Shown: positions 1 to 64,000 of the stretch, piece after piece | How positions within the stretch are numbered: the stretch's first letter is position 1 | How the letters are laid out: every line of letters starts with the position of its first letter | Assembly: GCA_934129945.1 (NCBI GenBank) | Contig: CAKOXC010000002.1 | Span: 53,747-117,746, forward strand | Source of the DNA: an uncultured Bacilli bacterium | GTDB lineage: Bacteria > Bacillota_I > Bacilli_A > RF39 > UBA660 | Reading direction: 5' to 3' | Length of the DNA: 64,000 bases | Position numbers and translations under genes: made by a program | Notes under the pieces: generated by a model | Seen by the model: the letters and a program-made list of their open reading frames with translations, nothing else | Database searches by the model: none | What the model was told of the DNA's origin: nothing

Positions 1-976
1 ATAATGCTGCGTCATTAAGTTTGAGTTTTTCAAGAGCTTCCTTTAATGCTTCATATTTATTTGGCTCAACGGGAAATATTCCAGAATACACCATTGGTTT
101 CATAGGTTTATAACCATCTAAAGGTTCTTTTGCAAGGTTATTTCTAACAGTAATTGTATCTCCTACTGCTACAGAAGTTATATCTTTTATTGAAGCGGTA
201 ACATATCCAACTTCGCCAGAAATTAATTCTTTTTTATTAACATCTTTAGGAGTATGAAATCCAAGTTCAACAACTTCAAACTCTTTACCACTTGCCATCA
301 TTTTTATTGTATCTTTTACTTTTATTTTGCCATCTACAATTTTTACTAGAGCAACAACACCTTTGTAAGAATCAAAATAACTATCAAAAATTAGAGCTCT
401 TGTTGGTTTATCATTTGCAATTTTAGGAGCTTCAATTCTTTCAATTACAGCTTCAATAAGTTCTTTTACTCCGACTCCTGTTTTGCCACTACATAAAAGA
501 ATCTCTTCTTCTTTAAATCCTAAAACATTTTTCAACTCTTCTTTTACTTTAGGAACATTAGCATTTGGTAAATCAATCTTATTTATGACAGGTATTATTG
601 TTAAATCATTTTCTAAAGCTAAATATAAATTAGCAAGTGTTTGAGCTTCTATACCTTGCGCTGCATCAACGACTAAAATTGCCCCTTCACAAGCAGCAAG
701 GCTTCTAGAAACTTCATATGTAAAATCAACATGACCCGGTGTATCTATTAAATTTAAAATATAATCTTCATTTTTATAATGATAATTAAGACGAACTGCA
801 TTTAATTTTATAGTTATTCCACGTTCACGTTCAAGATCCATATTATCTAAAAGTTGATCTTTCATTTCTCTTTTAGAAACACTTCCTGTTAATTCTAAAA
901 TTCTATCTGCTAAAGTACTCTTACCATGGTCTATATGAGCAATTATTGAAAAGTTTCTTATGTTTTCTTGCTTCAT
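1..976 (-). CDS. lepA: Elongation factor 4 (LepA), N-terminal ~325 aa; gene continues beyond the window start
   Basis: Translation from ATG at 976 gives [28 protein letters not shown]..., the canonical LepA N-terminus with GTPase G1 motif. Frame open to position 1. Not in the ORF track because it is partial. Confidence 0.85.
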
Positions 977-1015
977 TTTGAACATCACCATATTTATTAT
1001 ACCTTAAAAATGGTG

Positions 1016-1372
1016 TTACGAAAACATTTTTTTAAGTACTTTACCAACTTTACCTAGTTCTTCTGTAAAAAGTTTTTCCACAAAATTAGAAAAATTATCC
1101 CCGGCATTACTAGCTATACACGAATAATCTTTTGTATTATTTTCTGTATATTTTTCTAAATCTATATCACGATTGTTTTTTACATCATCCTCGAATTTTT
1201 TTATATTTTCATTAGTTAACACTATTTTTTCATTCACTTTATTTTCATAATATCCACTTTCACCAGCTATAAATAAACTAATATAAACTATAAATAAAAT
1301 AAACAATATAGTTAATACTGGATTATGTTTCTTCTTTTTCATTATCTTCATCCACGATTCTTTTATAAACAT
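1016..1372 (-). CDS. small membrane protein, YqxA-like by position between spoIIP and lepA
   Basis: 118 aa with N-terminal TM. Synteny gpr-spoIIP-yqxA-lepA as in Bacillus. No motif recognised. Confidence 0.35.
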   Translation of the reverse strand: MFIKESWMKIMKKKKHNPVLTILFILFIVYISLFIAGESGYYENKVNEKIVLTNENIKKFEDDVKNNRDIDLEKYTENNTKDYSCIASNAGDNFSNFVEKLFTEELGKVGKVLKKMFS

Positions 1373-2279
1373 TTGCCAAAACTTCTAAAGAATTCTTGAC
1401 ACTATTAATATCATTATATGGCCCTCCCACTTCAATTAGAACTGCATTGCTTGAGATATCTTGATTAAATATTCCTGAATTAGTTTTAATATCAATACCT
1501 CTTGTGATAAGAGGATTAAACTCTTTCAAATAATTGTTTATTCTATTTGCCATTTCTAAATTTCGTTCATAACCATCATGACCTTTTCCTAAAACTATCA
1601 TAAGCTTTACATAATCTTTGTTATCAATAGTCACTTTAGCAATATTTAAGGGAATTGAATCACGATGTAAATCTATAACATATTTAATGGTTGGGTTTTT
1701 AGAAAGAGTATCACTTGCTAGCATTTTAGAAGCTTTATATGAAGAGCGATAATTCCACCCATTGATATTAAGAATTTCTTTGATATCATTTTTTTCAACT
1801 ATTGCTTGTATTCCTAAATCACTTAACTTATTTTGAAGTATTAAACTTGCATGTAAGACTGTTGGGGTTACATTATATTCATTTGTATTAACGCTTTGAT
1901 ATTCTTCAGTTTGATGTGTATTATAAATATAAATTAATGGTGAATCATAATTTTCTTCCTTAATAACTGTTTCATCAGTAGCCTTACTAACATTTTCTGT
2001 CTTTTTAACATTATCTTCTTTATCTAAATTAATTCCTAAAGTATAATTAACAATAAAACTTAATCCATTTTTAGAAAAAATACTTTTAAATTCTTTTGGA
2101 TTATTATTTAGCATAATATCGATTACTTCATTTTCATTAATTTCTTTCGTTAATTTTTCGTATACTACATTAAAAACTAATAGAACAACACATAAAACAA
2201 TTGTTAAAAATAAAATAAATTTAATAGAAATTAGTGTAATATTTTTTCTTGCTTTAAATTTTCTTGCCATACTTTTCAC
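1323..2279 (-). CDS. spoIIP: stage II sporulation protein P (SpoIIP) family
   Basis: N-terminal TM, motifs PLIYIYNTHQTEEY and GIFNQDISSNAVLIEVGG typical of SpoIIP. Conserved position upstream of lepA. Confidence 0.7.
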   Translation of the reverse strand: MKSMARKFKARKNITLISIKFILFLTIVLCVVLLVFNVVYEKLTKEINENEVIDIMLNNNPKEFKSIFSKNGLSFIVNYTLGINLDKEDNVKKTENVSKATDETVIKEENYDSPLIYIYNTHQTEEYQSVNTNEYNVTPTVLHASLILQNKLSDLGIQAIVEKNDIKEILNINGWNYRSSYKASKMLASDTLSKNPTIKYVIDLHRDSIPLNIAKVTIDNKDYVKLMIVLGKGHDGYERNLEMANRINNYLKEFNPLITRGIDIKTNSGIFNQDISSNAVLIEVGGPYNDINSVKNSLEVLANVYKRIVDEDNEKEET

Positions 2280-2340
2280 CTTAATTATATTTTAAAATAT
2301 AAAGAACGAATAAAATGTCAAATTATGTTTTTAATTTTTA

Positions 2341-2369
2341 TTGTTAAATAATATTTTATATTGTATAAT
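2341..2369 (+). promoter_or_regulatory. sigma-A-type promoter TTGTTA-17nt-TATAAT driving the ATPase gene
   Basis: Hexamers read directly at 2341-2346 and 2364-2369. Short leader containing AATAAGATAGGG. Confidence 0.4.
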
Positions 2370-2402
2370 AAATATTAGAATAAGATAGGGATTGTGATAC
2401 AT

Positions 2403-3722
2403 ATGTTAAGAGAATTTGATTATGAAAATATGCCAGTAGCTGATATAGTAAATGAAATAATCATTGATGCTGTTAAAAGAGGAGCTTCTGATATTCACTT
2501 AGACCCAAGGCCTGAGTTTTTAATGGTAAGAATTCGTATTGATGGTGAATTAGTTGATTATACTACCCTTCCTTTAGGAATTAAAAATCATATAACTACA
2601 AAAATTAAAATACTAGCTAGTATGAATATTACTGAATCTCGTCTTCCACAAGATGGTGCTATTAAAACTACTATAGAAAATAGAAGTCTAGATTTACGTG
2701 TATCTACTCTACCTACTGTTTATGGTGAAAAAGTTGTTATTCGTATTTTGGATTATACTAGAAGTATGGAAGGACTTGAAAATTTAGGATTTTCTGAAGA
2801 AAGTTTAGAAAAACTAAAAAAAATAATTGCAAACCCTAATGGTATTATTCTTGTTACAGGAGCCACTGGAACTGGTAAATCTACTACTGTTTATGCGATA
2901 TTAGATAAATTAAACACTAAAGAAAGAAATATTATTACTGTAGAAGATCCAGTAGAAATGAAAATTGAAGGTATTAATCAAGTTCAAACCATGAGCGACA
3001 TTGGTCTTACATTTGCAACAGCTCTAAGAAGCATATTGCGTCAAGACCCTGATACAATAATGATTGGAGAAATTCGTGATGATGAAACAGCACGTATTGC
3101 TATTCGTGCCGCTATTACTGGGCATTTAGTACTTTCTACAATTCATACAAATAATTCTTTAAATACTATAGAGCGTTTACTTGATATGGATGTTGAAAGA
3201 TACTTACTTGGCTCTGCTTTAACTGGAATTGTATCGCAAAGATTAACTAAAAAATTATGTCCAAAATGTCGTACCTCAAGAAACACTACTCCATATGAAA
3301 AAGCAATATTTAAAAAAGCTTTAGGAATGGATATAAATGAAATATATGAACCTGTTGGATGCGATGAATGTTTAAACGGTTATAAAGGACGTATTGCTAT
3401 TCAAGAAGTTCTTTCAGTTAATCAAGAAGTAAGAGATGCTATTTTATCAAATATTAGAAAAGATAAATTAAGAGAAATAATTTATAAAAAAGGACATACT
3501 ATCACACTTCTTCAAGATGGACTTGAAAAAGTAATTAATGGATTAACATCATTTGATGAAGTATTAAGAGTTATTGAAGTAGATAGTGATTTTGGTGAAG
3601 ACGAAAAAGATATTAAAGATGCTATTTTGGGTAAAGAAAAACCGAATAACAACGAAAATATAGAAGATAATAATAATTTAGAAAATTTAAGTATTGAAAA
3701 AGTAGAGACATTAGATTTTTAG
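2403..3722 (+). CDS. type II/IV secretion - type IV pilus/competence assembly ATPase (GspE/PilB/ComGA family)
   Basis: Walker A GATGTGKST, GspE N-terminal signature (ADIVNEIIIDAVKRGASDIHLDP), C-terminal tetracysteine CPKC...CDEC. ORF track starts at GTG 2394; first ATG at 2403. Confidence 0.8.
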   Translation: MLREFDYENMPVADIVNEIIIDAVKRGASDIHLDPRPEFLMVRIRIDGELVDYTTLPLGIKNHITTKIKILASMNITESRLPQDGAIKTTIENRSLDLRVSTLPTVYGEKVVIRILDYTRSMEGLENLGFSEESLEKLKKIIANPNGIILVTGATGTGKSTTVYAILDKLNTKERNIITVEDPVEMKIEGINQVQTMSDIGLTFATALRSILRQDPDTIMIGEIRDDETARIAIRAAITGHLVLSTIHTNNSLNTIERLLDMDVERYLLGSALTGIVSQRLTKKLCPKCRTSRNTTPYEKAIFKKALGMDINEIYEPVGCDECLNGYKGRIAIQEVLSVNQEVRDAILSNIRKDKLREIIYKKGHTITLLQDGLEKVINGLTSFDEVLRVIEVDSDFGEDEKDIKDAILGKEKPNNNENIEDNNNLENLSIEKVETLDF

Positions 3723-3726
3723 TTCT

Positions 3727-5496
3727 CTACTTTTTATTTATATTATTTAAATATTCTTTTAAATTATCAGCAATATTTTTAGGAATTATTTTTTCTAATT
3801 CTTCAGTCGGAGCCTCTTTCATCTTAGCAACACTACCAAATTTTTTAATAAGTTCTTTCTTTCTTTTTTCGCCAATTCCATCTATATTATCTAAAACTGA
3901 TGAAATACTACCTTTACTTCTTATTTGACGGTGATAATTTATTGTAAATCTATGAACTTCATCTTGCATTCTAGTTAAATAATGGAAAACATTAGATGTT
4001 TTTACAAGTGGTATTTCTTCTAAAGTATCTCCATCAATTAAATCATTAGTCATATGCTTATCATTTTTTCTTAATCCACAAATTTTAATATCAAGATTTA
4101 ACATTTGCATTATTTCTTTACAAGCATTAATTTGATTAATTCCACCATCAACGATAATTAAATCAGGCTTTTCTAAATGTTCTAAAAGCATACGATAATA
4201 TCTTCTATAAAGTACTTCTTTCATGGTATTATAATCATCATTTTTATCAATACTTATTTTAAATTTACGATATTCTTTTTTTGCAGGAACGCCATTTTTA
4301 AAGACAACCATTGCACTTACAGAAAAATCACCAAATAAGTTAGAGTTATCAAATAAATCAATCCTATTTAAATGTTTGAGATTTAATAATTCTCTTAATT
4401 CTTCATTTGCTTTTTCAGTTCTTTCTTCGTCTTTTTCAATTAAAGTCATTTCATTATCTAAATTTATTTTTGCATTCATAAATGCCATATCAAGAAGTTC
4501 TTTCTTTTTACCTTTTAATGGTGTTGTAAATGTCGTATTTAACATGTTAGAAAGTAATTCTTTATCACATAATTCGTCTAAAAAGATTTCTTTAGGTATT
4601 TCATGACGTGAATAAAACTTTATTAAATACTCCTCTATTTCTTCTTTTAATTCACCTACAATTGGAAAAATGTCATTATGCCCTCCAACTAATTTACCAT
4701 TGCGGATAAAAAAGATTTGAGCACTAACATAGCCATTATTTAAATAGTAACCAAATATATCTCTATTAATTAAGTCATGTAATTCTACTTTTTGTTTTGT
4801 TAGAACAATTTCAACATAATCTAAATCTTTTTTTAATTCTAAGGCCATTTCAAAATTTAAATTTTCACTACATTCTTCAATTTTTTTTAAAAGTCTATTC
4901 TTTAATACATTTTCATTTCCATTTAGAAAAGATAATATTTCTTTTTCCATTTCTTCTAATTTACTATGGTCATAGTTTTTAGTGCAATAACCTAAACATT
5001 GTCCAATGTGATAATATAAGCATACTTCTTTTGGCATTGAATCACATTTTTTTAATGGATATATTCTATTTAATAAATTAACTATTTTTCGAGCAGCATA
5101 AGCATTGGGATACGGACCAAATAATTTTTTATTTTCACTTTTCTTAATATTAGTATATCTTGAAACTTTTAATTTTGGATAAGGATTTTTAATGTATTCT
5201 ATATAAGGATATGTTTTATCATCTTTAAGTAAAATATTATATTTTGGATCATACTTTTTAATTAGATTAATTTCTATAATAAAAGCTTCTAGTTCACTAC
5301 TGGCAACTATATAAGTAAAATCAGCTATTTCACTTATCATTTTAGCTGTTTTGCCAGTATGGGTTCCACGAAAATATGAAGATAATCTTTTCTTTAAGTC
5401 TTTTGCTTTACCCACATAAATTATAACACCATCAGAATTCTTCATTTGATAAGATCCTGGTTTATGAGGAACTAAACTAAGTTTTTCTTTAAACAT
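3727..5496 (-). CDS. uvrC: excinuclease ABC subunit C
   Basis: 589 aa. GIY-YIG N-terminus (SYQMKNSDGVIIYVGKAKDLKKRLSSY), UvrC family length and C-terminal HhH region. Confidence 0.9.
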   Translation of the reverse strand: MFKEKLSLVPHKPGSYQMKNSDGVIIYVGKAKDLKKRLSSYFRGTHTGKTAKMISEIADFTYIVASSELEAFIIEINLIKKYDPKYNILLKDDKTYPYIEYIKNPYPKLKVSRYTNIKKSENKKLFGPYPNAYAARKIVNLLNRIYPLKKCDSMPKEVCLYYHIGQCLGYCTKNYDHSKLEEMEKEILSFLNGNENVLKNRLLKKIEECSENLNFEMALELKKDLDYVEIVLTKQKVELHDLINRDIFGYYLNNGYVSAQIFFIRNGKLVGGHNDIFPIVGELKEEIEEYLIKFYSRHEIPKEIFLDELCDKELLSNMLNTTFTTPLKGKKKELLDMAFMNAKINLDNEMTLIEKDEERTEKANEELRELLNLKHLNRIDLFDNSNLFGDFSVSAMVVFKNGVPAKKEYRKFKISIDKNDDYNTMKEVLYRRYYRMLLEHLEKPDLIIVDGGINQINACKEIMQMLNLDIKICGLRKNDKHMTNDLIDGDTLEEIPLVKTSNVFHYLTRMQDEVHRFTINYHRQIRSKGSISSVLDNIDGIGEKRKKELIKKFGSVAKMKEAPTEELEKIIPKNIADNLKEYLNNINKK

Positions 5497-5500
5497 AATA

Positions 5501-5959
5501 TCACTTTCTTTCAGTAATTATATAATTATATAAAGATTCACATCCTTTATAAATATTAGTAAAACATTCATCAAAATTTCTATAATACCAAGGATCAATA
5601 ATTTCTTTGGTATCTTTTGTATATTCTAGTAATAAATGGACTTTATTATCTTTATCTCTAGCAAATTTTTCTTTTAAACTTTTTAAATTATTATTATCAA
5701 AGCAAATTATATAATCAAATTTTTGATAATCTACATCGGTTATTTGGCGAGCATAATGAGAAAGTATTTCAATATTATTTTTCTCTAAAGTCTTTTGTGT
5801 CATATAATACATAGAATTTCCAATTTCTTCTGTACTAGTTGCACATGAATCAATCATAAAGTTTTTATCTTTATTTAATTTAACAATATGTTCCATAACC
5901 ATTTGCGCCATAGGGCTTCTGCAGATATTACCATAACATACAAATAATATTTTATGCAT
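5501..5959 (-). CDS. low-molecular-weight protein-tyrosine phosphatase
   Basis: P-loop CYGNICRSPMAQ near N-terminus, 152 aa, DPWY motif near C-terminus. Confidence 0.75.
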   Translation of the reverse strand: MHKILFVCYGNICRSPMAQMVMEHIVKLNKDKNFMIDSCATSTEEIGNSMYYMTQKTLEKNNIEILSHYARQITDVDYQKFDYIICFDNNNLKSLKEKFARDKDNKVHLLLEYTKDTKEIIDPWYYRNFDECFTNIYKGCESLYNYIITERK

Positions 5960-6005
5960 TTTAAAATCACCTGATAATATTCTAACACATTTTAAGCTAA
6001 TATTT

Positions 6006-6263
6006 CTATTTTCTTAAAACTCTTTTTTTATCAGGAAAATCACTTCTTTTTTCATTAATATTTAAAGCACAAAACTTAAATTCTGTACCTTTTCTATCCC
6101 ACATACAATATTCATTTATAGAACTATTAAAACATATATGATCAAGTTGAGGGTGAAGATTTAAATCCGTTATATATAATATTTCTTCTGTTTCGAGTAA
6201 ATATTCTCTTTCCTCAATATATTTTAACATGTTTCTTGAATCAATAATTTCTTCTTGTGTCAT
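6006..6263 (-). CDS. hypothetical protein (85 aa)
   Basis: Good SD AAGGAG 7 nt upstream of ATG. No recognisable domain. Confidence 0.4.
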   Translation of the reverse strand: MTQEEIIDSRNMLKYIEEREYLLETEEILYITDLNLHPQLDHICFNSSINEYCMWDRKGTEFKFCALNINEKRSDFPDKKRVLRK

Positions 6264-6350
6264 AAAAAACTCCTTATTACATTTTATGTTTTAATAACTT
6301 TTAGTTTTGTATTTTTATCTTTATATAGTATAATTATTTCGGGTGATATT

Positions 6351-6704
6351 ATGCAACCAGAATATTCTTATACTTATGAAATTAAAAAATCTAAATTTAT
6401 CGGTTTATATTTCAAAGTTAATAATAAAAATGAAATTGATAATATTTTAAATTGTATTTATAAAGAACATAAGAAAGCAAGACATTTTCCCTATGCATAT
6501 AAAATTGATACTTTAATTAAAAAAACTGATGACAAAGAACCAAGTGGTACTGCTGGAACTCCAATCTACAATGTTATAGAAAGAAATAATCTAAATAATT
6601 GTTTGATTATTGTTGTTAGATATTTTGGTGGCATTAAACTTGGTAGTGGTGGTCTTTTAAGAGCTTATTCTAAGACTGCTAATGAATTAATAAAGCCACG
6701 ATAA
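6351..6704 (+). CDS. yigZ: IMPACT/YigZ family protein
   Basis: Motifs IKKSKFIG, EPSGTAGTP, VVRYFGGIKLGSGGLLRAY. Likely true start ATG 6351 (SD GGGTGA) rather than track start 6255. Confidence 0.65.
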   Translation: MQPEYSYTYEIKKSKFIGLYFKVNNKNEIDNILNCIYKEHKKARHFPYAYKIDTLIKKTDDKEPSGTAGTPIYNVIERNNLNNCLIIVVRYFGGIKLGSGGLLRAYSKTANELIKPR

Positions 6705-6726
6705 AACTACCGTGGGCTTTTTTATT
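6694..6726. terminator. intrinsic terminator hairpin between convergent yigZ and trxA
   Basis: CCACG-ataaaactac-CGTGG stem followed by T-run; overlaps yigZ stop. Confidence 0.55.
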
Positions 6727-7018
6727 CTACCATTTTTTTAATTTCTTCTATATCTTTAAAGCCAATTGATTTGTTTACAAGTTCTCCATCTTTAAATACA
6801 ATTAAAGTAGGAATACTCATTACGCCAAATTCTCTAGCTAATTCTGGATGCATATCAGTATTAACTTTTAAGATATCAACAAAATCAACTGTCTCAAGTA
6901 AACTTCCTAGCATTTTACAAGGTCCACACCAATCAGCATAAAAATCTACTAATATTGTTCCTTTACTTGTTAGTTCTTTAAAATCTTCTTTTTCTAAATA
7001 TTTAATCATTTGTTTCAT
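6722..7018 (-). CDS. trxA: thioredoxin
   Basis: 98 aa, active site WCGPCK. Confidence 0.9.
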   Translation of the reverse strand: MKQMIKYLEKEDFKELTSKGTILVDFYADWCGPCKMLGSLLETVDFVDILKVNTDMHPELAREFGVMSIPTLIVFKDGELVNKSIGFKDIEEIKKMVE

Positions 7019-7706
7019 ACCTTTCTATTAGTTTGTTAGAACCCTTAATATTAATTTTACCATTATCAACTAATTTATGTGCATTATCAGTTGTAATTAT
7101 ATCATATTTTAACAATGTATTTAAAGCTTCATAATCTTTATTGCTACTATTATTATCGCCTAAATTTCTAATTTCATTAAAAGCATTATAAGAGTTCTTA
7201 AATCCTGTAGTAAATGGTGTTTTACTTAAAATAATATTAGTATATTTACTATCTTTTAATACTGTACTTGAAAAACTAAATTGAGAAAAAATGAAAAGTA
7301 GTACAAATAAGAATACATATGCTTCTAAAAAACCTACTGCTATTCCAATTAGTTTTGATGGTAAAGTAAGTATTATTGAGTGGTCTACAATTTTACTAAG
7401 GATACCAGTAATTTTTAATATAACACTTAAAAGTACTGATAAAACACCTAATACTATTAAAAAAGCAATTGCTTCATAAATCAAAATATTTATTACCGTT
7501 ATACCATTAAATATGCCCCCAAGTTTAAAAAATGGTAAATACGTATATAAAAATACTGATAAAGGATTTTTCAAATAGTAAGCAATAATTATTATTAATA
7601 TTGTTCCAATTAAAGTTGCAAGTGTTTGAATTGCTCCTCTTTTAAATCCTAATACAGCACCAGCTAATAAAAACAAAATTATTATTACATCTATAACATT
7701 TATCAT
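7002..7706 (-). CDS. cvpA: CvpA-family membrane protein
   Basis: N-terminus MINVIDVIIILFLLAGAVLGFKRGAI typical of CvpA. Multiple TM segments. Confidence 0.55.
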   Translation of the reverse strand: MINVIDVIIILFLLAGAVLGFKRGAIQTLATLIGTILIIIIAYYLKNPLSVFLYTYLPFFKLGGIFNGITVINILIYEAIAFLIVLGVLSVLLSVILKITGILSKIVDHSIILTLPSKLIGIAVGFLEAYVFLFVLLFIFSQFSFSSTVLKDSKYTNIILSKTPFTTGFKNSYNAFNEIRNLGDNNSSNKDYEALNTLLKYDIITTDNAHKLVDNGKINIKGSNKLIERYETND

Positions 7707-7800
7707 ATTATTTCCTACCCTTCTATTTCTTAATTATAATATAAAAATAATGAAAATAAAAGAAATTTATGATAAAATACTCTAAAGGACAAGTGATTAT

Positions 7801-8748
7801 ATGACAATAGTTTTTAAAGTTAGTGAAAATGTACAAAAGAAAATGGAAGAGTTTTATAAAGATTTATATCGAGATAAATTCCCACCATACTCTATTTTTC
7901 AAGCTCAAAGTGCTGATGTAATTATTACTTTATATGAAAGTGGCAAAGTCATGTTTCAAGGAGTTTCAGCTGATATAGAGGCAAATATCTGGAAAGATCA
8001 AGAAAGACACTTAAATAATAGAGATATTGATAAAGAACTTAAAAAGATTGAAGATAAAAAAGAAGAAAAGAAAAAAGAAAATAATTTAAATTTTTATAAT
8101 ATGTCTACTATTGGTAGCGATGAAGTTGGAACTGGAGATTATTTTGGCCCTATTGTTGTAACTGCTACTTATGTAAGCAAGAAAGATGAAATATTTTTAA
8201 GAGATTTGGGTGTCAAAGATTCTAAAGCTCTTACAGATGAAAAAATAATTGAAATTGCTAAAGAATTAATAAAAAAAGTTAATTATAAGACATTTATTCT
8301 AACTAACAAAGATTTTAACGATTATACTAAAAAAGGATATAACATGAATAAGATAAAAGCAATTCTTCATAATAAAGTATTATATTCTATAAAAGAAAAT
8401 CATATGAACGATTATGATAAGATAGTTGTTGACCAATTTGTTTATCCTAAGAAATATTTTGAACATATAAACGAAGCCACTAACAAAGTGACCGATATTT
8501 CCTTCACGCCCCGTGCTGAAAGCAAATGTTTATCAGTTGCTTGCTCTTCTATAATTAGTAGATATATCTTTCTTCATGAAATGGATAAATTATCAAAAGA
8601 ACTTAATATTACTCTACCTAAGGGAGCAAATGATATAGTTGATGATATAGGATTTGAAATTGTTAAAAAATATGGTTTTGATAAGTTATATGAAGTTGCT
8701 AAAATAAATTTTAAAAATACAGAAAAAATTAAAGATAAGATGGAATAA
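7801..8748 (+). CDS. rnhC: ribonuclease HIII
   Basis: 315 aa, N-terminal DUF3378-like region then RNase HII/III catalytic motif DEVGTGDYFGPIVV. Confidence 0.8.
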   Translation: MTIVFKVSENVQKKMEEFYKDLYRDKFPPYSIFQAQSADVIITLYESGKVMFQGVSADIEANIWKDQERHLNNRDIDKELKKIEDKKEEKKKENNLNFYNMSTIGSDEVGTGDYFGPIVVTATYVSKKDEIFLRDLGVKDSKALTDEKIIEIAKELIKKVNYKTFILTNKDFNDYTKKGYNMNKIKAILHNKVLYSIKENHMNDYDKIVVDQFVYPKKYFEHINEATNKVTDISFTPRAESKCLSVACSSIISRYIFLHEMDKLSKELNITLPKGANDIVDDIGFEIVKKYGFDKLYEVAKINFKNTEKIKDKME

Positions 8749-8762
8749 TATTTTCCATCTTT

Positions 8763-9704
8763 TTAATTAAACATCTTTAATAAATAAGTTTTAAATAGTG
8801 TAATTTTATCAAAGTATATTGATTTCATTTGAATATCACATTCATTTAGATTTAAAATGTTATTTTCAAGTTCATCATAAGTATATTTAAAACTATTTTT
8901 TAGCATTTTTTCCACTTGCCAATTCTGCAATTTCAATTCACGAGAAATACTCATTAAATCTCTTTTATCATCATATAAAGTTTTTGTGCAATATAATAAA
9001 CGATATTCACGTGCAAGAAGAATTACCAAAGAAATTGGTTCTACTTTCAGAAGGGATAAATCATCAAGTAATTTAAAAGCTTTTTCTAAATCATTATTTA
9101 TAACCGCTTCTATAAATTTAAAATTATTATCATCAATATTATTAGAAATAATTTTTTTTACATCATTAAATGATATTTTACAAGGATTATCATAATATAA
9201 TTTTAACTTTTCTAGTTCATTATATATTAAATCATAATTATTTAAACAATTATTTATTATATAATTTATACTATCACTTTCAATCGAAAAGCCATCGCTT
9301 TTTAAATTATTTCTAATTTTGTTAGCCAAATCGTTAAAACTTAGTTTTGGAATTTCAATATACGAATATTTTTCTTTAATTAACTTAGTTACTTTTTTTC
9401 TTGTATCACATTTATCATTATAAGTAAAAATTAATATAGTATTTTCATTAGGACTCTCTAAATATTTTAATAATAGTTCTGTCTTTTTTTCTGCAATCTT
9501 ACCACTTCCAAAGATATTTGCATTTTTAACTACTATTACTCTTTTATCATTGAACATAGAAACATATTGAGCTTCAATTAAAATATCTTCTAACTCTACA
9601 TTATTCAAATCAAAAGTTTCAATGTTTGCCTCTTTTTTTAATATTTTTTTTAATTCTTCATCTATTAATTTAATACTATCACTTGTAATCAAATATATAT
9701 TCAT
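8763..9704 (-). CDS. holA: DNA polymerase III delta subunit
   Basis: 313 aa. Position downstream of comE operon mirrors Bacillus comEA-comEC-holA. Delta-subunit-like fold inferred from size and context only. Confidence 0.55.
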   Translation of the reverse strand: MNIYLITSDSIKLIDEELKKILKKEANIETFDLNNVELEDILIEAQYVSMFNDKRVIVVKNANIFGSGKIAEKKTELLLKYLESPNENTILIFTYNDKCDTRKKVTKLIKEKYSYIEIPKLSFNDLANKIRNNLKSDGFSIESDSINYIINNCLNNYDLIYNELEKLKLYYDNPCKISFNDVKKIISNNIDDNNFKFIEAVINNDLEKAFKLLDDLSLLKVEPISLVILLAREYRLLYCTKTLYDDKRDLMSISRELKLQNWQVEKMLKNSFKYTYDELENNILNLNECDIQMKSIYFDKITLFKTYLLKMFN

Positions 9705-9791
9705 ATAACCACCACTTTAATTTTACCAAATTTTTACTATTAAATAAATAATATTAATTTCTTTTGTGATCTTTTAATAGGATAACTTATC

Positions 9792-10681
9792 TTATAATAA
9801 TTTATATTTTCTAGCAATTATTCTATCATCAGAGCAATATTTTATTATATATTCATTATCTTGTTTACATATTATCACTCCAACCGTTTTATTTTCTTCA
9901 ATTGTTTTAATATTTGAATTAATATAATTCATATACATCATAATCTGGCCTATATGCTCTTTTTTTAATTCTGTTACTTTTAATTCAACTACTACATAAC
10001 ACTTATATTTTATATTATAAAGTAATAAATCAATATAATTATATCGGTCATCTAATTTAATTTTATATTCACCACCTATAAAACTAAATGAATTACCAAG
10101 TTCTTTCATAAAAGATTCAATATCTTCCAAAATTAAATTATGTAATGCTTTCTCAGTAACTATTTCAGTATTATTTCTATTTCTAATTAGTATGGGATTT
10201 GGTACTAAATCTTTACTTTAATTTTATCTTTAGAAACTATTTTATTTTTAGTTTCAATTGGCATTCTTTGATATTCCTTGTTTTTAATTTTTTCTCTTAA
10301 TTCTCTTTTAGATAAATTTCTTTCATATGCAATATTAATATAATATATCAATTCATTATCGTCTTTAATTGATAATAATTCAGAATAATGGCTCCAAGAC
10401 AATTTGGTCGCCAGTGGCGACCATTTTTCATTTTTGAATATTCTATAATATTGTCTAATACGTCTCAATGTTCTCTCGTTATACTTTTTCCCAAACTCAA
10501 TAGCCAGTCTATTTGAATAATCATTTAAAATATTATCTCCATACTTACTGCCAGCTTCATCCAGCAATTTACCAACTTCAAAGTATATAATAACTTTATG
10601 CCTTTCTTTTGAATAATCTTTTACTTTTGAATATATTTCATTATCAATTAATTTGTTTTTTATCTCATTGTAATAATTCAT
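9792..10681 (-). pseudogene. YhcG-like (DUF1016) PD-(D/E)XK nuclease split into two ORFs by a frameshift
   Basis: N-terminal DUF1016-like ORF (10205..10681) and C-terminal PDDEXK-like ORF (9792..10130, motif IDLLLYN...VVVELK) lie in different frames. The downstream frame is open back to 10217. A 17-nt local duplication around AAAGAT explains the shift. Confidence 0.6.
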
Positions 10682-10724
10682 GTCTACTCCTTTCTATAGA
10701 CTATAATTTGCAATTCTTAATTTA

Positions 10725-11543
10725 TTATTTTAATTCATTATTATCTTTTTCTAATTCTTTTAAACTTTTTTCTGGTGTTTTTAATTCTTCTGGCATAGTT
10801 CCTCCCAATCTTTTAATACTATTTCTAACTTCTTTACCTACTTCAAAATGAACAGAATTTGCAGTATATTCATTATCCACATTGTCTCTTTTTAATTTAG
10901 CATCAGTTTGAGCAATTCTAAATATATTATCTGCAAGTTCTTCACTACCCATATTATCTAATATATCTTCTCTATATCTAAGTTTCTTTCTTTTAAAAAT
11001 AACATCGGCTGTTTCACCATTATAAAGTCCTTTATATCCCGCATTATGAAATCTTGCTAAATCTTTTACACCAATTTTCACTGCTGTTTTATTTAAATTA
11101 AAATTTCCTTTTCTTGCTTGATTTCTTCTATATAATCTTTTTTCATTTTCTGTCAATTCATTATAATTTTTTTCACTTAGTTCTTGTTTTCTTGTTTGAA
11201 TGGCAAAATAAGTTTGACCTAAAGCAATTATCTTCTTTTTAGGATTAGCATTTTGAACTATTAAATAGCATATATATCTAGTTAATTTATAATCCTTGAT
11301 AAATTCTTCTTTACCTTTGCCATTTTTTATTGGCTTCCTGACTTCAGGAAGCCAATATAAATTATCATTGCTACTATTTTTGTAAGATGCAACTGCTTTC
11401 TTAATTACGTTATTAAAATTTTCCCACTTGCTATATTCAAGCAATGGCATTAATTCTCTTGCTAACCAATATTCTTCACCATTTTTATCTATATGTTTAA
11501 CATTTTCAAATACTTTTTCTGTGTATTTCTTCAATCCATTCAT
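10725..11543 (-). CDS. DinD-like (DNA-damage-inducible protein D family) protein, copy 1
   Basis: Paralog of 58451..59305 (about 60% identical by eye). Likely start ATG 11543 with SD AAAGGAGG. Family assignment from memory of DinD/Bro-N-like proteins. Confidence 0.5.
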   Translation of the reverse strand: MNGLKKYTEKVFENVKHIDKNGEEYWLARELMPLLEYSKWENFNNVIKKAVASYKNSSNDNLYWLPEVRKPIKNGKGKEEFIKDYKLTRYICYLIVQNANPKKKIIALGQTYFAIQTRKQELSEKNYNELTENEKRLYRRNQARKGNFNLNKTAVKIGVKDLARFHNAGYKGLYNGETADVIFKRKKLRYREDILDNMGSEELADNIFRIAQTDAKLKRDNVDNEYTANSVHFEVGKEVRNSIKRLGGTMPEELKTPEKSLKELEKDNNELK

Positions 11544-11559
11544 TTTATCATCCTCCTTT

Positions 11560-13596
11560 CTATGGACTACAAGTCTCAATTTTTAATTTATTATTTTTAA
11601 TTTTAAACATAATACTACCATTTTTATCTGTTCTATATATTTTTGAATCCTGTAATGTATCTAAAACTTCTTTATTCGGATGGCCATACCCATTATTCTT
11701 TCCAACACTGATTATGGAATATTTAGGATTTATATAATCAATAAATTCTTTTCCACTGCTTGTCTTAGAACCATGGTGTCCAATTTTTAATACATCGATA
11801 TCAGATAAATCATAATTATTTATTATATCCTTTTCTCTTGCTATTCCAGCATCTCCCATAAATAAAAATTTATAATTATTTAACTTTGTATAAATAACAT
11901 TGCTATTATTATTTTCATTATCATATTCTTTTGTATTTAAAAAATATAATTTACTATTATTAATATCTAAATTCTGAATACAAGAAGAATATTTAATATT
12001 ATTTTTATCTAATAAATTCATCAAATTTATTTCTAAATCATTATAAGATCCACAATTAAATACCACTTGTTCTACTTTAAAGTCACTAACTAAATTGACT
12101 GCTTCTCCCATATGATCGTAGTCTCCATGAGTAATTATTAATTTTGTAATTTTAGTAATACCAAAACTTTTTAAAAATGTAATTAATTGCTCTGAATCTT
12201 TATATTCTTTTGTTTTTTCTTGCCAGGATTCTTTTTGATAGGTAGTTTTACCACCTGTATCAATCATTACTACGTCTTTGTGTTTTGGACTTATAATTAC
12301 TTCACAATCACCTTGACCTGCATCTAAATAATAAATATAATAGTTGCTATTAAATAAATAACTAAATTTAGTTATTACTACTAAGACTGGTAAAAATAGC
12401 AATAATTTTTTGTTCTTTGTTTTTATAAATAAAATCAGGAAAACATAATATATTAAAATTATAATTAAATTCATTTTACCAGTAGTTATTATAAAAGCTA
12501 ATTTTTCTAATAAAAAATTACTGTATTCTAGTATTACTATTAAGATATGTAAAATACTATCTAAAAATGGAAAAATAAAAGAAAGTAATAAAAATGGGTA
12601 AAGAATATATGAAACAAATGGTACTATTAAAATATTAATAAATATTGAGATTAAATTAAATTCAAAATTATTGTAAAGAGTTATTGGTAAAGACAATAAA
12701 AAAGCAAATATTGAAAGACTTATAATACATTTTGGTTTAATTAAAAATAAACCAAGTGTTATTATAAATGAATATTGGAATCCAACATCTAATATTAAAA
12801 ATGGATTTATTAAAATTAAAATAAAGGCTGTATAAAAAAGTAATTTTGAATTATTAAAATCTTTGAATAAATTTATATTTTTTAAAGTATAAAATATAGT
12901 AACTCTTAAAACAGAAGACGTAAACATTACTAAAAAACTATAAATATATAAAAATATTACGATGAATTTATTATTGAACTTTAATTTATTAAATATAAGA
13001 ATAAGCATGCTTATATGCATGCCTGAAATAGCAAATAAATGGGTTATTCCATTGGTTTTATATAAATTGTATACATTACTCTCTAAAAGGCTTTTATCAC
13101 CTAGGATAAAGGTATAAAAATATTTAGAATCCTTTCTATTATCAATCATTTTTATGATAAAATTCTTTAATTTATAAAAAATATTATTCTTTTTAATTAT
13201 TTTAACTGTCTTTGTATTCATGATAAGATTTATATTTTTAGATTTTAAATATTTTTTATAATTAAAGTTATTAGTAATAGTATTATTAACTGGTTCATTA
13301 ACTGAACCAGTAGTTTTTATAGTATATCCTAACTCAAGATTATTCTCTAAATACTTTTTTTCACTTTCTGTTTTTATATAGTAATTTGCTATTATTTTTT
13401 GTTTATTCTTTAACTGCATTGAAAGTTTATCACCATCTATTTTATAAGCTACTAAAACACCATTAAATTTATCTATATTTAAATTAGAATTTTTTATATT
13501 AAAATTTAGTATAATATAAACAGATAACATTATAAATAAAATAATTAATGTAATATTAGATTGTAATATTTGATTTAATTTTTTCAAACAATGCAT
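11560..13596 (-). CDS. comEC: DNA internalization competence protein ComEC/Rec2
   Basis: 678 aa. N-terminal polytopic membrane region plus C-terminal metallo-beta-lactamase motif (ITHGDYDHMGEA). Overlaps comEA. Confidence 0.85.
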   Translation of the reverse strand: MHCLKKLNQILQSNITLIILFIMLSVYIILNFNIKNSNLNIDKFNGVLVAYKIDGDKLSMQLKNKQKIIANYYIKTESEKKYLENNLELGYTIKTTGSVNEPVNNTITNNFNYKKYLKSKNINLIMNTKTVKIIKKNNIFYKLKNFIIKMIDNRKDSKYFYTFILGDKSLLESNVYNLYKTNGITHLFAISGMHISMLILIFNKLKFNNKFIVIFLYIYSFLVMFTSSVLRVTIFYTLKNINLFKDFNNSKLLFYTAFILILINPFLILDVGFQYSFIITLGLFLIKPKCIISLSIFAFLLSLPITLYNNFEFNLISIFINILIVPFVSYILYPFLLLSFIFPFLDSILHILIVILEYSNFLLEKLAFIITTGKMNLIIILIYYVFLILFIKTKNKKLLLFLPVLVVITKFSYLFNSNYYIYYLDAGQGDCEVIISPKHKDVVMIDTGGKTTYQKESWQEKTKEYKDSEQLITFLKSFGITKITKLIITHGDYDHMGEAVNLVSDFKVEQVVFNCGSYNDLEINLMNLLDKNNIKYSSCIQNLDINNSKLYFLNTKEYDNENNNSNVIYTKLNNYKFLFMGDAGIAREKDIINNYDLSDIDVLKIGHHGSKTSSGKEFIDYINPKYSIISVGKNNGYGHPNKEVLDTLQDSKIYRTDKNGSIMFKIKNNKLKIETCSP

Positions 13597-14317
13597 CTCC
13601 TATACCTGAAACATTTTTTATATCATCAATTGTTTTAAAAGACCCATTAGTATTGCGATATTCAATAATAGCAGTAGCTTTCGATTCACCAATTGAATTT
13701 AATGTCATCAGTTCTTCTTTTGTTGCTGAATTAATTGAAATTAATTTATTTGTATTTTGGCTACCAGAACTTACTTGTTCATTGGATTTTACAGAATTAG
13801 AGTTATCTAAGCTTTTACTTGTAGTTGTATTACTGTTAATAATAGATGCATTATTTTCATTGCATTCATTTATGATAACACTATCACTTGTACATTCACT
13901 ATTACTTGATAAACTATTTCCTTTAGTAATCTGAAGTAACTCATTTTTTGTAAATACTTTAATAACCATTTGATCCTCTAATTTTTTACTTAAATTAAGA
14001 TTACTCGTATCAGCATTCTTTTTTAATCCTCCAGCTAAATTTATTAAATCAATCACATTACTTGTATTTTCCAATTCATAAACACCTGGATTTTTAATAG
14101 CTCCTTTTACATCAACTTTTATTTTATCATTTTGTTTCTTTTCTTCTTCTACATTTTCTTTTAAAGTTTGAATATTTTGATTAGTAGTTTCATTTTTTAT
14201 TGTTCTAACATTAAATGAACGATAAATGAGCACAATTATCCCTGTTAAAAGAAATATAAATAACGATAAACAAATAATATTAAAATAATAGTCAATTATT
14301 TCTTTTATTTTATTCAT
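13556..14317 (-). CDS. comEA: competence protein ComEA (DNA receptor)
   Basis: N-terminal TM, SH3-like/KNPGVY motif, C-terminal tandem helix-hairpin-helix (ISINSATKEELMTLNSIGESKATAII...). Confidence 0.8.
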   Translation of the reverse strand: MNKIKEIIDYYFNIICLSLFIFLLTGIIVLIYRSFNVRTIKNETTNQNIQTLKENVEEEKKQNDKIKVDVKGAIKNPGVYELENTSNVIDLINLAGGLKKNADTSNLNLSKKLEDQMVIKVFTKNELLQITKGNSLSSNSECTSDSVIINECNENNASIINSNTTTSKSLDNSNSVKSNEQVSSGSQNTNKLISINSATKEELMTLNSIGESKATAIIEYRNTNGSFKTIDDIKNVSGIGDALFEKIKSNITI

Positions 14318-14321
14318 TTTT

Positions 14322-14396
14322 TCACCCCCTTCTACTATCTTATTACAAAAAAATGTCTCATTTCCTTTTTTTTCTTATTAATTTCTTAAAAAAATC
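14322..14396 (-). promoter_or_regulatory. conserved promoter/leader cassette, copy 1 (upstream of comEA)
   Basis: Minus-strand reading AAGAAATTAATAAGAAAAAAAAGGAAATGAGACATTTTTTTGTAATAAGATAGTAGAAGGGGG then ATG. Near-identical to copies at 15270..15342 and 34978..35050. Confidence 0.6.
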
Positions 14397-14418
14397 ATTA
14401 AAAAAAAGCAAATATTAA

Positions 14419-15261
14419 CTATTTTGCTATTTTTTTGATTTCAGTAATATTTAGTCCTGTTAATCTAGAAATACTTTCTAAAGGTATTTTTTCATCAAGC
14501 ATTTTCTTTGCTATTTCTATTTGCTTTTGATTAGATCCTTTTTCAATACCTTCTTCAATACCCTCTAATCTTTCACTATTTAAAATCATTTCTTGATCTT
14601 CTTCTGGATCAAATAATATCTCGGCAAATTCTTCTGCACTTAATTTCTTCTTAAACTTTTCCATTATCTTACCCCTTATCTTACTTCCTTGTACAAGTTC
14701 TTCCATTTTTTTAATACTTGTACAATTTAGCATCGCAAGATTCTTTTCTTTCTCGCTAATATTATTATAATCCATTTCTTTATATTTGCCTAGATATATT
14801 TCATGTATTGTTATTTTTTCATCTCTTACTTTATTTTTCTCATCATACATTCTTTTGGTTGTATTTATTATATCTTCATCTATTTCACATAAATAGTTAT
14901 TTATATTTATTTGATATAACTTAAATTCTTTTTTATAGTTCTTATCATATTTAAATATTTGTAATATTACTTTTGCTACATAACATAAATTTCTATTATC
15001 TAGATAATCTCTTTTAAAATTATTAGCTTCAATATTTAAAAATGTATTTGATTCTTTATCTCTTAAACATAAATCTACTCTATTTCTTGTATCTTTTATA
15101 TTTATAACCATCAATTCTTCACTCGTTAAATCAAAGCTATTTAAATCTAACTCGAAGTAATCTTTAAATATTTCATTTAATAATTCTCTAAATTCACTAC
15201 ATTCTTTAAACATACTTTTAAATATACAATCAGTAAGTAATGAGACTTTTTTCATTTGCAT
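14419..15261 (-). CDS. Rpn-family recombination-promoting nuclease / putative transposase (PD-(D/E)XK, YhgA-like), copy 1
   Basis: N-terminal D-x-I-F-K-x-x-F motif (DCIFKSMF), C-terminal EGIEEGIEKG...IAKKML repeat region typical of Rpn/YhgA-like proteins. Confidence 0.55.
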   Translation of the reverse strand: MQMKKVSLLTDCIFKSMFKECSEFRELLNEIFKDYFELDLNSFDLTSEELMVINIKDTRNRVDLCLRDKESNTFLNIEANNFKRDYLDNRNLCYVAKVILQIFKYDKNYKKEFKLYQININNYLCEIDEDIINTTKRMYDEKNKVRDEKITIHEIYLGKYKEMDYNNISEKEKNLAMLNCTSIKKMEELVQGSKIRGKIMEKFKKKLSAEEFAEILFDPEEDQEMILNSERLEGIEEGIEKGSNQKQIEIAKKMLDEKIPLESISRLTGLNITEIKKIAK

Positions 15262-15269
15262 TATTATTG

Positions 15270-15342
15270 CACCTCCTACTATCTTATTACAAAAAAATGT
15301 CTCATTTCCTTTTTTTTCTTATTAATTTCTTAAAAAAATAGC
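15270..15342 (-). promoter_or_regulatory. conserved promoter/leader cassette, copy 2 (upstream of Rpn-family gene)
   Basis: Same ~65-nt core as copy 1, followed by SD GGAGGTG and ATG at 15261. Confidence 0.6.
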
Positions 15343-15356
15343 AATTTCTTGCTAAT
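15331..15356 (-). terminator. intrinsic terminator downstream of SEDS gene
   Basis: TAGCAA-gaaa-TTGCTA hairpin followed by T7 on the minus strand. Confidence 0.55.
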
Positions 15357-15369
15357 TTTTTAAAAGTTT

Positions 15370-16524
15370 CTACTTTAGTACCATTTCTTGCTTTTCTTTA
15401 GCAATATTATTTTCAATTGAGACCCTTTGAACTACAAATAGCATTACAATTATATTTATTGTAAAACTTCCTCCATAGCTTAATAATGGTAAAGGAACTC
15501 CTGTTAAAGGGATAACAGCAAGACTTCCTAAAAAATTAATTAATAAATGCATAAATATTAGTGCAAAAGTTCCATAAGCTAAAATTGAACCTCGAAGCGT
15601 ATATGATTTTTTAGCAACCCTTAATATACGGTAAAGTATATATAAATATCCTAATATCATTAAAATTCCAAATATAAGTCCTAACTCTTCAACAATGATG
15701 GCAAAGATAAAGTCAGTATGAGCTTCAGGTAGATATAAATATTTTTGAGTGGAATTACCGAGTCCTACCCCAAATAATCTACCATTATGCATTGCAATAA
15801 AACCATTACATACCTGATATCCGGTATCTTCTTTATATCTCTTACATGGTTCTTTAAATTTAAATCTAGCCATTTGAGTCTCATTAAAAAAATCATTACC
15901 AGAATTTATAAATACAATACCACCAATTATTAAAGCAATTCCTAAAAATTTTAACAATCTTGTAAAATTATTTTTTTCAATAGGTAAAATAATAAATATT
16001 AAAAAAGTTATTCCTGCAAGAATTACGGCACCACCAAAATCTGGCTGCATACAAATAAGTAAAAACATCACTATAGCAACTGCTATAGGAATTAAATAAT
16101 TATACACATTAGTATTTTTTTTCTTTAAAATTCGATCATAAAAAACTGCCATATAAATTATAATAATTGATTTAGCAAATTCAGTAGGTTGCAAATTAAA
16201 GAATCCTATTTTATACCAACTTTGAGCACCATTAGATATTCTACCATAAATAAATAATCCAGCTAAAGCTGCAAGTATTCCTAAAACTAAAAATGGTGTA
16301 AAATACTTATATTTACTGGTTGGAAGTTTTAAAATTACAATTCCTATTATAAAAGATACTATAATAAATAACAATTGACGAATAAAAAAGTAATATGTTG
16401 AAACATGATACCTTAAAACAGCAGATACAGAAGACGCACTAAGTATCATAATAAGACCAAATACAGAATATAAAATTGTAAAAAATAATAATGGCTTATC
16501 CATTTTAGACAACATCTTCTTCAT
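15370..16524 (-). CDS. SEDS-family peptidoglycan glycosyltransferase (FtsW/RodA/SpoVE)
   Basis: 384 aa, 10 predicted TMs. N-terminus MDKPLLFFTILYSVFGLIMILSASSV characteristic of FtsW/RodA. Confidence 0.8.
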   Translation of the reverse strand: MKKMLSKMDKPLLFFTILYSVFGLIMILSASSVSAVLRYHVSTYYFFIRQLLFIIVSFIIGIVILKLPTSKYKYFTPFLVLGILAALAGLFIYGRISNGAQSWYKIGFFNLQPTEFAKSIIIIYMAVFYDRILKKKNTNVYNYLIPIAVAIVMFLLICMQPDFGGAVILAGITFLIFIILPIEKNNFTRLLKFLGIALIIGGIVFINSGNDFFNETQMARFKFKEPCKRYKEDTGYQVCNGFIAMHNGRLFGVGLGNSTQKYLYLPEAHTDFIFAIIVEELGLIFGILMILGYLYILYRILRVAKKSYTLRGSILAYGTFALIFMHLLINFLGSLAVIPLTGVPLPLLSYGGSFTINIIVMLFVVQRVSIENNIAKEKQEMVLK

Positions 16525-16661
16525 TTTCTACTCTCACCTATAATAATAATACCATATTTATCTAATATTTAAAAACTTATTTAAATAAATTGGGATTTTT
16601 TAATGTCAAAATTGACATTTAACTAATAAACTATATTAGATACATAAAGGAGGTAATAAGT

Positions 16662-16850
16662 ATGTATTATTATGGAAACAATGGTTTCTATGGTGGAAGC
16701 CAAATGCCTTATTCTAATCCTTGCTGTAATACAGGTTATGCAGGATATACATCTGGTTACGGAATTGGCGCAGCAATATGGATAGTTCTATTTATCCTTC
16801 TAGTAATAATAATCGGCGCTGGTTGGAACTGGGGAAATAATAACAACTAA
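16662..16850 (+). CDS. YjcZ-like small sporulation membrane protein
   Basis: 62 aa Gly/Tyr-rich N-terminus then hydrophobic segment AIWIVLFILLVIIIGAGW. Strong SD AAGGAGG. Confidence 0.45.
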   Translation: MYYYGNNGFYGGSQMPYSNPCCNTGYAGYTSGYGIGAAIWIVLFILLVIIIGAGWNWGNNNN

Positions 16851-16880
16851 AAAAATATCTCTTAATTGAGATATTTTTTA
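16849..16880. terminator. bidirectional intrinsic terminator between yjcZ-like gene and pilin gene
   Basis: AAATATCTC-ttaatt-GAGATATTT flanked by A-run and T-run. Confidence 0.6.
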
Positions 16881-16884
16881 ATTA

Positions 16885-17355
16885 TTACTCAAGTTTCGTA
16901 GCACCTGTTACTCCGCCACAATCTTTACTTACAGTCTTAGAACCTTTTGATGAAACTTTATCAGTAGTAATATCTGGTTTTGCATTTTCTATAATATAAT
17001 TGTTATTAGCAAACCATATAGTATAATCTGTAGTACCACTAGACGGATCAATTACTAACTTAACACTACCGGTATATGAATTATCATTCTTCTCCAAAAA
17101 ACCATTTTTTAAGTAATCATAAGTTATGCAAAAAGTATTTCCACTTTTGCCTTGCATAACTGCATCTGCATATGCTGTTTGAGCTGCTCTAATAACCTCA
17201 TTTGCCTCAACTGCAAATGAATTTTTTCTAGCTTTTTCCATTGAACTTAATACTGCTGGCATAGCTATTAAAATAATTATTGCAAGTACTACGATTACTG
17301 CTAATAACTCTACTAATGTAAAACCTTTTTTATTTTTTAAATTTAATTTGTTCAT
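16885..17355 (-). CDS. type IV pilin / competence pseudopilin (ComGC-like) with class III signal peptide
   Basis: Prepilin motif KGFTLVELLAVIVVLAIIILIA (G|FTLVE). 156 aa. Own sigma-A-like promoter TTGACT-18-TATAAT at 17385-17414. Confidence 0.75.
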   Translation of the reverse strand: MNKLNLKNKKGFTLVELLAVIVVLAIIILIAMPAVLSSMEKARKNSFAVEANEVIRAAQTAYADAVMQGKSGNTFCITYDYLKNGFLEKNDNSYTGSVKLVIDPSSGTTDYTIWFANNNYIIENAKPDITTDKVSSKGSKTVSKDCGGVTGATKLE

Positions 17356-17448
17356 TTCTTCACACGTCCTTACCTTACATTAAGATTATATAACATTTTT
17401 TTATCTTAAGTCAAGGTTAGAATTTTAAAAAAATAAAAGATTATTCTT

Positions 17449-17670
17449 TTATTTTAAAATATTTAATATATTACTTACTAAATCTATATTATCCACAACT
17501 TCACCAATTTTATCAGTTGCTCTTATTTTATATTGTTCTTTCATAGTTTTAACAAATTTATCATAATTTAGAGGATTTCTATTCAAATACTTGTACCATT
17601 CAGAATTTAATTTTAAATATCCCATCATTTTAGGATCATTTTTTAACTTAGTTTGAATATCTATTCGCAT
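17449..17670 (-). CDS. YlbE-like small protein
   Basis: 73 aa; motif ...EWYKYLNRNP... resembles Bacillus YlbE. Adjacent to YlbD-like ORF. Confidence 0.3.
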   Translation of the reverse strand: MRIDIQTKLKNDPKMMGYLKLNSEWYKYLNRNPLNYDKFVKTMKEQYKIRATDKIGEVVDNIDLVSNILNILK

Positions 17671-18018
17671 TTAATCCTCAAAAAATTTATTAATAGGTCG
17701 TGGATTAATAGGTCCTTTAGCTAAATTAGTAGCTACTTCACCACCTTTTTTACCAGCTAATTCTTGTACTACCCCTATTGCTTTTTGAGCAGTATTTATA
17801 TGTTTTTGAATAGATTCAGTATTAATATTTCCAAGAATATCCTGAAAACTATTAACAGTAGGTTTTGATGAAGTTATGTAAGAACTCCAAGCTTTTGCAT
17901 CATCACCATAAATATCATAAATTTCATAAAACTTTTGCCATGTCATATCACCGTTTTTAATAAATCCTACAAGTTCTGGATGATTTCTAGCAAATAATTT
18001 AAAATTCTCTTTTGACAT
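17671..18018 (-). CDS. YlbD-like protein (putative spore coat-associated)
   Basis: 115 aa, adjacency to YlbE-like gene as in Bacillus. Weak. Confidence 0.3.
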   Translation of the reverse strand: MSKENFKLFARNHPELVGFIKNGDMTWQKFYEIYDIYGDDAKAWSSYITSSKPTVNSFQDILGNINTESIQKHINTAQKAIGVVQELAGKKGGEVATNLAKGPINPRPINKFFED

Positions 18019-18066
18019 ACTATCACCTATAAAATTATATTAAAAAAAGTCCTTAATAGAACTTTT

Positions 18067-20595
18067 TTATAATTTAAAATCATCTAAGAAATCATCCATT
18101 GTAAATTCTTTAACTTCTTCTTTCTTGACTTGAGATTCTTCAATACTCTCTACTGGTTTCTTTTTAATATAAGATTTTTTTTCTGTTTTAATAAATATTT
18201 CTTCAAGATTATATTTAGAAATAGAAGAACCAGTTGAAGCTAAATCCATTATTGAAATATCACTATTTTTAATTTCTTTTATTTCATTATCAAATTCTAA
18301 ACATATAATATCTCTTGAATTAGTAATAAAAGCTTTAATTATATAATAAACAGCCGATTTAACTTTTTTCATCAGTAAATTACCTTTTTTAGCTCTACTT
18401 AACGTAGTAAGTTCTGATATTTTAATTCTTTTAGCTGTTCTATTGTTAGTAAATACGTTCAAATATTCATCATTATCACTAAAACTACTTAAACTTACTA
18501 ATTCATCATCTTTTAAATTAATTCCTTTAACACCAGCAGCTTTAGGGCCAACAACAGGTATTTCTAAAGAATTATATTTTAAGTAATAACCATTTTTCGT
18601 AACAAGAACGACATTAGTATTGTCTTTTTCTACACTTACAAGTTCATCATCGTCTTTTAATTTAATAGCAGTGATTGGCTTAGAATATCTTGAAACAATA
18701 AAGTCTTCTAATTTAGATTTTTTTACTAAACCATTTTTAGTTGCAAGAATAATAATATCATCTTTATTTTCTAATACTAATGAAGAAATTATCTTTTCTT
18801 CTGGAGAAATCATTACAACACTATTAACATGCTTTCCAAGTTCTTTCCATTTAACTTCTGGTATTGCATGAACTGGAATAAATAAATATCTACCTTGGTT
18901 TGTAAATAAAATAATATTATCAAGAGTACTTACTTCATAGAATCCCTTAACAAAATCTCCTGGTTTCATCATTGTTTTTTCACCATTTGATGAATTATAA
19001 CTTTTAAGACTTACTTTTTTAATATATCCTTCGTTTGTTACAATAACAATAACATTTTCTTTAGGAATCATACTCTTCATATCAAGTTTAATTTCAGTAA
19101 TTTCATCCTTAATTTCAGTACGCCTTTCATTACCGTATTCTTTTTTAATAGCTTTAAGTTCTGTCTTCATAACATATTTTAAAGCGTCTTCATTATTAAG
19201 AATTTGAGTCCAAACACTAATATTTTTTTCTAACTTAGCCATTTCTGCTTTGATTTCTTCAATATCAGTATTCGTCAAGCGATATAATTGTAATTCTACA
19301 ATAGCTTTAGCTTGATCAAATGTAAATTCATACTTACTAACCAAGTTATTTATAGCATCACTTTTATTCTTACTAGCTCTAATTGTAGCAATTACTTCAT
19401 CTAAAATACTTATTGCTTTTAATAATCCTTCTAAAATATGAAATCTAAAATTTGCTTCATTTAGATCAAATCTAGTTCTTCTTGTTATTACTTCTTTTTG
19501 ATGAGCTATAAAAGCATCTAAAATATCTAATATTCCAACTAATTTAGGTCTTCTATTTACAATAGCAACCATATTAAAATTATAATTTATCTGTAAATCA
19601 GTGTTTTTATATAAATAATTTAATATAAGTTCAGCATCTGCTTGAGGTTTAAGATCTATAACAAGTCTTGCTAAATTAGCATGATCTGATTCATCAATAA
19701 CATCATTAATTCCTTCAATTTTCTTATCAGCTTTAATATCAAGTATTTTTTTGACCAATTGTTCTTTAACAACTTCATAAGGTATTGAATGAATAATAAT
19801 TTGTTTCTTATTTTTACTTGTTACTATTTCTGCTTTAGCTTTAACAATAACTTTTCCTTTTCCTTTAGTATAAGCTTCTATTAATCCAGTTTTACCTTCA
19901 ACAACTCCACCTGTTGGAAAATCAGGACCTTTTAAGACTTCCATAACTGTTTCAAGACGGCAATTAGGTGAATCTATTCTCTTTATTGTAGCATCTATTA
20001 CTTCACTTAAATTATGAGGCGGTATATTTGTAGCATAACCTGCTGAAATACCTGTAGATCCATTTACTAAAAGATTAGGAAATCCTGCCGGCAAAACAGT
20101 AGGTTCTAATTCAGTATCATCAAAGTTATAAGTCATTTCAACTGTGTCTTTTTTTATGTCTTTAAGCATAACTTCAGCAAACTTCGATAATCTAGCTTCT
20201 GTATAACGCATAGCTGCTGGCCCATCACCATCAATTGATCCATTATTACCATGAATATCTATAAATGTTTCACGCATCTTCCATTTTTGGCTCATACGAA
20301 TTAAAGCGTCATATATAGAAGAATCACCATGTGGGTGAAATTTTCCCATGATATCTCCAACTGCACGAGCACTTTTACGATATGGTTTATCATATGTAAA
20401 ATGAGATGCAAACATAGCATACAAAATTCTTCTTTGAACTGGTTTTAAGCCATCACGAACATCGGGTAATGCTCTTTCTTGAATAATTTCTTTTGAATAT
20501 CTCCCAAAGCAAACTCCCATTATTTCTTCTAAAGAATAATCATATATTTTTTCAACTATAGTTTGTTCTTCTTTTTTCTTTGCCATGTTTATCAC
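18067..20595 (-). CDS. parC: DNA topoisomerase IV subunit A
   Basis: 842 aa. Active-site region RALPDVRDGLKPVQRRILYAM (Q rather than GyrA-type H). No GyrA-box seen. Immediately downstream of parE. Confidence 0.8.
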   Translation of the reverse strand: MINMAKKKEEQTIVEKIYDYSLEEIMGVCFGRYSKEIIQERALPDVRDGLKPVQRRILYAMFASHFTYDKPYRKSARAVGDIMGKFHPHGDSSIYDALIRMSQKWKMRETFIDIHGNNGSIDGDGPAAMRYTEARLSKFAEVMLKDIKKDTVEMTYNFDDTELEPTVLPAGFPNLLVNGSTGISAGYATNIPPHNLSEVIDATIKRIDSPNCRLETVMEVLKGPDFPTGGVVEGKTGLIEAYTKGKGKVIVKAKAEIVTSKNKKQIIIHSIPYEVVKEQLVKKILDIKADKKIEGINDVIDESDHANLARLVIDLKPQADAELILNYLYKNTDLQINYNFNMVAIVNRRPKLVGILDILDAFIAHQKEVITRRTRFDLNEANFRFHILEGLLKAISILDEVIATIRASKNKSDAINNLVSKYEFTFDQAKAIVELQLYRLTNTDIEEIKAEMAKLEKNISVWTQILNNEDALKYVMKTELKAIKKEYGNERRTEIKDEITEIKLDMKSMIPKENVIVIVTNEGYIKKVSLKSYNSSNGEKTMMKPGDFVKGFYEVSTLDNIILFTNQGRYLFIPVHAIPEVKWKELGKHVNSVVMISPEEKIISSLVLENKDDIIILATKNGLVKKSKLEDFIVSRYSKPITAIKLKDDDELVSVEKDNTNVVLVTKNGYYLKYNSLEIPVVGPKAAGVKGINLKDDELVSLSSFSDNDEYLNVFTNNRTAKRIKISELTTLSRAKKGNLLMKKVKSAVYYIIKAFITNSRDIICLEFDNEIKEIKNSDISIMDLASTGSSISKYNLEEIFIKTEKKSYIKKKPVESIEESQVKKEEVKEFTMDDFLDDFKL

Positions 20596-22506
20596 CTACT
20601 TCCTAAAATCGTCTTCCAATGTAAAGTCAACATTTTCATTAATCCATTCTTTACGTGGTTCAACCTGATCTCCCATTAAAACATGAATTCTTTTTTCTGC
20701 TAAAGCAGCATCAGTTATTGAAACTCGCATAAGTCTTCTATTAGCTGGATCCATAGTTGTTTCATAAAGCTCATCAGCATTCATTTCACCAAGTCCTTTG
20801 AAACGTTGAATCTTTGTTGTACCTTTAATTTTCTTCTTCATTTCTTCTAATTCTTCATCTGTAGCTATATATTCTTTACCATGAGATGTTTCAATTGAGT
20901 ATAAAGGTGGTGTAGCAATATAAAGCATTCCCTCTTCAATTAAAGGTCTCATAAAGCGATAGAAGAATGTTATTAATAATATTTGAATATGAGATCCATC
21001 AACATCGGCATCGGTCATTATTATAATTTTTCCATAATTACTTTCGCGATAATCAAATTCTTGACCAAGTCCAGCACCAATTGCATATTCTATTAGTTTT
21101 AACTCAGCATTACCATTTATTTCATTTGCACTTGCTTTTTCACAATTTAAAACTTTACCACGAAGTGGAAGTATTGCTTGAGTTTCTCTATTTCTAAATA
21201 ATTTAGCTGAACCACCGGCACTATCTCCTTCGACTAAGAATAATTCGTTTTTCATATAATTTTTTCCTGTAGCTCTTGCTAATTTTTCACTAACTACTTT
21301 TTCACGAGTATTCTTACCTTTACCATTACGGGCAGCTTCTCTTGCTTTTCTTGCGGCTTCACGAGCTAACTTACTTTTTTGAGCTTTTTCAATAATATTC
21401 AAAGCTATTTCTTTATTTTCTTCTAAAAAGAACTTAATGTTATCATAAGTTATTGTTTCAGTAACATTACGTGCTTCTGGAGTACCAAGTTTACCTTTAG
21501 TTTGGCCTTCAAATTGTAATAGATTTTCCGGTATCTTAAGACTTATAACAGCAGTAAGTCCTTCTCTAACATCACTACCATCAAAAGACCCATCTTTCGT
21601 TTTAATCAAATTATATTCTTTAGCATAATCATTAAAAGCTTTGGTAATACCTGTTTTAAAACCAACTTCATGACTACCACCATCACCAGTTTTAACATTA
21701 TTAACAAAAGATATTATACTTTCATTGTAGGAATCAGTATATTGTAAAGCTATATCTACTTCAATAGTATTTTTCATTCCTGTATAATGCAATACTTTAT
21801 TCAAAGTGTTTTTGCCTTCATTAATATATTCTACAAAATTAGTAATACCTTTTTCATAGTGAAAATGGGCTTCTCTCTTATCAAGTTCATCAATTACATC
21901 AATAGTTAGACTAGGTAGTAAAAAGGCACTTTCTTGCATTCTTTCACAGATTGTTGTATATGAGAAATTACAATTTTTAAATATTGAATAATCTGGTAAA
22001 AAAGTAACTGTTGTACCAGTCTTTTTAGACTCACCAATAGTTTTTAAAGGAGATTCTACTTTACCACCATCACAAAATCTAATATTAGATATTTTACCTT
22101 CACGATATATTATTATATCCATTCTTTTAGATAAAGCATTTACTACAGAGCCACCAACACCATGTAGTCCACCAGATACTTTATAATTACCTTCTTCAAA
22201 CTTACCACCAGCATGCAAAATAGTATAAATAACTTCTGGAGTTGATTTACCACTTTCGTGCATACCAATAGGTACACCACGGCCATTATCTGATATAGTA
22301 ATTGACATATCTTTATTTAAAGTAATTTTAATATGATCTCCATAGCCATTAATTACTTCGTCAATAGAATTATCTACTATTTCCCAAACTAAATGATGAA
22401 GTCCACGTTTATCAGTAGATCCAATATACATACCAGGTCTTTTTCTAACAGCTTCAAGTCCTTCTAATATTTTTATAGACGATGCATCATATTTTTTTTC
22501 TGCCAT
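20596..22506 (-). CDS. parE: DNA topoisomerase IV subunit B
   Basis: 636 aa. GHKL ATPase plus TOPRIM motifs (GLHHLVWEIVDNSIDE, EGDSAGG, PLRGKVLN). Confidence 0.8.
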   Translation of the reverse strand: MAEKKYDASSIKILEGLEAVRKRPGMYIGSTDKRGLHHLVWEIVDNSIDEVINGYGDHIKITLNKDMSITISDNGRGVPIGMHESGKSTPEVIYTILHAGGKFEEGNYKVSGGLHGVGGSVVNALSKRMDIIIYREGKISNIRFCDGGKVESPLKTIGESKKTGTTVTFLPDYSIFKNCNFSYTTICERMQESAFLLPSLTIDVIDELDKREAHFHYEKGITNFVEYINEGKNTLNKVLHYTGMKNTIEVDIALQYTDSYNESIISFVNNVKTGDGGSHEVGFKTGITKAFNDYAKEYNLIKTKDGSFDGSDVREGLTAVISLKIPENLLQFEGQTKGKLGTPEARNVTETITYDNIKFFLEENKEIALNIIEKAQKSKLAREAARKAREAARNGKGKNTREKVVSEKLARATGKNYMKNELFLVEGDSAGGSAKLFRNRETQAILPLRGKVLNCEKASANEINGNAELKLIEYAIGAGLGQEFDYRESNYGKIIIMTDADVDGSHIQILLITFFYRFMRPLIEEGMLYIATPPLYSIETSHGKEYIATDEELEEMKKKIKGTTKIQRFKGLGEMNADELYETTMDPANRRLMRVSITDAALAEKRIHVLMGDQVEPRKEWINENVDFTLEDDFRK

Positions 22507-22795
22507 TTTATCACTACTCTCTATTTAATTCTCTTTTTCTATTCTAAAATAAAAACCAGTAAAAAATCAAGTTTTTCACTAGCTTTTTATTCTTTTTATT
22601 CTCATACCCTAGTAAAAGTATATCAAATTTTTAACTTTTTTTCAAATTTAATTAATGCCATAATTAATTTTCCCTGAAAATTTTAAAATTAAAATTTTTA
22701 GGATTTTCTTCCACTTTTTCCATCCCTTGCTTTAAAAAAAAGAGCGAGGAGTGTTCTTAAAAGCAAAAGGGTTAAATTTGAATCAAAGATTCAAA

Positions 22796-24694
22796 TTACT
22801 TTGTAAGAACTAGGCGAAGTCCAATGCCACCATCGGCACCACCAGTGTGATGAATGAAGGAGAACTGACCCGCAAGTACACCATTGCCGTAACGGCCGCC
22901 TCGATGGAACCAAGAGTACGAAGAATTGGCAAAGTAAGAATTGTCAGCATACCAACCATTGTGTGGGCGATTATTACTATCTGCATCTTGATAATAATAA
23001 AATGGTCCCATCTCTCCTGTTGCATCTCCTAAGATTCTCTTACTATATGTTGTCCAATCACTATTTGCATCATATTCATCATAATATTTAGAATTGTATG
23101 ATTTTAATGATGAACTATCAAATCCTGAATCCTTATACGTTTCACTTCTAAGTGATGCCATATACTCCAAAGCTCCACCGCTCATATCATATATTCCTGT
23201 TATATTTCCTGTTGTACTTGCTTTATATCCTGTACTTGTATTATATGGTAAAGTTACACTTGCATCTGTTCCATAGGTTCCGGGGACTTTGGTTTGATCA
23301 GCACTATCTGTTGCTGCATATCCTGTTATGTAATTTGAATTATTATTTATTCTAACTTCAGTATTTATTCCATATTTTGAATGAGATAGATATGCTACTG
23401 CTCCCCATTCTGTATTTTTCATCATATGTGAGTCATTATCTCTTTTATAATTATATGCTGTTTCAAACATTGTTTTTACATTTATATTTCTTAATGATGT
23501 TTGATTTGGTTTTACTGTTATATTTGCTGTACTTCCGGTTGTTTCAAATTTTGCTACCCATAATCCATTTGTATTCATTGAAATAAATGCAGGTGAAGTC
23601 ATATAATCTCCAACCTTACAATTACCACTTGCTCCACTTGTCATTGGTGTTGTACATTCTCCATTATTTGAATCATTTGTATTTGTTGTGCCAAATTTTA
23701 TTTGAATTTCTTTTGCATTACTTGTCGTTGGCTTACTAGATGTATACCCATCAGTTTCACCTAAATTAAATATTTGATATGAATATTTTGGTATCCATAC
23801 AAAGTATGATTCAATATTATCTTCTGGTATTGTATCCCCATTATTATATATTTTAGAACTATCTGCTAAAATAACTGCATTGGCCCATTTCTTATCTTCA
23901 TATTTATACCACTCTATATTAGTATCTGCCTTTGTTACTGTTCCATCATCAGCTATTGCTACTGGTATTAAATTATCACTTAATACTGGATCTGTTCCAT
24001 TAAGTAATGCTTCTTTGTATTCAGCTTTAACGCTAGAATCAGTACTACTTGTTACTATTACTTTACCAGTAAATGATTTACCCATAGTTGATAAATCTTC
24101 AACACTTTCATCCATCCAAACATATAGTTTATATGTCTTTGACTGTCCTTTTGATACTACAGAACTATTATCACTATTCATAGTAGCTTTTGTTAGACTT
24201 CCACTAGTTAATATATATGAATTTAATATATTGTAAGTATTATTATTTTCATCAGTATAAGTATAATTATTATATTCATCATATTTTTTTGTACTTCCTA
24301 TTATCTTAGGACCTACTGTGTTGCCTTTTTCGTCAACCAGTTTGTAATCAAGATAATTATCTAAATCACTACTTCCAGTAGTGTTTAATGTTACATTATA
24401 ATACATATCAATTGAACAATTATTAGTTATTGTAAAAGTATATGGGGTATTTTTCATTGCATCAGTTTCGCTCATCGGATAAGTATTTGTTAAATTAATT
24501 GGATTTTCATCAGTTAATTCAAAAGAAAAACATCCACTTTTTATTTTATTAGTTGATTTTTGAGCATAATTTTTTTGCCAATATGCATAAGATACACCTG
24601 TAAATATTACCATAATAAATATAAATGCTAAAACTCCGATTAATGTTATTGGTAATATATTATCTTTATTAAATTTTAAATTTATTTTTTTCAT
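22796..24694 (-). CDS. Ser/Thr/Asn-rich membrane-anchored surface protein with C-terminal FGE-sulfatase (SUMF1/DUF323)-like domain
   Basis: N-terminal TM (ILPITLIGVLAFIFIMVIF). C-terminal motifs GIYDMSGGALEYMAS, HRGGRYGNGVLAGQF, GIGLRLVL resemble the FGE fold (DMxGNVWEW, RGGSW, GFRC). Start is one of three consecutive ATGs at 24694-24700 after SD AGAAGG. The 3' ~250 nt are strikingly GC-rich. Confidence 0.5.
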   Translation of the reverse strand: MKKINLKFNKDNILPITLIGVLAFIFIMVIFTGVSYAYWQKNYAQKSTNKIKSGCFSFELTDENPINLTNTYPMSETDAMKNTPYTFTITNNCSIDMYYNVTLNTTGSSDLDNYLDYKLVDEKGNTVGPKIIGSTKKYDEYNNYTYTDENNNTYNILNSYILTSGSLTKATMNSDNSSVVSKGQSKTYKLYVWMDESVEDLSTMGKSFTGKVIVTSSTDSSVKAEYKEALLNGTDPVLSDNLIPVAIADDGTVTKADTNIEWYKYEDKKWANAVILADSSKIYNNGDTIPEDNIESYFVWIPKYSYQIFNLGETDGYTSSKPTTSNAKEIQIKFGTTNTNDSNNGECTTPMTSGASGNCKVGDYMTSPAFISMNTNGLWVAKFETTGSTANITVKPNQTSLRNINVKTMFETAYNYKRDNDSHMMKNTEWGAVAYLSHSKYGINTEVRINNNSNYITGYAATDSADQTKVPGTYGTDASVTLPYNTSTGYKASTTGNITGIYDMSGGALEYMASLRSETYKDSGFDSSSLKSYNSKYYDEYDANSDWTTYSKRILGDATGEMGPFYYYQDADSNNRPHNGWYADNSYFANSSYSWFHRGGRYGNGVLAGQFSFIHHTGGADGGIGLRLVLTK

Positions 24695-24799
24695 CATCAT
24701 ACCTTCTACTCTATAAATTATTATACTAAATAAGGAATAGTAATTCAACTGAAAAACTATTTTAAATTACTAGAAATTGTTATATTTTCACCATTAAAT

Positions 24800-24846
24800 A
24801 CCGTATAATGGTATTTGCTGGTGAAAATCAATAAAAAACTCTATCA
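24800..24846. repeat. near-perfect 19-bp inverted repeat TTTTCACCA(TT)AAATACC-tataa-GGTATTT(GC)TGGTGAAAA
   Basis: Read directly; no adjacent T-run, so more operator-like than terminator-like. Confidence 0.5.
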
Positions 24847-24878
24847 GTTAAGATAAAGTTTTCAGGCATTTTCAACCG

Positions 24879-24972
24879 AGATTACTTATAACTCGCACCA
24901 CTCGGAAGCGACTAACATTTCGCGATTGGAATCACTTATAACCCGCACCATCCATAAGCGGCTAACATGTTC
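24879..24972 (+). repeat. two tandem ~44-nt relatively GC-rich direct repeats (about 85% identical) separated by 7 nt
   Basis: R1 GATTACTTATAACTCGCACCACTCGGAAGCGACTAACATTTCG; R2 AATCACTTATAACCCGCACCATCCATAAGCGGCTAACATGTTCG. The internal 4-bp stem TCGC/GCGA versus CCGC/GCGG shows a compensatory change. Confidence 0.5.
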
Positions 24973-24978
24973 GAATAA

Positions 24979-25980
24979 TTATTTTTCTATGTAATCAATT
25001 CCTAAATGTTCATAAGCTTTTTTCTCTGCAACTCTACCACGTAGTGTTCTTTTAATAAAGCCTTCTTGTAATAAATATGGTTCTATAACATCTTCAATAG
25101 TAGTCTGTTCTTCCCCAATTGATGTAGCAATAGTAGCAACACCTACTGGACCGCCATTAAATTTATTAATTAAAGCAAGTAAATACTCTTTATCTATGGC
25201 ATCCAGTCCTAAATCATCAACCTTTAGTCTTTTTAGAGCATCCATAGTTATTTCTTTAGTTATAATACTACCATTTTCTACTAAAGCAAAATCTCTAACT
25301 CTTTTAAATAATCTATTAGCTATTCTAGGAGTTTTTCTACTTCTTTTAGCAAGTTCAATTACAGCGTCTTCTTCAATTGGCATTCCAAGTACTCGACTAG
25401 TTCTTTTAATAATATTTGCAAGTTCTTCTGTAGAATAGTAATTTAGTTTTGAAACAATACCAAAACGATCTCTTAAAGGTGAAGATATATCACCAGAACG
25501 AGTTGTTGCCCCAACTAGTGTAAATGGTGGTAAATCTATTTTTAAACTTCTACTTTTTCCATCTGTTCCAATTATTATATCAAGTTCAAAATCTTCCATT
25601 GCTGGATATAATATTTCTTCGATATATCTAGGCATTCTATGAATTTCGTCTATGAAAAGCACATCTCCTGGTTCAAGATTAGATAATATTGCTGCCAAAT
25701 CTCCTGGTTTTTCTATTGATGGACCACTTGCGGTTTTTAGATTACTCCCAAGTTCATTAGCAATAATATGAGCTAGTGTTGTTTTACCTAAACCAGGAGG
25801 GCCATAAAGTAAAACATGATCTAATACTTCATCTCTCATTTTACATGCTTTAATAAAAACTCTTATATTTTCTTTAACTTCACTTTGTCCAACATATTCA
25901 TCTAAATATTCAGGTCTTATATTGTTTTCAAAATTATCAGTTGTTATTTCTTCTTGATCTAATATTCTTTCTTCCATCAT
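24979..25980 (-). CDS. ruvB: Holliday junction branch migration ATPase RuvB
   Basis: 333 aa, Walker [10 protein letters not shown], RuvB family. Confidence 0.9.
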
Positions 25981-25988
25981 ATCATTCC

Positions 25989-26552
25989 TTATTTCAATAA
26001 TAATTTAAGTGCTTCTTTTATTTGTTGCTCAATCTTTAATTCACTACTGATGTTAGGTAATATCCTTTTAATATCTTGTCTCTTATAGCCAAGAGCTTCT
26101 AGAGCTTCAATTAATTCATTTAAACTATCATCAGTTGTATCCTTTTTATCAAAATCTAATTTTCCTTTTAAATCTAAAATAATTTGTCTTGCTATTTTTT
26201 CACCAATTTTAGGAAACTTTGTTAAATATAAAATATTTTCTCTATCAATAGCATCAACTATTCCAGACACGCTACCTGTAGCAAGCATTGGCATAGCCAT
26301 TTTAGGCCCTAATCCCTTAACCCCAATTAGTCGCATAAATAAATCTTTTTCTTCTTCACTTTTAAAGCCATATAAACTATATTCGTCTTCTCTAATATAG
26401 TTATAAAGATAAACTTTAAAATTTTGTCCTATTTCAAAGCTAAATGGGTTAGCAACATATATTTGATAACCAATTTTGTTATTATCTAAAACTATATAAT
26501 TACTTTTTGCATCTATAATTGTTCCTTGTATATAATTGTACATTACTATCAC
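25989..26552 (-). CDS. ruvA: Holliday junction DNA helicase RuvA
   Basis: 187 aa. HhH region [10 protein letters not shown], adjacent to ruvB. Confidence 0.85.
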
Positions 26553-26624
26553 ATCCTATTTAATAGTAACATAAGAAACTTTGTTCGTCAATTAGTGAAA
26601 GAAAAAATCACGATTTTATCGTGA

Positions 26625-26966
26625 TTAGTTTCTTTCTTTAACTTTGTATTCTCTACGCATTCCTTTAATGAAGTTAAGTTTAGCACGTCTAACAAGACCT
26701 TTTTTAACTACTACTATTTTATCAATAGTTGGAGCGTTAACTGGGAATATTCTTGTAATACCAATTCCATAAGATTTTTTACGAACTGAGAAAGTTTCAG
26801 AAACTCCACTACCTTTTTTAGCAATTACTAATCCTTCAAAAGCTTGGATTCTTTCTTTTTTACCTTCTTTTACCCATACATCTACACGTACAGTATCTCC
26901 AACACGGAATTCAGGAATATCTTTTTTAATGTGCTTTTCATTAATTTTATCTACTAAATTAGCCAT
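26625..26966 (-). CDS. rplS: 50S ribosomal protein L19
   Basis: 113 aa. DIPEFRVGDTVRVDVWVKEGKKERIQAFEGLVIAKK matches L19. Confidence 0.9.
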   Translation of the reverse strand: MANLVDKINEKHIKKDIPEFRVGDTVRVDVWVKEGKKERIQAFEGLVIAKKGSGVSETFSVRKKSYGIGITRIFPVNAPTIDKIVVVKKGLVRRAKLNFIKGMRREYKVKERN

Positions 26967-27051
26967 TATATATCTTCCTTTCTATAAATATCTTGTATAA
27001 TCATAAAAATATATTTCAGCGGATTATATGTGCTTTTTAACAAGCAAATGT

Positions 27052-27080
27052 ATTATATCAAATAAACTTTGAAAATGCAA
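27052..27080 (-). promoter_or_regulatory. sigma-A promoter for rplS: TTGCAT-17-TATAAT
   Basis: -35 at 27075-27080 and -10 at 27052-27057 on the minus strand. ~80-nt leader may correspond to an L19 ribosomal leader. Confidence 0.5.
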
Positions 27081-27096
27081 ATAGATATTTTAAAAT
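27069..27096 (+). promoter_or_regulatory. sigma-A-like promoter TTGAAA-16-TAAAAT on plus strand, back-to-back with rplS promoter
   Basis: Hexamers at 27069-27074 and 27091-27096. Drives the short plus-strand transcript ending at terminator 27179-27214. Confidence 0.4.
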
Positions 27097-27103
27097 TGCA
27101 TTA

Positions 27104-27214
27104 CAATAAAGTTTATGTTATTATTAATTTAGTGAGAAGCAGATTTCTTTAGGGAATGATGCTAACCACATGGGTTATGCATCTTTATTCAGTCAGAATA
27201 AAGATGCTTTTTTT
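27104..27214 (+). ncRNA. candidate ~110-nt small RNA delimited by promoter and strong terminator; convergent with small hydrophobic peptide gene
   Basis: No convincing ORF (longest about 22 codons without SD). Ends 1 nt from the stop codon of minus-strand peptide ORF. Confidence 0.35.
27179..27214 (+). terminator. strong intrinsic terminator: 12-bp stem GCATCTTTATTC/GAATAAAGATGC, 5-nt loop, T7
   Basis: Read directly. Confidence 0.7.
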
Positions 27215-27215
27215 A

Positions 27216-27308
27216 TTATACTAATATAAATATCAATTTATAAATTATATATAATAATATGATTATTAAGATAAATAATCCGAAGATTAAAAAATCTTTT
27301 TTAGTCAT
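27216..27308 (-). CDS. 30-aa hydrophobic peptide MTKKDFLIFGLFILIIILLYIIYKLIFILV (candidate type I toxin-like / small membrane peptide)
   Basis: Strong SD AAAGGAAGTGA 6-9 nt upstream of ATG. Consensus promoter TTGAAA-16-TATAAT about 95 nt upstream. Not in the ORF track (too short). Confidence 0.45.
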   Translation of the reverse strand: MTKKDFLIFGLFILIIILLYIIYKLIFILV

Positions 27309-27400
27309 ATATAATCACTTCCTTTACTACTTTTAAACCCCCTGAATTAAATCCCTAGATAAGAAAGTGATTAGCATCTTTTTCTGCTTCTCGAAAATGT

Positions 27401-27428
27401 ATTATATAGTAATTTTTTGATATTTCAA
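27401..27428 (-). promoter_or_regulatory. sigma-A consensus promoter TTGAAA-16-TATAAT for small peptide mRNA
   Basis: -35 at 27423-27428, -10 at 27401-27406 on the minus strand. Confidence 0.5.
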
Positions 27429-27465
27429 GGCTTTCGACAAATACTGACAAATGTTTTATTAAAAC

Positions 27466-27492
27466 ATTAAAAAATTAGCAATTTTTGCTAAT
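27466..27492 (-). terminator. intrinsic terminator after orf120: ATTAGCAA-aaa-TTGCTAAT + T6
   Basis: Read on the minus strand immediately after the stop at 27493. A second perfect palindrome AATGTTTTATTAAAACATT lies at 27449-27467. Confidence 0.6.
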
Positions 27493-27855
27493 TTATCTTC
27501 CAATTGTTTTTGAATCATATATTTCTTTTAATTGAAGTTTATTATTTGAAATACCAATTTTATTTAAATAAGAATTAAAATTATAATCATCAATTTTTTC
27601 AAACTTATTTTTTGAATTTAAATCTATTAACAGATATTCATCAATATTTTCTTTAATATCTATTAATATAAAATAATAATCATTAATTCCATATAGATCT
27701 AATGTATTTATTATTTTATTATCAATTCCTGCCATATTTAAATCCATAGACATTCTTTTATAAATATCTTTTGGCTCTTTGCTTAAGTCATTCCTAAATT
27801 GTATTTCTTGTAAAACCTTATTAACAACCATTTCAATTATCAAAACATTATTCAT
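27493..27855 (-). CDS. hypothetical protein (120 aa) inserted between trmD and rplS
   Basis: No recognisable domain. Overlaps upstream orf151 stop by 1 nt (coupled). Confidence 0.45.
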   Translation of the reverse strand: MNNVLIIEMVVNKVLQEIQFRNDLSKEPKDIYKRMSMDLNMAGIDNKIINTLDLYGINDYYFILIDIKENIDEYLLIDLNSKNKFEKIDDYNFNSYLNKIGISNNKLQLKEIYDSKTIGR

Positions 27856-28310
27856 TATCTTCCTCTTCCTTTCTTCTCTTCAACTTCAAAATTTTCTTCT
27901 ATATTATTTAAAGTATTTATGTAAACTATCTTTGCTCTAAGTTCATTTTCTAAAATTCTTAAACTTTTTATATATTTCTTTTCTTTTTCTTTTTCTAAAA
28001 ACTTTTGATATTTATTTAAAATAATAGAGCGTAATTTAGCTATTTCATCAAGTGCTATTGTAGCATCAGTAGAAGTATTATCATCATCGCTATTTATAAC
28101 ATCATAAGTTATAGCTGCTAATCTTTTAAAATTTTTATCTATTTTTTTTGATAATATTATATCAATCATAGAATGATTAAAGATAGTTATCTTATTTATA
28201 TCTGCATCTGTATGAGTAATTCTTGGCCTAAAATCATACCCATCATTATTAATACTCAATTTAACAATATCAATTTCTTCATCATGTTTTTTTATTAAAA
28301 AACTAGACAT
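27855..28310 (-). CDS. hypothetical protein (151 aa) immediately downstream of trmD
   Basis: Starts 9 nt after trmD stop. Acidic; no recognisable domain. Confidence 0.45.
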   Translation of the reverse strand: MSSFLIKKHDEEIDIVKLSINNDGYDFRPRITHTDADINKITIFNHSMIDIILSKKIDKNFKRLAAITYDVINSDDDNTSTDATIALDEIAKLRSIILNKYQKFLEKEKEKKYIKSLRILENELRAKIVYINTLNNIEENFEVEEKKGRGR

Positions 28311-28318
28311 ATTCTCAC

Positions 28319-28981
28319 CTACTTCAATAAATCACTTCTACGTTTTTTTGTTTTTTCTATTCTACTATTTTCTCTAAATTCTTTTATTTTTTTATGATCA
28401 CCACTTAAAAGAACATCTGGTACTTTCATTCCCCTATATTCTCTTGGTTTTGTATATGTTTCATAATCAAGTAAATCATTAGTAAAACTTTCATCATCCA
28501 AGCTTTCTTTTGTTATAACTCCGTCAATTAATCTTGTTATACTATCAACTAAAATCATCGCTGGTATTTCTCCGCCAGTAAGTATATAATCTCCAATACT
28601 TATTTCATAGTCACACAATGTTCTTATTCTTTCATCAAATCCTTCGTAATGACCACAAATAATTATTAAATGTTTTATTTTACTAAATTTATATGCTGTT
28701 TTTTGATTATAATTATTTCCATCAGGTGTCATCATTACTATAATACTATCTTCAGTTCTTATATCATCAATACAATCAAAAATAGGCTCGCACCTTAAAA
28801 CCATACCAGCTCCACCGCCATATGGTGTGTCATCAACTTGATTATTTGATAACTTAGAATATTTTCTAAAATCTATTAAATTAATTTCTACTTTTTTAGC
28901 ATCTATAGCTCTTTTAATAATTGATTCCTTTAATATGCCTTCAAACATATTTGGAAATAAAGTCAAGATATCTATCTTCAT
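28319..28981 (-). CDS. trmD: tRNA (guanine37-N1)-methyltransferase
   Basis: 220 aa, MKIDILTLFPNMFEG... TrmD signature. Confidence 0.9.
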   Translation of the reverse strand: MKIDILTLFPNMFEGILKESIIKRAIDAKKVEINLIDFRKYSKLSNNQVDDTPYGGGAGMVLRCEPIFDCIDDIRTEDSIIVMMTPDGNNYNQKTAYKFSKIKHLIIICGHYEGFDERIRTLCDYEISIGDYILTGGEIPAMILVDSITRLIDGVITKESLDDESFTNDLLDYETYTKPREYRGMKVPDVLLSGDHKKIKEFRENSRIEKTKKRRSDLLK

Positions 28982-29469
28982 AAAATCAAATCCTTAGCAT
29001 TTTCTGTATAGACAATTTTATTTTTTAAATCTACTTTTCTTATATAATAGTCATTATAAGGAATATAAAAATTTTTTTGCCCCTCAATAATTAACAATAT
29101 ATTGCCATTATTATACATAAAATCTTTTAATTTTCCTAGTATTTTTTCATTTTCTTTTATTTCAAAATCTATTAAATCTTCTAATATATAGTTATTATCT
29201 TCAATTTCTAAATCTTCTCTATTTATATAAACATTATTTCCTTTATATTTTAGGACTTCATTAATATTATTTATTCCTTCTAAAGTTACCATATCAAATT
29301 CTTTATGTTTGCGATATGTTTTAATAATTTCTTTTTCTTTATTAGGACCAATATACAGAGTAAAATCTTTTTTAAATACTAAATCCTTTTTTAAAAAATC
29401 AGAAAGAATTCTAATTTCGCCTTTAATACCATGAGTATTCACAATTTTTCCTACATATATATACTTCAT
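28978..29469 (-). CDS. rimM: 16S rRNA processing protein RimM
   Basis: 163 aa, VGKIVNTHGIKGEIRI motif, upstream of trmD. Confidence 0.85.
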   Translation of the reverse strand: MKYIYVGKIVNTHGIKGEIRILSDFLKKDLVFKKDFTLYIGPNKEKEIIKTYRKHKEFDMVTLEGINNINEVLKYKGNNVYINREDLEIEDNNYILEDLIDFEIKENEKILGKLKDFMYNNGNILLIIEGQKNFYIPYNDYYIRKVDLKNKIVYTENAKDLIL

Positions 29470-30173
29470 TTTTTTACCCCCAATTCATACATTAAAATGG
29501 ATGCAGCAACACCAGCATTTAAACTCTCACATTCTTTATTCATTTTAATTGTTATATTTTTATCACAAAGATTCAAAATATCTTCTTTAATACCATTTCC
29601 TTCATTTCCTATTACTAATGCTATCTTAGAATCATTTTCAAAATATCCCTTGCCATTAACTGTTGTAGCATAAATGGTATAACCATTTTCCTTTAATTTA
29701 GGTATTATTTCAATCAATTTTTTTCTTACAATATTAATATTAAATATCATGCCTTCACTAGATCTTATTACTTTATCATTATATAAATCTACACAATCAT
29801 CAGATAGAATTATTGTACTAATATTAAATGCTACAGCACTTCTTATGATTGTTCCTAAATTTCCAGGATCTTGAATATTATCTAGAATTAAAATTTTATC
29901 TCCTTCAACTTTTTTTTCTTCTATTTTTTTTACTACTGCTATTTCTTTAGTACCACTTTTTTGACTAGATAGTTTTTTTAATATTTCAGGATTTACTGTA
30001 TAATCATAAGTCTCATTAAGTCCAATGGTTGAGACAACCATTTGTTTTTTTAAAGCTTCTTTTATTAAATGGTCACCTTCAATAAGAAAAAGACCTGCCT
30101 CATCACGATATTTTTTTTCTTTTAATTTATTCCAATTTTTTACTTTTGCATTGGATAATGATTCAATTTTCAT
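29466..30173 (-). CDS. SpoU/TrmH-family RNA 2'-O-methyltransferase
   Basis: LFLIEGDHLIKEA and ILILDNIQDPGNLGTIIRSA motifs. Confidence 0.75.
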   Translation of the reverse strand: MKIESLSNAKVKNWNKLKEKKYRDEAGLFLIEGDHLIKEALKKQMVVSTIGLNETYDYTVNPEILKKLSSQKSGTKEIAVVKKIEEKKVEGDKILILDNIQDPGNLGTIIRSAVAFNISTIILSDDCVDLYNDKVIRSSEGMIFNINIVRKKLIEIIPKLKENGYTIYATTVNGKGYFENDSKIALVIGNEGNGIKEDILNLCDKNITIKMNKECESLNAGVAASILMYELGVKK

Positions 30174-30805
30174 TAAACTTCCCTCAATTCTTTTCTAGCT
30201 TCTTTATATTTAGGATAATATTTACTTACATGCTTCCAAAATCTTGCACTGTGATTTGCTTCATAAAAATGACATAGTTCATGTATTATAACATAATCTA
30301 AAAGATGTGGTTCTTTTTTTAATAATTCTGAATTTAAAGTTATATTTCTTTTTGTTATATTATTGACTCCCCATCTAGTTTTCATTTTTCTAATTTTTAA
30401 AGTAAATTTTGGAATATTATTAAAGTATGGGACTATTCTATTTACTTCATTTCCGAATATTCTTATACATTCTTTATCATAAAATTTTTTTAAAGCTTTG
30501 TCATCTTTAGCAAAAACTAGATCATTGTCAAAATAAACATTTTTTGTTGCATTATCATAAATTATAGTATATTTTTTACCTAGATAATTAAAAAATAAGT
30601 CATTTTGCATTTCTTTATTATTTCTCAAGTACATCTTATATAATGAATCTTCATTATTTTTTATAAGTTCTTGAATTCTTTTTAAACTCACTAAGCGATT
30701 ACATGTAACAACTAAATTACCATTTTTAAATCTAAAATAAATATTTTTGTTATTTTTTCTAATAATTTCTACGTTAATAATTTCATTATTTAATTCAATT
30801 TGCAT
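30173..30805 (-). CDS. YgjP-like M48/DUF45 (WLM/SprT-like) metal-dependent hydrolase
   Basis: C-terminal HELCHxxxxNHSARFW motif. Confidence 0.65.
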   Translation of the reverse strand: MQIELNNEIINVEIIRKNNKNIYFRFKNGNLVVTCNRLVSLKRIQELIKNNEDSLYKMYLRNNKEMQNDLFFNYLGKKYTIIYDNATKNVYFDNDLVFAKDDKALKKFYDKECIRIFGNEVNRIVPYFNNIPKFTLKIRKMKTRWGVNNITKRNITLNSELLKKEPHLLDYVIIHELCHFYEANHSARFWKHVSKYYPKYKEARKELREV

Positions 30806-30813
30806 ATAATCAC

Positions 30814-31239
30814 CTAATTATTTAAAATTAATGTTTCTCTAAAAGGATTAAAACCTAATGAAAGATAAAAGTTTTTAGCGACAATATTGTCACTCATGAC
30901 ATTAATTAAGATTTTGTGAATATTTTTTTCATTAATCACTTTTATTATTTCTGTTACCAATGTTGTTGCAACTTTTTTATTTCTATAACATTCATCAACA
31001 TATAAAGCATCAATTACTGCATCTTCAGCATTTATAATTACATAAACATACCCAACAATTTTATTTTCTTCCTCACATAGGTAAATAATATTGTTCTTCC
31101 CTAAAACATTTTGATAAAAATTTTGTACTTTAAAATTTTTATCTATACTTTTATCATATTTTCTTTCATCCATTATCAATTTTGTAAGCATTGTATCCAA
31201 AATACTACAATCTTCAACATTTGCAAATCTAAAAGTCAT
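30814..31239 (-). CDS. GNAT family N-acetyltransferase
   Basis: 141 aa. Acetyl-CoA binding region YVDECYRNKKVATTL, GNAT fold pattern. Confidence 0.65.
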   Translation of the reverse strand: MTFRFANVEDCSILDTMLTKLIMDERKYDKSIDKNFKVQNFYQNVLGKNNIIYLCEEENKIVGYVYVIINAEDAVIDALYVDECYRNKKVATTLVTEIIKVINEKNIHKILINVMSDNIVAKNFYLSLGFNPFRETLILNN

Positions 31240-31313
31240 TTTTACACCTCATATTTATATTTTATCATAAAAAAAGCAATTGAAGAAACTATTTATCAAT
31301 TACCTTTGTTGTT

Positions 31314-32198
31314 TTAATTTAATTCATTTTGTTTTTTTATCTCATTTATCTTTTCAATTGATAAATTTGTTATTTTAGAAATTGCGTTAATAGCAATTTC
31401 TTCATTTAACATATTTTTTATCGTTTTGATTTTTTCTTGTTCTTGTCCTAATTTAAGTCCTTTTTCTTCACCAAGCTTAATGCCTTTTTCATATCCTGTA
31501 TCTTCTGCTTCTCTTATTAATGAGTTTTGCATCTTTCTTTGATCTTCTTCATGACTCATATATTCTTGAAAAAATGGATCGTTATTTAATATTGTTACAC
31601 TCTCTACATATTTTTCTGATATCTTATCACTTTTTGGCATTTTCTTTAACTCCCCTTCATTTAAATCTAACATTACTAAAAGTTCATTTTCTTTTATCTT
31701 TTTTTCATCCTTACTATACCAAATTTTTTTATAATATTCCATATTTATTTCTATTATTAGTAAATTTTTTACATACACATTTCCATTTTTATCAATTATT
31801 CTAAATTCTCTTTTGCTTTCTTCATAATCGAGTCCCCATGTCAAATTTATTTGAATTATATCAATATCTTGATTACATGTATCACCAACTAAAGCATTAG
31901 TTGAATATACATTACAAATATATGCGGTATTTCTTATATACACATATTCATTAATACTTGCATTTATCTCTATTTCTATCTTTTTATTTGTAGCAAGTAT
32001 TAAGGCGTCTACTCTTTTTGATTTTATTATATTATTACCTACTATTAACTCTGTTGGAAGTATTTTTTTTATTTCTATTTTCACTTTTAATATATCTTCT
32101 AGTAAGGATTCTAGTAAATCTTCATTCTTGGGATTTAAAAATACTTCTTTAAATGTTCTATCATAACGACAACTGTAAAATTTTTGCACCAAAATCAC
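31314..32198 (-). CDS. Rpn-family recombination-promoting nuclease / putative transposase, copy 2 (GTG start)
   Basis: DRTFKEVF N-terminal motif, C-terminal EKGIKLGEEKGLKLGQEQ...IKNMLNE repeats. Begins at GTG with tightly spaced SD. Confidence 0.5.
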   Translation of the reverse strand: MILVQKFYSCRYDRTFKEVFLNPKNEDLLESLLEDILKVKIEIKKILPTELIVGNNIIKSKRVDALILATNKKIEIEINASINEYVYIRNTAYICNVYSTNALVGDTCNQDIDIIQINLTWGLDYEESKREFRIIDKNGNVYVKNLLIIEINMEYYKKIWYSKDEKKIKENELLVMLDLNEGELKKMPKSDKISEKYVESVTILNNDPFFQEYMSHEEDQRKMQNSLIREAEDTGYEKGIKLGEEKGLKLGQEQEKIKTIKNMLNEEIAINAISKITNLSIEKINEIKKQNELN

Positions 32199-32210
32199 CC
32201 TTTCTATCTA

Positions 32211-32243
32211 ATATAAAAAGAGAACATTAAAATTCTCTTTTTA
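32211..32243 (-). terminator. intrinsic terminator closing the bacteriocin operon
   Basis: AAAGAGAA-8nt loop-TTCTCTTT then T-rich run on the minus strand, immediately after peptide B stop. Confidence 0.5.
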
Positions 32244-32396
32244 ACAAAAATTTCTGTTAATCGCTCTTCTTATAGTAGATCCAACAGTTCTTCCAAATTC
32301 TAAAATTGTGTTTACAGCTCTTGCAGCAGCATTTATGTAAGTAGCAGTCCAACTACCACCAGTAATATTAATTAACTCATTTCTTTCTATTTTCAT
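32241..32396 (-). CDS. double-glycine leader bacteriocin-like peptide B (51 aa): MKIERNELINITGG|SWTATYINAAARAVNTILEFGRTVGSTIRRAINRNFC
   Basis: Manually translated. Leader fits LSxxELxxIxGG consensus. ATG overlaps stop of peptide A (TAATG). Not in the ORF track. Confidence 0.6.
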   Translation of the reverse strand: MKIERNELINITGGSWTATYINAAARAVNTILEFGRTVGSTIRRAINRNFC

Positions 32397-32530
32397 TATT
32401 TATTACACTTTAATGGTCTCATAAAGCCATCAAATACTCCTACTATAAAAATTCCAAATCCTGCTATTGCTAACCATAACCCTTTGCCACCACCTGTGAC
32501 ACTGTTTAAATAATCATTACTAAGTTTCAT
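32396..32530 (-). CDS. double-glycine leader bacteriocin-like peptide A (44 aa): MKLSNDYLNSVTGG|GKGLWLAIAGFGIFIVGVFDGFMRPLKCNK
   Basis: Manually translated. Hydrophobic mature part with GxxxG motifs. ATG overlaps stop of orf139 (TAATG). Confidence 0.6.
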   Translation of the reverse strand: MKLSNDYLNSVTGGGKGLWLAIAGFGIFIVGVFDGFMRPLKCNK

Positions 32531-32949
32531 TAACCTAAAACTCCCTTCATTATTTTTTTAATTATCAAATCTTTATTGTAATAAAAAGTTATTTCTACTA
32601 TTTCATTATTTTCTTTCTTCGTTTTATTAGTAAATTGAATCTCTTGAACATTAATATTTCCGTTGCTATAAATATCACTATATTTAAAAGAGTCTAAGAC
32701 AAATAAAGAATTATTAATTTTATATTGATAACTTTGTGATATTTTTTTAGCATTTAAAACATTTTCTGTTAATACAATGTAATTATCTTTTATGATTCCA
32801 TTAGTTATGTATTTATTAGGGATTTTAAAAAAAAGGAAAAAACTAATAATTGACATAACTATGATTAAATAAAAAATAAATATAATTTTCAATTTTTTAT
32901 GTTTTCCATAAACAAAATTCAAATCTTCTAAATTAAGCATTTGCTCCAC
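32530..32949 (-). CDS. single-TM accessory/immunity-like protein of bacteriocin operon (139 aa)
   Basis: One N-terminal TM. Overlaps ABC gene stop and peptide A start; function inferred from position only. Confidence 0.4.
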   Translation of the reverse strand: MEQMLNLEDLNFVYGKHKKLKIIFIFYLIIVMSIISFFLFFKIPNKYITNGIIKDNYIVLTENVLNAKKISQSYQYKINNSLFVLDSFKYSDIYSNGNINVQEIQFTNKTKKENNEIVEITFYYNKDLIIKKIMKGVLG

Positions 32950-34975
32950 CTATTTCTAATACTTCATCAAAATATTCTTCATAATCCTTATGTGTAACAT
33001 AAATTATTGTTTTATTTTTAAGCTTTAAATTAAGTTCTTTTATTATATCTATTTCTAAATTTCTATTAACCTCGCTTAAGGCTTCATCAAGTATCAAAAT
33101 TGATGAATTTTTATATAGAGCTCTTGCAAGGATAATTCTTTGTTTTTCTCCGCCAGATAAATTGTTAAAATTTTTATTAATAAAAGTTTCATAGCGTAAC
33201 GGCTTTTTGCAAACTAATTCTTCTAAATGACATAATTTACATATTTCAGTAAATTTTTTTATATTAAATTCATTATTTAATATAATGTTATTTTTAATAG
33301 TATCGTCAAATAAAAATTCATTTTGTGATAAATATGTAATATTTGATCTAATAGTAGCTAATGGGTAATCAAATATATCTACATTATCTATTGTAATAGT
33401 ACCTTTTTGTAATTCATAGGTTCTATTTAGTAATTTGCAAAACGTCGATTTACCAATTCCACTTTTTCCTTTTATCATAACATGAGAATTTTTTTTGATT
33501 GTGAGGTTGACATCATTTATTATATTGGTATAGTTGTTATAGGAAAATCCTACATTTTTGGCGATTATATCGCCATTTAAAAATGGTTCTTTTAATTCTA
33601 AGTTTTCTTCTTTATTATCCATAAACTCAATATTTTTTTCTAAAGAAGCTTTTAAATAATTACATTTTGGGATTAATTCCATAAAAGATTTAATCGGATC
33701 TATTAAATAAACAAAGACAGATTCAAATGTAATAAAATTTACCAAAGTTATTTTGTCATGAAATAGTAGATAAAAACCAAAAGTTATCAATGTATAATGC
33801 ATTAAATCAAGTACACCATTTTTAAAACTATTTATTAAATTCATAGAACTATTAATTTTAAAAATAGATTTTAAATAATTTATAATGTTTTTTTGCATTT
33901 TAATAATAAAATGACTTTCTAAATTATTATTTTTAATTGATTCAAAAGCATTACAAGATTCACTAATACTTTCATTAAACTTTTCATTACATTCAATGTT
34001 TCTTCTAATTATTCTATAAATAAATTTACTTGTTATTAATGCTATTAAAAGGTAGGAAGTGACAAAAAAACATAATATCATTAATAATTTTGAATTTATA
34101 AAATATAGAACAATAAAAGAACATATAGCTAAAAATAAATTCATAATAGTGCTTATAACTACTTCAGATATTACTTCATGTAGATTATTAAGTTCTAAAA
34201 CTCGAGTTATAATTTCACCTGATGATCTATTTTTAACAATTTTAGAAGGAAGATTAAAAAATTTTTCAAAAAATGCTTCGTTTAAATTATAATTAATATC
34301 TTTTATCAAATAATTCTTATAATAATTACTAATAAATTCAAATATTAATTTACTAAAATATAAAAACAAAAATAAGAATGCTACTGGTTTTAAATAATTT
34401 TGATTATCTAGATTATTGAAACATAATTTAAAATACATACTATTTAAGATGGTTAGAAATGTTATTATAAAACCAGTAATAATAATATTTATAAAAAGTT
34501 TTTTATTATTTTTTATAATATTAGAAATAAACTTGTAAATATTCGTCTCTTCTCTTTTTATAATATTATCTTCTTTAGGATATGCAACTATCACTACTCC
34601 CGTAAAAATTTCATAAAAATCTTGATATTTTATTTTTACTATTCCTTTATAAGGATCCATGAGAGTAATAAAATTTTTACTTAATTTGTAACAAACTACA
34701 TAATGGTTTAAACCATTTTTTAAGGACAAGTGAACAATTGCTGGTAGATTTAATTCTTTATCAATCTTATCTACTTTTAATCCATAGGAATCAAAGCCAT
34801 ATTTTTTTATTGCTTCAACCAAATTATAAGCTGTAGTTCCTGAAATATTGGTATAACAATCATTATGAATTATTTCAAGTGGCACATAACCATTATAATA
34901 TTTTAGTAATGACAAAATACAACATGGTCCGCAGTCTTTGATATCTCTTTGTTTTACTACTTCTATTTTTTGCAT
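32933..34975 (-). CDS. bacteriocin-type ABC exporter with N-terminal C39 peptidase domain (LagD/ComA family)
   Basis: N-terminal QRDIKDCGPCCILSLLKYY (C39 Cys), 6-TM region, C-terminal Walker A GKSGIGKST and LSGGEKQRIILARAL. True start probably ATG 34975 (SD AGAAGGGAGA); track start 35038 reads through the conserved promoter cassette. Confidence 0.8.
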   Translation of the reverse strand: MQKIEVVKQRDIKDCGPCCILSLLKYYNGYVPLEIIHNDCYTNISGTTAYNLVEAIKKYGFDSYGLKVDKIDKELNLPAIVHLSLKNGLNHYVVCYKLSKNFITLMDPYKGIVKIKYQDFYEIFTGVVIVAYPKEDNIIKREETNIYKFISNIIKNNKKLFINIIITGFIITFLTILNSMYFKLCFNNLDNQNYLKPVAFLFLFLYFSKLIFEFISNYYKNYLIKDINYNLNEAFFEKFFNLPSKIVKNRSSGEIITRVLELNNLHEVISEVVISTIMNLFLAICSFIVLYFINSKLLMILCFFVTSYLLIALITSKFIYRIIRRNIECNEKFNESISESCNAFESIKNNNLESHFIIKMQKNIINYLKSIFKINSSMNLINSFKNGVLDLMHYTLITFGFYLLFHDKITLVNFITFESVFVYLIDPIKSFMELIPKCNYLKASLEKNIEFMDNKEENLELKEPFLNGDIIAKNVGFSYNNYTNIINDVNLTIKKNSHVMIKGKSGIGKSTFCKLLNRTYELQKGTITIDNVDIFDYPLATIRSNITYLSQNEFLFDDTIKNNIILNNEFNIKKFTEICKLCHLEELVCKKPLRYETFINKNFNNLSGGEKQRIILARALYKNSSILILDEALSEVNRNLEIDIIKELNLKLKNKTIIYVTHKDYEEYFDEVLEIGGANA

Positions 34976-34977
34976 AT

Positions 34978-35050
34978 TTTTTCTCCCTTCTACTATCTTA
35001 TTACAAAAAAATATCTCATTTCCTTTTTTTTCTTGCAAATTTCTTTAAAA
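34978..35050 (-). promoter_or_regulatory. conserved promoter/leader cassette, copy 3 (upstream of C39-ABC/bacteriocin operon)
   Basis: AAGAAATTTGCAAGAAAAAAAAGGAAATGAGATATTTTTTTGTAATAAGATAGTAGAAGGGAGA then ATG; matches copies 1 and 2. Confidence 0.6.
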
Positions 35051-35053
35051 AAT

Positions 35054-35080
35054 TTAAAAAAATCGTCATTTTCGACGATT
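35054..35080 (-). terminator. intrinsic terminator of upstream membrane-protein gene
   Basis: AATCGTC-gaaaat-GACGATT then T7 on the minus strand. Confidence 0.55.
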
Positions 35081-35797
35081 TTTCTTCTTTTTTGTATTAT
35101 TTTTGTCTTTTTTCATCAAAGAAATTTCTTTTTGTTTGTCTTTACTTAAATTAGGAAAAGCTTTTAATAATCTACCTGGGAATATTTTAAATTTTGCCAT
35201 TCTTTCTTTTAATGTTTTTTCAAATAATAAAGGTATTTTACTTAATTTTTCACTTTTAAGTTCTTCTACTATTATTAATCTGTTACGAAGATTAAATGCA
35301 ACAACACAAGAATATATAATATCAGAAAGTAACAATATAGTTATTAAAATTAATGAAATATTAAAAATGTTGTGTGGTATAAGCATAATAAATTTATCAA
35401 CTAATGGTTCAACTAAATAAATAATTGCTAAAGAACCAAAACCAAACATAATCGAATTTAGTAAACATATTCTTCCATTGATATTATACTTATAATTATT
35501 ATAATCCCACCACATATTATGAAATATTTTTTCAAGTAAAAAACTAGTAAAGTATTCTAATGCAGAACATATAATCATTCCAAACACAAAAACAACTAAT
35601 GGATCACTTTTATATCTTGATAATGCAAATAATATAAATATTGCTCCAAATCCATAGATTGGAATTAATGGTCCACATAAAAAACCTCTAGGACTAAATT
35701 TTTTATCAAGAATAGCACAAAATAATGTTTCACAGATAAACCCGATAAAACTATATAAAAGAAATGTTGTATATAAATAAATAAATACTTTCATCAT
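35066..35797 (-). CDS. polytopic membrane protein (possibly DUF1113/CmpB-like putative ABC-transporter type IV family)
   Basis: 243 aa, about 6 TMs, lysine-rich C-terminal tail. Family assignment tentative. Confidence 0.35.
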   Translation of the reverse strand: MMKVFIYLYTTFLLYSFIGFICETLFCAILDKKFSPRGFLCGPLIPIYGFGAIFILFALSRYKSDPLVVFVFGMIICSALEYFTSFLLEKIFHNMWWDYNNYKYNINGRICLLNSIMFGFGSLAIIYLVEPLVDKFIMLIPHNIFNISLILITILLLSDIIYSCVVAFNLRNRLIIVEELKSEKLSKIPLLFEKTLKERMAKFKIFPGRLLKAFPNLSKDKQKEISLMKKDKNNTKKKKNRRK

Positions 35798-35895
35798 TAG
35801 CTCCCTCTATTTAATAACATTATATCACAAAAATATTTTTTTAGAATAAATAATACTACACATACATATTATGTATTAGATTATTGGAGGAAATT

Positions 35896-36390
35896 ATGAT
35901 AAATAAACAAAGCTTGTGGTTTGTAACACTATTTAGTATGATTTTAGTTTTAAGTATTTATTATGTAACAATGAAAGATGATACACTTGCAACCATTAAA
36001 TCTTTAGATGATATTAAAGAAACTGAAGAAGTTAATGTAACATCAAGTAGTGCTCTTGTTGCTTTAAGAGTTGCAGATGATGAGGAAGTTCTTAAAGAAA
36101 TGGAAGACCTTCAAACAGTTTTACTTGATGATACATCAACAATTGAAGAAAAAAATAACGCTTATGAATCATTACAAACAATCAATACTACTAAAGGTAA
36201 AGAAACTGAAATAGAAGAAAAAATATTAAAAGAATTTAGTTTAGATTCATTTGTTAAAATTAAAAATGATCGAATAAGTATAACAATTGGAAGTAATGAA
36301 CATGATACAAAATTAGCTAATAAAATAATGAATACAGTTCAAAGTATGTATGATGTTAAAATGTATATAACAATTAAATTCCAAAAATAA
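35896..36390 (+). CDS. membrane-anchored hypothetical protein (possibly SpoIIIAH-like sporulation protein)
   Basis: N-terminal TM, acidic middle region. First ATG 35896 with SD GGAGG. Weak similarity pattern only. Confidence 0.3.
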   Translation: MINKQSLWFVTLFSMILVLSIYYVTMKDDTLATIKSLDDIKETEEVNVTSSSALVALRVADDEEVLKEMEDLQTVLLDDTSTIEEKNNAYESLQTINTTKGKETEIEEKILKEFSLDSFVKIKNDRISITIGSNEHDTKLANKIMNTVQSMYDVKMYITIKFQK

Positions 36391-36474
36391 ACTATTTTAG
36401 GCATTAGTTCTCACTTTAGTAAAATACATTCATAATATAAAATAGGTGTATTAAGAAGAAAGTGAGGGAATTTC

Positions 36475-36681
36475 TTGAAAAATAGTATATTAACGAATCG
36501 TGAAAAAGAAGTTTTCGAGTTATTAGTTTTAAATAAATCTACGAAAGAAATTGCTGATTTTTTAGGTATAAGTGAAAAAACTGTCAGAAATCATATATCT
36601 AATGCTATTCAAAAATTAGAAGTAAAAGGAAGAGCTCAAGCTGTTGTAGAATTATTAAAACTTGGTGAGATCACTTTATAA
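36475..36681 (+). CDS. gerE: GerE / LuxR-family HTH transcriptional regulator
   Basis: 68 aa. LTNREKEVFELLVLNKSTKEIADFLGISEKTVRNHISNAIQKLEVKGRAQAVVELLKLGE is near-identical in pattern to Bacillus GerE. Confidence 0.75.
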   Translation: MKNSILTNREKEVFELLVLNKSTKEIADFLGISEKTVRNHISNAIQKLEVKGRAQAVVELLKLGEITL

Positions 36682-36749
36682 AGATGAAAATTTTCATCTT
36701 TTTTTGTTCTTAAAATCTAAATTAATAATATATTTTATTAGGTGATAAA

Positions 36750-37703
36750 ATGATTAAAAAATCAGCTACAAAACGAATTATAATTGCTTCTATTGCTTTG
36801 TTAATACTTCTTATTACTTATATGTTTCCTGCAACTAATGGTTCTAATAATATAAATCAGTCATTATCTTATATCGAGCCAAATAAAACTACAATTTACC
36901 TTGTAGATAACTCTAATATGGTTGCTAGAGTTAAAACTATTACTAAAGAAAATAAAGATACCATAAAAAAAGCTAGAGAGATTATAAATGCTTTAATTAT
37001 TAATAGTCAAGCTTCTAAATACAATCCTTCTGGATTTAAAGCAATCATTCCTGAAGGAACTAAAATACTTTCTATAAGTTTATCTGAAAATATTTTAAAG
37101 ATTAATTTCAATGAAAAATTTCTAAACATTGACAAAAATAATGAAGAAAAAATGCTTGAAGCTCTAATCTACTCTCTTACTGAAATAAGTGATATAAAAG
37201 GGATAATGATTTTTGTAAATAATAATATTTTAGAAGAATTACCTAATTCAAAAACAAAACTTCCAGATGTTTTAGATAGAAAATATGGAATAAATAAAAT
37301 ATATGAAATTGATGATATAAAAAATACAAGTGCTACTACAATTTATTATTTAAGTGAATTTGAAAATACTAAATATTATACTCCTGTTACATTCATTAAT
37401 AATGATAGCGAAGACAAAATTGAAGTAATTATTGAAAAATTAAAATCTTCGCCAATAAATCAAACTAATTTAATGAGTTATCTTGCTTCTAATGCTGAAT
37501 TATTAGATTATGAAATAAACGAAAATACAGTAAGTTTAACTTTTAATAATTATATATTTGAAGAATTTAGTAATAAAGACATTTTAGAAGAAGTAAAATA
37601 TACAATAGGTTTATCAATAAAAGATAATTATGCTGTAGATGAAGTGGTTTTTAATGCAAATAACGAAAAAATAGCAAATTTTACACTAAATAGTCTTGAA
37701 TAA
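36750..37703 (+). CDS. GerM-like lipoprotein (two GerMN-type domains)
   Basis: N-terminal signal/anchor, size and repeat organisation, location next to gerE. Confidence 0.4.
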   Translation: MIKKSATKRIIIASIALLILLITYMFPATNGSNNINQSLSYIEPNKTTIYLVDNSNMVARVKTITKENKDTIKKAREIINALIINSQASKYNPSGFKAIIPEGTKILSISLSENILKINFNEKFLNIDKNNEEKMLEALIYSLTEISDIKGIMIFVNNNILEELPNSKTKLPDVLDRKYGINKIYEIDDIKNTSATTIYYLSEFENTKYYTPVTFINNDSEDKIEVIIEKLKSSPINQTNLMSYLASNAELLDYEINENTVSLTFNNYIFEEFSNKDILEEVKYTIGLSIKDNYAVDEVVFNANNEKIANFTLNSLE

Positions 37704-37744
37704 TTTTAAAATTTATTATATAATCAGTTTGTTACAGCTGATTT

Positions 37745-37821
37745 GTCCTCATAGCTCAGCTGGATAGAGCATACGCCTTCTAAGCGTACGGTCGCAAGTT
37801 CGAATCTTGCTGGGGACACCA
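37745..37821 (+). tRNA. tRNA-Arg (anticodon TCT)
   Basis: Cloverleaf read by hand. Acceptor stem GTCCTCA/TGGGGAC with one G-U pair, anticodon loop CTTCTAA, T-loop GTTCGAATC, encoded CCA. Confidence 0.85.
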
Positions 37822-37832
37822 CTTAAGAAATT

Positions 37833-37858
37833 AACGTCTTATAAAAGGCGTTTTTTTA
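37833..37858 (+). terminator. intrinsic terminator after tRNA-Arg
   Basis: AACGTCTT-ataa-AAGGCGTT + T7. Confidence 0.6.
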
Positions 37859-37887
37859 TTTTCCTTTTTACATACAAAAAAAGAGCC

Positions 37888-38448
37888 TTAAGCTCTTCCT
37901 GAATATTTTCCATCTTTAGTTGATATAATTATTTTTTCACCTTGTGCTATAAATAATGGAACTTTAACAACATATCCTGTTTCTATAGTTGCATCTTTCA
38001 TAGCATTATTTGTTGTATTTCCTTTAACTGCTTCAGTAGTTTCAACAACTTCATATTCAATCTTTTCAGGTAATGTAATACCAATAATTTCACCATTGTA
38101 ATATTCAATTTGAATATCAAGATTTTCTTTCAAATATTTAACTTGATCTTCTAAAGTTTTAGCAGGTATTTCAACTTGTTCATATGTTTCAGTATTCATA
38201 AACACATAATTATCACCAGCACTATATAAGTAAGTCATTCCTACTCTATCAATATGTGCTTTTTCAATTTTTAAATTAGTATTATATGTATCTTCAACAA
38301 TTGAACCAGTACGTAAATTCTTCAATTTAATTCTAACAAATGCAGGACCTTTTCCAGGTTTGACATGTTGGAATTCAAGGATTTGACATAAATTACCATC
38401 CATAATTATTGTCATACCATTTTTAATATCATTAATATTTATATTCAT
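37888..38448 (-). CDS. efp: elongation factor P
   Basis: 186 aa, KPGKGPAFVRIKLKNLRTG motif. Confidence 0.9.
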   Translation of the reverse strand: MNININDIKNGMTIIMDGNLCQILEFQHVKPGKGPAFVRIKLKNLRTGSIVEDTYNTNLKIEKAHIDRVGMTYLYSAGDNYVFMNTETYEQVEIPAKTLEDQVKYLKENLDIQIEYYNGEIIGITLPEKIEYEVVETTEAVKGNTTNNAMKDATIETGYVVKVPLFIAQGEKIIISTKDGKYSGRA

Positions 38449-38457
38449 AAACTCACC

Positions 38458-38640
38458 TTACTTATTTGTAGTCCTTTTTAAATTCTTTTTTAAAACTACT
38501 TTATTTCTATTATTTTGATTTTTTAAAGAAACTTTTCTTTCTATAGTAACAATTGGTTCTTGGCTTTGCATTTTAATTAATTTTTCATAATTAATAGTAC
38601 TAACAAACCCATCATTATACATTGGATAATTTTGTTTCAT
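38458..38640 (-). CDS. hypothetical small basic protein (60 aa)
   Basis: Start overlaps rpmG stop. No domain recognised; may not be real. Confidence 0.25.
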   Translation of the reverse strand: MKQNYPMYNDGFVSTINYEKLIKMQSQEPIVTIERKVSLKNQNNRNKVVLKKNLKRTTNK

Positions 38641-38813
38641 TATTTAGCTAATTTTGTTTCTTTAAAAGTAGTTTGTTTTTTACATTTTGGACAATATTTG
38701 TTAATTTCTAATTTTTCAGTAGTATTTTTTTTATTTTTAATAGTAGGTCTTCTATTAAATCCACATTCTGTACATTTTAATCCTAAGAATGCTCTGTTTT
38801 CATTTTTTGCCAT
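38640..38813 (-). CDS. rpmG: 50S ribosomal protein L33
   Basis: Zn-ribbon CTECG...CPKC, strong SD AAAGGAGG before ATG 38813. Track ORF starts earlier at 38858. Confidence 0.8.
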
Positions 38814-38898
38814 ATTTACTTGCCTCCTTTTTTCACACATTAGTATTTTATCAAACATTTATCTATTTTTCAAATAAAATATAGCAATTTTAAAGATT

Positions 38899-40848
38899 TT
38901 AGTAGTTATCATAGATTAATTTAGTTATTTCATTACTTAAATATCTATTTATATAAGCCATATTTCCCTTCTTACCATCATAATGACCTATATTGGGACT
39001 TACAACTACAACTGTATATTTGGGATCATCAAATGGAGCAAACATTGCATATGTTGAAGTAATAGTTTTTACATCATTAACACCATCATTATTTAAATCT
39101 AGGAAAGATTCGCTGGTACCAGTTTTACCAGCTGGTTTATATGAAGTATTTGTATAACCATAACCTGTACCTAAATATAAAACTTGTCTTAATCCTTCTT
39201 TTATTCGATTATAATAAATACTTTGCATATCTATTTTATTTAATATAACCGGCTTATATGAATAAATAACTTCACTTTTTTCATTAGTTACATAATCAAC
39301 TAAATTCAACTTATAACGTATGCCATTATTTGCAATAGTATTCATATATTGCCCTAAAGAAAGAATTGTATAAGTATCATACTGACCTATCGCTAAATTC
39401 AAAAGTAAGTCACCTGCTATTTTACCTCCCCTAAGCCCTGTTGGTTCATTTGGTAAATCTATGCCAGTAGTATTTCCTAATCCATACTGTTTAAAAACAT
39501 CTCTATATAAATTAAAATTATCTTCATTAACATCAAGTTTCATATTATAACTATATTTATTCCCCGTAGATTTTATAGCAAGTAAAAATTGATAATAATT
39601 AGAACTAGTTTTTAATGCTGTAATATCATCAATATACCCTAAGTTTTTATATGAACATTTCTCTGGATTTAAATATAATTTAACACAAGAATCTTTTATT
39701 TTTTTGCCTATATCAATTAAATTATTTTGATACCCTACGGTCATAGAAGCACCTTTTACTACACTACCAGGTGTAAATGAAGAATTTATAACATTAAATG
39801 ATGTATCTTGAAATTCATTATTATTGGTAATTTTTTTACCAGCAATTGCTTTAACTAACCCAGTTTTAGAATCTATAACTAAAACATAACTACCGTCATA
39901 ATACTTTGTATTAGTCATTTTTTTACCTTTTATTATATTATTTTCTATTATTTCATTTATTTCTTCTTGCATATCTATATCTATTGAAAGATGAATATCG
40001 TTACCCTTTGAACTTTCTTCTAATAAAGTAAGGGTTTTATCATTATTTAATTTATAAACTGCTTTTTTACCTTTTAAATATTCATCGTATTGGTATTCTA
40101 AATTTGATAAACCTACAATATCTGTAAGCTCATAACCCTTTTTTAAGTAATATTCTTTATTTTCCTTAGAAATGGGACCAATATTGCCAAAAATATCTCT
40201 TAAAGTATCATAATTATATTTTCTTTCCCAAGTCATTTCACCAGTTATACCTTTTAAATTCATTTCAATTATTTTAGCATATTCATTTTCGTTAATATTT
40301 TTAGCAATTATTTTTTTATCATAAGAATACCCTTTATTCATTAGATTATAAATTTTGGCAGCTTTTTTATCAAGCAATGTAAATTTATTAAGTAATTCTT
40401 CATTAATTCTCTCGTATTTTAATTTATTCAAATCATAACTATCAAGTTTTCTTTCATTATACAACTGATATTCTTTTTTCTTAATTAAATCATTTCCATC
40501 ATTATTTAAAGCTAAATAAAATTTTTTTAATTCATAAATATTTGCATCAGAAATATCAGTAATATTACTTGCTAATTTATAAGCTAATTTTATTTCATCT
40601 TTTACATTGATATTACTTTTATTATAAATAATACAGTTTATACCGACATTATCAACTAAAACTTTATTATTAACATCTAATATTCTTCCACGAGGTGCAT
40701 CCAGTCCTTCAACTTTTATATTAGTTTTGATATCTAGTAATTCTTTATAATAATTATTTTTTAATATGGATAAGTTAAAAATGCGACTTATAGCTAAAGC
40801 AAAGATAACTGTTAAAGAAAATATAATCTTTTTCAATTTAATCACCAT
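38899..40848 (-). CDS. class B penicillin-binding protein (PBP2/FtsI/SpoVD-type transpeptidase)
   Basis: 649 aa, N-terminal TM. SxxK (TPGSVVK) and KTGT motifs. Confidence 0.8.
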   Translation of the reverse strand: MVIKLKKIIFSLTVIFALAISRIFNLSILKNNYYKELLDIKTNIKVEGLDAPRGRILDVNNKVLVDNVGINCIIYNKSNINVKDEIKLAYKLASNITDISDANIYELKKFYLALNNDGNDLIKKKEYQLYNERKLDSYDLNKLKYERINEELLNKFTLLDKKAAKIYNLMNKGYSYDKKIIAKNINENEYAKIIEMNLKGITGEMTWERKYNYDTLRDIFGNIGPISKENKEYYLKKGYELTDIVGLSNLEYQYDEYLKGKKAVYKLNNDKTLTLLEESSKGNDIHLSIDIDMQEEINEIIENNIIKGKKMTNTKYYDGSYVLVIDSKTGLVKAIAGKKITNNNEFQDTSFNVINSSFTPGSVVKGASMTVGYQNNLIDIGKKIKDSCVKLYLNPEKCSYKNLGYIDDITALKTSSNYYQFLLAIKSTGNKYSYNMKLDVNEDNFNLYRDVFKQYGLGNTTGIDLPNEPTGLRGGKIAGDLLLNLAIGQYDTYTILSLGQYMNTIANNGIRYKLNLVDYVTNEKSEVIYSYKPVILNKIDMQSIYYNRIKEGLRQVLYLGTGYGYTNTSYKPAGKTGTSESFLDLNNDGVNDVKTITSTYAMFAPFDDPKYTVVVVSPNIGHYDGKKGNMAYINRYLSNEITKLIYDNY

Positions 40849-40898
40849 TATTAGTATTTTATTTTAATTTAAAAACATACAATATTATAGGTGATTTT

Positions 40899-41159
40899 AT
40901 GTATAATATTATTGAAAGATACATTAAAAATTTAAGCAAAGAACAAGTTAATAACTTTGCCTTAAAAAATAATGTAAATTTGAGTGGTTTAGAATTAGAT
41001 TTTTTATATGTTTTTATAAAGAAAAATTATAAAGAAGTTTTAGCAAACCCTAGTCTTTTAAATCTTGATAGATATAAAACAAAGTTCTCCGAAGAAAACT
41101 TTGTCAAAATCAAAAAACTATTTAATGAATATTTATCTAAATATGGTTCTTATTTATAA
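40899..41159 (+). CDS. hypothetical protein (86 aa)
   Basis: No motif recognised. Confidence 0.35.
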   Translation: MYNIIERYIKNLSKEQVNNFALKNNVNLSGLELDFLYVFIKKNYKEVLANPSLLNLDRYKTKFSEENFVKIKKLFNEYLSKYGSYL

Positions 41160-42064
41160 TAATTTTTAATATCTTCATATAAATTTTCATTAAATTTACT
41201 ATTTTTAAACATTTCTATTTCAAATTTATATGGTGGATATATTCTTGTTGAATCATCTTTTGATTCTCCAGTATATGGTGTTTCTAATATTTTAGGAACA
41301 TCTTTTAATTTGTCATGATGAACAATATAATTTAAAGTTTCAAAGCCAATTGTACCAAAGCCAATGTTTTCATGTCTATCTTTATGAGAAGCAATTTCAT
41401 TTTTACTATCATTAATATGAATACATTTAATTTTATCAAGACCAATTCTTTTTTCAAATTCTTCCAAATACTCATCAAAATTACTCATTGATACTCCAGA
41501 ATCATTTAAGTGGCATGTATCAAGACAAACTCCAATTCTATTTTTAGCAGAAACATTTTTTACCATGTATTCTATTTCAGCAATATTTGACCCACATTCG
41601 CTTCCTTTTCCAGCCATAGTTTCAAGTAAAATCATACATTTACTATCATCAGTTAAGATAAAGTTTAGGGCTTCTATTATATTATCAAGAGCAATTGTTT
41701 TATCCATTTTCAAAGCATTCCCAGGATGTAGCACCATGTATTTAACACCCAATAAATCACATCTTTTTAATTCTTGTTTAATAAAACTAATACTAAAATT
41801 CCATTTTTCTTCTACCTCTTTATTAGCTAGATTTACAATATATGGGGCATGACAAATAACATTATCTATATTTATATTATTTTCTTTCATTAATTTTAAA
41901 GCTTCATTTGTATAATTTTCATTAATTTCTTTTCTTACTGTATTTTGAGGTGCTCCAGTATAAAACATAAATGTATTTGCATTATAGCTAATAGCTTCTT
42001 TAGCACTTGCTAAAAGTTGAGTATTTCCAAATGAAACATGAGAACCTATTATCATATCAACCAC
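41150..42064 (-). CDS. nfo: endonuclease IV (AP endonuclease, Nfo)
   Basis: 304 aa. IGSHVSF N-terminus, TIM-barrel xylose-isomerase-like metal ligands (HAPY, HPG, CLDTCH). Confidence 0.85.
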   Translation of the reverse strand: MVDMIIGSHVSFGNTQLLASAKEAISYNANTFMFYTGAPQNTVRKEINENYTNEALKLMKENNINIDNVICHAPYIVNLANKEVEEKWNFSISFIKQELKRCDLLGVKYMVLHPGNALKMDKTIALDNIIEALNFILTDDSKCMILLETMAGKGSECGSNIAEIEYMVKNVSAKNRIGVCLDTCHLNDSGVSMSNFDEYLEEFEKRIGLDKIKCIHINDSKNEIASHKDRHENIGFGTIGFETLNYIVHHDKLKDVPKILETPYTGESKDDSTRIYPPYKFEIEMFKNSKFNENLYEDIKNYYK

Positions 42065-42155
42065 TTCCTCGACTATTAGATTATATCAAAAATTTTCTTA
42101 ATTGTAAAAAGAATAATTTTATGTTACAATAATGGCGATTTGGAGGTTGACAAAT

Positions 42156-42707
42156 ATGGAATTACCAAAAATTAAAATTTTAGACGAAAAGAATAAAATA
42201 TTGCATCAAAAAAGTGTAGAAGTAAAATTTCCTTTAAGTGCAAAAGAAAAGCAAGATATTAAAGATATGCTTTTATATTTAAAAATGAGTCAAATTGACG
42301 AAGAAAGAGAAAAATATGATTTAAGAGCTGGTATGGGACTTGCCTATGTTCAAATTGGTGTTTTAAAAAGAATATTTGTTATCGTTGATGAATATGAAGA
42401 AGGTAAATTTAAAAATTATGTTGTAATTAACCCAGAAATTAAAAGTATGAGTGAAGAATTAGTTTATGTTGGGGAAGGTGAAGGATGCTTAAGCATTAAT
42501 CGTGATGTTGAAGGCATTGTTCCAAGACATGCTAGAATCACAGTAGATGCTTATGACGAGGATGGAAATCCCTATACTATTCGTGTTAGAGAAGAAATTG
42601 CTATAGCATTCCAACATGAAATGGATCATCTAGATGGCATTTTATTTCCTGATAGAATTGATAAAAAGAATCCTTTTAAAGATGCAGAATTAATGCGTGA
42701 AATATAA
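42156..42707 (+). CDS. def: peptide deformylase
   Basis: Motifs GMGLAYVQIG, EGCLS, HEMDHLDG. Start ATG 42156 after SD GGAGG (track start 42132). Confidence 0.85.
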   Translation: MELPKIKILDEKNKILHQKSVEVKFPLSAKEKQDIKDMLLYLKMSQIDEEREKYDLRAGMGLAYVQIGVLKRIFVIVDEYEEGKFKNYVVINPEIKSMSEELVYVGEGEGCLSINRDVEGIVPRHARITVDAYDEDGNPYTIRVREEIAIAFQHEMDHLDGILFPDRIDKKNPFKDAELMREI

Positions 42708-42735
42708 AAAATATGAGAAAATAATCTCATATTTT

Positions 42736-43248
42736 TTATTTTGCTAAAACTAATCGAAGACCAATGCTGCTGCCAGCACCACCAGTGATATAAATGAAGC
42801 CGAACTGACCTGCAAGCACACCATTGTCGGAAGTGCCGCCTCGACCGAACCAAGGGTAAGAAGAATCGGCAAAGTTAGAATTGTCATCGTACCAATTATT
42901 ATGTATTCTTGTTTTACTATCGGTATCCTGATAGTAATACAAAGGTCCCATTTCTCCTGTTGCATCTCCTAAAATTCTCTTACTATAAGTAGTTTCAGCA
43001 CTTGAACTATTATATTCGTCATAGTATTTTGAATTGTATGCTTTTAATGATGAATTATCAAATTCAGAACTTCCATATGTTTTACTTCGAAGAGATGCCA
43101 TATATTCCCAAGTTCCACCACTCATATCATAAATTCCTGTGATATTTCCTGTTGTACTTGCTTTATATCCTGTGGTTGTATTATATGGTAAAGTTACACT
43201 TGCATCAGATCCAGCTTCTCCAGGGTATTTACTTATTTTTAGAATCAA
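42736..43248 (-). pseudogene. truncated paralog (C-terminal 160 aa) of the FGE-domain surface protein, fused into the 3' end of dtd
   Basis: About 80% nt identity to 22796-23290. Homology begins at PG..G.DASVTLPYN. The ORF's first 8 codons overlap the dtd 3' end in another frame. GC-rich like the parental 3' end. Confidence 0.55.
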
Positions 43249-43672
43249 TAATTATGGTTGTCGGGCCATCATTTACTATTTCTACTTGCATATTTGCACC
43301 AAATATACCATTTTTTACTTCAACATGTTCTTTTAATAATCTAGTAAATTCTTCATAAAGAGGCATTGCCTCCTCACTTTTTAATGCTTTTATATAAGAA
43401 GGCCTGTTTCCTTTTTTGGCATCTGCATAAAGTGTAAATTGACTAATTAAAAGAATACTTCCAAAGACATCTAAAATACTTTTATTCATCACATGGTTTT
43501 CATCATCAAAAACTCTTAAATTTATAACTTTATTAACCATGTATTTAATATCTTCAATATTATCACCATAAGTAAATCCAACTAAAATACATAATCCTTT
43601 ATCTATTTTATTAACCAGTTTATTATCAACTGTTACACTGCTTCTTTTAACTTTTTGAATCACAACTTTCAT
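43229..43672 (-). CDS. dtd: D-aminoacyl-tRNA deacylase
   Basis: 147 aa, SQFTLYAD and NDGPTT motifs. Confidence 0.85.
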   Translation of the reverse strand: MKVVIQKVKRSSVTVDNKLVNKIDKGLCILVGFTYGDNIEDIKYMVNKVINLRVFDDENHVMNKSILDVFGSILLISQFTLYADAKKGNRPSYIKALKSEEAMPLYEEFTRLLKEHVEVKNGIFGANMQVEIVNDGPTTIIIDSKNK

Positions 43673-45816
43673 TATCTAATTACCACTTTCTTAACAAAAG
43701 AAAAATTATATAAATCATTAATAAAATTGTTTAATTCAACATTATTTTTAATTTTTACAGTAAGATCATAAACAATTTTATCAGTATATTCTTTGGCTTT
43801 TATTGATTCAACATAAACATTTTTTATACTAGCTTTTTGAACTATATCAAGTAAATAATTTCCACCGATTGCAACTTCAATAGCTAAATCAGAATAATAA
43901 TAATCTTCGACATTTTCATTCCATTTAACTTCAATCAATCTTTCATGTTTGTCTTTAATATTTTCACAATTTTTCTTATGAACTGTAATACCTTCACCTT
44001 TTGTTATATAGCCAATTATTTTATCACCTTTTACCGGTTTACAACATTTGGCAAGGTTAATTCTAATATCATCGTTACCAGCTACTACTACATTACTCTT
44101 ATAATTAATTTTACTAATTATATTATTACTTACTCTCTCAATTAAAGCATCTGTAACTGTTTTTTTATCATCTTTAGTAAGACTCACTATATAACCTACT
44201 GTATAACGTAGAGTTCCAATAGCAACATATAAATCATCAACACTATCTAATTTTAAATCTTTTAATATTTTTCCGATATTAGCATCATTTAAAACTTCAT
44301 TAAAACTTAATTTTTTCTTACGTAATTCTTTTTCGATAATTTCTTTACCACGATTGATATATTCAATTCTATCTTGTTTGCTAAAAAATGATTTTATTTT
44401 ATTTCTTGCATGAGAAGTTTTAACAAAATCTAGCCACTCTTTACTAGGTGTAGAGTTACTATTTGTTTTTATTGATACTTTTTGACCATCTTGTAATTCA
44501 TAATTAAGTGGTACAATATTATCATCAACTATTGCCCCAACCATTTTATCTCCAACTGCAGAATGAATACGATAAGCAAAATCTACTGGTGTTGCTCCGC
44601 TTGGAAGTTCTACAACATCTCCTCTTGGTGTAAAAACATAAATAACGTCACTTAATATCTCATTATTTACTTCTGTAACAAATTCATTATCATCATCTTT
44701 AGAAGTTTCAATCATATTTCTAAAAATTTCTAATTTTTGTTCCATAATATTTTGAATTTTTTTCGTGCCTTTTTCTTTATAAGACCAGTGTGATGCTATT
44801 CCTTTTTCAGCTATTTCATCCATATCATATGTTCTAAGTTGAACTTCAAAACGATATCCTCCAACACCATATATACCGGTATGAAGTGATTGATACATAT
44901 TTTCTTTTGGTTTAGCTATGTAGTCTTTAAATCTTTTGGGAATTGGATGATATTTTGAATGAATTAAACCTATAGCTGTATAACAATCACTTTCTGTTTC
45001 AAGAATAACTCTTAATGCTAAGATATCATAAATATCATTCCAACGTTTGCCTTTATTTAATTTAGTATAAATACTATAAACACTTTTAACTCTTGATTTT
45101 ATCTTAAATTTTAATCCATGTTCTATTAATAAATCAGATATTTCATCCTCCATTTGATTTAATATTTCTTTTAAATCAGTATTATTTTCTTTTAATTTAT
45201 TTTCTATTTCTTTATAAATATCCGGCTTAGTATAATACAAGCATAAATTTTCTAATTCGCTTTTAAAATAATTTATCCCTAATCTATGAGCTATAGGAAT
45301 TAAAACCATCATTGTTTCATTTGCTTTTTTCCTTTGTTTTTCAGGTTCTAATGCCCAAATAGTTCTCATATTATGTAATCTATCAGCAAGTTTAATAAAT
45401 ATTACTCTTATATCTGATGCTAATCCAACTAATACTTTTCTTAAATAAATAGCAGATGTTTCAGATTCGTTAGGTAATTCTAATTTATTTATTTTAGAAA
45501 TTGTATCAACTATATCTGCAACTGTTTCTCCAAATAATTCTTCTAATTCTTCTTTAGTTTTATCAGCATGATTTATAGTTTCATGTAATAATGCTGCCAT
45601 TATCGTTATATAATCAACATTTAGATCACTTAAAATATATGCCACATTTAAAGGATGTGTTATATAATCTTCATTTGATAATCTTTTTTTACCTTCATGG
45701 GCTTTATTTGCATAATCATATGCTTCTTTTATTTTTATAAGCATATCTTCATCATAATTATCTTTAATTTTTTCATATAAAATATCATAAGTTATGTTCT
45801 CTATCTCTGTTTTCAT
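43672..45816 (-). CDS. relA: bifunctional (p)ppGpp synthetase/hydrolase RelA/SpoT
   Basis: 714 aa. HD domain, RelA_SpoT synthetase, TGS and ACT regions. Confidence 0.9.
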   Translation of the reverse strand: MKTEIENITYDILYEKIKDNYDEDMLIKIKEAYDYANKAHEGKKRLSNEDYITHPLNVAYILSDLNVDYITIMAALLHETINHADKTKEELEELFGETVADIVDTISKINKLELPNESETSAIYLRKVLVGLASDIRVIFIKLADRLHNMRTIWALEPEKQRKKANETMMVLIPIAHRLGINYFKSELENLCLYYTKPDIYKEIENKLKENNTDLKEILNQMEDEISDLLIEHGLKFKIKSRVKSVYSIYTKLNKGKRWNDIYDILALRVILETESDCYTAIGLIHSKYHPIPKRFKDYIAKPKENMYQSLHTGIYGVGGYRFEVQLRTYDMDEIAEKGIASHWSYKEKGTKKIQNIMEQKLEIFRNMIETSKDDDNEFVTEVNNEILSDVIYVFTPRGDVVELPSGATPVDFAYRIHSAVGDKMVGAIVDDNIVPLNYELQDGQKVSIKTNSNSTPSKEWLDFVKTSHARNKIKSFFSKQDRIEYINRGKEIIEKELRKKKLSFNEVLNDANIGKILKDLKLDSVDDLYVAIGTLRYTVGYIVSLTKDDKKTVTDALIERVSNNIISKINYKSNVVVAGNDDIRINLAKCCKPVKGDKIIGYITKGEGITVHKKNCENIKDKHERLIEVKWNENVEDYYYSDLAIEVAIGGNYLLDIVQKASIKNVYVESIKAKEYTDKIVYDLTVKIKNNVELNNFINDLYNFSFVKKVVIR

Positions 45817-45825
45817 TTATTCACC

Positions 45826-46095
45826 TTATTCTTCTTCATTACTTATTCTAGAATCTGTTATTTGACGTGCAACATAATTTCCAATTAAATCGTTATCAGT
45901 ATTTAAAATATCGCTTACCATATCACTTAATGTCAAATTATTAGAATTTTGCCAAATATTATCTTTAATATAATTCCAAATATCTATTTCTTTTATATAA
46001 GAATATTTTGATAGTTTCATTTCTCTTTTTTTAGATTTTAAGGCAGGTAACAACAATTGGTATAAATCTTTCAAACTATTTATTTCACTATTCAT
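45826..46095 (-). CDS. comN: ComN/YrzD-like post-transcriptional regulator
   Basis: LLPALKSK...IWNYI...LSDMVSDIL pattern matches Bacillus ComN. Divergent from spoVB-like gene as in Bacillus. Confidence 0.5.
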   Translation of the reverse strand: MNSEINSLKDLYQLLLPALKSKKREMKLSKYSYIKEIDIWNYIKDNIWQNSNNLTLSDMVSDILNTDNDLIGNYVARQITDSRISNEEE

Positions 46096-46171
46096 GTAAT
46101 CACGTCCTATATTTTTTTAAATTTCATATATTTATTATATATCATTTATTAAAAGTTTTAAAGGAGGTTGT

Positions 46172-47458
46172 ATGAAAAATAATAAGTTTATAGTGTCAAC
46201 TTTAATTCTAATAATTGGTGGAATGTTCACTAAATTATTGGGATTTATTATAAAAATAATTTACACTCGTATAATTGGTGAAGATGCCATCAGTTTATAT
46301 ATGCTTGTAATGCCTACATATTCTTTATTAATTACTATAGCTTCTCTAGCTTTACCTATAGCTATATCAAAACTAGTTGCAGAAGGAAAAAATAGTATTA
46401 AGTTAGCAATTAACACTGGAGTTATTATATTATTTACTAACTTTGTAATAATATTGACAATGTTTTTAACATCTTCCTTTATTGCAACAAATTTACTTAA
46501 TGAGCCTAGATGTAAACCTCTTTTAATTGCATGTTCCCTAACCCTACCATTCATTAGTATATCATCACTAATCAAAGGTTATTTTTTTGGTAAGCAAAAA
46601 GTTTATCCATATGCAATTTCTAATATTTTAGAGCAAGTAGTAAGATTAGTTATTATATCTTTAGTTTTACCAATTTTAATAAAAAAAGGTATTATTTATG
46701 CTGTACTTGGTTTAATTCTTTTATCAATAATTTCTGAAATTTCTTCAATTATTATTTTTATGTTTTTTCTTCCTAAAAAATTTGTTATTCATAAAGAAGA
46801 GCTTATACCCAGCAAATATTATATTAAAGAAATACTTGGTGTTTCTATTCCTACTGTTTCATCAAAAATTATTGGTAACATTGGATTCTTTTTTGAGCCA
46901 ATTATTTTAACTAACGTTTTAATGTTTTGTGGTTATAATTCTACTTATATTATTCGTGAATATGGAGCATATAATGCATATAGTTTAGCGCTTCTTACAA
47001 TGCCAGGATTTTTTATAAACGCTTTATGTCAAGCAATCGTACCTGAAGTTTCTAAATATTTACATAATAAAAAAATGATTAAAAGAAGAGTTATTCAAGC
47101 CTTAACATTTTCATTTGTTATTGGTTTTATTTCTTCAATAATCATCTTTATATTTAGAGATTTATTACTTAGTGTTGTTTATAATACAACTACTGGTGCT
47201 AACTATATTAGTGTTTTAGCACCAGTGTTTGTTCTCTTTTACTTAGAAGCACCACTCATGAGTACTTTGCAGGCAATTGGTAAATCTATGCTAACCATGA
47301 AAATAACAACTTTTGGAGTAATTGTAAAATTATTAAGTCTTTTCTTATTATCCCTTTGTCACATTGGTATTTATAGTTTAGTTTACTCTGAAATAATTAA
47401 TATCATTTTTGTAGTTTTAATAAATGCTTTTTATATAAAAAAATATATATTTAATTAA
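46172..47458 (+). CDS. MOP-superfamily polysaccharide/lipid II flippase (SpoVB/MurJ/Wzx-like)
   Basis: 428 aa, about 12 TMs. Position corresponds to spoVB next to comN. Confidence 0.6.
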   Translation: MKNNKFIVSTLILIIGGMFTKLLGFIIKIIYTRIIGEDAISLYMLVMPTYSLLITIASLALPIAISKLVAEGKNSIKLAINTGVIILFTNFVIILTMFLTSSFIATNLLNEPRCKPLLIACSLTLPFISISSLIKGYFFGKQKVYPYAISNILEQVVRLVIISLVLPILIKKGIIYAVLGLILLSIISEISSIIIFMFFLPKKFVIHKEELIPSKYYIKEILGVSIPTVSSKIIGNIGFFFEPIILTNVLMFCGYNSTYIIREYGAYNAYSLALLTMPGFFINALCQAIVPEVSKYLHNKKMIKRRVIQALTFSFVIGFISSIIIFIFRDLLLSVVYNTTTGANYISVLAPVFVLFYLEAPLMSTLQAIGKSMLTMKITTFGVIVKLLSLFLLSLCHIGIYSLVYSEIINIIFVVLINAFYIKKYIFN

Positions 47459-48335
47459 GTTTACTTCTGGGATGATTCTTTAAATATTCTTGTCTTAATA
47501 CATCGTTAGTTATATGAGTATATATTCCTGTTGTAGACAAAGACTCATGTCCTAAAAGCTGTTGGATACTTTTTATATCAGCACCTCCATTAAGCATGTG
47601 TGTTGCAAATGTATGTCTTAACACATGGGGTGATATTTTATGCTTAATTGCTGCTTCGTTTACCATTTTGTCAATAATATATTCAACTCCTCTAGTTGTA
47701 ATTTTAGAACCGTTATTATTTAAAATTAAATATTCTGATAATTTATTATTGAGTAAATATTTTCTCGAATCATTTATATATTTTTCAAGTACTTCTTGTA
47801 AGTAATCACCATAATAAACAATTCTTTCTTTTTTACCTTTTCCTAAAATATTTATTGTTTTTTTATCAAATTCAATATCATTAATTTTTAAATTAACTAG
47901 TTCTGAAACACGAATACCAGTGTCATATAAAAGTTCTAATATACACCTATTTCTAAGTCCTAAAGGGGTTTTAGTATCCGCAGAATCAAATAATTTATTT
48001 ATTTCTTCATAATTTAAAAAATCAGGTAATTTTTTATCTTTTTTGGGATTAGAGATATTTTTAAAAGGATTATTCAAAACAACTTTTTCTTCAGTTAAAA
48101 ATTTATAATAACTTCTTAAAGAGCTTAAATTTTTACTAATACTATTTTTTTTATATTTTAAACTATCTAAATATTTTAAATAATTTCTAATCATATCAAT
48201 ATTTATTTTTTTATAGTCCAAATGGTTATCATTAAGATAATCTAAAAATTTAGTTATTTCATAATCATAACCATTAATTGTTAAATCAGAATAATTATAT
48301 TCATATTTTAATTTTTCTAAAAATTTTTCTTTCAT
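47451..48335 (-). CDS. xerC: tyrosine recombinase XerC/XerD (CodV-like)
   Basis: R...HxxR...Y active-site pattern (HVLRHTFATHML, GHESLSTTGIYTHI). Position near topA as Bacillus codV. Confidence 0.75.
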   Translation of the reverse strand: MKEKFLEKLKYEYNYSDLTINGYDYEITKFLDYLNDNHLDYKKINIDMIRNYLKYLDSLKYKKNSISKNLSSLRSYYKFLTEEKVVLNNPFKNISNPKKDKKLPDFLNYEEINKLFDSADTKTPLGLRNRCILELLYDTGIRVSELVNLKINDIEFDKKTINILGKGKKERIVYYGDYLQEVLEKYINDSRKYLLNNKLSEYLILNNNGSKITTRGVEYIIDKMVNEAAIKHKISPHVLRHTFATHMLNGGADIKSIQQLLGHESLSTTGIYTHITNDVLRQEYLKNHPRSKLN

Positions 48336-48394
48336 ATTATCACTATATATAGTTTATCACATTTTTTAAAAAAAGAAAAAAGTTACCAAAGTAA

Positions 48395-48925
48395 CTATTT
48401 TAATTCTAATTTTTTCACACTATTTTTTAATAATATATCATTATAAATATAATCTTTTAATAATCTTTTTGATAGGTAACTTAAACGTTGTAAGGAATCA
48501 AATATTTGAATAAGTGATCCATTTTTTAGAATATAGGTAAAACTTTTTAAATCTTCTTTAATATAATTCTTTTTTTCAAAATAATTATTAATTTGATTTA
48601 AAATATTTTTATTATTTGCATATTCATAAATAAATTCAACTACATTTAAATTTATATAATCAACATCATCAGCAGTGTATACTTTTAATTCACGATTCTT
48701 TTTATTATCGAAATAATAAATAACAAAATCAATATTTGAAATATCTTCAGGAAAGTATATATTACTTCTTTTTAATGATTCAATTAAATCTAATTTTGTA
48801 TGTTTTAAAGTAAAATCATCAATAGATTCAAGCGAATTTAAATTATCTTCTTCAGCCATAATATCTAAAAATTCTTTACATAATGGATAATAAGAATTAT
48901 TGTTTAGTTTTATTGCAAAATTCAT
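48395..48925 (-). CDS. hypothetical protein (176 aa)
   Basis: No recognisable domain. Lies where trmFO sits in Bacillus. Confidence 0.35.
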   Translation of the reverse strand: MNFAIKLNNNSYYPLCKEFLDIMAEEDNLNSLESIDDFTLKHTKLDLIESLKRSNIYFPEDISNIDFVIYYFDNKKNRELKVYTADDVDYINLNVVEFIYEYANNKNILNQINNYFEKKNYIKEDLKSFTYILKNGSLIQIFDSLQRLSYLSKRLLKDYIYNDILLKNSVKKLELK

Positions 48926-49292
48926 ATAACACTCCCCTTCCCGAGAAAAATATTATATCATTTTCAAAAATTTAAATCAAGAACATACCTCAAAAACATT
49001 TTTTATTAAAAGTATCTACCAAAAGGTCTTTGATTCGCTTCAAAATATTTTATAGCATTTTTAACATCGTTATCACACTTAGTTTTGTTAAAATAATAAT
49101 TTTCTAATGAAAATAGTAGATATTTATTTTCTCTTGATATCGGATTTGGAATTTTCAGGTATATTTTCAATAAAGTATAAGTCAAATACTTCTACTAAAA
49201 TATAATCAGATTTTATTAACATCATAAAAATCACCATGGCCTTTAATATTTAAAATTGCTATTAATATACCATGAATATTAAATAATATCAA

Positions 49293-49328
49293 TCAAAAAA
49301 AATCTCACATTTTTTAATTTGTGAGATT
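49293..49328 (-). terminator. intrinsic terminator of topA
   Basis: AATCTCACA-10nt-TGTGAGATT then T8 on the minus strand, overlapping the topA stop. Confidence 0.6.
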
Positions 49329-51357
49329 AATTTTCTTTTTTGTAATCACATGAATTACAAACTATTTCTTTTTTCTTTTCAACAAGTAAATCCTTGCAGT
49401 TTGGACATATTTCTCCAGTTGGTTTATACCAAGATGCATAATCACATTTTGGATAATTGCTGCATCCATAAAAAGCTTTACCTCTTCTTGTTTTTCTTTC
49501 GATAATATTTCCTTCACATTTAGGGCATTTTGCTAAATTTTCTACTATCTTTTCTTCTTTTTTAATATATTTACATTCAGGATAATTAGAACAAGCTACA
49601 AATTTACCATATCTTCCATTTCTAATTACTAAATCACTACCACAATTTGGACATACTTCACCAGTTTTTTCTGCTTCTGCTTTTTCCATATTTGTAAATG
49701 CATCTTCAACAAGTGGTTCAAATTCATTATAAAAATCTTTTAGAACTTTTACATTATTTTCTTTAGATTCAGCTATTAAATCCAAATCATCTTCCATTTT
49801 AGCTGTATATTCAACATTAATTATTGATGAAAAATATTCTTGAAGTTTTTCAGTAGTTTTTATTCCAATCTCAGTTGGATGGAATTTTTTCTCTATCAAA
49901 GTAACATAGCTGCGATCTTTTAAAGTTTTTAATGTATTTGCATAAGTACTTGGTCTACCAATACCTAATTCTTCCATTTCTTTAATTAAAGAACTTTCAG
50001 TATAACGTGGTAATGGTTTTGTAAAATGTTGTATTTTATCAATTTTACTAGCTACTAATACTTTACTTTCATAATTAGCAAAGTCTGGTAATACTACATC
50101 TTTTGCATCTTCATAAGAACTAAATACTTTTAAATACCCATCAAAAGTTACTACACTACCTGTAGCTTTAAAATTATATCCATTATTTTCAAGAATTAAT
50201 GTTGTTGCATTAGTTTTAGCATTAGCCATCAATGATGCTAGTGCACGATAATAAATTAAACTATATAATTTGTATTCATCATTAGATAAAAAACTTTTAA
50301 TACTTTCTGGAGTTCTTTTGATACTGGTTGGCCTTATACCTTCATGAGCATCTTGGTCAGTTTCTTTTTTCTTAGTTTTTTTTACAACTCCAACATATTC
50401 TTGACCATAATTATTTTTGATAAATTCAAATGTTTCATTTATAAATACTGGTGAAACTCTTTCTGAATCTGTACGCATATATGTTATTAATCCGACAGTT
50501 TCTGATTTTAAATCAATTCCTTCATACAATTTTTGAGCTATACTCATTGTTTTTGATGATGAAAAACCTAATTTATTTACTGCAGCTTGTTGTAATGTAG
50601 AAGTTTTAAACACTGGCTTAGACGCCTTAGTTTTTTCTTGTGTTTTACATGAGTCAATATTAAATGATTTAGATAATTTATCTAATATATTATCTGCCTC
50701 AACTAAAGATTTTATTTCAATTTTTTTACCATTATATTTATCTAATTCTGCTTTAAAATCATTAAAGTCTGCTTCAATAGTATAATATTCTTCTTCAACA
50801 AACTTTTCTATTTCACGTTCACGATCAACAATAAGTTTTAAAACTGCACTTTGTACACGTCCAGCACTTTTACCCCCAGTTTTAGATTGCATTAATTTAG
50901 ACAATCTAAATCCTATTATTCTGTCTAAAATTCTTCTTGTTTCTTGGCTTTTTACTAAATCCATATCTATTTTACGAGCATTGTTAAAAGATTCTAGTAC
51001 AACATTTTTAGTAATTTCATTAAATACTATTCTCTCATAATCTTTATCATTTATATCTAAAGCTTCTTTTAAATGCCAAGATATTGCTTCTCCCTCACGG
51101 TCTGGGTCAGTCGCAAGATAAATCTTATCACTATTTTTTACATCTTTAATTAATGCTGTAATTAATTTTTTCTTTCCTTTTATAGGAATATAATTTGGTT
51201 TGAAATCATTTTCTACATCGACCCCTAAACCAAATTTACCACTAGTTGCTAGGTCTCTTATATGTCCAACACTTGCAACTACTTTATAATCTTTACCTAA
51301 ATATTTTTCAATAGTACTGCTTTTATGAGGAGATTCCACTATAACTAAGTTTTTCAT
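49327..51357 (-). CDS. topA: DNA topoisomerase I
   Basis: 676 aa. TOPRIM N-terminus (MKNLVIVESPHKSSTIEKYLG), C-terminal Zn-ribbon repeats CPNCGS/CPKCEG. Confidence 0.9.
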   Translation of the reverse strand: MKNLVIVESPHKSSTIEKYLGKDYKVVASVGHIRDLATSGKFGLGVDVENDFKPNYIPIKGKKKLITALIKDVKNSDKIYLATDPDREGEAISWHLKEALDINDKDYERIVFNEITKNVVLESFNNARKIDMDLVKSQETRRILDRIIGFRLSKLMQSKTGGKSAGRVQSAVLKLIVDREREIEKFVEEEYYTIEADFNDFKAELDKYNGKKIEIKSLVEADNILDKLSKSFNIDSCKTQEKTKASKPVFKTSTLQQAAVNKLGFSSSKTMSIAQKLYEGIDLKSETVGLITYMRTDSERVSPVFINETFEFIKNNYGQEYVGVVKKTKKKETDQDAHEGIRPTSIKRTPESIKSFLSNDEYKLYSLIYYRALASLMANAKTNATTLILENNGYNFKATGSVVTFDGYLKVFSSYEDAKDVVLPDFANYESKVLVASKIDKIQHFTKPLPRYTESSLIKEMEELGIGRPSTYANTLKTLKDRSYVTLIEKKFHPTEIGIKTTEKLQEYFSSIINVEYTAKMEDDLDLIAESKENNVKVLKDFYNEFEPLVEDAFTNMEKAEAEKTGEVCPNCGSDLVIRNGRYGKFVACSNYPECKYIKKEEKIVENLAKCPKCEGNIIERKTRRGKAFYGCSNYPKCDYASWYKPTGEICPNCKDLLVEKKKEIVCNSCDYKKEN

Positions 51358-51368
51358 ACATTTCCTTT

Positions 51369-53384
51369 CTAATCTTCAGTATTTACTTCGTATTTATTTT
51401 TTTCATTAAATAAGTGTTCAAAATAATTTGTTTTTATTGCTAAATTACTATATTTAATCATATTATCAACATCAGTATTAATGTTAACTATTTCATCATT
51501 AGTATATCTATCATCATTAAAGTATGACATTCTACCAGTAGATGCATAATAGAACCCAACTGGAGTTTGCCATGATCCATCAGCAAACACTACTCTATTT
51601 TGATAACTTGATGACAATAAGTCAGTTCCCATATAAAGTCTAGGGTCATAATCTAAGTTAAATAAGTTAGCTACTGTAGGAAGTACATTTACATATGAAG
51701 TATATTCACTATATGTCTTTGGAGTCATTTTTGAGTTATAAATTACAAATGGTGTTCTATCTACTTCATTATATTTATTAATACCATCACCAAGAACTTT
51801 TGAAATATCAGAATTAGTTAAACCATAAGGATAATGATCGGCATATAAAACTATAACAGTATCATCAAGAATACCTTTTTCTTCTAATATTTTTAAAATT
51901 TCTCCTAATGAGTCATCTAATACTTTTAATTTTGACATATATCTTTTTACATTAGATGGATATCCAGTATTATCAAATGAATCATAATATATTTTAGAAA
52001 GTTCACTATCAGTATAATATGGTTGATGAGGACTAACAGTTGTAATCCAAGCCATAAATGGTGAATTTTGAGTAAATATCTCACTAGATTTATCCATTAA
52101 TAATACATCACTTGGCCACTCTTTATATTCATTATTATATGAAATTCCTAAATCACTTACACCATAATATTTACTACTTCCCATATTTTTATGAATAGTA
52201 GAACGATAATAATATTTTTCTGTATAATTATGGTATGAAGTTGTTGTATAGCCTTTATTGTTAAATAATCCAAAAATACTTTCTTCATATTTATTATTCA
52301 TATATACATTGGCAGTACATGTTCTATAAATACTATATAAACTTATCATACCTGTCATTTCATTATTACCTGTAGAACATGAATTTCTTGGTGAATAAGC
52401 ATTTTCCCAATACCAACCGTTTTTATATAATTTAGCAAAATTTGGATAGATATTTTCATCTAATAATATATTATTAACTGATTCCATCATAATTACAATT
52501 AAATTTTTACCTTCAAACATTCCAGTATATTCATTTTTATCAGTAACATTACGTGACATAAAATAATTATTTAAAGTTTTATAATCTATATTAGCTTCAT
52601 TATTATTTAAATTTTGCCATGCAGTATCATCAACCGTTCTTGTATAATCTGTAATTTCAGTATTACCATTATTTTTACTTACAAATTTAACTTCATTACT
52701 TGTTTCATTAACTGGAAATAGTGCTGTTTTAATATCAAGGATTCCAAACATTTCTACTCCAAATTGGTTTACAGCAATATTTGGATTACTTGGATTTTTA
52801 AATAAAGTTTTTGTCTTAACAAGCTGAATCTCATTTTGCATAAATCTCAAACTTAATGAGGCATAATAAAAACCACTAAAAAGTACTAAAAATACTAATG
52901 CAATAATTCTTGCAATATTATCTTCTTTTTTTGTATAAATATTAAGCTTTTTATCTTTTAAAATAAATTTTTCTAATATTTTATATATTATCAATAATAC
53001 TAAAGGTATTGTAATTATATAAAAAATACCATTAAAACTTGCTATATAGTCACGAACATATTCCTTAACAGCTCCAAGTTGACTAGAAGTATTAATTGAA
53101 ATATATACTCCTAAATAATTTTCAAATCCGGCTTGAGCTATTGCATAAATTGTTGCAATTATTACTATTAAAAATGTTAAAATATTAGCTATCCATTTTT
53201 TACAAAATGATAATAATATACTTAAAAATAAAGAAATAATAGATATTCCCATAAATATTCTTAAACTAGACCAATCTAATACAGATGTATTTTCTACTGC
53301 TTTAAAAATCATTTCTATTCCAAACAAACTAATTGTTAGAATTAGATAATTTTTTAAGATATTATTTGTTAATATTTTTTTCAT
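51369..53384 (-). CDS. LtaS-family lipoteichoic acid synthase / sulfatase-like membrane protein
   Basis: 671 aa. 5 N-terminal TMs plus extracellular alkaline-phosphatase-like domain (YADHYPYG). Confidence 0.6.
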   Translation of the reverse strand: MKKILTNNILKNYLILTISLFGIEMIFKAVENTSVLDWSSLRIFMGISIISLFLSILLSFCKKWIANILTFLIVIIATIYAIAQAGFENYLGVYISINTSSQLGAVKEYVRDYIASFNGIFYIITIPLVLLIIYKILEKFILKDKKLNIYTKKEDNIARIIALVFLVLFSGFYYASLSLRFMQNEIQLVKTKTLFKNPSNPNIAVNQFGVEMFGILDIKTALFPVNETSNEVKFVSKNNGNTEITDYTRTVDDTAWQNLNNNEANIDYKTLNNYFMSRNVTDKNEYTGMFEGKNLIVIMMESVNNILLDENIYPNFAKLYKNGWYWENAYSPRNSCSTGNNEMTGMISLYSIYRTCTANVYMNNKYEESIFGLFNNKGYTTTSYHNYTEKYYYRSTIHKNMGSSKYYGVSDLGISYNNEYKEWPSDVLLMDKSSEIFTQNSPFMAWITTVSPHQPYYTDSELSKIYYDSFDNTGYPSNVKRYMSKLKVLDDSLGEILKILEEKGILDDTVIVLYADHYPYGLTNSDISKVLGDGINKYNEVDRTPFVIYNSKMTPKTYSEYTSYVNVLPTVANLFNLDYDPRLYMGTDLLSSSYQNRVVFADGSWQTPVGFYYASTGRMSYFNDDRYTNDEIVNINTDVDNMIKYSNLAIKTNYFEHLFNEKNKYEVNTED

Positions 53385-54030
53385 TATTCACTTCGCCACC
53401 TCTTATTATTAAATCACTTACTGGCTTATATGTAAACCTATAATTTTCTAAAGGGCCAAATTTTTGTAAATTCTGTAAATGTTCTTTAGTTGGATAACCT
53501 TTATGTTTTTTAAAACCATACATAGGATATTTTTCATCAAGTTCATACATCATTCTATCCCTCGTTACTTTTGCTATAACACTTGCAGCTGCTATTGATA
53601 AAGATAATGCATCTCCATGAATTATACTAGTTGAAGGCATTTCTAAATTAAGAGGCATTGCATCAATTAAAACATGTTCTGGTTTTATATCTAGTTTAGA
53701 AATTGCTTCATACATGGCAAGTTTACTAGCTTCATAAATGTTTACCTCATCAATAATTTCAGCATCAATTACCCCTACTCCAATAGATATAGCATCTTTT
53801 TTTAATATATCGTAAAATAAATCTCTTTTCTTTTCTGATAGTTTTTTAGAATCAGTAAGTCCTTCTAATTTATAATTTTTAGGAAGTATTACTGCTGCAG
53901 CTACAACTGGTCCAACTAAAGGCCCACGTCCTACTTCATCAACACCTGCTATTAATTCTATGCCATTTTCATATAATTCTTTCTCATATTTCAATAAATC
54001 AATTTCTTCTTTTTCTAACTTCTTTTTCAT
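53362..54030 (-). CDS. rnhB: ribonuclease HII
   Basis: GVDEVGRGPLVGPVVAAAVIL motif. Confidence 0.85.
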   Translation of the reverse strand: MKKKLEKEEIDLLKYEKELYENGIELIAGVDEVGRGPLVGPVVAAAVILPKNYKLEGLTDSKKLSEKKRDLFYDILKKDAISIGVGVIDAEIIDEVNIYEASKLAMYEAISKLDIKPEHVLIDAMPLNLEMPSTSIIHGDALSLSIAAASVIAKVTRDRMMYELDEKYPMYGFKKHKGYPTKEHLQNLQKFGPLENYRFTYKPVSDLIIRGGEVNNEKNINK

Positions 54031-54033
54031 ATT

Positions 54034-54897
54034 TTACTTTCTATCAAATGTTATTCCTTTAATATATTCATTTTTCATATCATTAACTATTCTAGTAGAA
54101 ACTTTATCATAGTCAACTTCATTGTTTTTTATAGCACCAATTTTTTTACCAATAGTTTCATAAGTTTTTTCTATATCACGAACATTATTTATTCCATAAC
54201 GTTCTTCTAAAATTTTAGGATAATAGTCATGTAACATATTTAAAATATGAATTGCAACATCATCCATTGGTAATATTTCTTCTTTTATAGCAGTAGTAGC
54301 TGCTAAATTTAAAGCAACTTTTTCATTATCCATTTTAGGCCATAAAATACCTGGTGTATCTAATAATAAAATATCACTGGACGTTTTAAGCCAAACTAAA
54401 TTTTTAGTTACACCAGGCTTGTTACCTGTAACTGCAACTTTCCTTCCAGCCATTTTATTAATTAATGTTGATTTACCAACATTTGGTATTCCAATTACTA
54501 AAGCTCTTATTTCTTTTTCTTTAAGACCTTTATTTATTCTTTTTTCTTGAAGTTCTTGCATCATTTCATGAGTAACATCTATTATTTTTTTATAGTCATC
54601 ATTATTATTTAAATCAGCTAAAATTACTTTAGCTCCCATATTTTCATAATATGATACCCAATAACTAGTAGCTCTTAAATCGCATAGATCTTTTTTTGTC
54701 ATTATAATAATTCTTGGTTTACCTTGAATCAAATTATAAATATCTTTAATCTTAGAAGAATATGGAATTCTAGCATCAACAAGTTCATATACTATGTCAA
54801 TTAAATTATATTTTTCTTGAATTAATCTTCTAGTTTTAGCCATGTGACCTGGAAACCAATTTATATTTGTTTTATTTTCATTATTCATTATTTTCAC
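54034..54897 (-). CDS. rbgA: ribosome biogenesis GTPase A (YlqF/RbgA)
   Basis: INWFPGHMAK, circularly permuted GTPase motifs; upstream of rnhB as in Bacillus. Confidence 0.85.
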   Translation of the reverse strand: MKIMNNENKTNINWFPGHMAKTRRLIQEKYNLIDIVYELVDARIPYSSKIKDIYNLIQGKPRIIIMTKKDLCDLRATSYWVSYYENMGAKVILADLNNNDDYKKIIDVTHEMMQELQEKRINKGLKEKEIRALVIGIPNVGKSTLINKMAGRKVAVTGNKPGVTKNLVWLKTSSDILLLDTPGILWPKMDNEKVALNLAATTAIKEEILPMDDVAIHILNMLHDYYPKILEERYGINNVRDIEKTYETIGKKIGAIKNNEVDYDKVSTRIVNDMKNEYIKGITFDRK

Positions 54898-54993
54898 TTC
54901 CTTTTATTAATTAATAATTCTAATTGCTTCTTTTCTATCAGAATCTTTTTCTTTACTGCTTAAATCTATATAATTAGTATTAATCTGTCTAGA

Positions 54994-55134
54994 TCACCTA
55001 TCTACAAATGCTTTTGGTATTGTTAAACTTCCGTCTTGATTAATCATACATTTGCTAAAAAGATGCTTTTGCCATCTTGACCATCTATCATATTCATAAG
55101 CAGCAAGCTTTTCAATTATATCATTATTTTTCAT
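54994..55134 (-). CDS. small ORF (46 aa) with SD AGGTG, ending at TGA but open in-frame for 28 further codons to TAATAA
   Basis: Manual translation MKNNDIIEKLAAYEYDRWSRWQKHLFSKCMINQDGSLTIPKAFVDR*SRQINTNYIDLSSKEKDSDRKEAIRIIN. Confidence 0.25.
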   Translation of the reverse strand: MKNNDIIEKLAAYEYDRWSRWQKHLFSKCMINQDGSLTIPKAFVDR

Positions 55135-55298
55135 AAAACACCTATTTAATTAATATTTCTTTCATCATTTTTTCTCTTTATTTTCATTTAAATAATTCTT
55201 TGTAATAATTACATCATATTTATATATTAAACCATCAGGAGAATTTTTCTAATTGGTTAGTCCTATATGCTCTTTTACTAATTTTGCTCTATTATATA

Positions 55299-55778
55299 CT
55301 AATTCAGCAGCAGGATATCCACTCTTTCACTTATTCTTATTGCTTTGATACGTTCTAATAATTTGTCAAAATATTTTGTATCATATTTATTTCCATATAT
55401 AAAACGTTCATCATTTAATGCAAATCCCTTAGTCATATATTCTTTTAGTATTTTTGTAGCCCATATTCTAAATTCTGTTGCTTTTTTCGAATTTACTCTA
55501 TATCCTACTGCAATTATGGCATCTAAACTATAAATAATTGTGTTATAGTTTTTTCCATCATCAGCAGTTAACGAGCATTTCTCGGTAACTGATTTTTTAT
55601 CTAACTCATTATCTTCAAATATATGTTTTAAGTGTAAGCTTATATTATCGGTAGAACATTCAAAAACTTTTGACATTCCTTTTTGTGATAACCATAAAGT
55701 TTCATCTTTATAAATAGCATCTACTATAATATTACCTTCATTATTTTTATATATAATTAATTTATTGTCTTCCATCAA
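55299..55778 (-). pseudogene. RhuM-family (virulence-associated) protein, N-terminal half only
   Basis: 159 aa matching the RhuM N-terminal ~150 aa (ETLWLSQKGMSKVF...LDAIIAVGYRVNSKKATEFRIWATKILKEY). Full-length family about 330 aa; no C-terminal remnant downstream. Confidence 0.55.
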
Positions 55779-56023
55779 TAATCTCCTTTCTATTAATTTT
55801 TTTAAATCAATCTTAATATTTTTATATTTATCAATATAAATACATTTTGCTTTATTTTCTAGTTATAGTTTACTTCTTAAATTCATAAATCCTTTTAATT
55901 ATATCATAAAAAAGATAGATTTTAAATCTACCTAAATACTAATTATTAAAATCTAAATATTTTATATTCATTAATTATCGCTACCACATTATTCTTATAC
56001 TATTCATATGCTATATAGTTTTT

Positions 56024-57088
56024 TTAAAATCTTAAAAATCTTCTTAATCTGGATTTAACATTTTGCTTTTCTTTTGTTTCTATTTCTTTAAAATTTATAT
56101 CATTAGATGTTGTTTCAATAACATTTAATCTTTCGCTCACATTTTCTAATAGAGCATCCAAATCTTTGTGCATTTTAATATCCCAACATATATCTCTAAA
56201 ATCTTTAGAACCTGGTCTAAGATTTAATGTTATACAATGAGATACTTTATCTAATCCTATGGCATAAATGCAAAGTAAAATTTCATAAAATTTATCATTT
56301 TTATGTTCTATCATCTCATCAATTAATTGAGTATATAAATTACTTTCAATAAAATTTTCATCAGTCATAACTGGATAAAGTAAAAAATCTATTTCAGGAT
56401 TTTCTACCAATTTTTTCATATTAACTAAATGACGGTTATCATTAAGAGAAATACTATTTTGAGCAAGATAACCGATTGAATGTTTCGGATAAGAAGTTAA
56501 ACTTTGTAATCTACTAGAGTCGACACTTGCTATTAGTTGCATATCTTGTCTATGATAAGGACTATTAATTGAATCTTCATTCTTTGCAATAGTTGCTAGA
56601 TTATCCCATACAGTCCTAGACAAATCATTATCGCGTAATTCTTTTTTCACATCATGAGATTCTACTAATAATTTTAAATCTTCTTCATGAAAAGGACTAT
56701 CAATAAAAATTGAGTCACCTAAAATCCATAAGCAATAACGTGCTGTTTTCATTTTAGATGCCATTTCTATATCTTTATAAAAATTTTTACTTTTAAAAAA
56801 TTCCTTATTAAATAAATTATCTAAAAGATGATCACAACCACCATTTTCAGTATTTTTTAAAGTAGTTATAGCTTTTATTTTAGAAGGAAAATCTTCAATA
56901 CTTAAAAGTTCTCTATCTAACAAAAATTGTAAAGAAAATCTTATTTCCTTATTATCTATATCTAAATTAATAATACTATTTTTTTCTACTTCATTTAAAG
57001 AATCAATCCATTTTTTCATATCATCAAAATTTTCAAAAAAACTATCTAATTCATATCTTTTTAATTGTTTTATAACTTTATCTTTCAT
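56024..57088 (-). CDS. hypothetical protein (354 aa), accessory region
   Basis: No recognisable domain. Confidence 0.4.
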   Translation of the reverse strand: MKDKVIKQLKRYELDSFFENFDDMKKWIDSLNEVEKNSIINLDIDNKEIRFSLQFLLDRELLSIEDFPSKIKAITTLKNTENGGCDHLLDNLFNKEFFKSKNFYKDIEMASKMKTARYCLWILGDSIFIDSPFHEEDLKLLVESHDVKKELRDNDLSRTVWDNLATIAKNEDSINSPYHRQDMQLIASVDSSRLQSLTSYPKHSIGYLAQNSISLNDNRHLVNMKKLVENPEIDFLLYPVMTDENFIESNLYTQLIDEMIEHKNDKFYEILLCIYAIGLDKVSHCITLNLRPGSKDFRDICWDIKMHKDLDALLENVSERLNVIETTSNDINFKEIETKEKQNVKSRLRRFLRF

Positions 57089-57374
57089 CTATAAACCTCC
57101 TTAAATCATATTTTAATCTATTATTTTAATAATTGCAAATTTTTTTTGAATTTCATATTCACTTACTAAACGATAACTTGAAATAGATTTTTATAAATAT
57201 CCAAAGAAATAAAATTTTGTAATAATTTTAAAATTTTAGTTACTTCTTCAAATACATGTGATTTTAATTTAAAAATTAACATAAATTTAGAATTTCCCCA
57301 AAGTATAGTAATTTTAATTCTAATTGATTTTAAAATTGTAATATGTTAGTATATACTGACAGGAGGTTATTTTA

Positions 57375-57686
57375 ATGAAATATGATGGATACTATTTAGT
57401 GGAAGTATTAATACCTGAAACGTATTCTTTGTCAATGAAATCTGGATGTATTAATTATTGTCTATGTACTAAAGACGGTGATAAATTTCACGATATTATC
57501 ACTAATAATTCTTATTGTAAAGACTCTGGATTTGGAAACCCAGAAGTAATGGATTATATACCATTTTCTGAATTTTATAATAGATTAGGGTTAAAAAGGA
57601 TAATTGTTAAAAAACGTGCTGAAAGCAACGAAGCATATAAACTAGTAAAAGAGCATAAAAAAGTATTAAAGAAAGCAAATAAATGA
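57375..57686 (+). CDS. hypothetical Cys-rich protein (103 aa)
   Basis: SD GGAGG. Followed by intrinsic terminator. Confidence 0.4.
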   Translation: MKYDGYYLVEVLIPETYSLSMKSGCINYCLCTKDGDKFHDIITNNSYCKDSGFGNPEVMDYIPFSEFYNRLGLKRIIVKKRAESNEAYKLVKEHKKVLKKANK

Positions 57687-57709
57687 AATTATTATTAAAT
57701 AAAAGTATA

Positions 57710-57737
57710 AGAGCCTCTTACATCAGAGGCTTTTTAT
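57710..57737 (+). terminator. intrinsic terminator AGAGCCTCT-tacatc-AGAGGCT + T5
   Basis: Read directly. Confidence 0.55.
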
Positions 57738-57909
57738 GTTAAAAAGAATATATTTTATAATTTATCATCTTTATTTGCATTTATAAAACATTATCATTTA
57801 TTAAAATTTTTAATTATATTATATATTAAAAATAAGATAAATTAAAATCTATCTAGCTACTAAAAATTAAAATTTAATTTTTTTAGTTTTTTAAATTTAA
57901 AAACAAAAT

Positions 57910-58442
57910 TTATTTTGAAACATTAAATATCTTAGTTATTTCATTAATTAATTTTGGATCATTTGTCATATTAATGTATCTTCTATTCATAACTTTATCG
58001 TTAATCTCATACTTATCATCAGTACATAATATTTCATAGCATACACCATTATCTTCATAATATTTATTCGTTTCATGAAAACCATTTTTTAAATAGAAAT
58101 TTTTACGTCTAACACTTATATTATCAACAGGTGAATCAATTGATAAAAATAATACTTTATATTTTTCTTTCAAATCCATTAATATTCTAGAACAATAATT
58201 TTGACTTCTTAAATCAGGCACAACTGCTAAATACATAAGGTAATATGCATTACTACAATTAACAAGATAACACATTCCTATTAATTTATCATTATCAATT
58301 ATACCGTATAAAACTGAATTATTTTCTTTAGAACACTCTTCTAATATCCAAAAAGGAAATCTTTCTTCTTTAGGAAACGAATTTAAATATAATTTTTTTA
58401 TTTCATTTGCATATTCAATGTTATTTATATATTTAAAGACAT
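57910..58442 (-). pseudogene. GNAT acetyltransferase with frameshift immediately after the start codon
   Basis: ATG 58442 with perfect SD GGAGGAATA gives MSLNI*. The long frame (NVFKYINNIEYANEIKKLYLNSFPKEERFP...MCYLVN...) is offset by one nt and has no start until 58275. Confidence 0.45.
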
Positions 58443-58450
58443 TATTCCTC

Positions 58451-59305
58451 CTATTTTATTCCTTCAAGTTTCTTTTGCGCTTTTATTTCTAATTTTTTCT
58501 TTTCTTTTTCAAGCTCTTTTAAACTTTTTTCTGGTGTTGGCATTTCTTCAGGCATTATTCCACCAATATCTGCGATTGCTTTTCTAACTTTTTTCCCAAC
58601 CTCATAATGTACATCTTTTGCTTCTTTTTCTCCTTGTACATTATCTTTTAAAAGTTTTTGTTTTGTTTGATTTATTCTAAATAAATTAGCAACTAATTCA
58701 TCTTCATTCATATTATCCAAAATATCTTCTCTATAACGTAATTTTTTTCTTTTAAAAATATCGTCAGCAGTTTCTCCATTATATAATCCTTTATATCCTG
58801 CATTATGAAATTCAGCCATATTTTTAACGCCAGCAGATGAAGCGACCTTTTGTAATGTATAATTACCTTGTCTTGTTAACTTTCTTTGATAAAATCTTTT
58901 TTCATCATCTGATAATGAATCATATTCTTGCTCTGTTATTTCTTGTTTTCTTGTTTGTATAGCAAAATATGTTTGTCCTAAAGCAACAACTTCTTTATTT
59001 GGATCAGCATTTTGTACTATTAAATAACATATATATCTTGAAAGTTTATAATCTTTAATAATTTCTTCTTTGCCTTTACCAGTTTTTATTGGCTTGTTGA
59101 CCTCAACAACCCAATCTTCTTCGCTTGAAACGCTGTTATTTGCTGCTAAAACTGCTTTATCTATTACTTTTTGAAAATTTCTCCAGTCTTTATATTCCAA
59201 TACTTTTTGTAATTCACGCGCATACCAATATTCATTTTCATATTCATCTATATGTTTAATATTCTCAAAAATATTGTTAGTATATCTATCTCCAAGTTTC
59301 TTCAT
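58451..59305 (-). CDS. DinD-like protein, copy 2
   Basis: 284 aa paralog of 10725..11543. Confidence 0.5.
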   Translation of the reverse strand: MKKLGDRYTNNIFENIKHIDEYENEYWYARELQKVLEYKDWRNFQKVIDKAVLAANNSVSSEEDWVVEVNKPIKTGKGKEEIIKDYKLSRYICYLIVQNADPNKEVVALGQTYFAIQTRKQEITEQEYDSLSDDEKRFYQRKLTRQGNYTLQKVASSAGVKNMAEFHNAGYKGLYNGETADDIFKRKKLRYREDILDNMNEDELVANLFRINQTKQKLLKDNVQGEKEAKDVHYEVGKKVRKAIADIGGIMPEEMPTPEKSLKELEKEKKKLEIKAQKKLEGIK

Positions 59306-59383
59306 TACTATCTCCTTTTTTATTGATTTATATAAAAGTTTTCCATAAGTCGATTTTTACATCTATAATCCAATTTTTTTGTA

Positions 59384-59983
59384 TTAATTAATTTTGTTTA
59401 ATTTATTGTAACTTCCTGTTTTTGATAAAACTTTATACCCTTCTTTTTGTCTTAATTTTTTTCTTTCATCTACATCAAGTACTAATACTTTCTCTGCTAT
59501 ATCAATATGTAATACTCCGTCTAAATGATCAAGTTCATGAGAAAGTACGGTTGATTCAAATCCTTCAAAAACATCTTCATGTTTTTCACCATTTAAATCA
59601 ATATAATCAACTAAAATCTTATATGGTCTTTTTACTAGTCCTGTATTATTAAGACAGCTAGCACAAGCTTCCCAGTATTCAGTTAATCCTTCACGTAATT
59701 TTACAACAGGATTTATTAAAACCCTTGCCTCATTATATTTTTCGTCGTCTTCAGTAGCAGTATCTTCTTGCATTTTATTTATTATATCAAGATTAGTATT
59801 CTTTAAATAAATTAACCTCTTAGGAATTCCAAGTTGAACAGCTGCCATAGCCATAACTCTATTTTCCTTACAGTATTTCTCTAATATCTTTATATCATTT
59901 AGTAAATCTTCATCATTAAGAACTACTTCCTTTGATATTTGTCTCAAAAATTCTTCATCATCATAAATTGTTATAGCCTTCAT
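59384..59983 (-). CDS. peptide deformylase paralog (atypical motif 2)
   Basis: Motif 1 MAAVQLGIP, motif 3 HELDHLDG present. Motif 2 reads EACAS instead of EGCLS. Confidence 0.6.
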   Translation of the reverse strand: MKAITIYDDEEFLRQISKEVVLNDEDLLNDIKILEKYCKENRVMAMAAVQLGIPKRLIYLKNTNLDIINKMQEDTATEDDEKYNEARVLINPVVKLREGLTEYWEACASCLNNTGLVKRPYKILVDYIDLNGEKHEDVFEGFESTVLSHELDHLDGVLHIDIAEKVLVLDVDERKKLRQKEGYKVLSKTGSYNKLNKIN

Positions 59984-60429
59984 TTTATAATCTCCATTTC
60001 TTCAAATAATTTTTCTATTCTATTATAATATATAACTTAAAAACCATAAATATCAAATTAAACACTAAATCAAATTTTGTCCGAATATCACAGGCATCTG
60101 TAACTATTTTATAACTAGTTTTTTTGTTCAACTTTTTTATTTGATGGTTGAAGTTGATTAAATAAATTTGAAAAACATAAGTTAACCAGAATGTATTTTT
60201 TTCTTGAAATCAATATAATCGGACTGTAAAATATAATACCATTACAGGAAAAATTATAGATAAGAAAGAATAAAATTATAACCACGTTTTTTACAACAGT
60301 AAAAATGAAACGTTGTAAAAATATAATAATATTCATAATTATTATCACTATATAAATATAATGTTGGTAGTGAACAACTAATTCCATTCTAAGAAACTGT
60401 ATAAGCTAATTTAACTTCATTTTCTATAT

Positions 60430-60610
60430 TATTTAAATATGATTCATTATTTTCAATTTCCAACCTGTTATATTTACTAATTTCATGTAATACCTTTTCT
60501 ACATTATATAATCATTTATATCTTGCATTATGAAATTCAGCCATATTTTTAATATCAACAACTAAACCAACTTTTTGAAGTGTATAATTACCCTGCTTGT
60601 TCTAATTTAC
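60430..60610 (-). pseudogene. remnant of a third DinD-like gene (internally deleted)
   Basis: 60511-60605 is about 80% identical to 58790-58880 of copy 2 (AEFHNAGYKG region). 60440-60510 weakly matches the N-terminal region. Confidence 0.45.
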
Positions 60611-60676
60611 TAAAATTTTAATCATGATAAAATATTAATATCCTACATGTTTTATTAATATTTTAAAAATTTATGA

Positions 60677-62362
60677 TTATTTTTGAACTTTTCCATTATT
60701 TATATGGATTATTTCATCAAAATTTTTAATTAATTCCATATCATGACTAATCACAATAATGGTTTTATTTGTTGCAAGTTCATCTAGTAGTTCTTTAATA
60801 TATTCTGTATTTTCTTTATCTAAAGCACTTGTAGGTTCATCAAATAAAATAATTTTTGATTTTTTTACGATTGCTCTTGCTATTGCTATCCTTTGTTTTT
60901 GACCACCTGATAAATTTGTTGATTTATCATTTATTATTGTATTATAACCTTCAGGCATCTTTAATACAAATTCGTCTAATTTAGCTTTTTGACAGGCATC
61001 TTCAAAATCCTCTTTGGTAGCATTCTTGTTTGATAATAGAATATTATCTTTTATACTTATATTAAAAATAAAGGGATCTTGATATACAACAGATATATTA
61101 TTAATTATAGATTCTTTGTCTAATTCCTTCAAATCAACATTATCGATTTTTATGCTTCCTTTATAATCATCATAATAATGTAACATCAACTTCATAATTG
61201 TTGTTTTTCCAGATCCACTTTTTCCTATCAATGCTGTCTTTTTGTTTGGCTTTATTTTAAATGAAATATTTTTTATTACAAATTTAGAATTGTTGTATTC
61301 AAAATTTACATTGTCAAATTCTATATTTCCTTTGACTTTATCTAATTTTTTTGTCCCAAATCTCTCTTCTTTTATTTCATTATTTGATAATATTTTCATA
61401 TTTTTTTCAATATTTTTGATAAAACTTGGAACATCAATACTATTTTCTATAATATGATTAAAATATATATTTATAATATTACTTATATATGTACTTAATA
61501 AAATTACTTTAGTTGTATCAAAATCAAATTTTGAAATCAATATTATTAAAATTAATATCAAAAATAAATCTGATAACTTCCAAATGTCCCATCTTATAAC
61601 ATTTGTAGTTACCCAATAATTTGCTTTTTTATCTTTTAAACTACAAAGTTCATCATTAATATCTTTATATTTTTTTACATATGTCTTTTCAGCGTCTAAA
61701 ACTTTTAATTCTTTAAATCCTAATATTGTTTGGTTTAACAAGGTTGATGCTTCATATGTTTTTTCATATTCTAAATTAGTAACTTTTTTTGTTTTTGAAA
61801 TGTAGACTCTTGTTAATATTGTTAACAGTAATAAAACTATTGCTACTAATAACCAAATTATAAAATCGATAAAAAATATAATTATAAACAAAATAATTAA
61901 ATATAAAACTTTTGTCACAGCCCATAAATATTTTGTTAATATGCTAATCATTTGTTCATTTGCATTTTCGACTGTCGTAAATAACTCTCCAACATTTATT
62001 TTTTCAAAGTCTGAATGTGACATTTTTATAATTTTTTTATAAAGATTTATTCTTATTTTTTGAGCAAATTTTATACTAACCTTTTTAGATATTTTATGAT
62101 GATAATAATGTAAAATATTAAGGCCAATAAATGACACTATCATATAGATGATTATATATTTAATTGCTGTATCAAAATTTTTTTCTATTACATTTGATAA
62201 TGAATATGATAAAGTTGTATTTGTTACAATTTCAGATAAAATAAATAGCACCATTAAAATTAAAGATATTATATACCATTTTTTATATTCCTTTGTATAA
62301 TCAAGTACACTTTTTATAGCCGTTATAAAACTCATATTATTATTTTTAGTACTTTTATTCAT
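60677..62362 (-). CDS. ABC exporter, fused permease-ATPase (MsbA/MdlB-like)
   Basis: 561 aa, 5-6 TMs. Walker A GKSGSGKTT, signature LSGGQKQRIAIARA, Walker B ILFDEPTSALD. Confidence 0.8.
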   Translation of the reverse strand: MNKSTKNNNMSFITAIKSVLDYTKEYKKWYIISLILMVLFILSEIVTNTTLSYSLSNVIEKNFDTAIKYIIIYMIVSFIGLNILHYYHHKISKKVSIKFAQKIRINLYKKIIKMSHSDFEKINVGELFTTVENANEQMISILTKYLWAVTKVLYLIILFIIIFFIDFIIWLLVAIVLLLLTILTRVYISKTKKVTNLEYEKTYEASTLLNQTILGFKELKVLDAEKTYVKKYKDINDELCSLKDKKANYWVTTNVIRWDIWKLSDLFLILILIILISKFDFDTTKVILLSTYISNIINIYFNHIIENSIDVPSFIKNIEKNMKILSNNEIKEERFGTKKLDKVKGNIEFDNVNFEYNNSKFVIKNISFKIKPNKKTALIGKSGSGKTTIMKLMLHYYDDYKGSIKIDNVDLKELDKESIINNISVVYQDPFIFNISIKDNILLSNKNATKEDFEDACQKAKLDEFVLKMPEGYNTIINDKSTNLSGGQKQRIAIARAIVKKSKIILFDEPTSALDKENTEYIKELLDELATNKTIIVISHDMELIKNFDEIIHINNGKVQK

Positions 62363-62459
62363 AAAACTAAATTCCTTTCCTAATTTTATATCAGCATATC
62401 ATAAAATTGATTAGTTTTACAAGACCTCCTAAACATAAATATTTTATTAAAATAATTCA

Positions 62460-63035
62460 TTATTTTAATAATAGTAAATTTTTCTCTTGAATTTCATATT
62501 CACTGATTAAATAATGATATTTATTTGCTTGAGCAAGTAAATCACTCTTTTTTAATTCAAATAATAATTTTATGTCTTCTTTTGAAAATAATTTTAATAT
62601 TTTTTGAAGCTCATTTTGTTCTAATTTACCAAAATTTAAATCATGATAAACTATTAATTTAGATACTTTATTTTTTAAATCATCAGGAATATTAAACTTA
62701 TTACAGAACTTTAGAAATATTTCATTTGATTTATTCCAATGATTATAAAAATGACCAACTTTATTTTCGTCTTCTTTATAAACATAAGGTTTACCTATAT
62801 CATGAAATAAAGCTGCAAGTCTTAATGTTAAATTATTAGAAACACCATCAACTACATGAAGAATATGTTCATAAACATCATAAGTGTGCCATTCATTATT
62901 TTGATTAAATCCCTTAGATTTTTCTAATTCTGGAATTAATAGAAAAATTTCTTTTTCATGATCTTTTATTAATTTACTAGGCTTATCACTCAATAAAATA
63001 TTAAATAAATTTTTAACATTGTCCATTCTTTTCAA
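62460..63035 (-). CDS. HD-domain phosphohydrolase
   Basis: H...HD motif (ALFHDIGKP). Confidence 0.65.
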   Translation of the reverse strand: MKRMDNVKNLFNILLSDKPSKLIKDHEKEIFLLIPELEKSKGFNQNNEWHTYDVYEHILHVVDGVSNNLTLRLAALFHDIGKPYVYKEDENKVGHFYNHWNKSNEIFLKFCNKFNIPDDLKNKVSKLIVYHDLNFGKLEQNELQKILKLFSKEDIKLLFELKKSDLLAQANKYHYLISEYEIQEKNLLLLK

Positions 63036-63079
63036 CTCACTTTTATAAACTATATTAATAATATCATATCTATTTATTT

Positions 63080-64000
63080 TTAGATATTAAATTCATAATT
63101 CAAGTCTATATTTTTAGTTTTTTCATTTATTATTAAACTGTTTGTTGTAAGTAGTAAACTTGCAATAGAAATAGCACTATTTAAAGAAGATATTAATACT
63201 TTTGTAGAATCTAAAACAGTAGTATCATCAATATTTTCAAACTTATCAGTGACAAGATTATATACTTTTTTATAATTGCTTTTTACTATTTCATTTTTTA
63301 TTTCATTATAATCAAGCATAGCATTATCAATTATTTTTTTAAATGGTTTTTCTAATATATTTTTCAAAATAAATTTTTCATTTAATTTTGCTGCTACTTC
63401 TAAGTATGAAATACCTCCACCTATAGATACTCCTTCATCAAGAGAAAAAATAGCATTAATTGCATCATCAAAATGCATTTTAGTTTCTCGTATTTCTGTA
63501 TTTGTTTTACCACCAACTTCTATTAAAGCAAGGCCATTTTTTAACATTGATTTTCTTCTTTGATAAAATTCAATATCAAAATCATTAGTTAAATCATTAA
63601 TGGCTAAATTAATTTTATTTACATAATCTTTAATATTAATATCAAAATATATAGTAGTTTTTTCTTTATTAATTTTAATTTCTTTTAAAATTCCAAAATA
63701 ATAATCTTCTTTAAATATTTTAGCGCCACTTATTTTCACTATATCCTGAGATATTAAAAACTTTCTAATTCCATATTCAGGATTTTTTAACAAATAAATA
63801 TTTAAATCACTATCATAGTTTATGGCTAAAACATTATTAATTAAATCTTCATCATAATCATCTGCTAAAATCACTAAATCTTTTTTTCTATCAAGGCATT
63901 CATTAATAATATCACTTACAGTTTCTAAATCTTCTATTTTATTATTAGTTACTAAAATGTAAGGATTTTTTAACTCTATCAAATTACTATCTTTAAAAAA
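63080..64000 (-). CDS. highly divergent GroEL/Cpn60-family paralog, C-terminal ~300 aa; gene runs off window end
   Basis: Alignable with GroEL residues about 200-525: NPYILVTNNKIEDL vs SPFILLADKKISNI; GLALIEVGGKTNTEIRETKMHFDDAINAIFSLDEGVSIGGG vs [49 protein letters not shown] vs ILDPTKV. No GGM tail. Much more divergent than a housekeeping groEL. Confidence 0.6.
   Translation of the reverse strand, partial: FFKDSNLIELKNPYILVTNNKIEDLETVSDIINECLDRKKDLVILADDYDEDLINNVLAINYDSDLNIYLLKNPEYGIRKFLISQDIVKISGAKIFKEDYYFGILKEIKINKEKTTIYFDINIKDYVNKINLAINDLTNDFDIEFYQRRKSMLKNGLALIEVGGKTNTEIRETKMHFDDAINAIFSLDEGVSIGGGISYLEVAAKLNEKFILKNILEKPFKKIIDNAMLDYNEIKNEIVKSNYKKVYNLVTDKFENIDDTTVLDSTKVLISSLNSAISIASLLLTTNSLIINEKTKNIDLNYEFNI

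Follow-up and report, generated by a model that had tools for sequence, protein, structure and literature searches.

A repeated block ahead of DNA-uptake, nuclease and bacteriocin genes

The window, by which we mean the whole 64-kb stretch of DNA that was analysed (G+C content 24.6%), carries on its minus strand the genes comEA and comEC, a gene for an Rpn-family nuclease and a bacteriocin locus (Table 1). ComEA consists of SLBB and HHH_3 domains and ComEC matches TIGR00361 above the cutoff (Pfam and NCBIfam); in relatives the order ftsW-comEA-comEC-...-holA is kept. The Rpn-family protein matches Pfam PDDEXK_2 above the cutoff (2.5e-9) and, over its full length, TIGR01784 just under it (49.8 bits against a cutoff of 52.1; 3.9e-13). 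A second Rpn-family paralog, 25% identical to the first, lies at the 3' end of the bacteriocin locus.

Alignment and profile searching revealed that a 67-nt block occurs three times in the window, always on the minus strand: directly upstream of comEA (copy A), of the first Rpn-family gene (copy B) and of the C39-ABC exporter gene (copy C). A and B differ at one position, A and C at five and B and C at six, which corresponds to 91-99% identity over the 67 nt, and nhmmer recovered the copies with E values of 1e-17 to 1e-18. The 34-nt core GGAAATGAGACATTTTTTTGTAATAAGATAGTAG has three minus-strand matches, two of them exact (14332-14365 and 15276-15309) and one with a single mismatch (34990-35023), compared to none in 100 dinucleotide-preserving shuffles. 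An earlier note on this DNA had described a near-identical cassette present three times, and this repeat is real: chance predicts none. The consensus that it gave holds, down to the AATA/TGCA, C/T and A/G variants, and the copies do run into the Shine-Dalgarno (SD) sequence and ATG of comEA-comEC, the Rpn-family gene and the C39-ABC operon. The block ends 10 nt before the ATG in all three cases. No degenerate copies were found in the window, either with nhmmer (next match E>5 with --max) or in a scan allowing 10 mismatches. The 10-mer in the leader of the PilB-like ATPase gene, which had been proposed as a partial match, is attributable to chance (0.94 expected), and its true position is 2379-2388, not 2369-2378.

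Each copy has the same layout. An A-tract and the nonamer AAAGGAAAT occupy the -35 position and are followed by a spacer of 11-12 nt and by a TGTAAT-type box at the -10 position; a fourth element, the TAGTAGARGG start/SD region, lies about 10 nt after the TGTAAT-type box. The earlier note had also placed an intrinsic terminator before each copy, which is clear for C, holds with a short hairpin for B and is doubtful for A, where the hairpin is weak.

Table 1. Position of the module copies, their boxes and the neighbouring features in the window
Feature	Position	Strand	Remark
comEA-comEC	11560..14317	-	ancestral cargo of the promoter
comEA	13556-14317	-	
comEC	11560-13596	-	
Module copy A	14328..14394	-	directly 5' of comEA; ortholog of the comEA promoter conserved in related lineages
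Copy A, AAAGGAAAT	14360-14368	-	
Copy A, 11-nt spacer	14349-14359	-	
Copy A, TTGTAAT	14342-14348	-	
Copy A, leader/SD TAGTAGAAGG	14328-14337	-	
Copy A, ATG	14315-14317	-	
Hairpin AGCAAA..TTTGCT + T8	14407..14428	-	weak; overlaps the Rpn stop codon, 5' of copy A; -3.5 kcal/mol, z -0.2
Rpn-family PD-(D/E)XK nuclease gene	14419..15261	-	280 aa; between copies B and A
Module copy B	15272..15338	-	directly 5' of the Rpn-family gene; 1 mismatch to A
Copy B, AAAGGAAAT	15304-15312	-	
Copy B, TTGTAAT	15286-15292	-	
Copy B, ATG	15259-15261	-	
Hairpin AGCAAGAAATTGCT + T7	15340..15353	-	ftsW terminator, 5' end of the copied unit; -5.8 kcal/mol, z -2.3
Second Rpn-family paralog	31314..32198	-	3' end of the bacteriocin locus; not headed by a module
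Bacteriocin locus	32241..34975	-	behind copy C; Pfam/NCBIfam
Two double-glycine-leader peptides	32396-32530, 32241-32396	-	bacteriocin locus
Membrane protein	32530-32949	-	139 aa; bacteriocin locus
C39-peptidase ABC exporter	32933-34975	-	Peptidase_C39, ABC_membrane and ABC_tran
Module copy C	34986..35052	-	directly 5' of the C39-ABC gene; 5 mismatches to A
Copy C, AAAGGAAAT	35018-35026	-	
Copy C, TTGTAAT	35000-35006	-	
Copy C, ATG	34973-34975	-	
Intrinsic terminator of the CmpB-family gene	35056..35085	-	5' of copy C; T-run; -12.6 kcal/mol, z -4.0

Other repeats and disrupted genes were observed in the window. The DUF1016/YhcG nuclease gene located 3' of comEC (9792-10681) is split into ORFs of 158 and 112 aa; other assemblies of the species (L008-L010) have it intact, with 296-297 aa. 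Two Bro-N domain genes (10725-11579, directly 3' of comEC, and 58451-59305) share 72-79% DNA identity over about 600 nt, and a third Bro-N fragment lies at 60496-60595. A direct repeat of 300 nt (78% identity) connects 22796-23095 with 42736-43035, and the 170-aa ORF after dtd is a duplicate of the C-terminal portion of the 650-aa ORF located at 22796-24748.

The module outside the window

We scanned one genome per species, from 185,579 species, with the pattern AAGGAAAT-N13-GTAATAAGATAG. Just four loci were obtained, all in a single metagenome-assembled genome (uncultured Erysipelotrichaceae bacterium RUG14121), which is about 95% identical to the window. Three of the four are the orthologs of A, a B-like copy and C; the fourth, copy D, lies upstream of a gene for an MvaI/BcnI-family restriction endonuclease (246 aa, Pfam E 1e-37) that is divergent from rimP-nusA. 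A metagenome scan, which used a looser two-box pattern, gave 29 loci. Eight are true copies, in five contexts: comEA, Rpn after ftsW, an Rpn variant after ligA, C39-ABC and MvaI/BcnI. The remaining 21 have unrelated spacers, in coding or unrelated DNA, and were taken as chance matches. Moreover, exact-protein look-ups found the same arrangement in many independent human-gut assemblies, and therefore the repeat is not an assembly artefact. Plasmid and phage collections yielded short chance matches only and no block.

Note that the MvaI/BcnI-family gene (L014 6922-7662 / L024 10751-11491), which sits between the divergent rimP-nusA and a tRNA cluster, has no adjacent methyltransferase gene.

The earlier note had named two kinds of surroundings that would speak against a shared regulatory cassette, namely unrelated housekeeping genes and the repeats of a mobile element. 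The first was not encountered, since the copies outside the window precede Rpn paralogs and the MvaI/BcnI gene. As for the second, the copies are nonetheless linked to a repeated, probably mobile, Rpn gene module, to which we return below.

Conservation of the boxes at comEA

ComEC homologs were gathered, their contigs fetched and the regions upstream of comEA compared. The lineages are denoted here by locus, with their ComEC identity: L050 (91%), L053 (73%), L054 (65%), L055 (58%), L057 (57%) and L058 (51%). In all six, comEA is preceded by the A-tract and AAAGGAAAT, 11-12 non-conserved nucleotides and (T/A)GTA(A/T)(T/A), usually TTGTAAT; most lineages also have the TAGTAGARGG box about 10 nt past the -10 element. 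AAAGGAAAT is the only 9-mer common to the six upstream regions, and it is invariant while the sequence of the spacer varies between lineages. Overall, about 16 of the 67 block positions are conserved between species.

The same comparison of shared 9-mers provided an internal control at these loci. The ftsW upstream regions share TTTTGACATTAAAAA and those of cvpA TATAATT, which are ordinary sigma-A boxes, while the holA upstream regions have nothing in common. The shared-word approach therefore detects promoter boxes, and those of comEA differ from them in kind. In L055 and L057 the start codon lies about 40 nt farther off and the mutual spacing of the three boxes is unchanged, indicating that the boxes belong to a promoter and not to the ribosome-binding region. 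One exception was seen: L056 (ComEC 52%) has a plain sigma-A promoter at comEA, TTGAAA-17-TAAAAT. In L054, a second copy of the motif is present upstream of a DUF1016/YhcG nuclease gene. The comEA-comEC promoter is the original copy of the module, and it is conserved in a clade of low-GC, spore-forming Erysipelotrichaceae, uncultured bacteria of the gut.

The comEA leaders that are longer by about 40 nt (L055 9225-9300 and L057 4990-5045) have a peculiarity of their own: the conserved TAGAAGGGG / TAGAGGA box takes part in a 5' hairpin (-14.1 kcal/mol in L055, -6.5 in L057), and a second SD follows.

Promoter or transcribed leader

In principle, the block could belong to the 5' UTR and regulate the downstream gene through translation or attenuation, by way of an RNA structure or a leader peptide. 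In favour of such a reading, all the copies of the species contain an 8-codon ORF, ATGAGACATTTTTTTGTAATAAGATAG, which encodes MRHFFVIR* and ends in tandem TAG codons just before the SD. However, the ATG is missing in L053, L054, L055 and L058, which rules out this leader peptide. A structured leader or riboswitch was also rejected, because the three copies fold no better than their shuffled versions (z -0.1 to -1.0) and no Rfam family matched at its gathering score or at E<=0.1, the best match being a eukaryotic snoRNA with E 0.34. Moreover, just 13-31 nt separate the upstream stop codon or terminator from the module, a gap too short to hold a further promoter, and the copy at the MvaI/BcnI gene has the divergent rimP as its upstream neighbour, which excludes read-through. 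Given these short gaps and the divergent rimP, the module must itself initiate transcription. We consider a role as a 5'-UTR element extremely improbable.

A separate observation concerns the spacer. The sequence AATGAGACATTTTT (15293-15306) is complementary at 13 of 14 positions to codons 3-7 of the Rpn ORF (15239-15252), as is also the case in L043 and L011. In a transcript reading through from ftsW, and thus including the spacer, a hairpin of -16.7 kcal/mol (z -2.6) encloses the SD and the AUG, whereas a transcript that starts after TTGTAAT has no such hairpin (-9.2 kcal/mol, z -0.7). Judging from this pairing, the hairpin might silence translation of the toxic nuclease from read-through transcripts.

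A sigma-H-type -35 box with a distinct -10 box

The sigma-H consensus of B. subtilis and Listeria is RMAGGRWWW-N11-12-RRMGAAW (PMC4754846). In all 13 promoter versions, from seven lineages, AAAGGAAAT fits its -35 part at nine of nine positions. The distance between this nonamer and the -10 heptamer is 11 nt in the window species, L053, L055 and L057, as in sigma-H promoters, and 12 nt in L054 and L058 if these are aligned on GTA. The sigma-H-like -35 box proposed in the earlier note is hence well founded, being also the element that stays unchanged at comEA in six lineages. The -10 candidates of that note fared differently: the conserved element is (T/A)GTA(A/T)(T/A), typically TGTAAT, which is neither GAAT/CGAATA nor a good extended -10. 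The heptamers TTGTAAT, GAGTAAT, CTTGTAT and TCTGTAA match RRMGAAW at three to five of seven positions, with a T instead of the G of GAAT; for TTGTAAT the match is 3/7, and the near-invariant G of GAAT is absent. None of the copies contains the CGAATA of the streptococcal cin-box, TACGAATA.

The absence of a sigma-A -35 from the cassette was likewise borne out. A consensus scan for TTGACA/TATAAT pairs at 16-18 nt found none in copies A and C, and in copy B only a chance-level pair (9/12) whose -10 lies within the B-specific leader. In contrast, the neighbouring promoters (pilin, PilB-like ATPase, L19, CmpB and ftsW) are canonical and near-perfect, with TTGACA-17-(TG)nTATAAT. A scan of the window and about 20 loci for classical sigma-H patterns (AGGAWWW..GAAT) and for relaxed forms of the module's motif returned only the known copies in promoter positions, and inspection of the module by eye gave no match to ComK boxes, cre, Rex or similar sites.

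The window, searched with lenient E-values and including its unannotated ORFs, contains no sigma factor gene in its 64 kb. The organism carries the sporulation genes SpoIIP, SpoIIIAH, GerM and SpoVIF, and because of these we presume that it has a sigH gene, as spore-forming Firmicutes do.

These data can be accommodated in two ways. In the first, sigma-A would recognise a weak -10 (TAATAA/TAAGAT, directly preceded by TG), and the site of a dedicated class II activator, the A-tract with AAAGGAAAT, would stand in for the missing -35 box; the activator would then be a competence or stationary-phase regulator rather than an alternative sigma factor. Activator-dependent promoters that lack a -35 box are common. 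A TG does precede an A/T-rich hexamer in nearly all versions (TGTAATAA, TGTATATA, TGTAATAT), the -10 box is a poor fit to sigma-H, and a protein-binding site would give the same conservation pattern at AAAGGAAAT. On the other hand, the hexamers are poor, that of the window (TAATAA) lacking the final T, the TG is shifted by one base relative to TGnTATAAT, and all other promoters that we examined in this genome have a near-perfect TATAAT. In addition, no ComK-type AAAA-N5-TTTT boxes or palindrome were seen on inspection, and the nonamer is identical to sigma-H -35 boxes and located exactly at their position. An activator-dependent sigma-A promoter, the main rival, is in our judgement possible but unlikely. 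The other is a clade-specific comEA promoter with a sigma-H-type -35 and a distinct -10, as the architecture of the module suggests. Its reader would most likely be a sigma-H-family factor with an altered -10 preference, an assignment in which our confidence is somewhat better than even.

Origin of the copies and the link to Rpn genes

In L050, L053 and L058, ftsW is directly followed by the motif and comEA, with no Rpn gene in between. The closest sister, L050, has the same ftsW hairpin (AGCAAGAAATTGCT plus T-run) and the same module, then comEA. Compared to this arrangement, the Rpn gene of the window is an insertion between ftsW and comEA that is bracketed by two hairpin/module units. Rpn paralogs elsewhere are also preceded by the hairpin and the module, the homology starting exactly at the hairpin; their contexts are after ligA (L043), after an unnamed 286-aa ORF without a match in the window (L011) and in the SpoVIF region (L004/L060). 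Since the ftsW terminator, which belongs to the donor locus, has travelled with the copied unit, the comEA promoter must be the source from which the other copies derive, and this establishes the direction of copying. Note that C and D have another 5' variant in common, AAATTTGC; relatives such as L055 have a similar AAATTT, not the full AAATTTGC.

The module, together with the ftsW hairpin, was thus duplicated ahead of several Rpn paralogs, the MvaI/BcnI endonuclease gene and the bacteriocin exporter, and it now heads at least four other transcription units in the species. The near-identity of the copies stems from recent copying of one promoter, with only the boxes being constrained over longer times. 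Thus, of the earlier claim that such tight conservation implies a shared regulatory device rather than drift, the device stands, but the 67-nt identity reflects recent copying, not constraint on each base.

Could the block instead be a transposable element, or part of one? An IS or MITE was rejected: neither terminal inverted repeats nor target duplications were seen at the block, all copies face a start codon and there is no plasmid or phage match. A related idea is that the block is mainly the end, or the recombination substrate, of a mobile or recombining Rpn module, its other positions being a by-product with no shared regulation. In support of this, direct copies of the block flank the Rpn gene, at least four upstream contexts are known for the hairpin-block-Rpn unit, Rpn genes are points at which contigs break or switch surroundings, and contigs of 974-1216 nt carry an Rpn gene only. 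However, the boxes are kept at comEA where no Rpn gene is adjacent (L050, L053, L055, L057 and L058), copies C and D have no Rpn gene directly downstream, and every copy has an SD and is directed at a start codon. The lack of terminal inverted repeats, target duplications and plasmid or phage matches argues against it as well, and we hold this explanation to be very unlikely.

A different proposal is that the hairpin-promoter-Rpn unit is a mobile gene module, in which an Rpn gene travels with a copy of the competence (comEA) promoter and the promoter copies of about 100 nt serve as recombination substrates, wiring newly acquired nuclease and bacteriocin genes into DNA uptake. We regard it as a long shot. 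If true, it would make the Rpn family, a poorly understood 'putative transposase' family, demonstrably mobile and tie it physiologically to natural transformation.

The surroundings of the Rpn genes vary between assemblies. From about 12780 in L015/L016/L017, what follows the bacteriocin locus is either the second Rpn gene with a GNAT gene (as in the window), an Rpn gene and then rpsP-RNaseJ-ftsAZ, or a 205-aa gene and then T2SSF/prepilin peptidase. Upstream of the first Rpn gene lies ftsW or the SpoVIF region (L004/L060, upstream of 8964), and in L004 about 600 nt with no called gene (8365-8960) separate SpoVIF from the hairpin of the Rpn unit. L061 and L062 belong to the same group of loci, and contigs of 974-1216 nt contain the first Rpn gene alone. 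These switches are either true rearrangements or repeat-induced joins.

Genes brought under the module

Apart from comEA-comEC, the genes behind the module are all accessory: Rpn nucleases, the MvaI/BcnI endonuclease, the bacteriocin exporter with its peptides and, in L054, the DUF1016 nuclease. The pilus genes that we examined, in the window species and a relative, lack the motif and have sigma-A promoters of the TTGACA-17-TGnTATAAT type instead; they comprise the PilB/ComGA-like ATPase gene (2394), the pilin genes (16885 and L004) and T2SSF/prepilin peptidase (L017, L057). The expectation that the motif would be a competence box, found at comG-type genes, was consequently disappointed where it could be examined. 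The proposed parallel with competence-fratricide fared better in part: the DNA channel, the nucleases and the bacteriocin exporter share what appears to be one promoter, but the pilus genes are left out. By analogy, a fratricide-like co-regulation is possible.

Discussion

The promoter of comEA has been propagated onto accessory genes, and we consider it probable that a sigma-H-like factor reads it. In this model, the module would be served by RNA polymerase with an alternative sigma factor that belongs to the sigma-H/ComX group and has moved in its -10 preference from CGAAT to TGTAAT. DNA uptake, nucleases and bacteriocin export would be switched on together, while the upstream hairpins would insulate each module-headed unit from read-through. 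The duplication of the module with the ftsW terminator hairpin at its 5' end amounts to promoter propagation. Note that both the identity of the sigma factor and the co-expression of the module-headed genes are what we infer from this architecture.

We know of no account of how competence is regulated in Erysipelotrichia, a common gut and rumen class for which few genetic tools exist. The clade-specific motif offers a handle for finding the regulon and the sigma factor in complete genomes and metatranscriptomes, and the module itself could be put to use for inducible expression. As an example of promoter propagation the case is unusually clear: the donor locus, the unit that was copied (terminator, promoter and SD) and its recipients can all be named. 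Finally, Rpn-family nucleases, about whose natural role there is debate (PMC5350276, PMC10400941), come to share a promoter with the DNA-uptake channel.

How does the module compare with known systems? The streptococcal ComX late-competence regulon, which is coupled to bacteriocins and fratricide, shares with it the idea of DNA uptake being co-regulated with killing and nuclease functions, and the factor that reads the module would likewise be of the sigma-H family. ComX (sigma-X) promoters, however, have the cin-box TACGAATA and no strong -35 box, whereas the module lacks the former and has a strong -35. Streptococcal bacteriocin exporters, moreover, are driven by ComE/BlpR and not by ComX.

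A close resemblance in sequence can be drawn to Listeria monocytogenes, in which the experimentally mapped sigma-H promoters of comEA, comGA, coiA and lytG contain AAAGGAATT, AAAGGATTT or GAAGGAAAT (PMC4754846). The com genes of S. aureus and L. sakei are under sigma-H control as well (PMC3486894, PMC3364868). Like the Listeria com promoters (AAAGGAATT, GAAGGAAAT), the module is located at comEA, carries the RMAGGRWWW nonamer as AAAGGAAAT and has a spacing of 11-12 nt, and in both the boxes are kept while the spacer drifts. Unlike them, its -10 is TTGTAAT and not GGCGAAT, and the module is known here from sequence alone. It is not found at pilus or pseudopilus genes, as would be the case in the sigma-H/ComX regulons of Listeria, Staphylococcus and streptococci, and it differs from the sigma-H com regulons of Bacilli in its cargo, Rpn and MvaI/BcnI nucleases and a bacteriocin exporter, and in its class, Erysipelotrichia.

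The second known kind are the putative mobile promoters, defined as sequences of at least 50 nt and at least 80% identity with non-homologous coding sequences both downstream and upstream (PMC3488235). The block fits this definition, with 67 nt, 91-99% identity, ComEA, Rpn and C39-ABC downstream and Rpn, FtsW and CmpB upstream. As in the mobile promoters of Matus-Garcia, Nijveen and van Passel (2012, PMC3488235), conservation stops a few bases before the start codon. Unlike those, the source (comEA) and the direction of spread can be identified here, the copied unit includes the terminator of the donor, and the spread is tied to a repeated Rpn gene. The element thus joins two known kinds, sigma-H-type com promoters and mobile promoters; what is new is its -10 box and its traceable history.

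Follow-up and report, generated by a model that had tools for sequence, protein, structure and literature searches.

In a diversity-generating retroelement (DGR), an error-prone reverse transcriptase (RT) rewrites a variable region (VR) from a template. In the prototype, the DGR of Bordetella phage BPP-1, the variable protein Mtd is a phage tail-fiber protein and the inverted repeat is GC-rich. TaqVP (PDB 5VF4), from a prophage DGR of Thermus aquaticus, is a single-domain prophage protein whose gene adjoins avd, the template repeat (TR) and rt. Remote targets are known from Treponema (PMC5758913), such as TvpA (PDB 2Y3C) and related targets of the Treponema denticola DGR. GC-rich flanks of the mutagenized part of TR and VR, remote targets, MutS-like accessory genes and FGE-sulfatase targets have all been described for DGRs (PMC5758913). 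AAY codons at the diversified positions are documented, and the DGR variable proteins of the FGE-type fold are generally devoid of the FGE catalytic residues (PMC6328139). Large surveys that need a VR adjacent to the RT state that remote targets are missed (PMC8144416).

The gene studied here lies at 22796..24694 on the minus strand of the window, the whole 64-kb stretch of DNA that was analyzed, between ruvB and a gyrB/parE-like gene. It encodes 632 aa plus the stop codon and starts with MKKINLKF. The 650-aa protein of the original prediction is present as the maximal ORF of the ORF list, 22796..24748 (-), with a TTG start at 24748; the coordinates 22796-24694 given with it are those of the 632-aa form. 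An identical 632-aa protein, P0001, is found in public protein sets, with more than 4,700 homologues. We consider, with a probability close to 0.9, that this gene encodes a protein of the cell surface and that the C-terminal FGE-type C-type-lectin (CLec) domain of this protein ends in a DGR VR. This reading explains together the composition of the 3′ end, its adenine depletion, its extreme C-terminal position and the FGE/CLec fold.

The VR, at 22799..22951 (-), corresponds to residues 582-632, is GC-rich and A-poor, and includes an invariant 3′ end (putative IMH). Its hypervariability is visible in an alignment of 36 orthologues that are 76-100% identical to the window protein. Column entropy rises to 0.98-1.28 bits in residues 571-630, compared with 0.02-0.58 bits per 30-residue block elsewhere. 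About 15 discrete columns are hypervariable (585, 587, 590, 593, 597, 601, 603, 604, 612, 614-616 and 621-623), surrounded by a conserved frame, ..PWF.RGG.Y..GVLAGQF.F...TGGA...IGLRLVLTK. At most 13 different residues occur in one column. With few exceptions, they belong to N, S, T, Y, H, D, G, A, R, C, F, I, L, V and P, the set of amino acids that an AAY codon can give when its two adenines change. Of the residues K, E, Q, M and W, a single Glu is all that occurs in 396 cells (11 core columns in 36 orthologues), and among 148 distinct tails these residues account for 2.9% in nine core columns versus a background of 18%. The hypervariability was found to be limited to A-containing, mostly AAY, codon positions. 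Judged by sequence, such a hypervariable AAY-type pattern is characteristic of a DGR VR.

The protein is divided into two modules. The N-terminal module (aa 1-223; 24026..24694 (-)), which occurs separately in other proteins, consists of a basic N-terminus, a hydrophobic anchor or signal, a VSYAYW motif and a beta-rich region rich in Ser, Thr, Asn and Tyr. It is weakly related to the paralogue P0026 (BLASTP E=5e-5, 26% identity over aa 18-132). P0026 and a second paralogue, P0083, match the camelysin/TasA family PF12389 at E ~3e-10; the window protein has no such match. The earlier description as a surface-type protein, membrane-anchored or secreted, is supported. The conserved C-terminal module (aa 221-632; 22799..24034 (-)) is always C-terminal in relatives. 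It was detected in 5,131 cluster representatives (E<=1e-3), the match ending at the C-terminus. The N-termini carried on this module are diverse: camelysin/TasA-type in paralogues, Ig-like domains in a few relatives, and the type IV prepilin N_methyl motif (PF07963), which the window protein lacks, in 18 out of 46 diverse relatives. Some relatives have been named prepilin-type proteins of ‘Bacilli bacterium’ MAGs by NCBI.

The predicted FGE-subtype CLec domain occupies about aa 355-632 (22799..23632 (-)). The motifs DMSGG, WFHRGG and GLRLV, on which the FGE assignment had been based, are all present in the protein. In single-sequence scans, the window protein gave nothing above noise in Pfam and NCBIfam, and no match to PF03781 even at E<=10, so that a direct match does not sustain the proposed FGE fold. 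The comparison of profiles and structures does sustain it. A profile of the 46 diverse relatives matches TaqVP, an FGE-type CLec DGR variable protein, at E=1e-5. PF03781 is matched by 14 of these 46 relatives, with a best E of 3.7e-5; three members scored individually against it reach 16.8-17.8 bits, below the gathering cut-off of 23.3 bits. The AlphaFold models have a pLDDT of 35 (AF2, from a shallow alignment) and, for a later model of moderate quality, a pLDDT of 52 and a pTM of 0.59. The predicted fold is CLec of the FGE subtype, with the VR at the C-terminal ligand-binding face. An FGE-type CLec fold is thus supported by profile and structure comparison, and the best matches are DGR variable proteins.

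Family members stand singly among housekeeping genes. Apart from the gene in the window, others adjoin cca, recA-recO and addAB, and one directly follows a Tad/Flp pilus operon. The viral contigs scanned (IMG/VR) contained neither relatives nor a VR/TR pattern, giving no sign of a phage-borne family. The elements look chromosomal, with remote targets. Searches of full-text papers returned no description of the family as a DGR target. In Pfam scans, family members received at most an N-terminal motif or a sub-threshold FGE-sulfatase match. This is a large family of gut Bacilli surface proteins without functional annotation in the libraries searched. Domain architecture and neighborhood make it likely that the protein provides the varying ligand-binding surface of a fiber- or pilus-associated adhesin.

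Templates were found in related loci. A protein database was queried with the VR translation, in which Asn was placed at each hypervariable position. This query retrieved short ORFs of 55-101 aa (for example ...LYADNSNFVDSTNPWFNRGGNYNNGVLAGQFNFNRNTGGVNTNIGFRLVLAD), which are stand-alone copies of residues ~582-630 with Asn at the variable positions. In locus L131, an 18-kb contig of 25.4% GC, a target gene (ending at 1393) is followed by the TR (~1657-1810), a MutS_I ORF of 136 aa (E=1.8e-7) between TR and avd, bAvd (E=2e-20) and a reverse transcriptase RVT_1 (E=3e-14) with IGNYTSQ and FMDD motifs. On the short contigs L132 and L133, the 3′ end of a target is followed by the TR ~200 nt later. 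In these three TR-VR pairs, 46 of 47 mismatches fall at TR adenines. The changed A sites number 17/38, 18/35 and 11/28 per pair, compared with one in ~310 non-A sites. The three TRs have ~50% GC and 25% A in a genomic context of 25% GC. These loci are canonical DGRs of the avd-plus-MutS-like (MSL) class of Wu et al. (PMC5758913). Codon for codon, the VRs of L131-L133 show homology with the GC-rich 3′ end of the gene in the window. The window VR is also colinear with their TRs, and the invariant 3′ end is common to both up to the stop codon. These TRs come from related but different organisms and show ~22% non-A mismatches to the window VR.

The imprint of a template is also visible within the window lineage, for which six VR DNAs were compared: the two window copies, the orthologue L001, and the paralogues L126, L127 and L130 (at 11492). 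The synonymous-site bases of the scaffold are common to all six VRs, though some of the proteins are only ~65% identical overall. Among the 152 columns of the VR, 7 of 93 invariant columns are A; upstream, where 395 columns were compared, the figure is 105 of 238. One of these seven invariant A positions is synonymous, in CGA. The shared synonymous bases and the A-poor invariant columns fit repeated copying from one adenine-mutagenized template. Of the 59 variable VR columns, 40 contain A and 19 do not. In the window VR, GC is 0.52 at the invariant and 0.45 at the variable columns; A-free scaffold codons and randomized AAY adenines therefore both contribute to its high GC. The avoidance of A does not suffice to explain why codons ending in G or C are favored over those ending in T.

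The cognate TR and RT were searched for at several levels. The 64-kb window contains two VR copies only, and no TR, Avd or DGR-type RT motif (GNxxSQ). A reconstruction of the whole TR from the six VRs contained an in-frame stop and was rejected; the prediction was therefore limited to the core, TGGTTC AAT CGA GGC GGC AAT TAC NAC AAT GGT GTA CTT GCA GGT CAG TTC AAC TTC AAT MAT AAC ACT GGT GGT GC. The motif AAATGTAGGYTAYAAGTTGT is expected ~45 nt upstream of the TR copy. A guessed TR string had no match in the GTDB representative genomes. A looser TR pattern gave 120 matches (L006-L125) in high-GC genomes, which were discarded as chance hits of a pattern that was too degenerate. In a metagenome scan with a TR-specific pattern, the only match was a weakly mutated VR (L127) and no TR, and no RT is found beside the paralogues in the loci examined.

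A window free of TR and RT is what would be expected if the VR were a relic, the product of a past DGR in a strain that has lost its TR/RT cassette or in which the cassette is inactive, so that the GC-rich end would be a decaying fossil. Two further observations are in agreement with this explanation. Strains with at least 98.5% identity in the sequence outside the VR have VRs that are identical or one residue apart, which means that diversification occurs in episodes or has ceased here. Two paralogues, L128 and L130 (at 4094), have VRs that seem to have decayed into T-rich codons; their non-A mismatches to the TRs amount to 42-44/112, against 22-30 in the other VRs. However, both window VRs still have the full TR-like codon usage. 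Furthermore, VR identity falls to ~0.6 between strains that are 90-95% identical elsewhere, which places homing within the recent history of the species. Targets of chromosomal DGRs are also on record at distances of over 100 kb from the RT (PMC5758913). A relic is considered unlikely.

The second VR copy belongs to a truncated paralogue, fragment B (42736..43248 (-)). Of a family member with 535 aa, this fragment retains the 3′-terminal 165 codons. These are joined directly to the stop codon of dtd, remain in frame and lack a promoter. Fragment B is 76% identical to the main gene in amino acids and 78% in nucleotides. Its VR (42739..42891 (-)) has the second-highest GC3 in the window, 0.41. 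The two copies differ at the same codons, and the third position is kept in 8 of 10 differing codons. Copy B was rejected as the TR: it does not differ from copy A in a one-directional, A-specific way, and its neighbors are dtd, def and nfo, not an RT.

As fragment B lacks a promoter, keeps the reading frame and carries a VR, and as several dispersed paralogues have this region in common, fragment B could instead be a silent donor. Variation would then arise by gene conversion among paralogous 3′ cassettes, as in pilE/pilS. This explanation is highly improbable, because the variation is limited to adenine/AAY positions with third codon positions kept, up to 13 residues are found per column in 36 orthologues, and all-Asn templates adjoin Avd and RT. 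The locus of fragment B also speaks against it. In another strain, a full-length gene stands at this locus, with def, nfo and PBP downstream and different upstream neighbors, including an HTH_38 protein; fragment B is therefore a rearrangement remnant.

The composition of the 3′ end leads to the two remaining explanations, both proposed in the original prediction. The GC anomaly on which they were built is real: the region 22800-23050 is the top 250-nt GC stretch of the 64 kb (z ~4.4), and the only comparable stretch is the paralogous copy at ~42.7 kb. Its GC content had been overstated, being 44.2% and not ~50%, as had that of the background, which is 24.6% over the whole window and not ~27%. 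The peak 120-nt window (22811-22930) reaches 54% GC. The final 153 nt of the gene have 49% GC and 18% A, compared with 29% GC and 43% A in the remaining gene. The spurious ORFs ascribed to this stretch, 22810..23025 (-) and 22847..23032 (+), both exist. Scans for tRNAs and Rfam families detected no RNA gene under the GC island.

The excess is located at the third codon position. GC3 of the gene stays at 0.05-0.20 until the last ~50 codons, where it reaches 0.35-0.47; the rise, from ~0.12 to 0.4-0.6, has its onset at codon ~581; the codon-usage reference, 46 ORFs of the window, has a GC3 of 0.12. In 10-codon bins, the step falls at codons 581-590, where the coding-strand A drops from ~0.4 to ~0.13. 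When 48 ORFs were divided into 14,341 windows, each of 51 codons (mean GC3 0.117, sd 0.053), the two top GC3 values were those of the 3′ ends of the gene (0.43) and of the 42.7-kb copy (0.41), and the best value elsewhere was 0.33. The VR uses CGN for Arg, GGC for Gly, TTC for Phe, TAC for Tyr and CTT for Leu, opposed to the host preferences for AGA (71%), TTT (94%), TAT (92%) and TTA (65%). The GC excess of the 3′ end is a synonymous effect and not an amino-acid effect.

If the FGE-like domain had been acquired horizontally from a donor of higher GC content and had not yet ameliorated, this could account for a local GC excess, and the TRs themselves have 50% GC in genomes of 25% GC. However, the GC-rich end covers just the last 51 codons of a domain of ~275 residues, the rest of which has host-like GC3, and the same sharp boundary recurs in the paralogues, where it coincides with the start of TR homology. 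A foreign origin of the domain is therefore hardly credible as the cause. A Gly/Ala/Arg-rich core that forces GC-rich codons, the weakest of the explanations, would agree with the high GC12 of the stretch (0.51) and is refuted, as residues 461-500 combine a GC12 of 0.53 with a GC3 of 0.10, segments of equal GC12 keep a normal GC3 while that of the VR is up four-fold, and the synonymous choices of the VR oppose those of the host.

Diversification by a DGR accounts for this pattern as follows. As established for DGRs, a TR elsewhere in the genome would be transcribed, and a complex of Avd and RT would copy it into cDNA, misincorporating opposite the template adenines. This cDNA would then take the place of the 153-bp VR; the invariant 3′ end would direct it there, probably together with the adjacent hairpin. 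The composition anomaly would be the imprint of the template, in which scaffold residues are predicted to be encoded by adenine-free, largely G/C-ending codons. The ~15 diversified positions would be AAY in the template; randomization of their adenines in the VR would remove A and bring GC to ~49%. The gene would be one of several dispersed targets with a common VR framework, with a truncated one 20 kb away.

The VR carries an invariant 3′ element (putative IMH) and is followed by an inverted repeat. A perfect 10-bp hairpin, AATTTGAATC ttt GATTCAAATT, at 22775..22797 (-), starts inside the stop codon (MFE -7.3 kcal/mol, z -2.6). A 14-bp hairpin at 42705..42738 (-) abuts the stop codon of fragment B (MFE -14.2 kcal/mol, z -7.2). 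Of ten VR-bearing genes, nine have a perfect hairpin that starts at or inside the stop codon; the three TRs have none. An inverted repeat after the IMH promotes homing in Bordetella and Legionella (PMC5758913). By analogy, the stop-codon hairpin may correspond to the inverted repeat typical of DGR targets and may have a role in homing. Reading of the sequence revealed stronger, GC-containing hairpins with T-runs further downstream in L131-L133, and the first hairpin therefore need not be a terminator.

A wider proposal is tentative, and we regard it as possible but rather doubtful: a single chromosomal DGR, with Avd, a MutS-like protein and RT, may serve at least six dispersed surface-protein genes in this uncultured, very low-GC gut Bacilli lineage. 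These genes would share the C-terminal CLec module and differ in their N-termini, which are TasA/camelysin-like or type IV prepilin-like; one stands after a Tad/Flp operon, and truncated promoterless 3′ fragments would be among the targets. If true, this would be among the largest remote-target sets known. It would also mean that Gram-positive bacteria have an undescribed family of DGR-diversified fiber or pilus adhesins, a very large one with over 5,000 clusters at 50% identity, most of them without Pfam assignment.

In an AT-rich genome, a DGR VR may be recognized as a short 3′-terminal island of high GC3 and low coding-strand A, even when the RT is distant. A very large family of human-gut Bacilli is hereby flagged as probable hypervariable ligand-binding surface proteins. 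They may serve in strain-specific adhesion or interact with phage or with the host.

In comparison with TaqVP, the window protein is larger, with 632 aa, an N-terminal anchor and extra modules, and its gene is chromosomal, among housekeeping genes and far from any RT. Its VR spans 51 codons, of which ~15 are diversified, as opposed to 40 residues with nine variable ones in TaqVP. The T. denticola targets belong to another phylum and have other N-termini, those found here being TasA/camelysin-like or prepilin-type; the service of many targets by one TR is suggested here by the common VR frameworks. In contrast to the repeat of the Mtd system, the inverted repeat found here is AT-rich and could also act as a terminator. 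The likeness to the Legionella-type DGR with MSL (PMC5758913) lies in the 136-aa MutS_I protein between TR and avd, and is confined to the related locus L131. The DGR-diversified adhesins of Bacteroides type V pili (bioRxiv 10.1101/2024.11.15.621889) are similar in that chromosomal DGRs of gut bacteria vary the adhesive tips of surface filaments. The pili are another filament system, and for the window protein an association with filaments is suggested by its architecture and neighborhood. The window VR is a further case of a known kind of system, and this reading replaces the causes given in the original prediction.

The variable region (VR) of the target gene, which is rewritten from a template repeat (TR) in diversity-generating retroelements (DGRs), includes some invariant adenines. 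The third-position A of codon 598 (Arg, CGA; window about 22899-22901) is unsubstituted in all eight VR copies compared, taken from the window, the orthologue locus L001, the paralogue loci L126, L127 and L130, and the related DGR loci L131 and L132. This A stays although its substitution would be silent. Adenine stands at 7 of the 93 invariant VR columns.

Two paralogue VRs, in L128 (about 11966-12121) and L130 (about 4055-4213), have host-like, T-rich codons and differ from the TRs at many non-A sites. From their sequences, they look as if they are no longer rewritten by the DGR and are decaying. The second family member in the window is a truncated 3' fragment of 170 codons (42736-43248, minus strand), joined to the stop codon of dtd, with the reading frame, VR and hairpin all intact. 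At the same locus in another strain (L134), a full-length 535-aa gene is present (6001-7608), and its VR is nearly the same as that of the fragment. Upstream of this gene lie an HTH_38 (transposase-like) gene and genes other than those of the window, which points to a rearrangement at the 42.7-kb locus as the probable cause of the truncation.

A second inverted repeat, imperfect and GC-containing, is located about 25-70 nt past the target-gene stop codon (window 22725-22749, plus strand, and 22735-22775). It is conserved in L001, and the terminator scan called it on the plus strand only; transcription of the target gene may actually end here, or the repeat may act as a bidirectional terminator. 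On the other side, the ruvB/target gene interval of other strains (L001-L005) carries a two-gene insert (e.g., L001 8494-9880), made of a 196-aa ORF and an AbiEii-family protein, which is absent from the corresponding window interval (24749-24978). Directly 5' of the 706-aa L128 paralogue, a Tad/Flp pilus operon (4679-9503) encodes Flp, TadE, a CbiA-type ATPase, T2SSE and two T2SSF proteins, which hints that some members of the family are pilus-associated.

Two further features come from the related DGR loci. The 20-nt motif AAATGTAGGYTAYAAGTTGT is conserved 44-45 nt 5' of the TR in all three (L131 1613-1632, L132 557-576 and L133 260-279) and is absent from the window; it may serve as a promoter, or the TR RNA may include it as its 5' portion. 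In L131, the TR is separated from avd, the accessory protein gene, by a gene for a small 136-aa MutS domain I protein (2001-2411; PF01624, E=1.8e-7), which fits the "MSL" accessory class (Wu et al. 2018).

Follow-up and report, generated by a model that had tools for sequence, protein, structure and literature searches.

A structured spacer downstream of ruvB in an uncultured Bacilli genome, read as probable remnants of CptIN and AbiE modules

We analysed a stretch of 64,000 nucleotides (hereafter the window) from an uncultured Bacilli bacterium, and within it the non-coding spacer that follows ruvB. The ruvB gene (24979..25980, minus strand) is a 333-aa open reading frame that ends with a TAA stop codon at 24981-24979; the identical RuvB protein on public contigs is matched by the Pfam families RuvB_N, AAA_lid_4 and WHD_RuvB. 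The next gene (22796..24700, minus strand) encodes a protein of 632-634 aa in the list of reading frames, and of 632 aa on the public contigs, with a hydrophobic segment at its N-terminus and no assigned function; neither Pfam, NCBIfam nor PADLOC gives a significant match, including any for the label 'surface protein' under which the gene was originally described. Counted from the ruvB stop (24979-24981) to the ATG at 24700, the spacer is 278 nt long, and not 230 nt as first reported. All of its features lie on the minus strand, as do ruvB and the flanking genes; reading on from the ruvB stop there are 10 nt, two repeat units, an AT-rich hairpin with a U-run, a palindrome, and the promoter-like sequence TTGAAT-17-TATAAT.

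The GC content rises to 0.42 at 24850-24949, where the repeats lie, compared with 0.16–0.25 in the flanking non-coding DNA, and the earlier remark that the repeats are richer in GC than their surroundings is borne out. The promoter-like site (24720..24748, minus strand) stands ahead of the 632-aa gene and outside both of the relics described below; it is kept in all of the aligned alleles, and is the only sigma-70-like match found by a promoter scan of 24600-25100. Gene order beyond the 632-aa gene differs in one contig with an identical RuvB: in L004 (6267-7002), compared with L001, a SirA-domain gene rather than gyrB follows it, which points to a rearrangement or a different synteny.

The two copies of the direct repeat, at 24881-24918 and 24931-24968, are 38 nt long, share 82% identity, and are spaced 50 nt from start to start. 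A degenerate pattern search of the 64 kb returned exactly these two copies (0 expected by chance), and an nhmmer profile of the repeat matches them with E-values of 7e-18 (unit A) and 1e-14 (unit B) and nothing else in the window. They had been described as two GC-rich direct repeats of 44 nt; the copies are real, and the true unit is the whole 50-nt period rather than 44 nt plus a spacer, the supposed inter-copy spacer containing the 3′ strand of a second helix. Each unit follows the formula AAUGUUAG-[S1]-UU-[S2]-UGGU-[S1']-GUUAUAAAUGAU-[S2']-tail. In unit A (24920..24970, minus strand), stem 1 (S1/S1') is formed by CCGC at 24961-24958 with GCGG at 24946-24943, stem 2 (S2/S2') by UGGA at 24954-24951 with UCCA at 24930-24927, and the A-rich loop is GUUAUAAGUGAU. 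In unit B (24872..24919, minus strand), the corresponding strands are UCGC at 24911-24908 with GCGA at 24896-24893, and CCGAG at 24905-24901 with CUCGG at 24880-24876, and the tail is UUGA. Every stem pair is kept in both units, so that both stems are fully paired. The unit ends are putative, and were placed by analogy with the GA|AA processing of Eubacterium rectale CptI (PMC4627078). Unit B is followed by the start of a partial third repeat (24864..24871, minus strand; AAAUGCCU, with AAAUGUUU as the family consensus), and GAAAATGTTTGAAAAC is conserved after the last unit in most of the related arrays.

Folding of single units by minimum free energy is no better than that of shuffled sequences (z of -0.5 and +0.3), as expected for a pseudoknot, and covariation was used instead. 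The sample comprises 47 distinct units, of which intact loci supplied 45. In these, 91.7% of the cells in the proposed stems are paired, versus 21–54% when the 3′ partners are slid by 1–3 columns; 6/9 pairs change on both sides, and the four core pairs of stem 2 are paired in every unit, each with two to three pair types. The compensatory change between the copies that drew attention to them, TCGC..GCGA to CCGC..GCGG, is real: it corresponds to pair 12-30, the first pair of stem 1, which is C-G in 25 units, U-A in 22 and unpaired in 0. The covariation supports a predicted H-type pseudoknot like that of the crystallised E. rectale CptI.

A search of Rfam, one of the checks suggested originally, recovered no relevant RNA family: at gathering thresholds the window yields only a tRNA, and a permissive scan of the region gives matches at chance level (E>2). 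The tRNA is a tRNA-Arg (TCT) at 37745-37821 on the plus strand, and is the sole match to Rfam or by ARAGORN in the window. Readings of the repeats as a riboswitch or tandem aptamer, and as an integron attC-like or other recombination site, were considered and dropped.

Between the repeats and the palindrome lies an AT-rich intrinsic terminator (24833..24863, minus strand), absent from the original prediction, with a 12-bp stem, a 6-nt loop and a U-run. The hairpin (24863-24834) with its T-run has a folding energy of -11.7 kcal/mol (z of -5.9); a consensus terminator scan missed it because that scan demands at least three G-C pairs. The palindrome itself has two 19-nt arms, at 24784-24802 and 24810-24828, which are 7 nt apart and complementary at 17/19 positions, and no T-run follows it on either strand. 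A near-perfect inverted repeat without a T-run had been reported here, and that description holds; a role as an intrinsic terminator is rejected for the lack of a T-run.

CptIN modules have the order promoter, two ~50-nt cptI RNA repeats, terminator, and the gene for the CptN endoribonuclease. In type III systems the toxin cuts the repeat transcript into single units, each of which, folded as an H-type pseudoknot, binds to the toxin and inhibits it, and the terminator sets the ratio of antitoxin to toxin. Repeats, terminator and toxin together are the defining type III architecture (PMC3401426).

The link of the spacer repeats to this architecture comes from related alleles. One contig, L002, carries after ruvB a truncated 114-aa reading frame that matches NCBIfam NF047359 (CptIN) with an E-value of 5e-23 and the CptN sequence of PDB 4RMO with 6e-6; Pfam and PADLOC gave nothing for it, and its identity as CptN comes from the NCBIfam and PDB sequence searches. 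A protein search with this fragment returned 1730 homologues, typically of 155–156 aa, the closest intact one being protein P0002 of a second locus, L011. L011 is 97.6% identical to the window over rplS-ruvAB (the 632-aa gene diverges faster between strains, with 91.5% identity to L011), and its CptN, which is 155 aa long and encoded between ruvB and the same 632-aa gene, scores 159.7 bits against NF047359, for which the cutoff is 90. The order in the L011 spacer is a promoter with a small leader hairpin, the two units, the same terminator as in the window, a ribosome-binding site with an intact cptN, and the palindrome. Unit A of the window differs from its counterpart in L011 by one base, and unit B by none. 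This array and cptN recur in a third locus, L013, in an unrelated context (rpoD-trmK ... PBP) and without the palindrome; the palindrome is absent after cptN there, and we rejected it as a cptN terminator.

Compared with L011, the window is without ~104 nt of promoter and leader, and without the sequence that begins at the terminator tail, stops just short of the palindrome and includes all of cptN; two deletions would have removed the promoter/leader and the whole of cptN. What remains is two still-foldable cptI units and the terminator, beginning 10 nt after the ruvB stop. Promoter scans gave no promoter-like site upstream of the window repeats, and tblastn gave no CptN-like coding sequence in the 64-kb window. 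Without the cptI promoter and cptN, the window holds an orphan array in the ruvB 3′ UTR; since a CptN gene is absent from the window and present downstream of the repeats in L011 and in 45 arrays of other genomes, we regard it as an orphan relic of a CptIN member rather than a complete system. Judged from these sequence comparisons, the GC-rich tandem repeats are what is left of the RNA antitoxin of a CptIN type III system that has lost its toxin gene. The terminator that separates cptI from cptN in intact loci is the only terminator after ruvB in the window; a hairpin with a GTTTTCTTTT tail, of varying stem sequence, stands at the equivalent position in other arrays. The old cptI terminator would now serve ruvAB, and the cptI units would be transcribed only as the ruvB 3′ UTR. 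Unit B is identical to that of an intact allele and both units can pair, and for that reason we do not conclude that RNA function has been lost. The original proposal of a repeated RNA hairpin (an sRNA or 3′ UTR element) was right in so far as the repeats form a structured RNA, which consists of pseudoknot units of a type III antitoxin and not of a simple hairpin, sRNA or novel 3′ UTR element; the alternative that they are a pair of operator sites fails.

Published CptIN arrays have ~2–3.4 tandem direct repeats of ~40–48 nt (Blower 2012, Table 2). The window has two full units and the beginning of another, with a Rho-independent terminator after them whose position is conserved in the family, and so resembles E. 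rectale CptIN (PDB 4RMO; Blower 2012, Rao 2015), with about two tandem repeats and then such a terminator; the period of 50 nt is 2 nt beyond the 2012 range. As in E. rectale, the repeats in the sister alleles and at the 45 loci lie directly upstream of a CptN-family toxin gene, whose product passes the NCBIfam equivalog cutoff. E. rectale CptI is a 45-nt H-type pseudoknot in which L1 is short and L2 is long and rich in A, and one unit alone suffices for antitoxicity (PMC4627078, PMC5086642). Alignment of the window units to this 45-nt unit reproduces its topology, which is S1, short L1, S2, and an A-rich L2 with UAUAAAUG, and its ...UUGA|AA unit junction; beyond L2 and the tail the primary sequences have little in common. 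Unlike E. rectale CptIN, the two units differ in a systematic way, A and B having different second stems, and the promoter and toxin gene of the window are deleted, leaving an orphan in the ruvB 3′ UTR. A promoter upstream of the cptI repeats is preferred, and is not a strict feature of published systems (Blower 2012).

The spacer was compared among public contigs with identical RuvB, and three alleles are present. The window type, found in ~13 contigs, is the commonest. Six contigs have an abiE type, in which a single hybrid unit and the terminator are followed by the palindrome, running up to the ATG of a 196-aa abiEi, and then by a 286-aa abiEii. The truncated-toxin type is that of L002 alone, with one hybrid unit, the terminator and the 114-aa truncated cptN, and no palindrome. 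The single units of L002 and of L005, a contig of the abiE type, are A/B hybrids that cross over at different places: in both, the 5′ strand of stem 2 comes from A and faces a 3′ strand from B, and in L005 CCGC also faces GCGA. These pairings are mismatched, and the pseudoknots are therefore broken, at stem 2 or at stems 1 and 2. The abiE-type allele is also present in L037 (CADBMU010000008.1, the GTDB species-representative of uncultured Erysipelotrichaceae bacterium RUG14121), with an AbiEi that is 100% identical.

Type IV AbiE modules consist of abiEi-abiEii driven by a promoter that lies within an inverted repeat with arms of ~20 nt. In L005-L010 and L096, the same palindrome as in the window ends at the ATG of abiEi. 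The L005 proteins match PADLOC with E-values of 3e-67 (AbiEi) and 9e-102 (AbiEii), and AbiEii is also matched by Pfam PF08843. Twenty abiEi homologues were fetched (from metagenomes, with 43–99% identity and varied upstream contexts), and 17 loci were analysed: 16 with the gene start, plus L005. An inverted repeat with arms of 17–21 nt ends at the ATG, or no more than a few nt from it, in 14–15 of these 17; the repeats are centred on TATAAT or a close variant, with TTGATT at the left edge and the Shine-Dalgarno sequence GAGGTG in the right arm. The arms co-vary among the loci (CACCTCT/AGAGGTG, CACCACT/AGTGGTG, CACCTCA/TGAGGTG), and the most distant homologues have different palindromes in the same place.

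In the window, the corresponding segment (24784..24831, minus strand) comprises a -35 sequence TTGATT (24831-24826) and the 19-nt arms. The central -10 TATAAT has become TTATAC/TATACG, the right arm is without the Shine-Dalgarno sequence, and the ATG has become ATA; the promoter scan called no promoter at the palindrome. Immediately beyond it, 27 nt (24757..24783, minus strand) join abiEi codons 1-4, with the ATG changed to ATA, to the last codons of abiEii, and read ATA ACA ATT TCT AGT AAT TTA AAA TAG. In a direct comparison with L005, the 5′ end corresponds to ATGATAATTTCTAAT and the 3′ end to ACTAATAATTTAAAATAA, and the junction lies at CTAAT, which is common to both ends, so that the deletion junctions can be read from the alignment. 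The aligned ends mark the fused stub, in our reading, as a deletion scar and not an insertion target: a deletion between the short CTAAT repeats would have taken the abiE operon and left the palindrome and the 27-nt fusion, and the -10 box, Shine-Dalgarno sequence and start codon would have mutated afterwards. The same scar is present in L011, and L002 is without the palindrome too. No AbiEi or AbiEii match was found in the 64-kb window.

From this likeness to the intact loci, the palindrome is seen to be the leftover promoter/operator of a deleted abiEi-abiEii operon. AbiEi of Streptococcus agalactiae represses its own operon through two 23-bp inverted repeats that lie 3 bp apart in the promoter, and binding with autorepression is known for this AbiEi and for Mycobacterium tuberculosis Rv2827c (PMC7319586). 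The window palindrome resembles these operators, in which two inverted repeats of ~20 nt, 3–7 bp apart, span the -35/-10 region directly upstream of abiEi, and in other strains it stands at this locus ahead of an intact abiEi-abiEii; by homology and position, we infer that it was an AbiEi autorepressor operator. The likeness has limits: the arm sequence is unrelated to that of S. agalactiae, and, unlike the operators to which AbiEi is known to bind, this is a putative operator, known here from sequence, that retains the palindrome and the -35 but has a deleted operon reduced to the fused stub, and a mutated -10, Shine-Dalgarno and start codon. The early suggestion of an operator for the downstream gene was correct as to the type of element, which served the deleted abiEi-abiEii operon and not that gene. 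Both elements, which it was proposed to look for in other genomes, are conserved elsewhere, each of them beside its own toxin-antitoxin genes. The relic in L011 (3007-3049, compared with 4104-4146 in L005) is a perfect 19-bp inverted repeat, and most functional abiE operators are imperfect; its right arm has lost the Shine-Dalgarno sequence and is now fully complementary to the left arm, an outcome that hairpin-templated correction could explain, as could selection for a hairpin after cptN.

A motif scan with GTTAGNCGCTTNNNNNTGGTGCGNGTTATAA of one genome for each of 185,579 species returned 79 stretches, nearly all of them from MAGs of uncultured gut Bacilli, 'Tenericutes', Erysipelotrichaceae or Clostridium sp. 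CAG. Together with non-redundant earlier loci and the window, these give 86 arrays. Forty-five are intact, with a full-length cptN on the same strand 75–150 nt downstream; 22, including the window, are orphans followed by unrelated genes; 11 have a partial toxin gene, some of them being cut by the end of a contig; and the remaining 8 lie at contig ends and are not assessable. By a standard -35/-10 search within 100 nt upstream (a stricter pattern flagged only 13/45 intact arrays), a promoter-like site precedes 42/43 intact arrays and 13/20 orphan arrays in other species, and is absent from the window. Units are fully paired in 87/88 cases in intact arrays, versus 28/36 in orphan arrays (Fisher p=2e-4); the simplest reading is that selection would have relaxed after loss of the toxin. 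With a promoter kept in 13 of the 20 orphan arrays, some solo arrays may nonetheless be maintained. A dispersed REP- or MITE-like repeat is rejected: there are only two tandem copies in the 64 kb, and at other loci the motif goes with cptN or with what remains of it. The motif was not found in viral contigs, and an origin as a phage mimic thus gains no support.

The A and B types of unit recur throughout the family. Type A has CCGC/GCGG with UGGA/UCCA, type B has UCGC/GCGA with a variable stem 2, and the A-then-B order is held across dozens of species (L011 2326-2425, window 24872-24970, and most of L017-L095). Arrays of the form A-A (L028) or B-B (L089) are present at a few intact loci, and heterotypy is thus no requirement. 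A complex of the composition CptN2:A:B would be asymmetric.

Taken together, these comparisons make it very probable that both features of the spacer are non-coding scars of deleted CptIN and AbiE modules, left by ordinary gene decay at a defence hotspot, with no new regulator involved, and most likely neither scar retains its original function in this strain. The spacer downstream of ruvB would be a variable hotspot that once held two toxin-antitoxin or abortive-infection modules in tandem. The direction of change, deletion rather than gain of cassettes, is suggested by the coding stubs and hybrid repeats and not by a dated phylogeny. Our view of the genome extends to 64 kb, and a cptN or abiEi elsewhere in it may still use these elements.

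The persistence of foldable units invites a different account of the repeats, in which the array is maintained as a functional solo antitoxin, expressed by read-through from ruvAB and neutralising CptN of a second locus, of mobile elements or of phages, in the manner of anti-addiction or immunity. Both window units keep every stem pair, the window type is the commonest allele among contigs with identical RuvB, orphans are frequent (22/86), and in some genomes a second array lies on the same contig (L028, L079). Like pseudo-ToxI of phage PhiTE and other solo type III repeats, the array consists of antitoxin-type repeats without an adjacent toxin gene, and pseudo-ToxI shows that solo type III repeats can work (PMC5086642); unlike that phage-borne element, which is selected to defeat ToxN, the array is chromosomal, has no viral-contig match, and decays in sister alleles. 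The same species has alleles collapsed to hybrids with a broken pseudoknot, the window array has lost its own promoter, no cptN lies in the 64 kb, orphan units pair less well than those of intact arrays, and CptI antitoxins are highly toxin-specific (PMC5086642). We consider this account unlikely for the window. The wider proposal that orphan cptI arrays in reduced-genome gut Bacilli are retained as solo RNA antitoxins against an incoming CptN or a second chromosomal cptIN is likewise improbable, although many orphans do keep a promoter, both pseudoknots and the terminator; if it were true, the window array would have been captured into the ruvAB transcript, constitutively expressed and lending its terminator. 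That the repeats instead control the downstream gene, as a novel riboswitch-like tandem RNA acting in cis or as direct repeats bound by a protein, would suit units that are GC-rich, structured, tandem, conserved and unmatched by any Rfam family; it is already contradicted by the association with cptN, which follows the repeats at 45 other loci in unrelated genomic contexts, and a terminator lies between the repeats and the downstream gene, the genes after orphan arrays are unrelated to each other, and the pseudoknot matches CptI. We give it scarcely any credence.

The palindrome, in turn, might still function in this strain, as a residual promoter/operator or as an RNA hairpin (an insulator or stabiliser) acting on the 632-aa gene, a reading close to the operator first suggested for that gene. 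Its hairpin is very stable (-20.2 kcal/mol, z of -7.0), it lies ~60 nt upstream of the promoter of the 632-aa gene, and the relic in L011 has remained a perfect palindrome despite the loss of abiE. It is absent, however, from L002, in which the 632-aa gene and its promoter are intact; there is no second copy in the window, no promoter is called and the -10 and Shine-Dalgarno are mutated, and across loci the element is tied to abiEi, in the 14–15 of 17 cases noted above, and not to the 632-aa gene. Continued function is improbable, and we retain the reading of both elements as scars of lost modules.

A conspicuous GC-rich, structured spacer is in this way explained by the decay of two known modules, which spares a hunt for a supposed new sRNA or operator. 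Within one species, cptIN and abiE come and go between strains at the hotspot downstream of ruvB. More widely, toxin-less cptI arrays are common (22 orphan and 45 intact among the 86), and surveys of type III systems that start from the toxin miss them. The comparison describes a CptIN subfamily of uncultured gut Bacilli whose repeats are 50 nt long and whose A and B units are heterotypic, and provides strong natural covariation support for the CptI pseudoknot.

Several individual arrays have further peculiarities. L083 (351-548) has four units, which are diverged and lie ahead of a truncated cptN. L028 and L079 each have one intact and one degenerate cptIN array, ~0.8–1.5 kb apart on one contig. 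In L019 (~3740-3890) and L023 (~3900-4000), a single cptI unit is separated from the terminator, or from what comes after it, by a long stretch of short TTATCAC(TT) repeats, which resembles a microsatellite expansion in a degenerating cptIN locus.

Follow-up and report, generated by a model that had tools for sequence, protein, structure and literature searches.

Organization of the trmD-rplS interval

Many Firmicutes have rplS immediately downstream of trmD. In the window, i.e., the whole stretch of 64,000 nucleotides that was analysed, orf151, orf120 and a short unit containing an ORF for a 30-aa hydrophobic peptide lie between these two genes, and trmD, orf151, orf120, the 30-aa ORF and rplS are all located on the minus strand. 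The genes and signals flanking the unit are the following:

30173-30805, minus strand: YgjP gene, in a tight operon with the SpoU/TrmH gene, rimM and trmD
29466-30173, minus strand: SpoU/TrmH gene, in a tight operon with rimM and trmD
28978-29469, minus strand: rimM, in a tight operon with trmD
28319-28981, minus strand: trmD (ORF table; Pfam tRNA_m1G_MT, E 6e-60)
27855-28310, minus strand: orf151, conserved protein, always after trmD in the lineage
27493-27855, minus strand: orf120, accessory gene in a variable slot after orf151
27466-27494, minus strand: intrinsic terminator of the trmD operon, TTAGCAA-AAA-TTGCTAA followed by T6, -7.3 kcal/mol, inverted repeat I13
27052-27080, minus strand: rplS promoter, TTGCAT-17-(TG)TATAAT
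26967-27045, minus strand: rplS 5' leader with the conserved motif UAAUCCGCUGA...AUGAUUA (27026-26997)
26625-26966, minus strand: rplS, ribosomal protein L19 (Pfam Ribosomal_L19, E 8e-40)

A sequence-only reading of this DNA had interpreted the interval as one foreign module. Every feature on which that reading was based was found in its place when the sequence was re-read, and the peptide/sRNA unit is indeed an accessory insertion; the interpretation fails for orf151, which is not foreign, and for the idea of a single module. The trmD gene overlaps rimM by 4 nt, orf151 starts 8 nt beyond the trmD stop codon and orf120 overlaps the orf151 stop codon by 1 nt (TAATG), the last of which bears out the tight coupling proposed for this pair. 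Translation of orf151 is coupled to that of trmD, and translation of orf120 to that of orf151. The terminator reported after orf120 is also present as a hairpin followed by T6; it is too A+T-rich for the terminator scanner and was found as an inverted repeat. Terminator-like sites in the region number three against 0.4 expected, and promoter-like hexamer pairs number 32 against 28.5 +/- 5.6 in shuffled sequences, i.e., they occur at chance density in this DNA of 24.6% GC. The promoters described here are credible because they are kept in paralogues and relatives, not because they match the consensus.

The peptide/sRNA unit

The unit is ~335 bp long (about 27108-27441) and combines a gene for a putative peptide toxin with a convergently oriented putative antitoxin sRNA:

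27401-27428, minus strand: toxin promoter, TTGAAA-16-TATAAT, 11/12 match, the best in the region
27309-27393, minus strand: toxin 5'UTR (folds, inverted repeats I12, I4 and I3, pair counts)
27383-27392, minus strand: 5' arm of predicted helix A, in the toxin 5'UTR
27367-27378, minus strand: 5' arm of predicted helix B, in the toxin 5'UTR
27361-27372, minus strand: predicted anti-SD, in the toxin 5'UTR
27313-27324, minus strand: SD AAGGAAGUGAUU, in the toxin 5'UTR
27216-27308, minus strand: gene of the 30-aa hydrophobic peptide, putative toxin (ORF MTKKDFLIFGLFILIIILLYIIYKLIFILV, GRAVY 2.18)
27132-27215, minus strand: toxin mRNA 3'UTR with a hairpin and the 3' arms of the helices, fully complementary to the sRNA
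27158-27169, minus strand: 3' arm of predicted helix B, in the toxin 3'UTR
27134-27143, minus strand: 3' arm of predicted helix A, in the toxin 3'UTR
27096-27124, plus strand: sRNA promoter, TTGCAT-17-TATTAT with an extended -10 (TGn)
27132-27214, plus strand: putative antitoxin sRNA of ~82 nt (5' stem-loop, hypervariable linker, terminator hairpin, U7)
27179-27207, plus strand: sRNA terminator, a 12-bp stem followed by T7

The peptide gene, its promoter and its SD (AAGGAAGTGA), all proposed from the sequence, were recovered as a small hydrophobic ORF (<60 aa) with a promoter of its own and a ribosome-binding site (AAGGAAG). The peptide has a charged N-terminus (MTKKD) and is hydrophobic right to its C-terminus. 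The 30-aa ORF is kept in the sister species and in paralogous units with synonymous or conservative changes, one diverged form having 35 aa, and the toxin promoter together with the upstream TTTGTCGAAAGCC is conserved in the paralogous units L031, L033 and L035. Comparison of the peptide with Pfam, NCBIfam, PHROG and PADLOC, including Fst, Ldr, Hok and TxpA/BsrG-like families, gave no match at E <= 1, and its sequence was absent from the papers of the library searched. Hydrophobic ORFs rich in I, L, F, Y and K arise easily in A+T-rich sequence. No intrinsic terminator is recognisable on the toxin mRNA's own strand after helix A, and the toxin mRNA may read into rplS.

An RNA of ~82 nt opposite the toxin 3'UTR is predicted from a plus-strand terminator with a U7 tract and from a conserved extended -10 promoter. 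The terminator, described earlier as strong and abutting the peptide stop codon, does end one base from that codon. A convergent promoter motif is also present as claimed, but the conserved one is not the TTGAAA at 27069 with TAAAAT at 27096 that had been pointed out: its -35 element is TTGCAT at 27096-27101 and its extended -10 element is TGnTATTAT at 27116-27124, conserved in all paralogues, and the sRNA would therefore start near 27132. The promoter motif, body and U-tract of the sRNA are conserved, a consensus structure was derived for it, its predicted fold has a z-score of -3.7, and its covariance model scores 87-115 bits in relatives only. The consensus structure holds no compensatory changes for the sRNA itself, and an Rfam scan of 20000-36000 gave no family (RatA, SR4-like, par RNA II and Sok included) at E <= 1 within 26400-28400. 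The toxin mRNA and the sRNA share the initial sequence GAGAAGCAGA, and their complementarity is limited to the toxin 3'UTR. A third occurrence of GAGAAGCAGA, within a PD-(D/E)XK gene at 31504-31513, was set aside as a chance match.

The insertion of the unit is seen in comparison with L007 and L001, which have no unit and just ~118 bp between orf120 and rplS; the terminator after orf120 is absent from both as well. The unit is confined to the species of the window and its sister lineages and is also present elsewhere in the genome: it is multi-copy in this species, with at least three paralogous copies at similar coverage in one metagenome, and the sites found adjoin sufC, dinB, nfeD and tex. 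Each copy immediately follows the terminator of the upstream gene and precedes a co-oriented gene by 105-166 nt. Searches with blastn and the sRNA covariance model found no further copies in the window or in more distant relatives, a search for a mobile-element source, by a viral contig scan and in collections of phages and plasmids, matched neither the unit nor the proteins, and neither terminal inverted repeats nor target duplications were seen at the unit ends. Three independent deletions remove the toxin promoter, UTR or start: two at the trmD-rplS locus, the L040 and L039 types, by which some strains have lost the 30-aa ORF, and a third at the suf locus, in L036. All three retain the sRNA side, and none of the alleles seen has lost the sRNA side alone.

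Predicted structure of the toxin mRNA

The toxin mRNA of the window has a fold z-score of -6.7. In the predicted structure its SD is paired with an upstream anti-SD, and helices A and B join the 5' and 3' ends. The same architecture of helix A, helix B and anti-SD/SD hairpin is found in the folds of four other unit sequences, and the anti-SD/SD duplex is predicted at -9 to -15.6 kcal/mol in all units. In an alignment of seven distinct sequences that was registered by hand, padded with N, anchored on invariant flanks and fitted to the proposed helices, 93% of the cells of the proposed pairs are paired, compared to 37-58% for partners displaced by 1-3 columns; the manual registration was used because MAFFT, applied to whole units, had put the 5'UTRs of the two unit types out of register. 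In these seven sequences helix B is completely (100%) paired, compensatory double changes occur at three pairs and the anti-SD co-varies with the SD flank (UCACUUUCUU/AAGGAAGUGA, CUACC/GGUAG, CCACC/GGUGG), this covariation being drawn from no more than two unit types, with strain variants. Where strains differ by a single substitution in a helix, the change is wobble-compatible in every case. Prediction and covariation thus both point to an mRNA folded to block initiation, with a sequestered SD and long-range helices A and B. In the second unit type, a U.G pair of the shared hairpin in the mRNA sense corresponds to a C.A mismatch in the sRNA sense. A possible third helix, UAGGGA with UCCCUA, would cross helix B and is no part of the structure proposed here.

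Proposed mechanism

The unit looks like a recently acquired, chromosomal, multi-copy type I toxin-antitoxin module. Its transcription, its toxicity and the order of RNA events, as we infer them, would be as follows. The trmD-operon terminator would shield the toxin promoter from read-through, and this strong promoter would produce the mRNA for a 30-aa membrane peptide. Helices A and B would clamp the 5' end of the mRNA to its own 3'UTR, and the mRNA would be translationally inert because its SD is paired with the upstream anti-SD. The convergent ~82-nt sRNA would bind the fully complementary toxin 3'UTR to give a long duplex, a putative RNase III substrate, and would thereby free the 5' end of the mRNA. 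Binding would also release the AAUCAC segment common to helix B and the anti-SD, leading to a tighter SD hairpin. By duplex formation and by tightening of this hairpin the sRNA would act on the mRNA in two ways, lowering its stability and shutting down its translation, in the manner of SR4 on bsrG. In silico, blocking the 3'UTR lowers the predicted SD accessibility in all four unit types, the shift for the unit of the window being small (0.036 to 0.017). It may be that the toxin 3'UTR competes with the anti-SD and that the sRNA, mimicking the mRNA 5' end, removes this competitor.

Comparison with known type I systems

The anatomy of the unit matches that of known type I systems, and we regard it as a candidate for a new type I family. 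It resembles bsrG/SR4 of the Bacillus subtilis SPbeta prophage, txpA/RatA, bsrE/SR5 and yonT/SR6 in its small hydrophobic peptide, the putative toxin, and in the predicted convergent antisense RNA, which would match the 3' end of the toxin mRNA with full complementarity. Besides duplex degradation, SR4 causes a structural change around the bsrG SD that blocks translation (PMC8167048); degradation of the duplex would be expected for the unit too, and the computed shift in SD accessibility has the same direction. The unit differs from this group in the lack of sequence or Rfam/Pfam similarity, in a peptide that is hydrophobic up to the C-terminus and charged at the N-terminus (MTKKD), in an sRNA without overlap with the coding region, in a sRNA-targeted 3'UTR that itself is predicted to pair with the mRNA 5' end, and in the location of its copies between housekeeping genes and not in a prophage.

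The primary transcript of hok is locked by fbi/tac 5'-3' pairing. The predicted 5'-3' lock of the toxin transcript with its sequestered SD is shared with hok/sok of plasmid R1 and with aapA1/IsoA1, and AapA1 has the same length as the peptide of the unit, 30 aa. In aapA1 of Helicobacter pylori, a 5'-3' long-distance interaction locks the primary transcript and the SD is sequestered (PMC8167048). The antitoxins of both systems pair with the 5' region of a 3'-processed mRNA, whereas the sRNA of the unit lies opposite the 3'UTR and would compete with the mRNA 5' end for it; the two systems also belong to a different, Gram-negative, host lineage and share no sequence similarity with the unit. As for par of pAD1 (Fst, RNA I, RNA II), a helix between the 5' end of RNA I and a downstream segment reportedly stabilises RNA I (Shokeen et al. 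2009). The unit is like par in its predicted 5'-end/downstream helix and in predicted convergent RNAs that meet at a shared hairpin, the latter being how the toxin mRNA and sRNA of par are arranged in Enterococcus faecalis (PMC8167048). Direct repeats make the 5' ends of the par RNAs complementary, whereas the RNAs of the unit are complementary only across the toxin 3'UTR, its hairpin has a U-tract on the sRNA strand only, and its peptide has no Fst-family match.

A rather unlikely alternative is that the unit has no toxin-antitoxin function and represents a structured RNA element or a miniature mobile repeat, in which case the ORF would be untranslated or code for a harmless small membrane protein and the helices would contribute to RNA stability or to control of the co-oriented gene downstream. 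The uniform placement of the copies 105-166 nt upstream of co-oriented genes and directly after a terminator, the possible read-through into the next gene given the lack of an own-strand terminator after the unit, the ease with which hydrophobic ORFs arise by chance in A+T-rich DNA, and contigs that end at the unit or connect different loci there, as happens at dispersed repeats, would all fit such an element. However, diverged paralogues retain the ORF, its SD and its start codon whereas the UTR sequence changes with compensation, and it is the SD that is specifically sequestered, which would be relevant only if the ORF is translated. The downstream genes (rplS, sufC, dinB, nfeD, tex) have unrelated functions, rplS carries a conserved promoter and leader of its own where the unit is missing, deletions are one-sided, the toxin side being lost three times and the sRNA side never, and the terminal inverted repeats and target duplications of a mobile repeat were not seen.

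Type I modules are hard to find because their peptides and RNAs are short and lineage-specific, and type I databases cover mostly cultured Proteobacteria and Firmicutes. As a type I toxin-antitoxin candidate, the unit represents uncultured Bacilli of the human and animal gut; the architecture of its mRNA is supported by covariation, and strains and paralogues provide a set of natural deletions on the toxin side. The unit offers a test case for the control of a distant ribosome-binding site by a 3'-overlapping antisense RNA.

orf151 and orf120

The sequence-only reading correctly described orf151 and orf120 as uncharacterised proteins: neither has an above-threshold match in Pfam, NCBIfam, PHROG or PADLOC, and orf151 has no detectable sequence similarity in Pfam, NCBIfam or PDB. 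Its view of orf151 as foreign is contradicted by gene order. The gene is directly 3' of trmD in 16/16 species-level genomes found and at all other loci examined, including L001 (a duplicate of L008, one of the 16), L003, L005, L037, L054 and L055, which were looked up one by one, and it is part of a fixed YgjP-SpoU-RimM-TrmD-X block at every locus examined (~20 distinct species-level loci). The adjacency to trmD holds down to family members that are 20-33% identical, and rplS does not adjoin orf151 in L003, L005, L054 and L055. The GC3 of orf151 is 0.10, like that of neighbouring genes, so that this comparison reveals no compositional anomaly, and no relatives were found in phage and plasmid collections. 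Thus, orf151 is not cargo but part of the vertically inherited core of a large clade of uncultured gut Bacilli with low GC content. It had been proposed beforehand that the foreign origin would be called into question if related genomes all carried the same genes at this junction with a recognisable ribosome-related annotation; orf151 is at the junction in all related genomes examined, but its family, with 673 representatives at 50% identity, is unannotated.

The N-terminal ~45 residues of orf151 contain GYxFxP and NKITI..SMID motifs; the rest of the protein consists of a three-helix bundle and a basic tail with RGR at its end. From the strict gene linkage and the basic RGR tail only, our best guess is that orf151 may be a helper in tRNA or ribosome maturation. 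More specifically, and quite tentatively, orf151 might found an unrecognised family that works with TrmD or RimM in tRNA/ribosome maturation in gut Bacilli with reduced genomes, which would explain why its coupled position after trmD is kept at 20-30% identity despite the changing downstream genes. A small uncharacterised gene, ylqD, is part of the B. subtilis rpsP-khpA-ylqD-rimM-trmD-rplS operon; orf151 shares the rimM-trmD neighbourhood with it, but is located downstream of trmD, whereas ylqD is upstream of rimM. The constant position of orf151 next to trmD makes its large unannotated family (673 clusters at 50% identity) a candidate for a factor of the translation apparatus, and this could guide the annotation of many metagenome-assembled genomes.

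In contrast to the clade-wide orf151, orf120 was found with its family HMM only in the window, L022, L025, L007 and L001, and is a young accessory gene of the closest relatives in a variable slot. Genes that follow orf151 in more distant genomes were tested as diverged orf120 homologues with the same HMM and rejected. It is very improbable that orf151 and orf120 act together as a protein toxin-antitoxin or defence pair lodged in the operon, as their small size and TAATG overlap and two weak matches might suggest: most genomes with orf151 lack orf120 and have unrelated genes in its place, and the structure model of orf151 is a plain three-helix bundle with generic fold matches only. The matches, one of orf151 to HepT-like_2 (HepT-like toxin, PF20797; 13.3 bits, where Pfam's gathering threshold is 27; E 0.09) and one to PADLOC DHH_CorA (E 2.7e-4 over ~57 residues), are below curated cut-offs and fall in a low-complexity helical region, and orf120 lacks the catalytic Cys and His of the transglutaminase/papain-like cysteine peptidase fold, the only fold class that it weakly resembles.

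Probable layers of different age

The trmD-rplS interval probably consists of three layers of different ages, i.e., the core gene orf151, the recent accessory gene orf120 and the type I toxin-antitoxin unit; these differ in age and distribution and are therefore not a single module. That all three were acquired horizontally as one cargo module is hardly credible: none of the parts has a recognisable domain and trmD directly precedes rplS in many Firmicutes, but synteny contradicts this reading, since orf151 is clade-wide, orf120 is confined to the closest clade and the unit to the species of the window and sister lineages, and there is neither a compositional anomaly nor a phage or plasmid relative, nor a rplS promoter and leader of recent origin. 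For genome scans, this interval is a caution that unknown genes within a conserved operon can be lineage-specific core genes and not cargo.

The consensus promoter that rplS was said to have of its own is present at 27080-27052; it is not, however, a consequence of the insertion. The region upstream of rplS has no match to the L19 leader (Rfam RF00556) and carries a different conserved leader motif. The promoter is conserved in L007 and L001, and since promoter and leader are both kept in relatives without the unit, they are ancestral.

Organization of the trmD-rplS region

The sequence-only reading took orf151, orf120 and the unit that encodes a 30-aa peptide and an sRNA for a single foreign module inserted after trmD. 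This description fits the peptide/sRNA unit only and fails for orf151, which is a core gene fixed after trmD. In this part of the window, whose overall G+C content is 24.6%, every gene lies on the minus strand. The six genes from YgjP to orf120 form a tight operon in which neighbours overlap by 1-4 nt, except that 8 nt separate trmD from orf151. No significant match to Pfam, NCBIfam, PHROGs or PADLOC was found for orf151, orf120 or the peptide. All the signals that had been listed from the sequence (the terminator after orf120, the peptide promoter and SD, the plus-strand terminator and the rplS promoter) were located; terminator-like sites are enriched in the region (3 vs 0.4 expected), and promoter-like sites occur at chance density (32 vs 28.5 +/- 5.6).

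Genes and signals of the region (window coordinates, strand, feature)
30173-30805, minus: YgjP-like peptidase, operon member
29466-30173, minus: SpoU/TrmH methyltransferase, operon member
28978-29469, minus: rimM, operon member
28319-28981, minus: trmD, Pfam-confirmed
27855-28310, minus: orf151
27493-27855, minus: orf120
27466-27494, minus: A+T-rich terminator after orf120
27428-27401, minus: peptide promoter TTGAAA-16-TATAAT, with SD downstream
27216-27308, minus: 30-aa peptide ORF
27179-27207, plus: terminator with T7, 1 base from the peptide stop codon
27080-27052, minus: rplS promoter
26625-26966, minus: rplS, Pfam-confirmed

Upstream of the operon, within a few kb, are a PD-(D/E)XK transposase-like (PDDEXK_2) gene (31314-32198, minus) and a C39-peptidase ABC exporter of the bacteriocin-export type (32933-35038, minus). 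The window also encodes a 650-aa Asn/Ser/Thr-rich protein (22796-24748, minus), which has a hydrophobic segment at its N-terminus and matches nothing in Pfam.

orf151, orf120 and the rplS leader

Loci and contigs from related genomes and gut metagenomes are designated here by L numbers. The gene order YgjP-SpoU-RimM-TrmD-orf151 is kept in 16/16 species-level genomes found by scanning one genome per GTDB species, and individual look-ups revealed it also in L005, L037, L054 and L055, with members down to 20-33% identity. The gene after orf151 is rplS in L016, L017, L019 and L021, and elsewhere an orf120-like gene, unrelated small genes, MutS, Mur ligase, HAD hydrolase or PPIase; the constant partner of orf151 is therefore trmD, not rplS. 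Its GC3 is the same as that of its neighbours, and no phage or plasmid relatives were found. Clearly, orf151 is a conserved core gene and not cargo, and its family is uncharacterised: there are 55 homologues in a 90%-clustered database, and a profile search among representatives at 50% identity gave 673 with E <= 1e-3 and 362 with E <= 1e-10, none named beyond "hypothetical". The precomputed Pfam assignment is empty for all homologues listed, and 0/10 diverse family members reached threshold in a Pfam scan. The host genomes are MAGs of uncultured gut bacteria and carry the labels Bacilli, Erysipelotrichaceae, "Tenericutes", Candidatus Coprovivens or Candidatus Ventrenecus. Five MAG records with the Bacilli-type block (L011, L012, L014, L017, L019) are titled "uncultured Muribaculaceae bacterium"; the taxonomic label of these bins is probably wrong.

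AlphaFold2 (41-sequence alignment) predicts a confident three-helix bundle after 45 low-confidence N-terminal residues, which nevertheless bear the conserved motifs GYxFxP and NKITI..SMID. Given that orf151 is linked and translationally coupled to trmD and ends in a basic RGR tail, our best guess, a tentative one, is a role alongside TrmD or RimM. Both families end in Gly-Arg: orf151 in K(G/S)RGR or RGGR (window 27855-27860) and orf120 in (I/L)GR (27493-27498). The same operon has a second variable slot, between the SpoU methyltransferase gene and rimM, occupied by an extra gene of 120-135 aa in L005 (3478-3840) and L054 (2416-2823).

A direct search with orf120 returned only six close homologues, and its family HMM has matches in just five loci (the window, L022, L025, L007 and L001), each time behind orf151; judged from this distribution, orf120 is a young gene.

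The rplS promoter had been regarded as a result of the insertion, a view contradicted by L007 and L001, which lack the unit and already have promoter and leader. In these two loci ~118 bp separate the orf120 homologue from rplS; the stretch aligns with window 27085-26967 over both promoter hexamers (-35 and -10) and over the leader, all of which are, on this comparison, ancestral. The leader motif UAAUCCGCUGA...AUGAUUA (26997-27026, minus) is kept upstream of rplS as far as L037, L021 and L015, with some compensatory pairs among relatives. The Rfam L19 leader model does not match the window leader, and the motif may represent a lineage-specific L19 autoregulatory leader.

A dispersed peptide/sRNA unit

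Compared with L007 and L001, the window has ~400 extra bases (about 27490-27085). A sister species (L022-L024; flanks 93% identical) has the same unit at this locus; two synonymous changes and one V-to-I substitution distinguish its peptide ORF from that of the window. Among metagenome contigs, a pattern scan recovered complete paralogous units between gltX and a dinB-like gene (L031), upstream of sufC (L033) and between dut and an NfeD gene (L035), and a partial one upstream of tex (L032). Three of the recovered units come from one metagenome at similar coverage. One half of the chimeric contig L028 is 99.3% identical to the suf flank and the other 97.7% to the window, and thus the window species carries several copies. 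Every copy begins right where the terminator T-run of the preceding gene ends and has a co-oriented gene 105-166 nt downstream.

Some contigs that start in the trmD operon run, within the unit or just past it, into other flanks: sufC in L028 (3404-3624), tex in L046 (past the unit) and a flank with an unassigned minus-strand gene in L029 (about 3590 onward). Contigs L006 and L023 end inside the unit. Such contigs result either from chimeric assembly across a dispersed repeat or from genuine recombination among the copies.

Predicted RNA architecture and mechanism

Judged by its predicted RNAs, the unit has the structure of a type I toxin-antitoxin system, with no Pfam toxin or Rfam RNA match. 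Functionally it comes closest to the 3'-overlapping Bacillus systems bsrG/SR4 and txpA/RatA and, among 5'-3' locked mRNAs, to hok and aapA1. The putative minus-strand toxin transcript (about 27393 to 27132; fold z = -6.7) is predicted to form three pairings, which recur in 5/5 unit sequences folded.

Predicted pairings in the toxin mRNA (minus strand)
Helix A: GAGAAGCAGA (27392-27383) with UCUGCUUCUC (27143-27134)
Helix B: GAUGCUAAUCAC (27378-27367) with GUGGUUAGCAUC (27169-27158)
Anti-SD/SD hairpin: AAUCACUUUCUU (27372-27361) with SD region AAGGAAGUGAUU (27324-27313)

In an alignment hand-registered on invariant flanks, 93% of cells are paired over seven distinct sequences, vs 37-58% with partners slid. 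Helix B is paired in 7/7 of them, and double compensatory changes occur at three pairs (G-C to A-U in helix A; A-U to U-A and A-U to G-C in helix B). The anti-SD and the SD flank change together among units, and every single substitution found among strains within the helices is wobble-compatible. The putative plus-strand sRNA (fold z = -3.7; shape conserved) would begin near 27132, downstream of a conserved TGnTATTAT, and terminate at the U7 that follows the hairpin at 27179-27207. Its sequence is the exact complement of the toxin 3'UTR, in which the 3' arms of helices A and B lie; since toxin mRNA and sRNA share their starting sequence, their 5' ends could not pair with each other.

We propose that the toxin mRNA is made inert, its SD being paired and its 5' end guarded by a 5'-3' clamp, a lock that would parallel that of aapA1 (PMC8167048). 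The sRNA would pair with the 3'UTR over ~82 nt, forming an RNase III duplex and freeing the mRNA 5' end. Since AAUCAC is common to helix B and the anti-SD, losing the 3' arm would allow the anti-SD to pair with the SD over its full length. Partition-function calculations with the 3'UTR blocked show SD accessibility falling in 4/4 unit types (0.036 to 0.017, 0.58 to 0.43, 0.33 to 0.07 and 0.48 to 0.28). The proposed action of the sRNA would parallel that of SR4 on bsrG (PMC8167048).

Population alleles

Alleles were surveyed in human-gut metagenome contigs with 99-100% identical orf151. The unit is intact in the window, L038, L044, L045, L047 and L048. Deletion A (L026-30, L040, L041, L043) removes the terminator arm, the -35 and the entire 5'UTR and leaves the ORF frameshifted, and deletion B (L039, L042) removes the terminator T-run through codon 6; both retain the sRNA side. 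The unit at the suf locus is complete in L033, and in L036 its toxin is truncated and its sRNA intact. The count of three toxin-side losses and no sRNA-side loss, albeit in a small sample, is the pattern predicted by a toxin-antitoxin pair. The sRNA side of L040 and L041 bears extra substitutions (-10 TATTAT to CATTAT, CCC to TTC in the 5' stem-loop, an altered start region), which would be compatible with an orphan antitoxin under relaxed selection.
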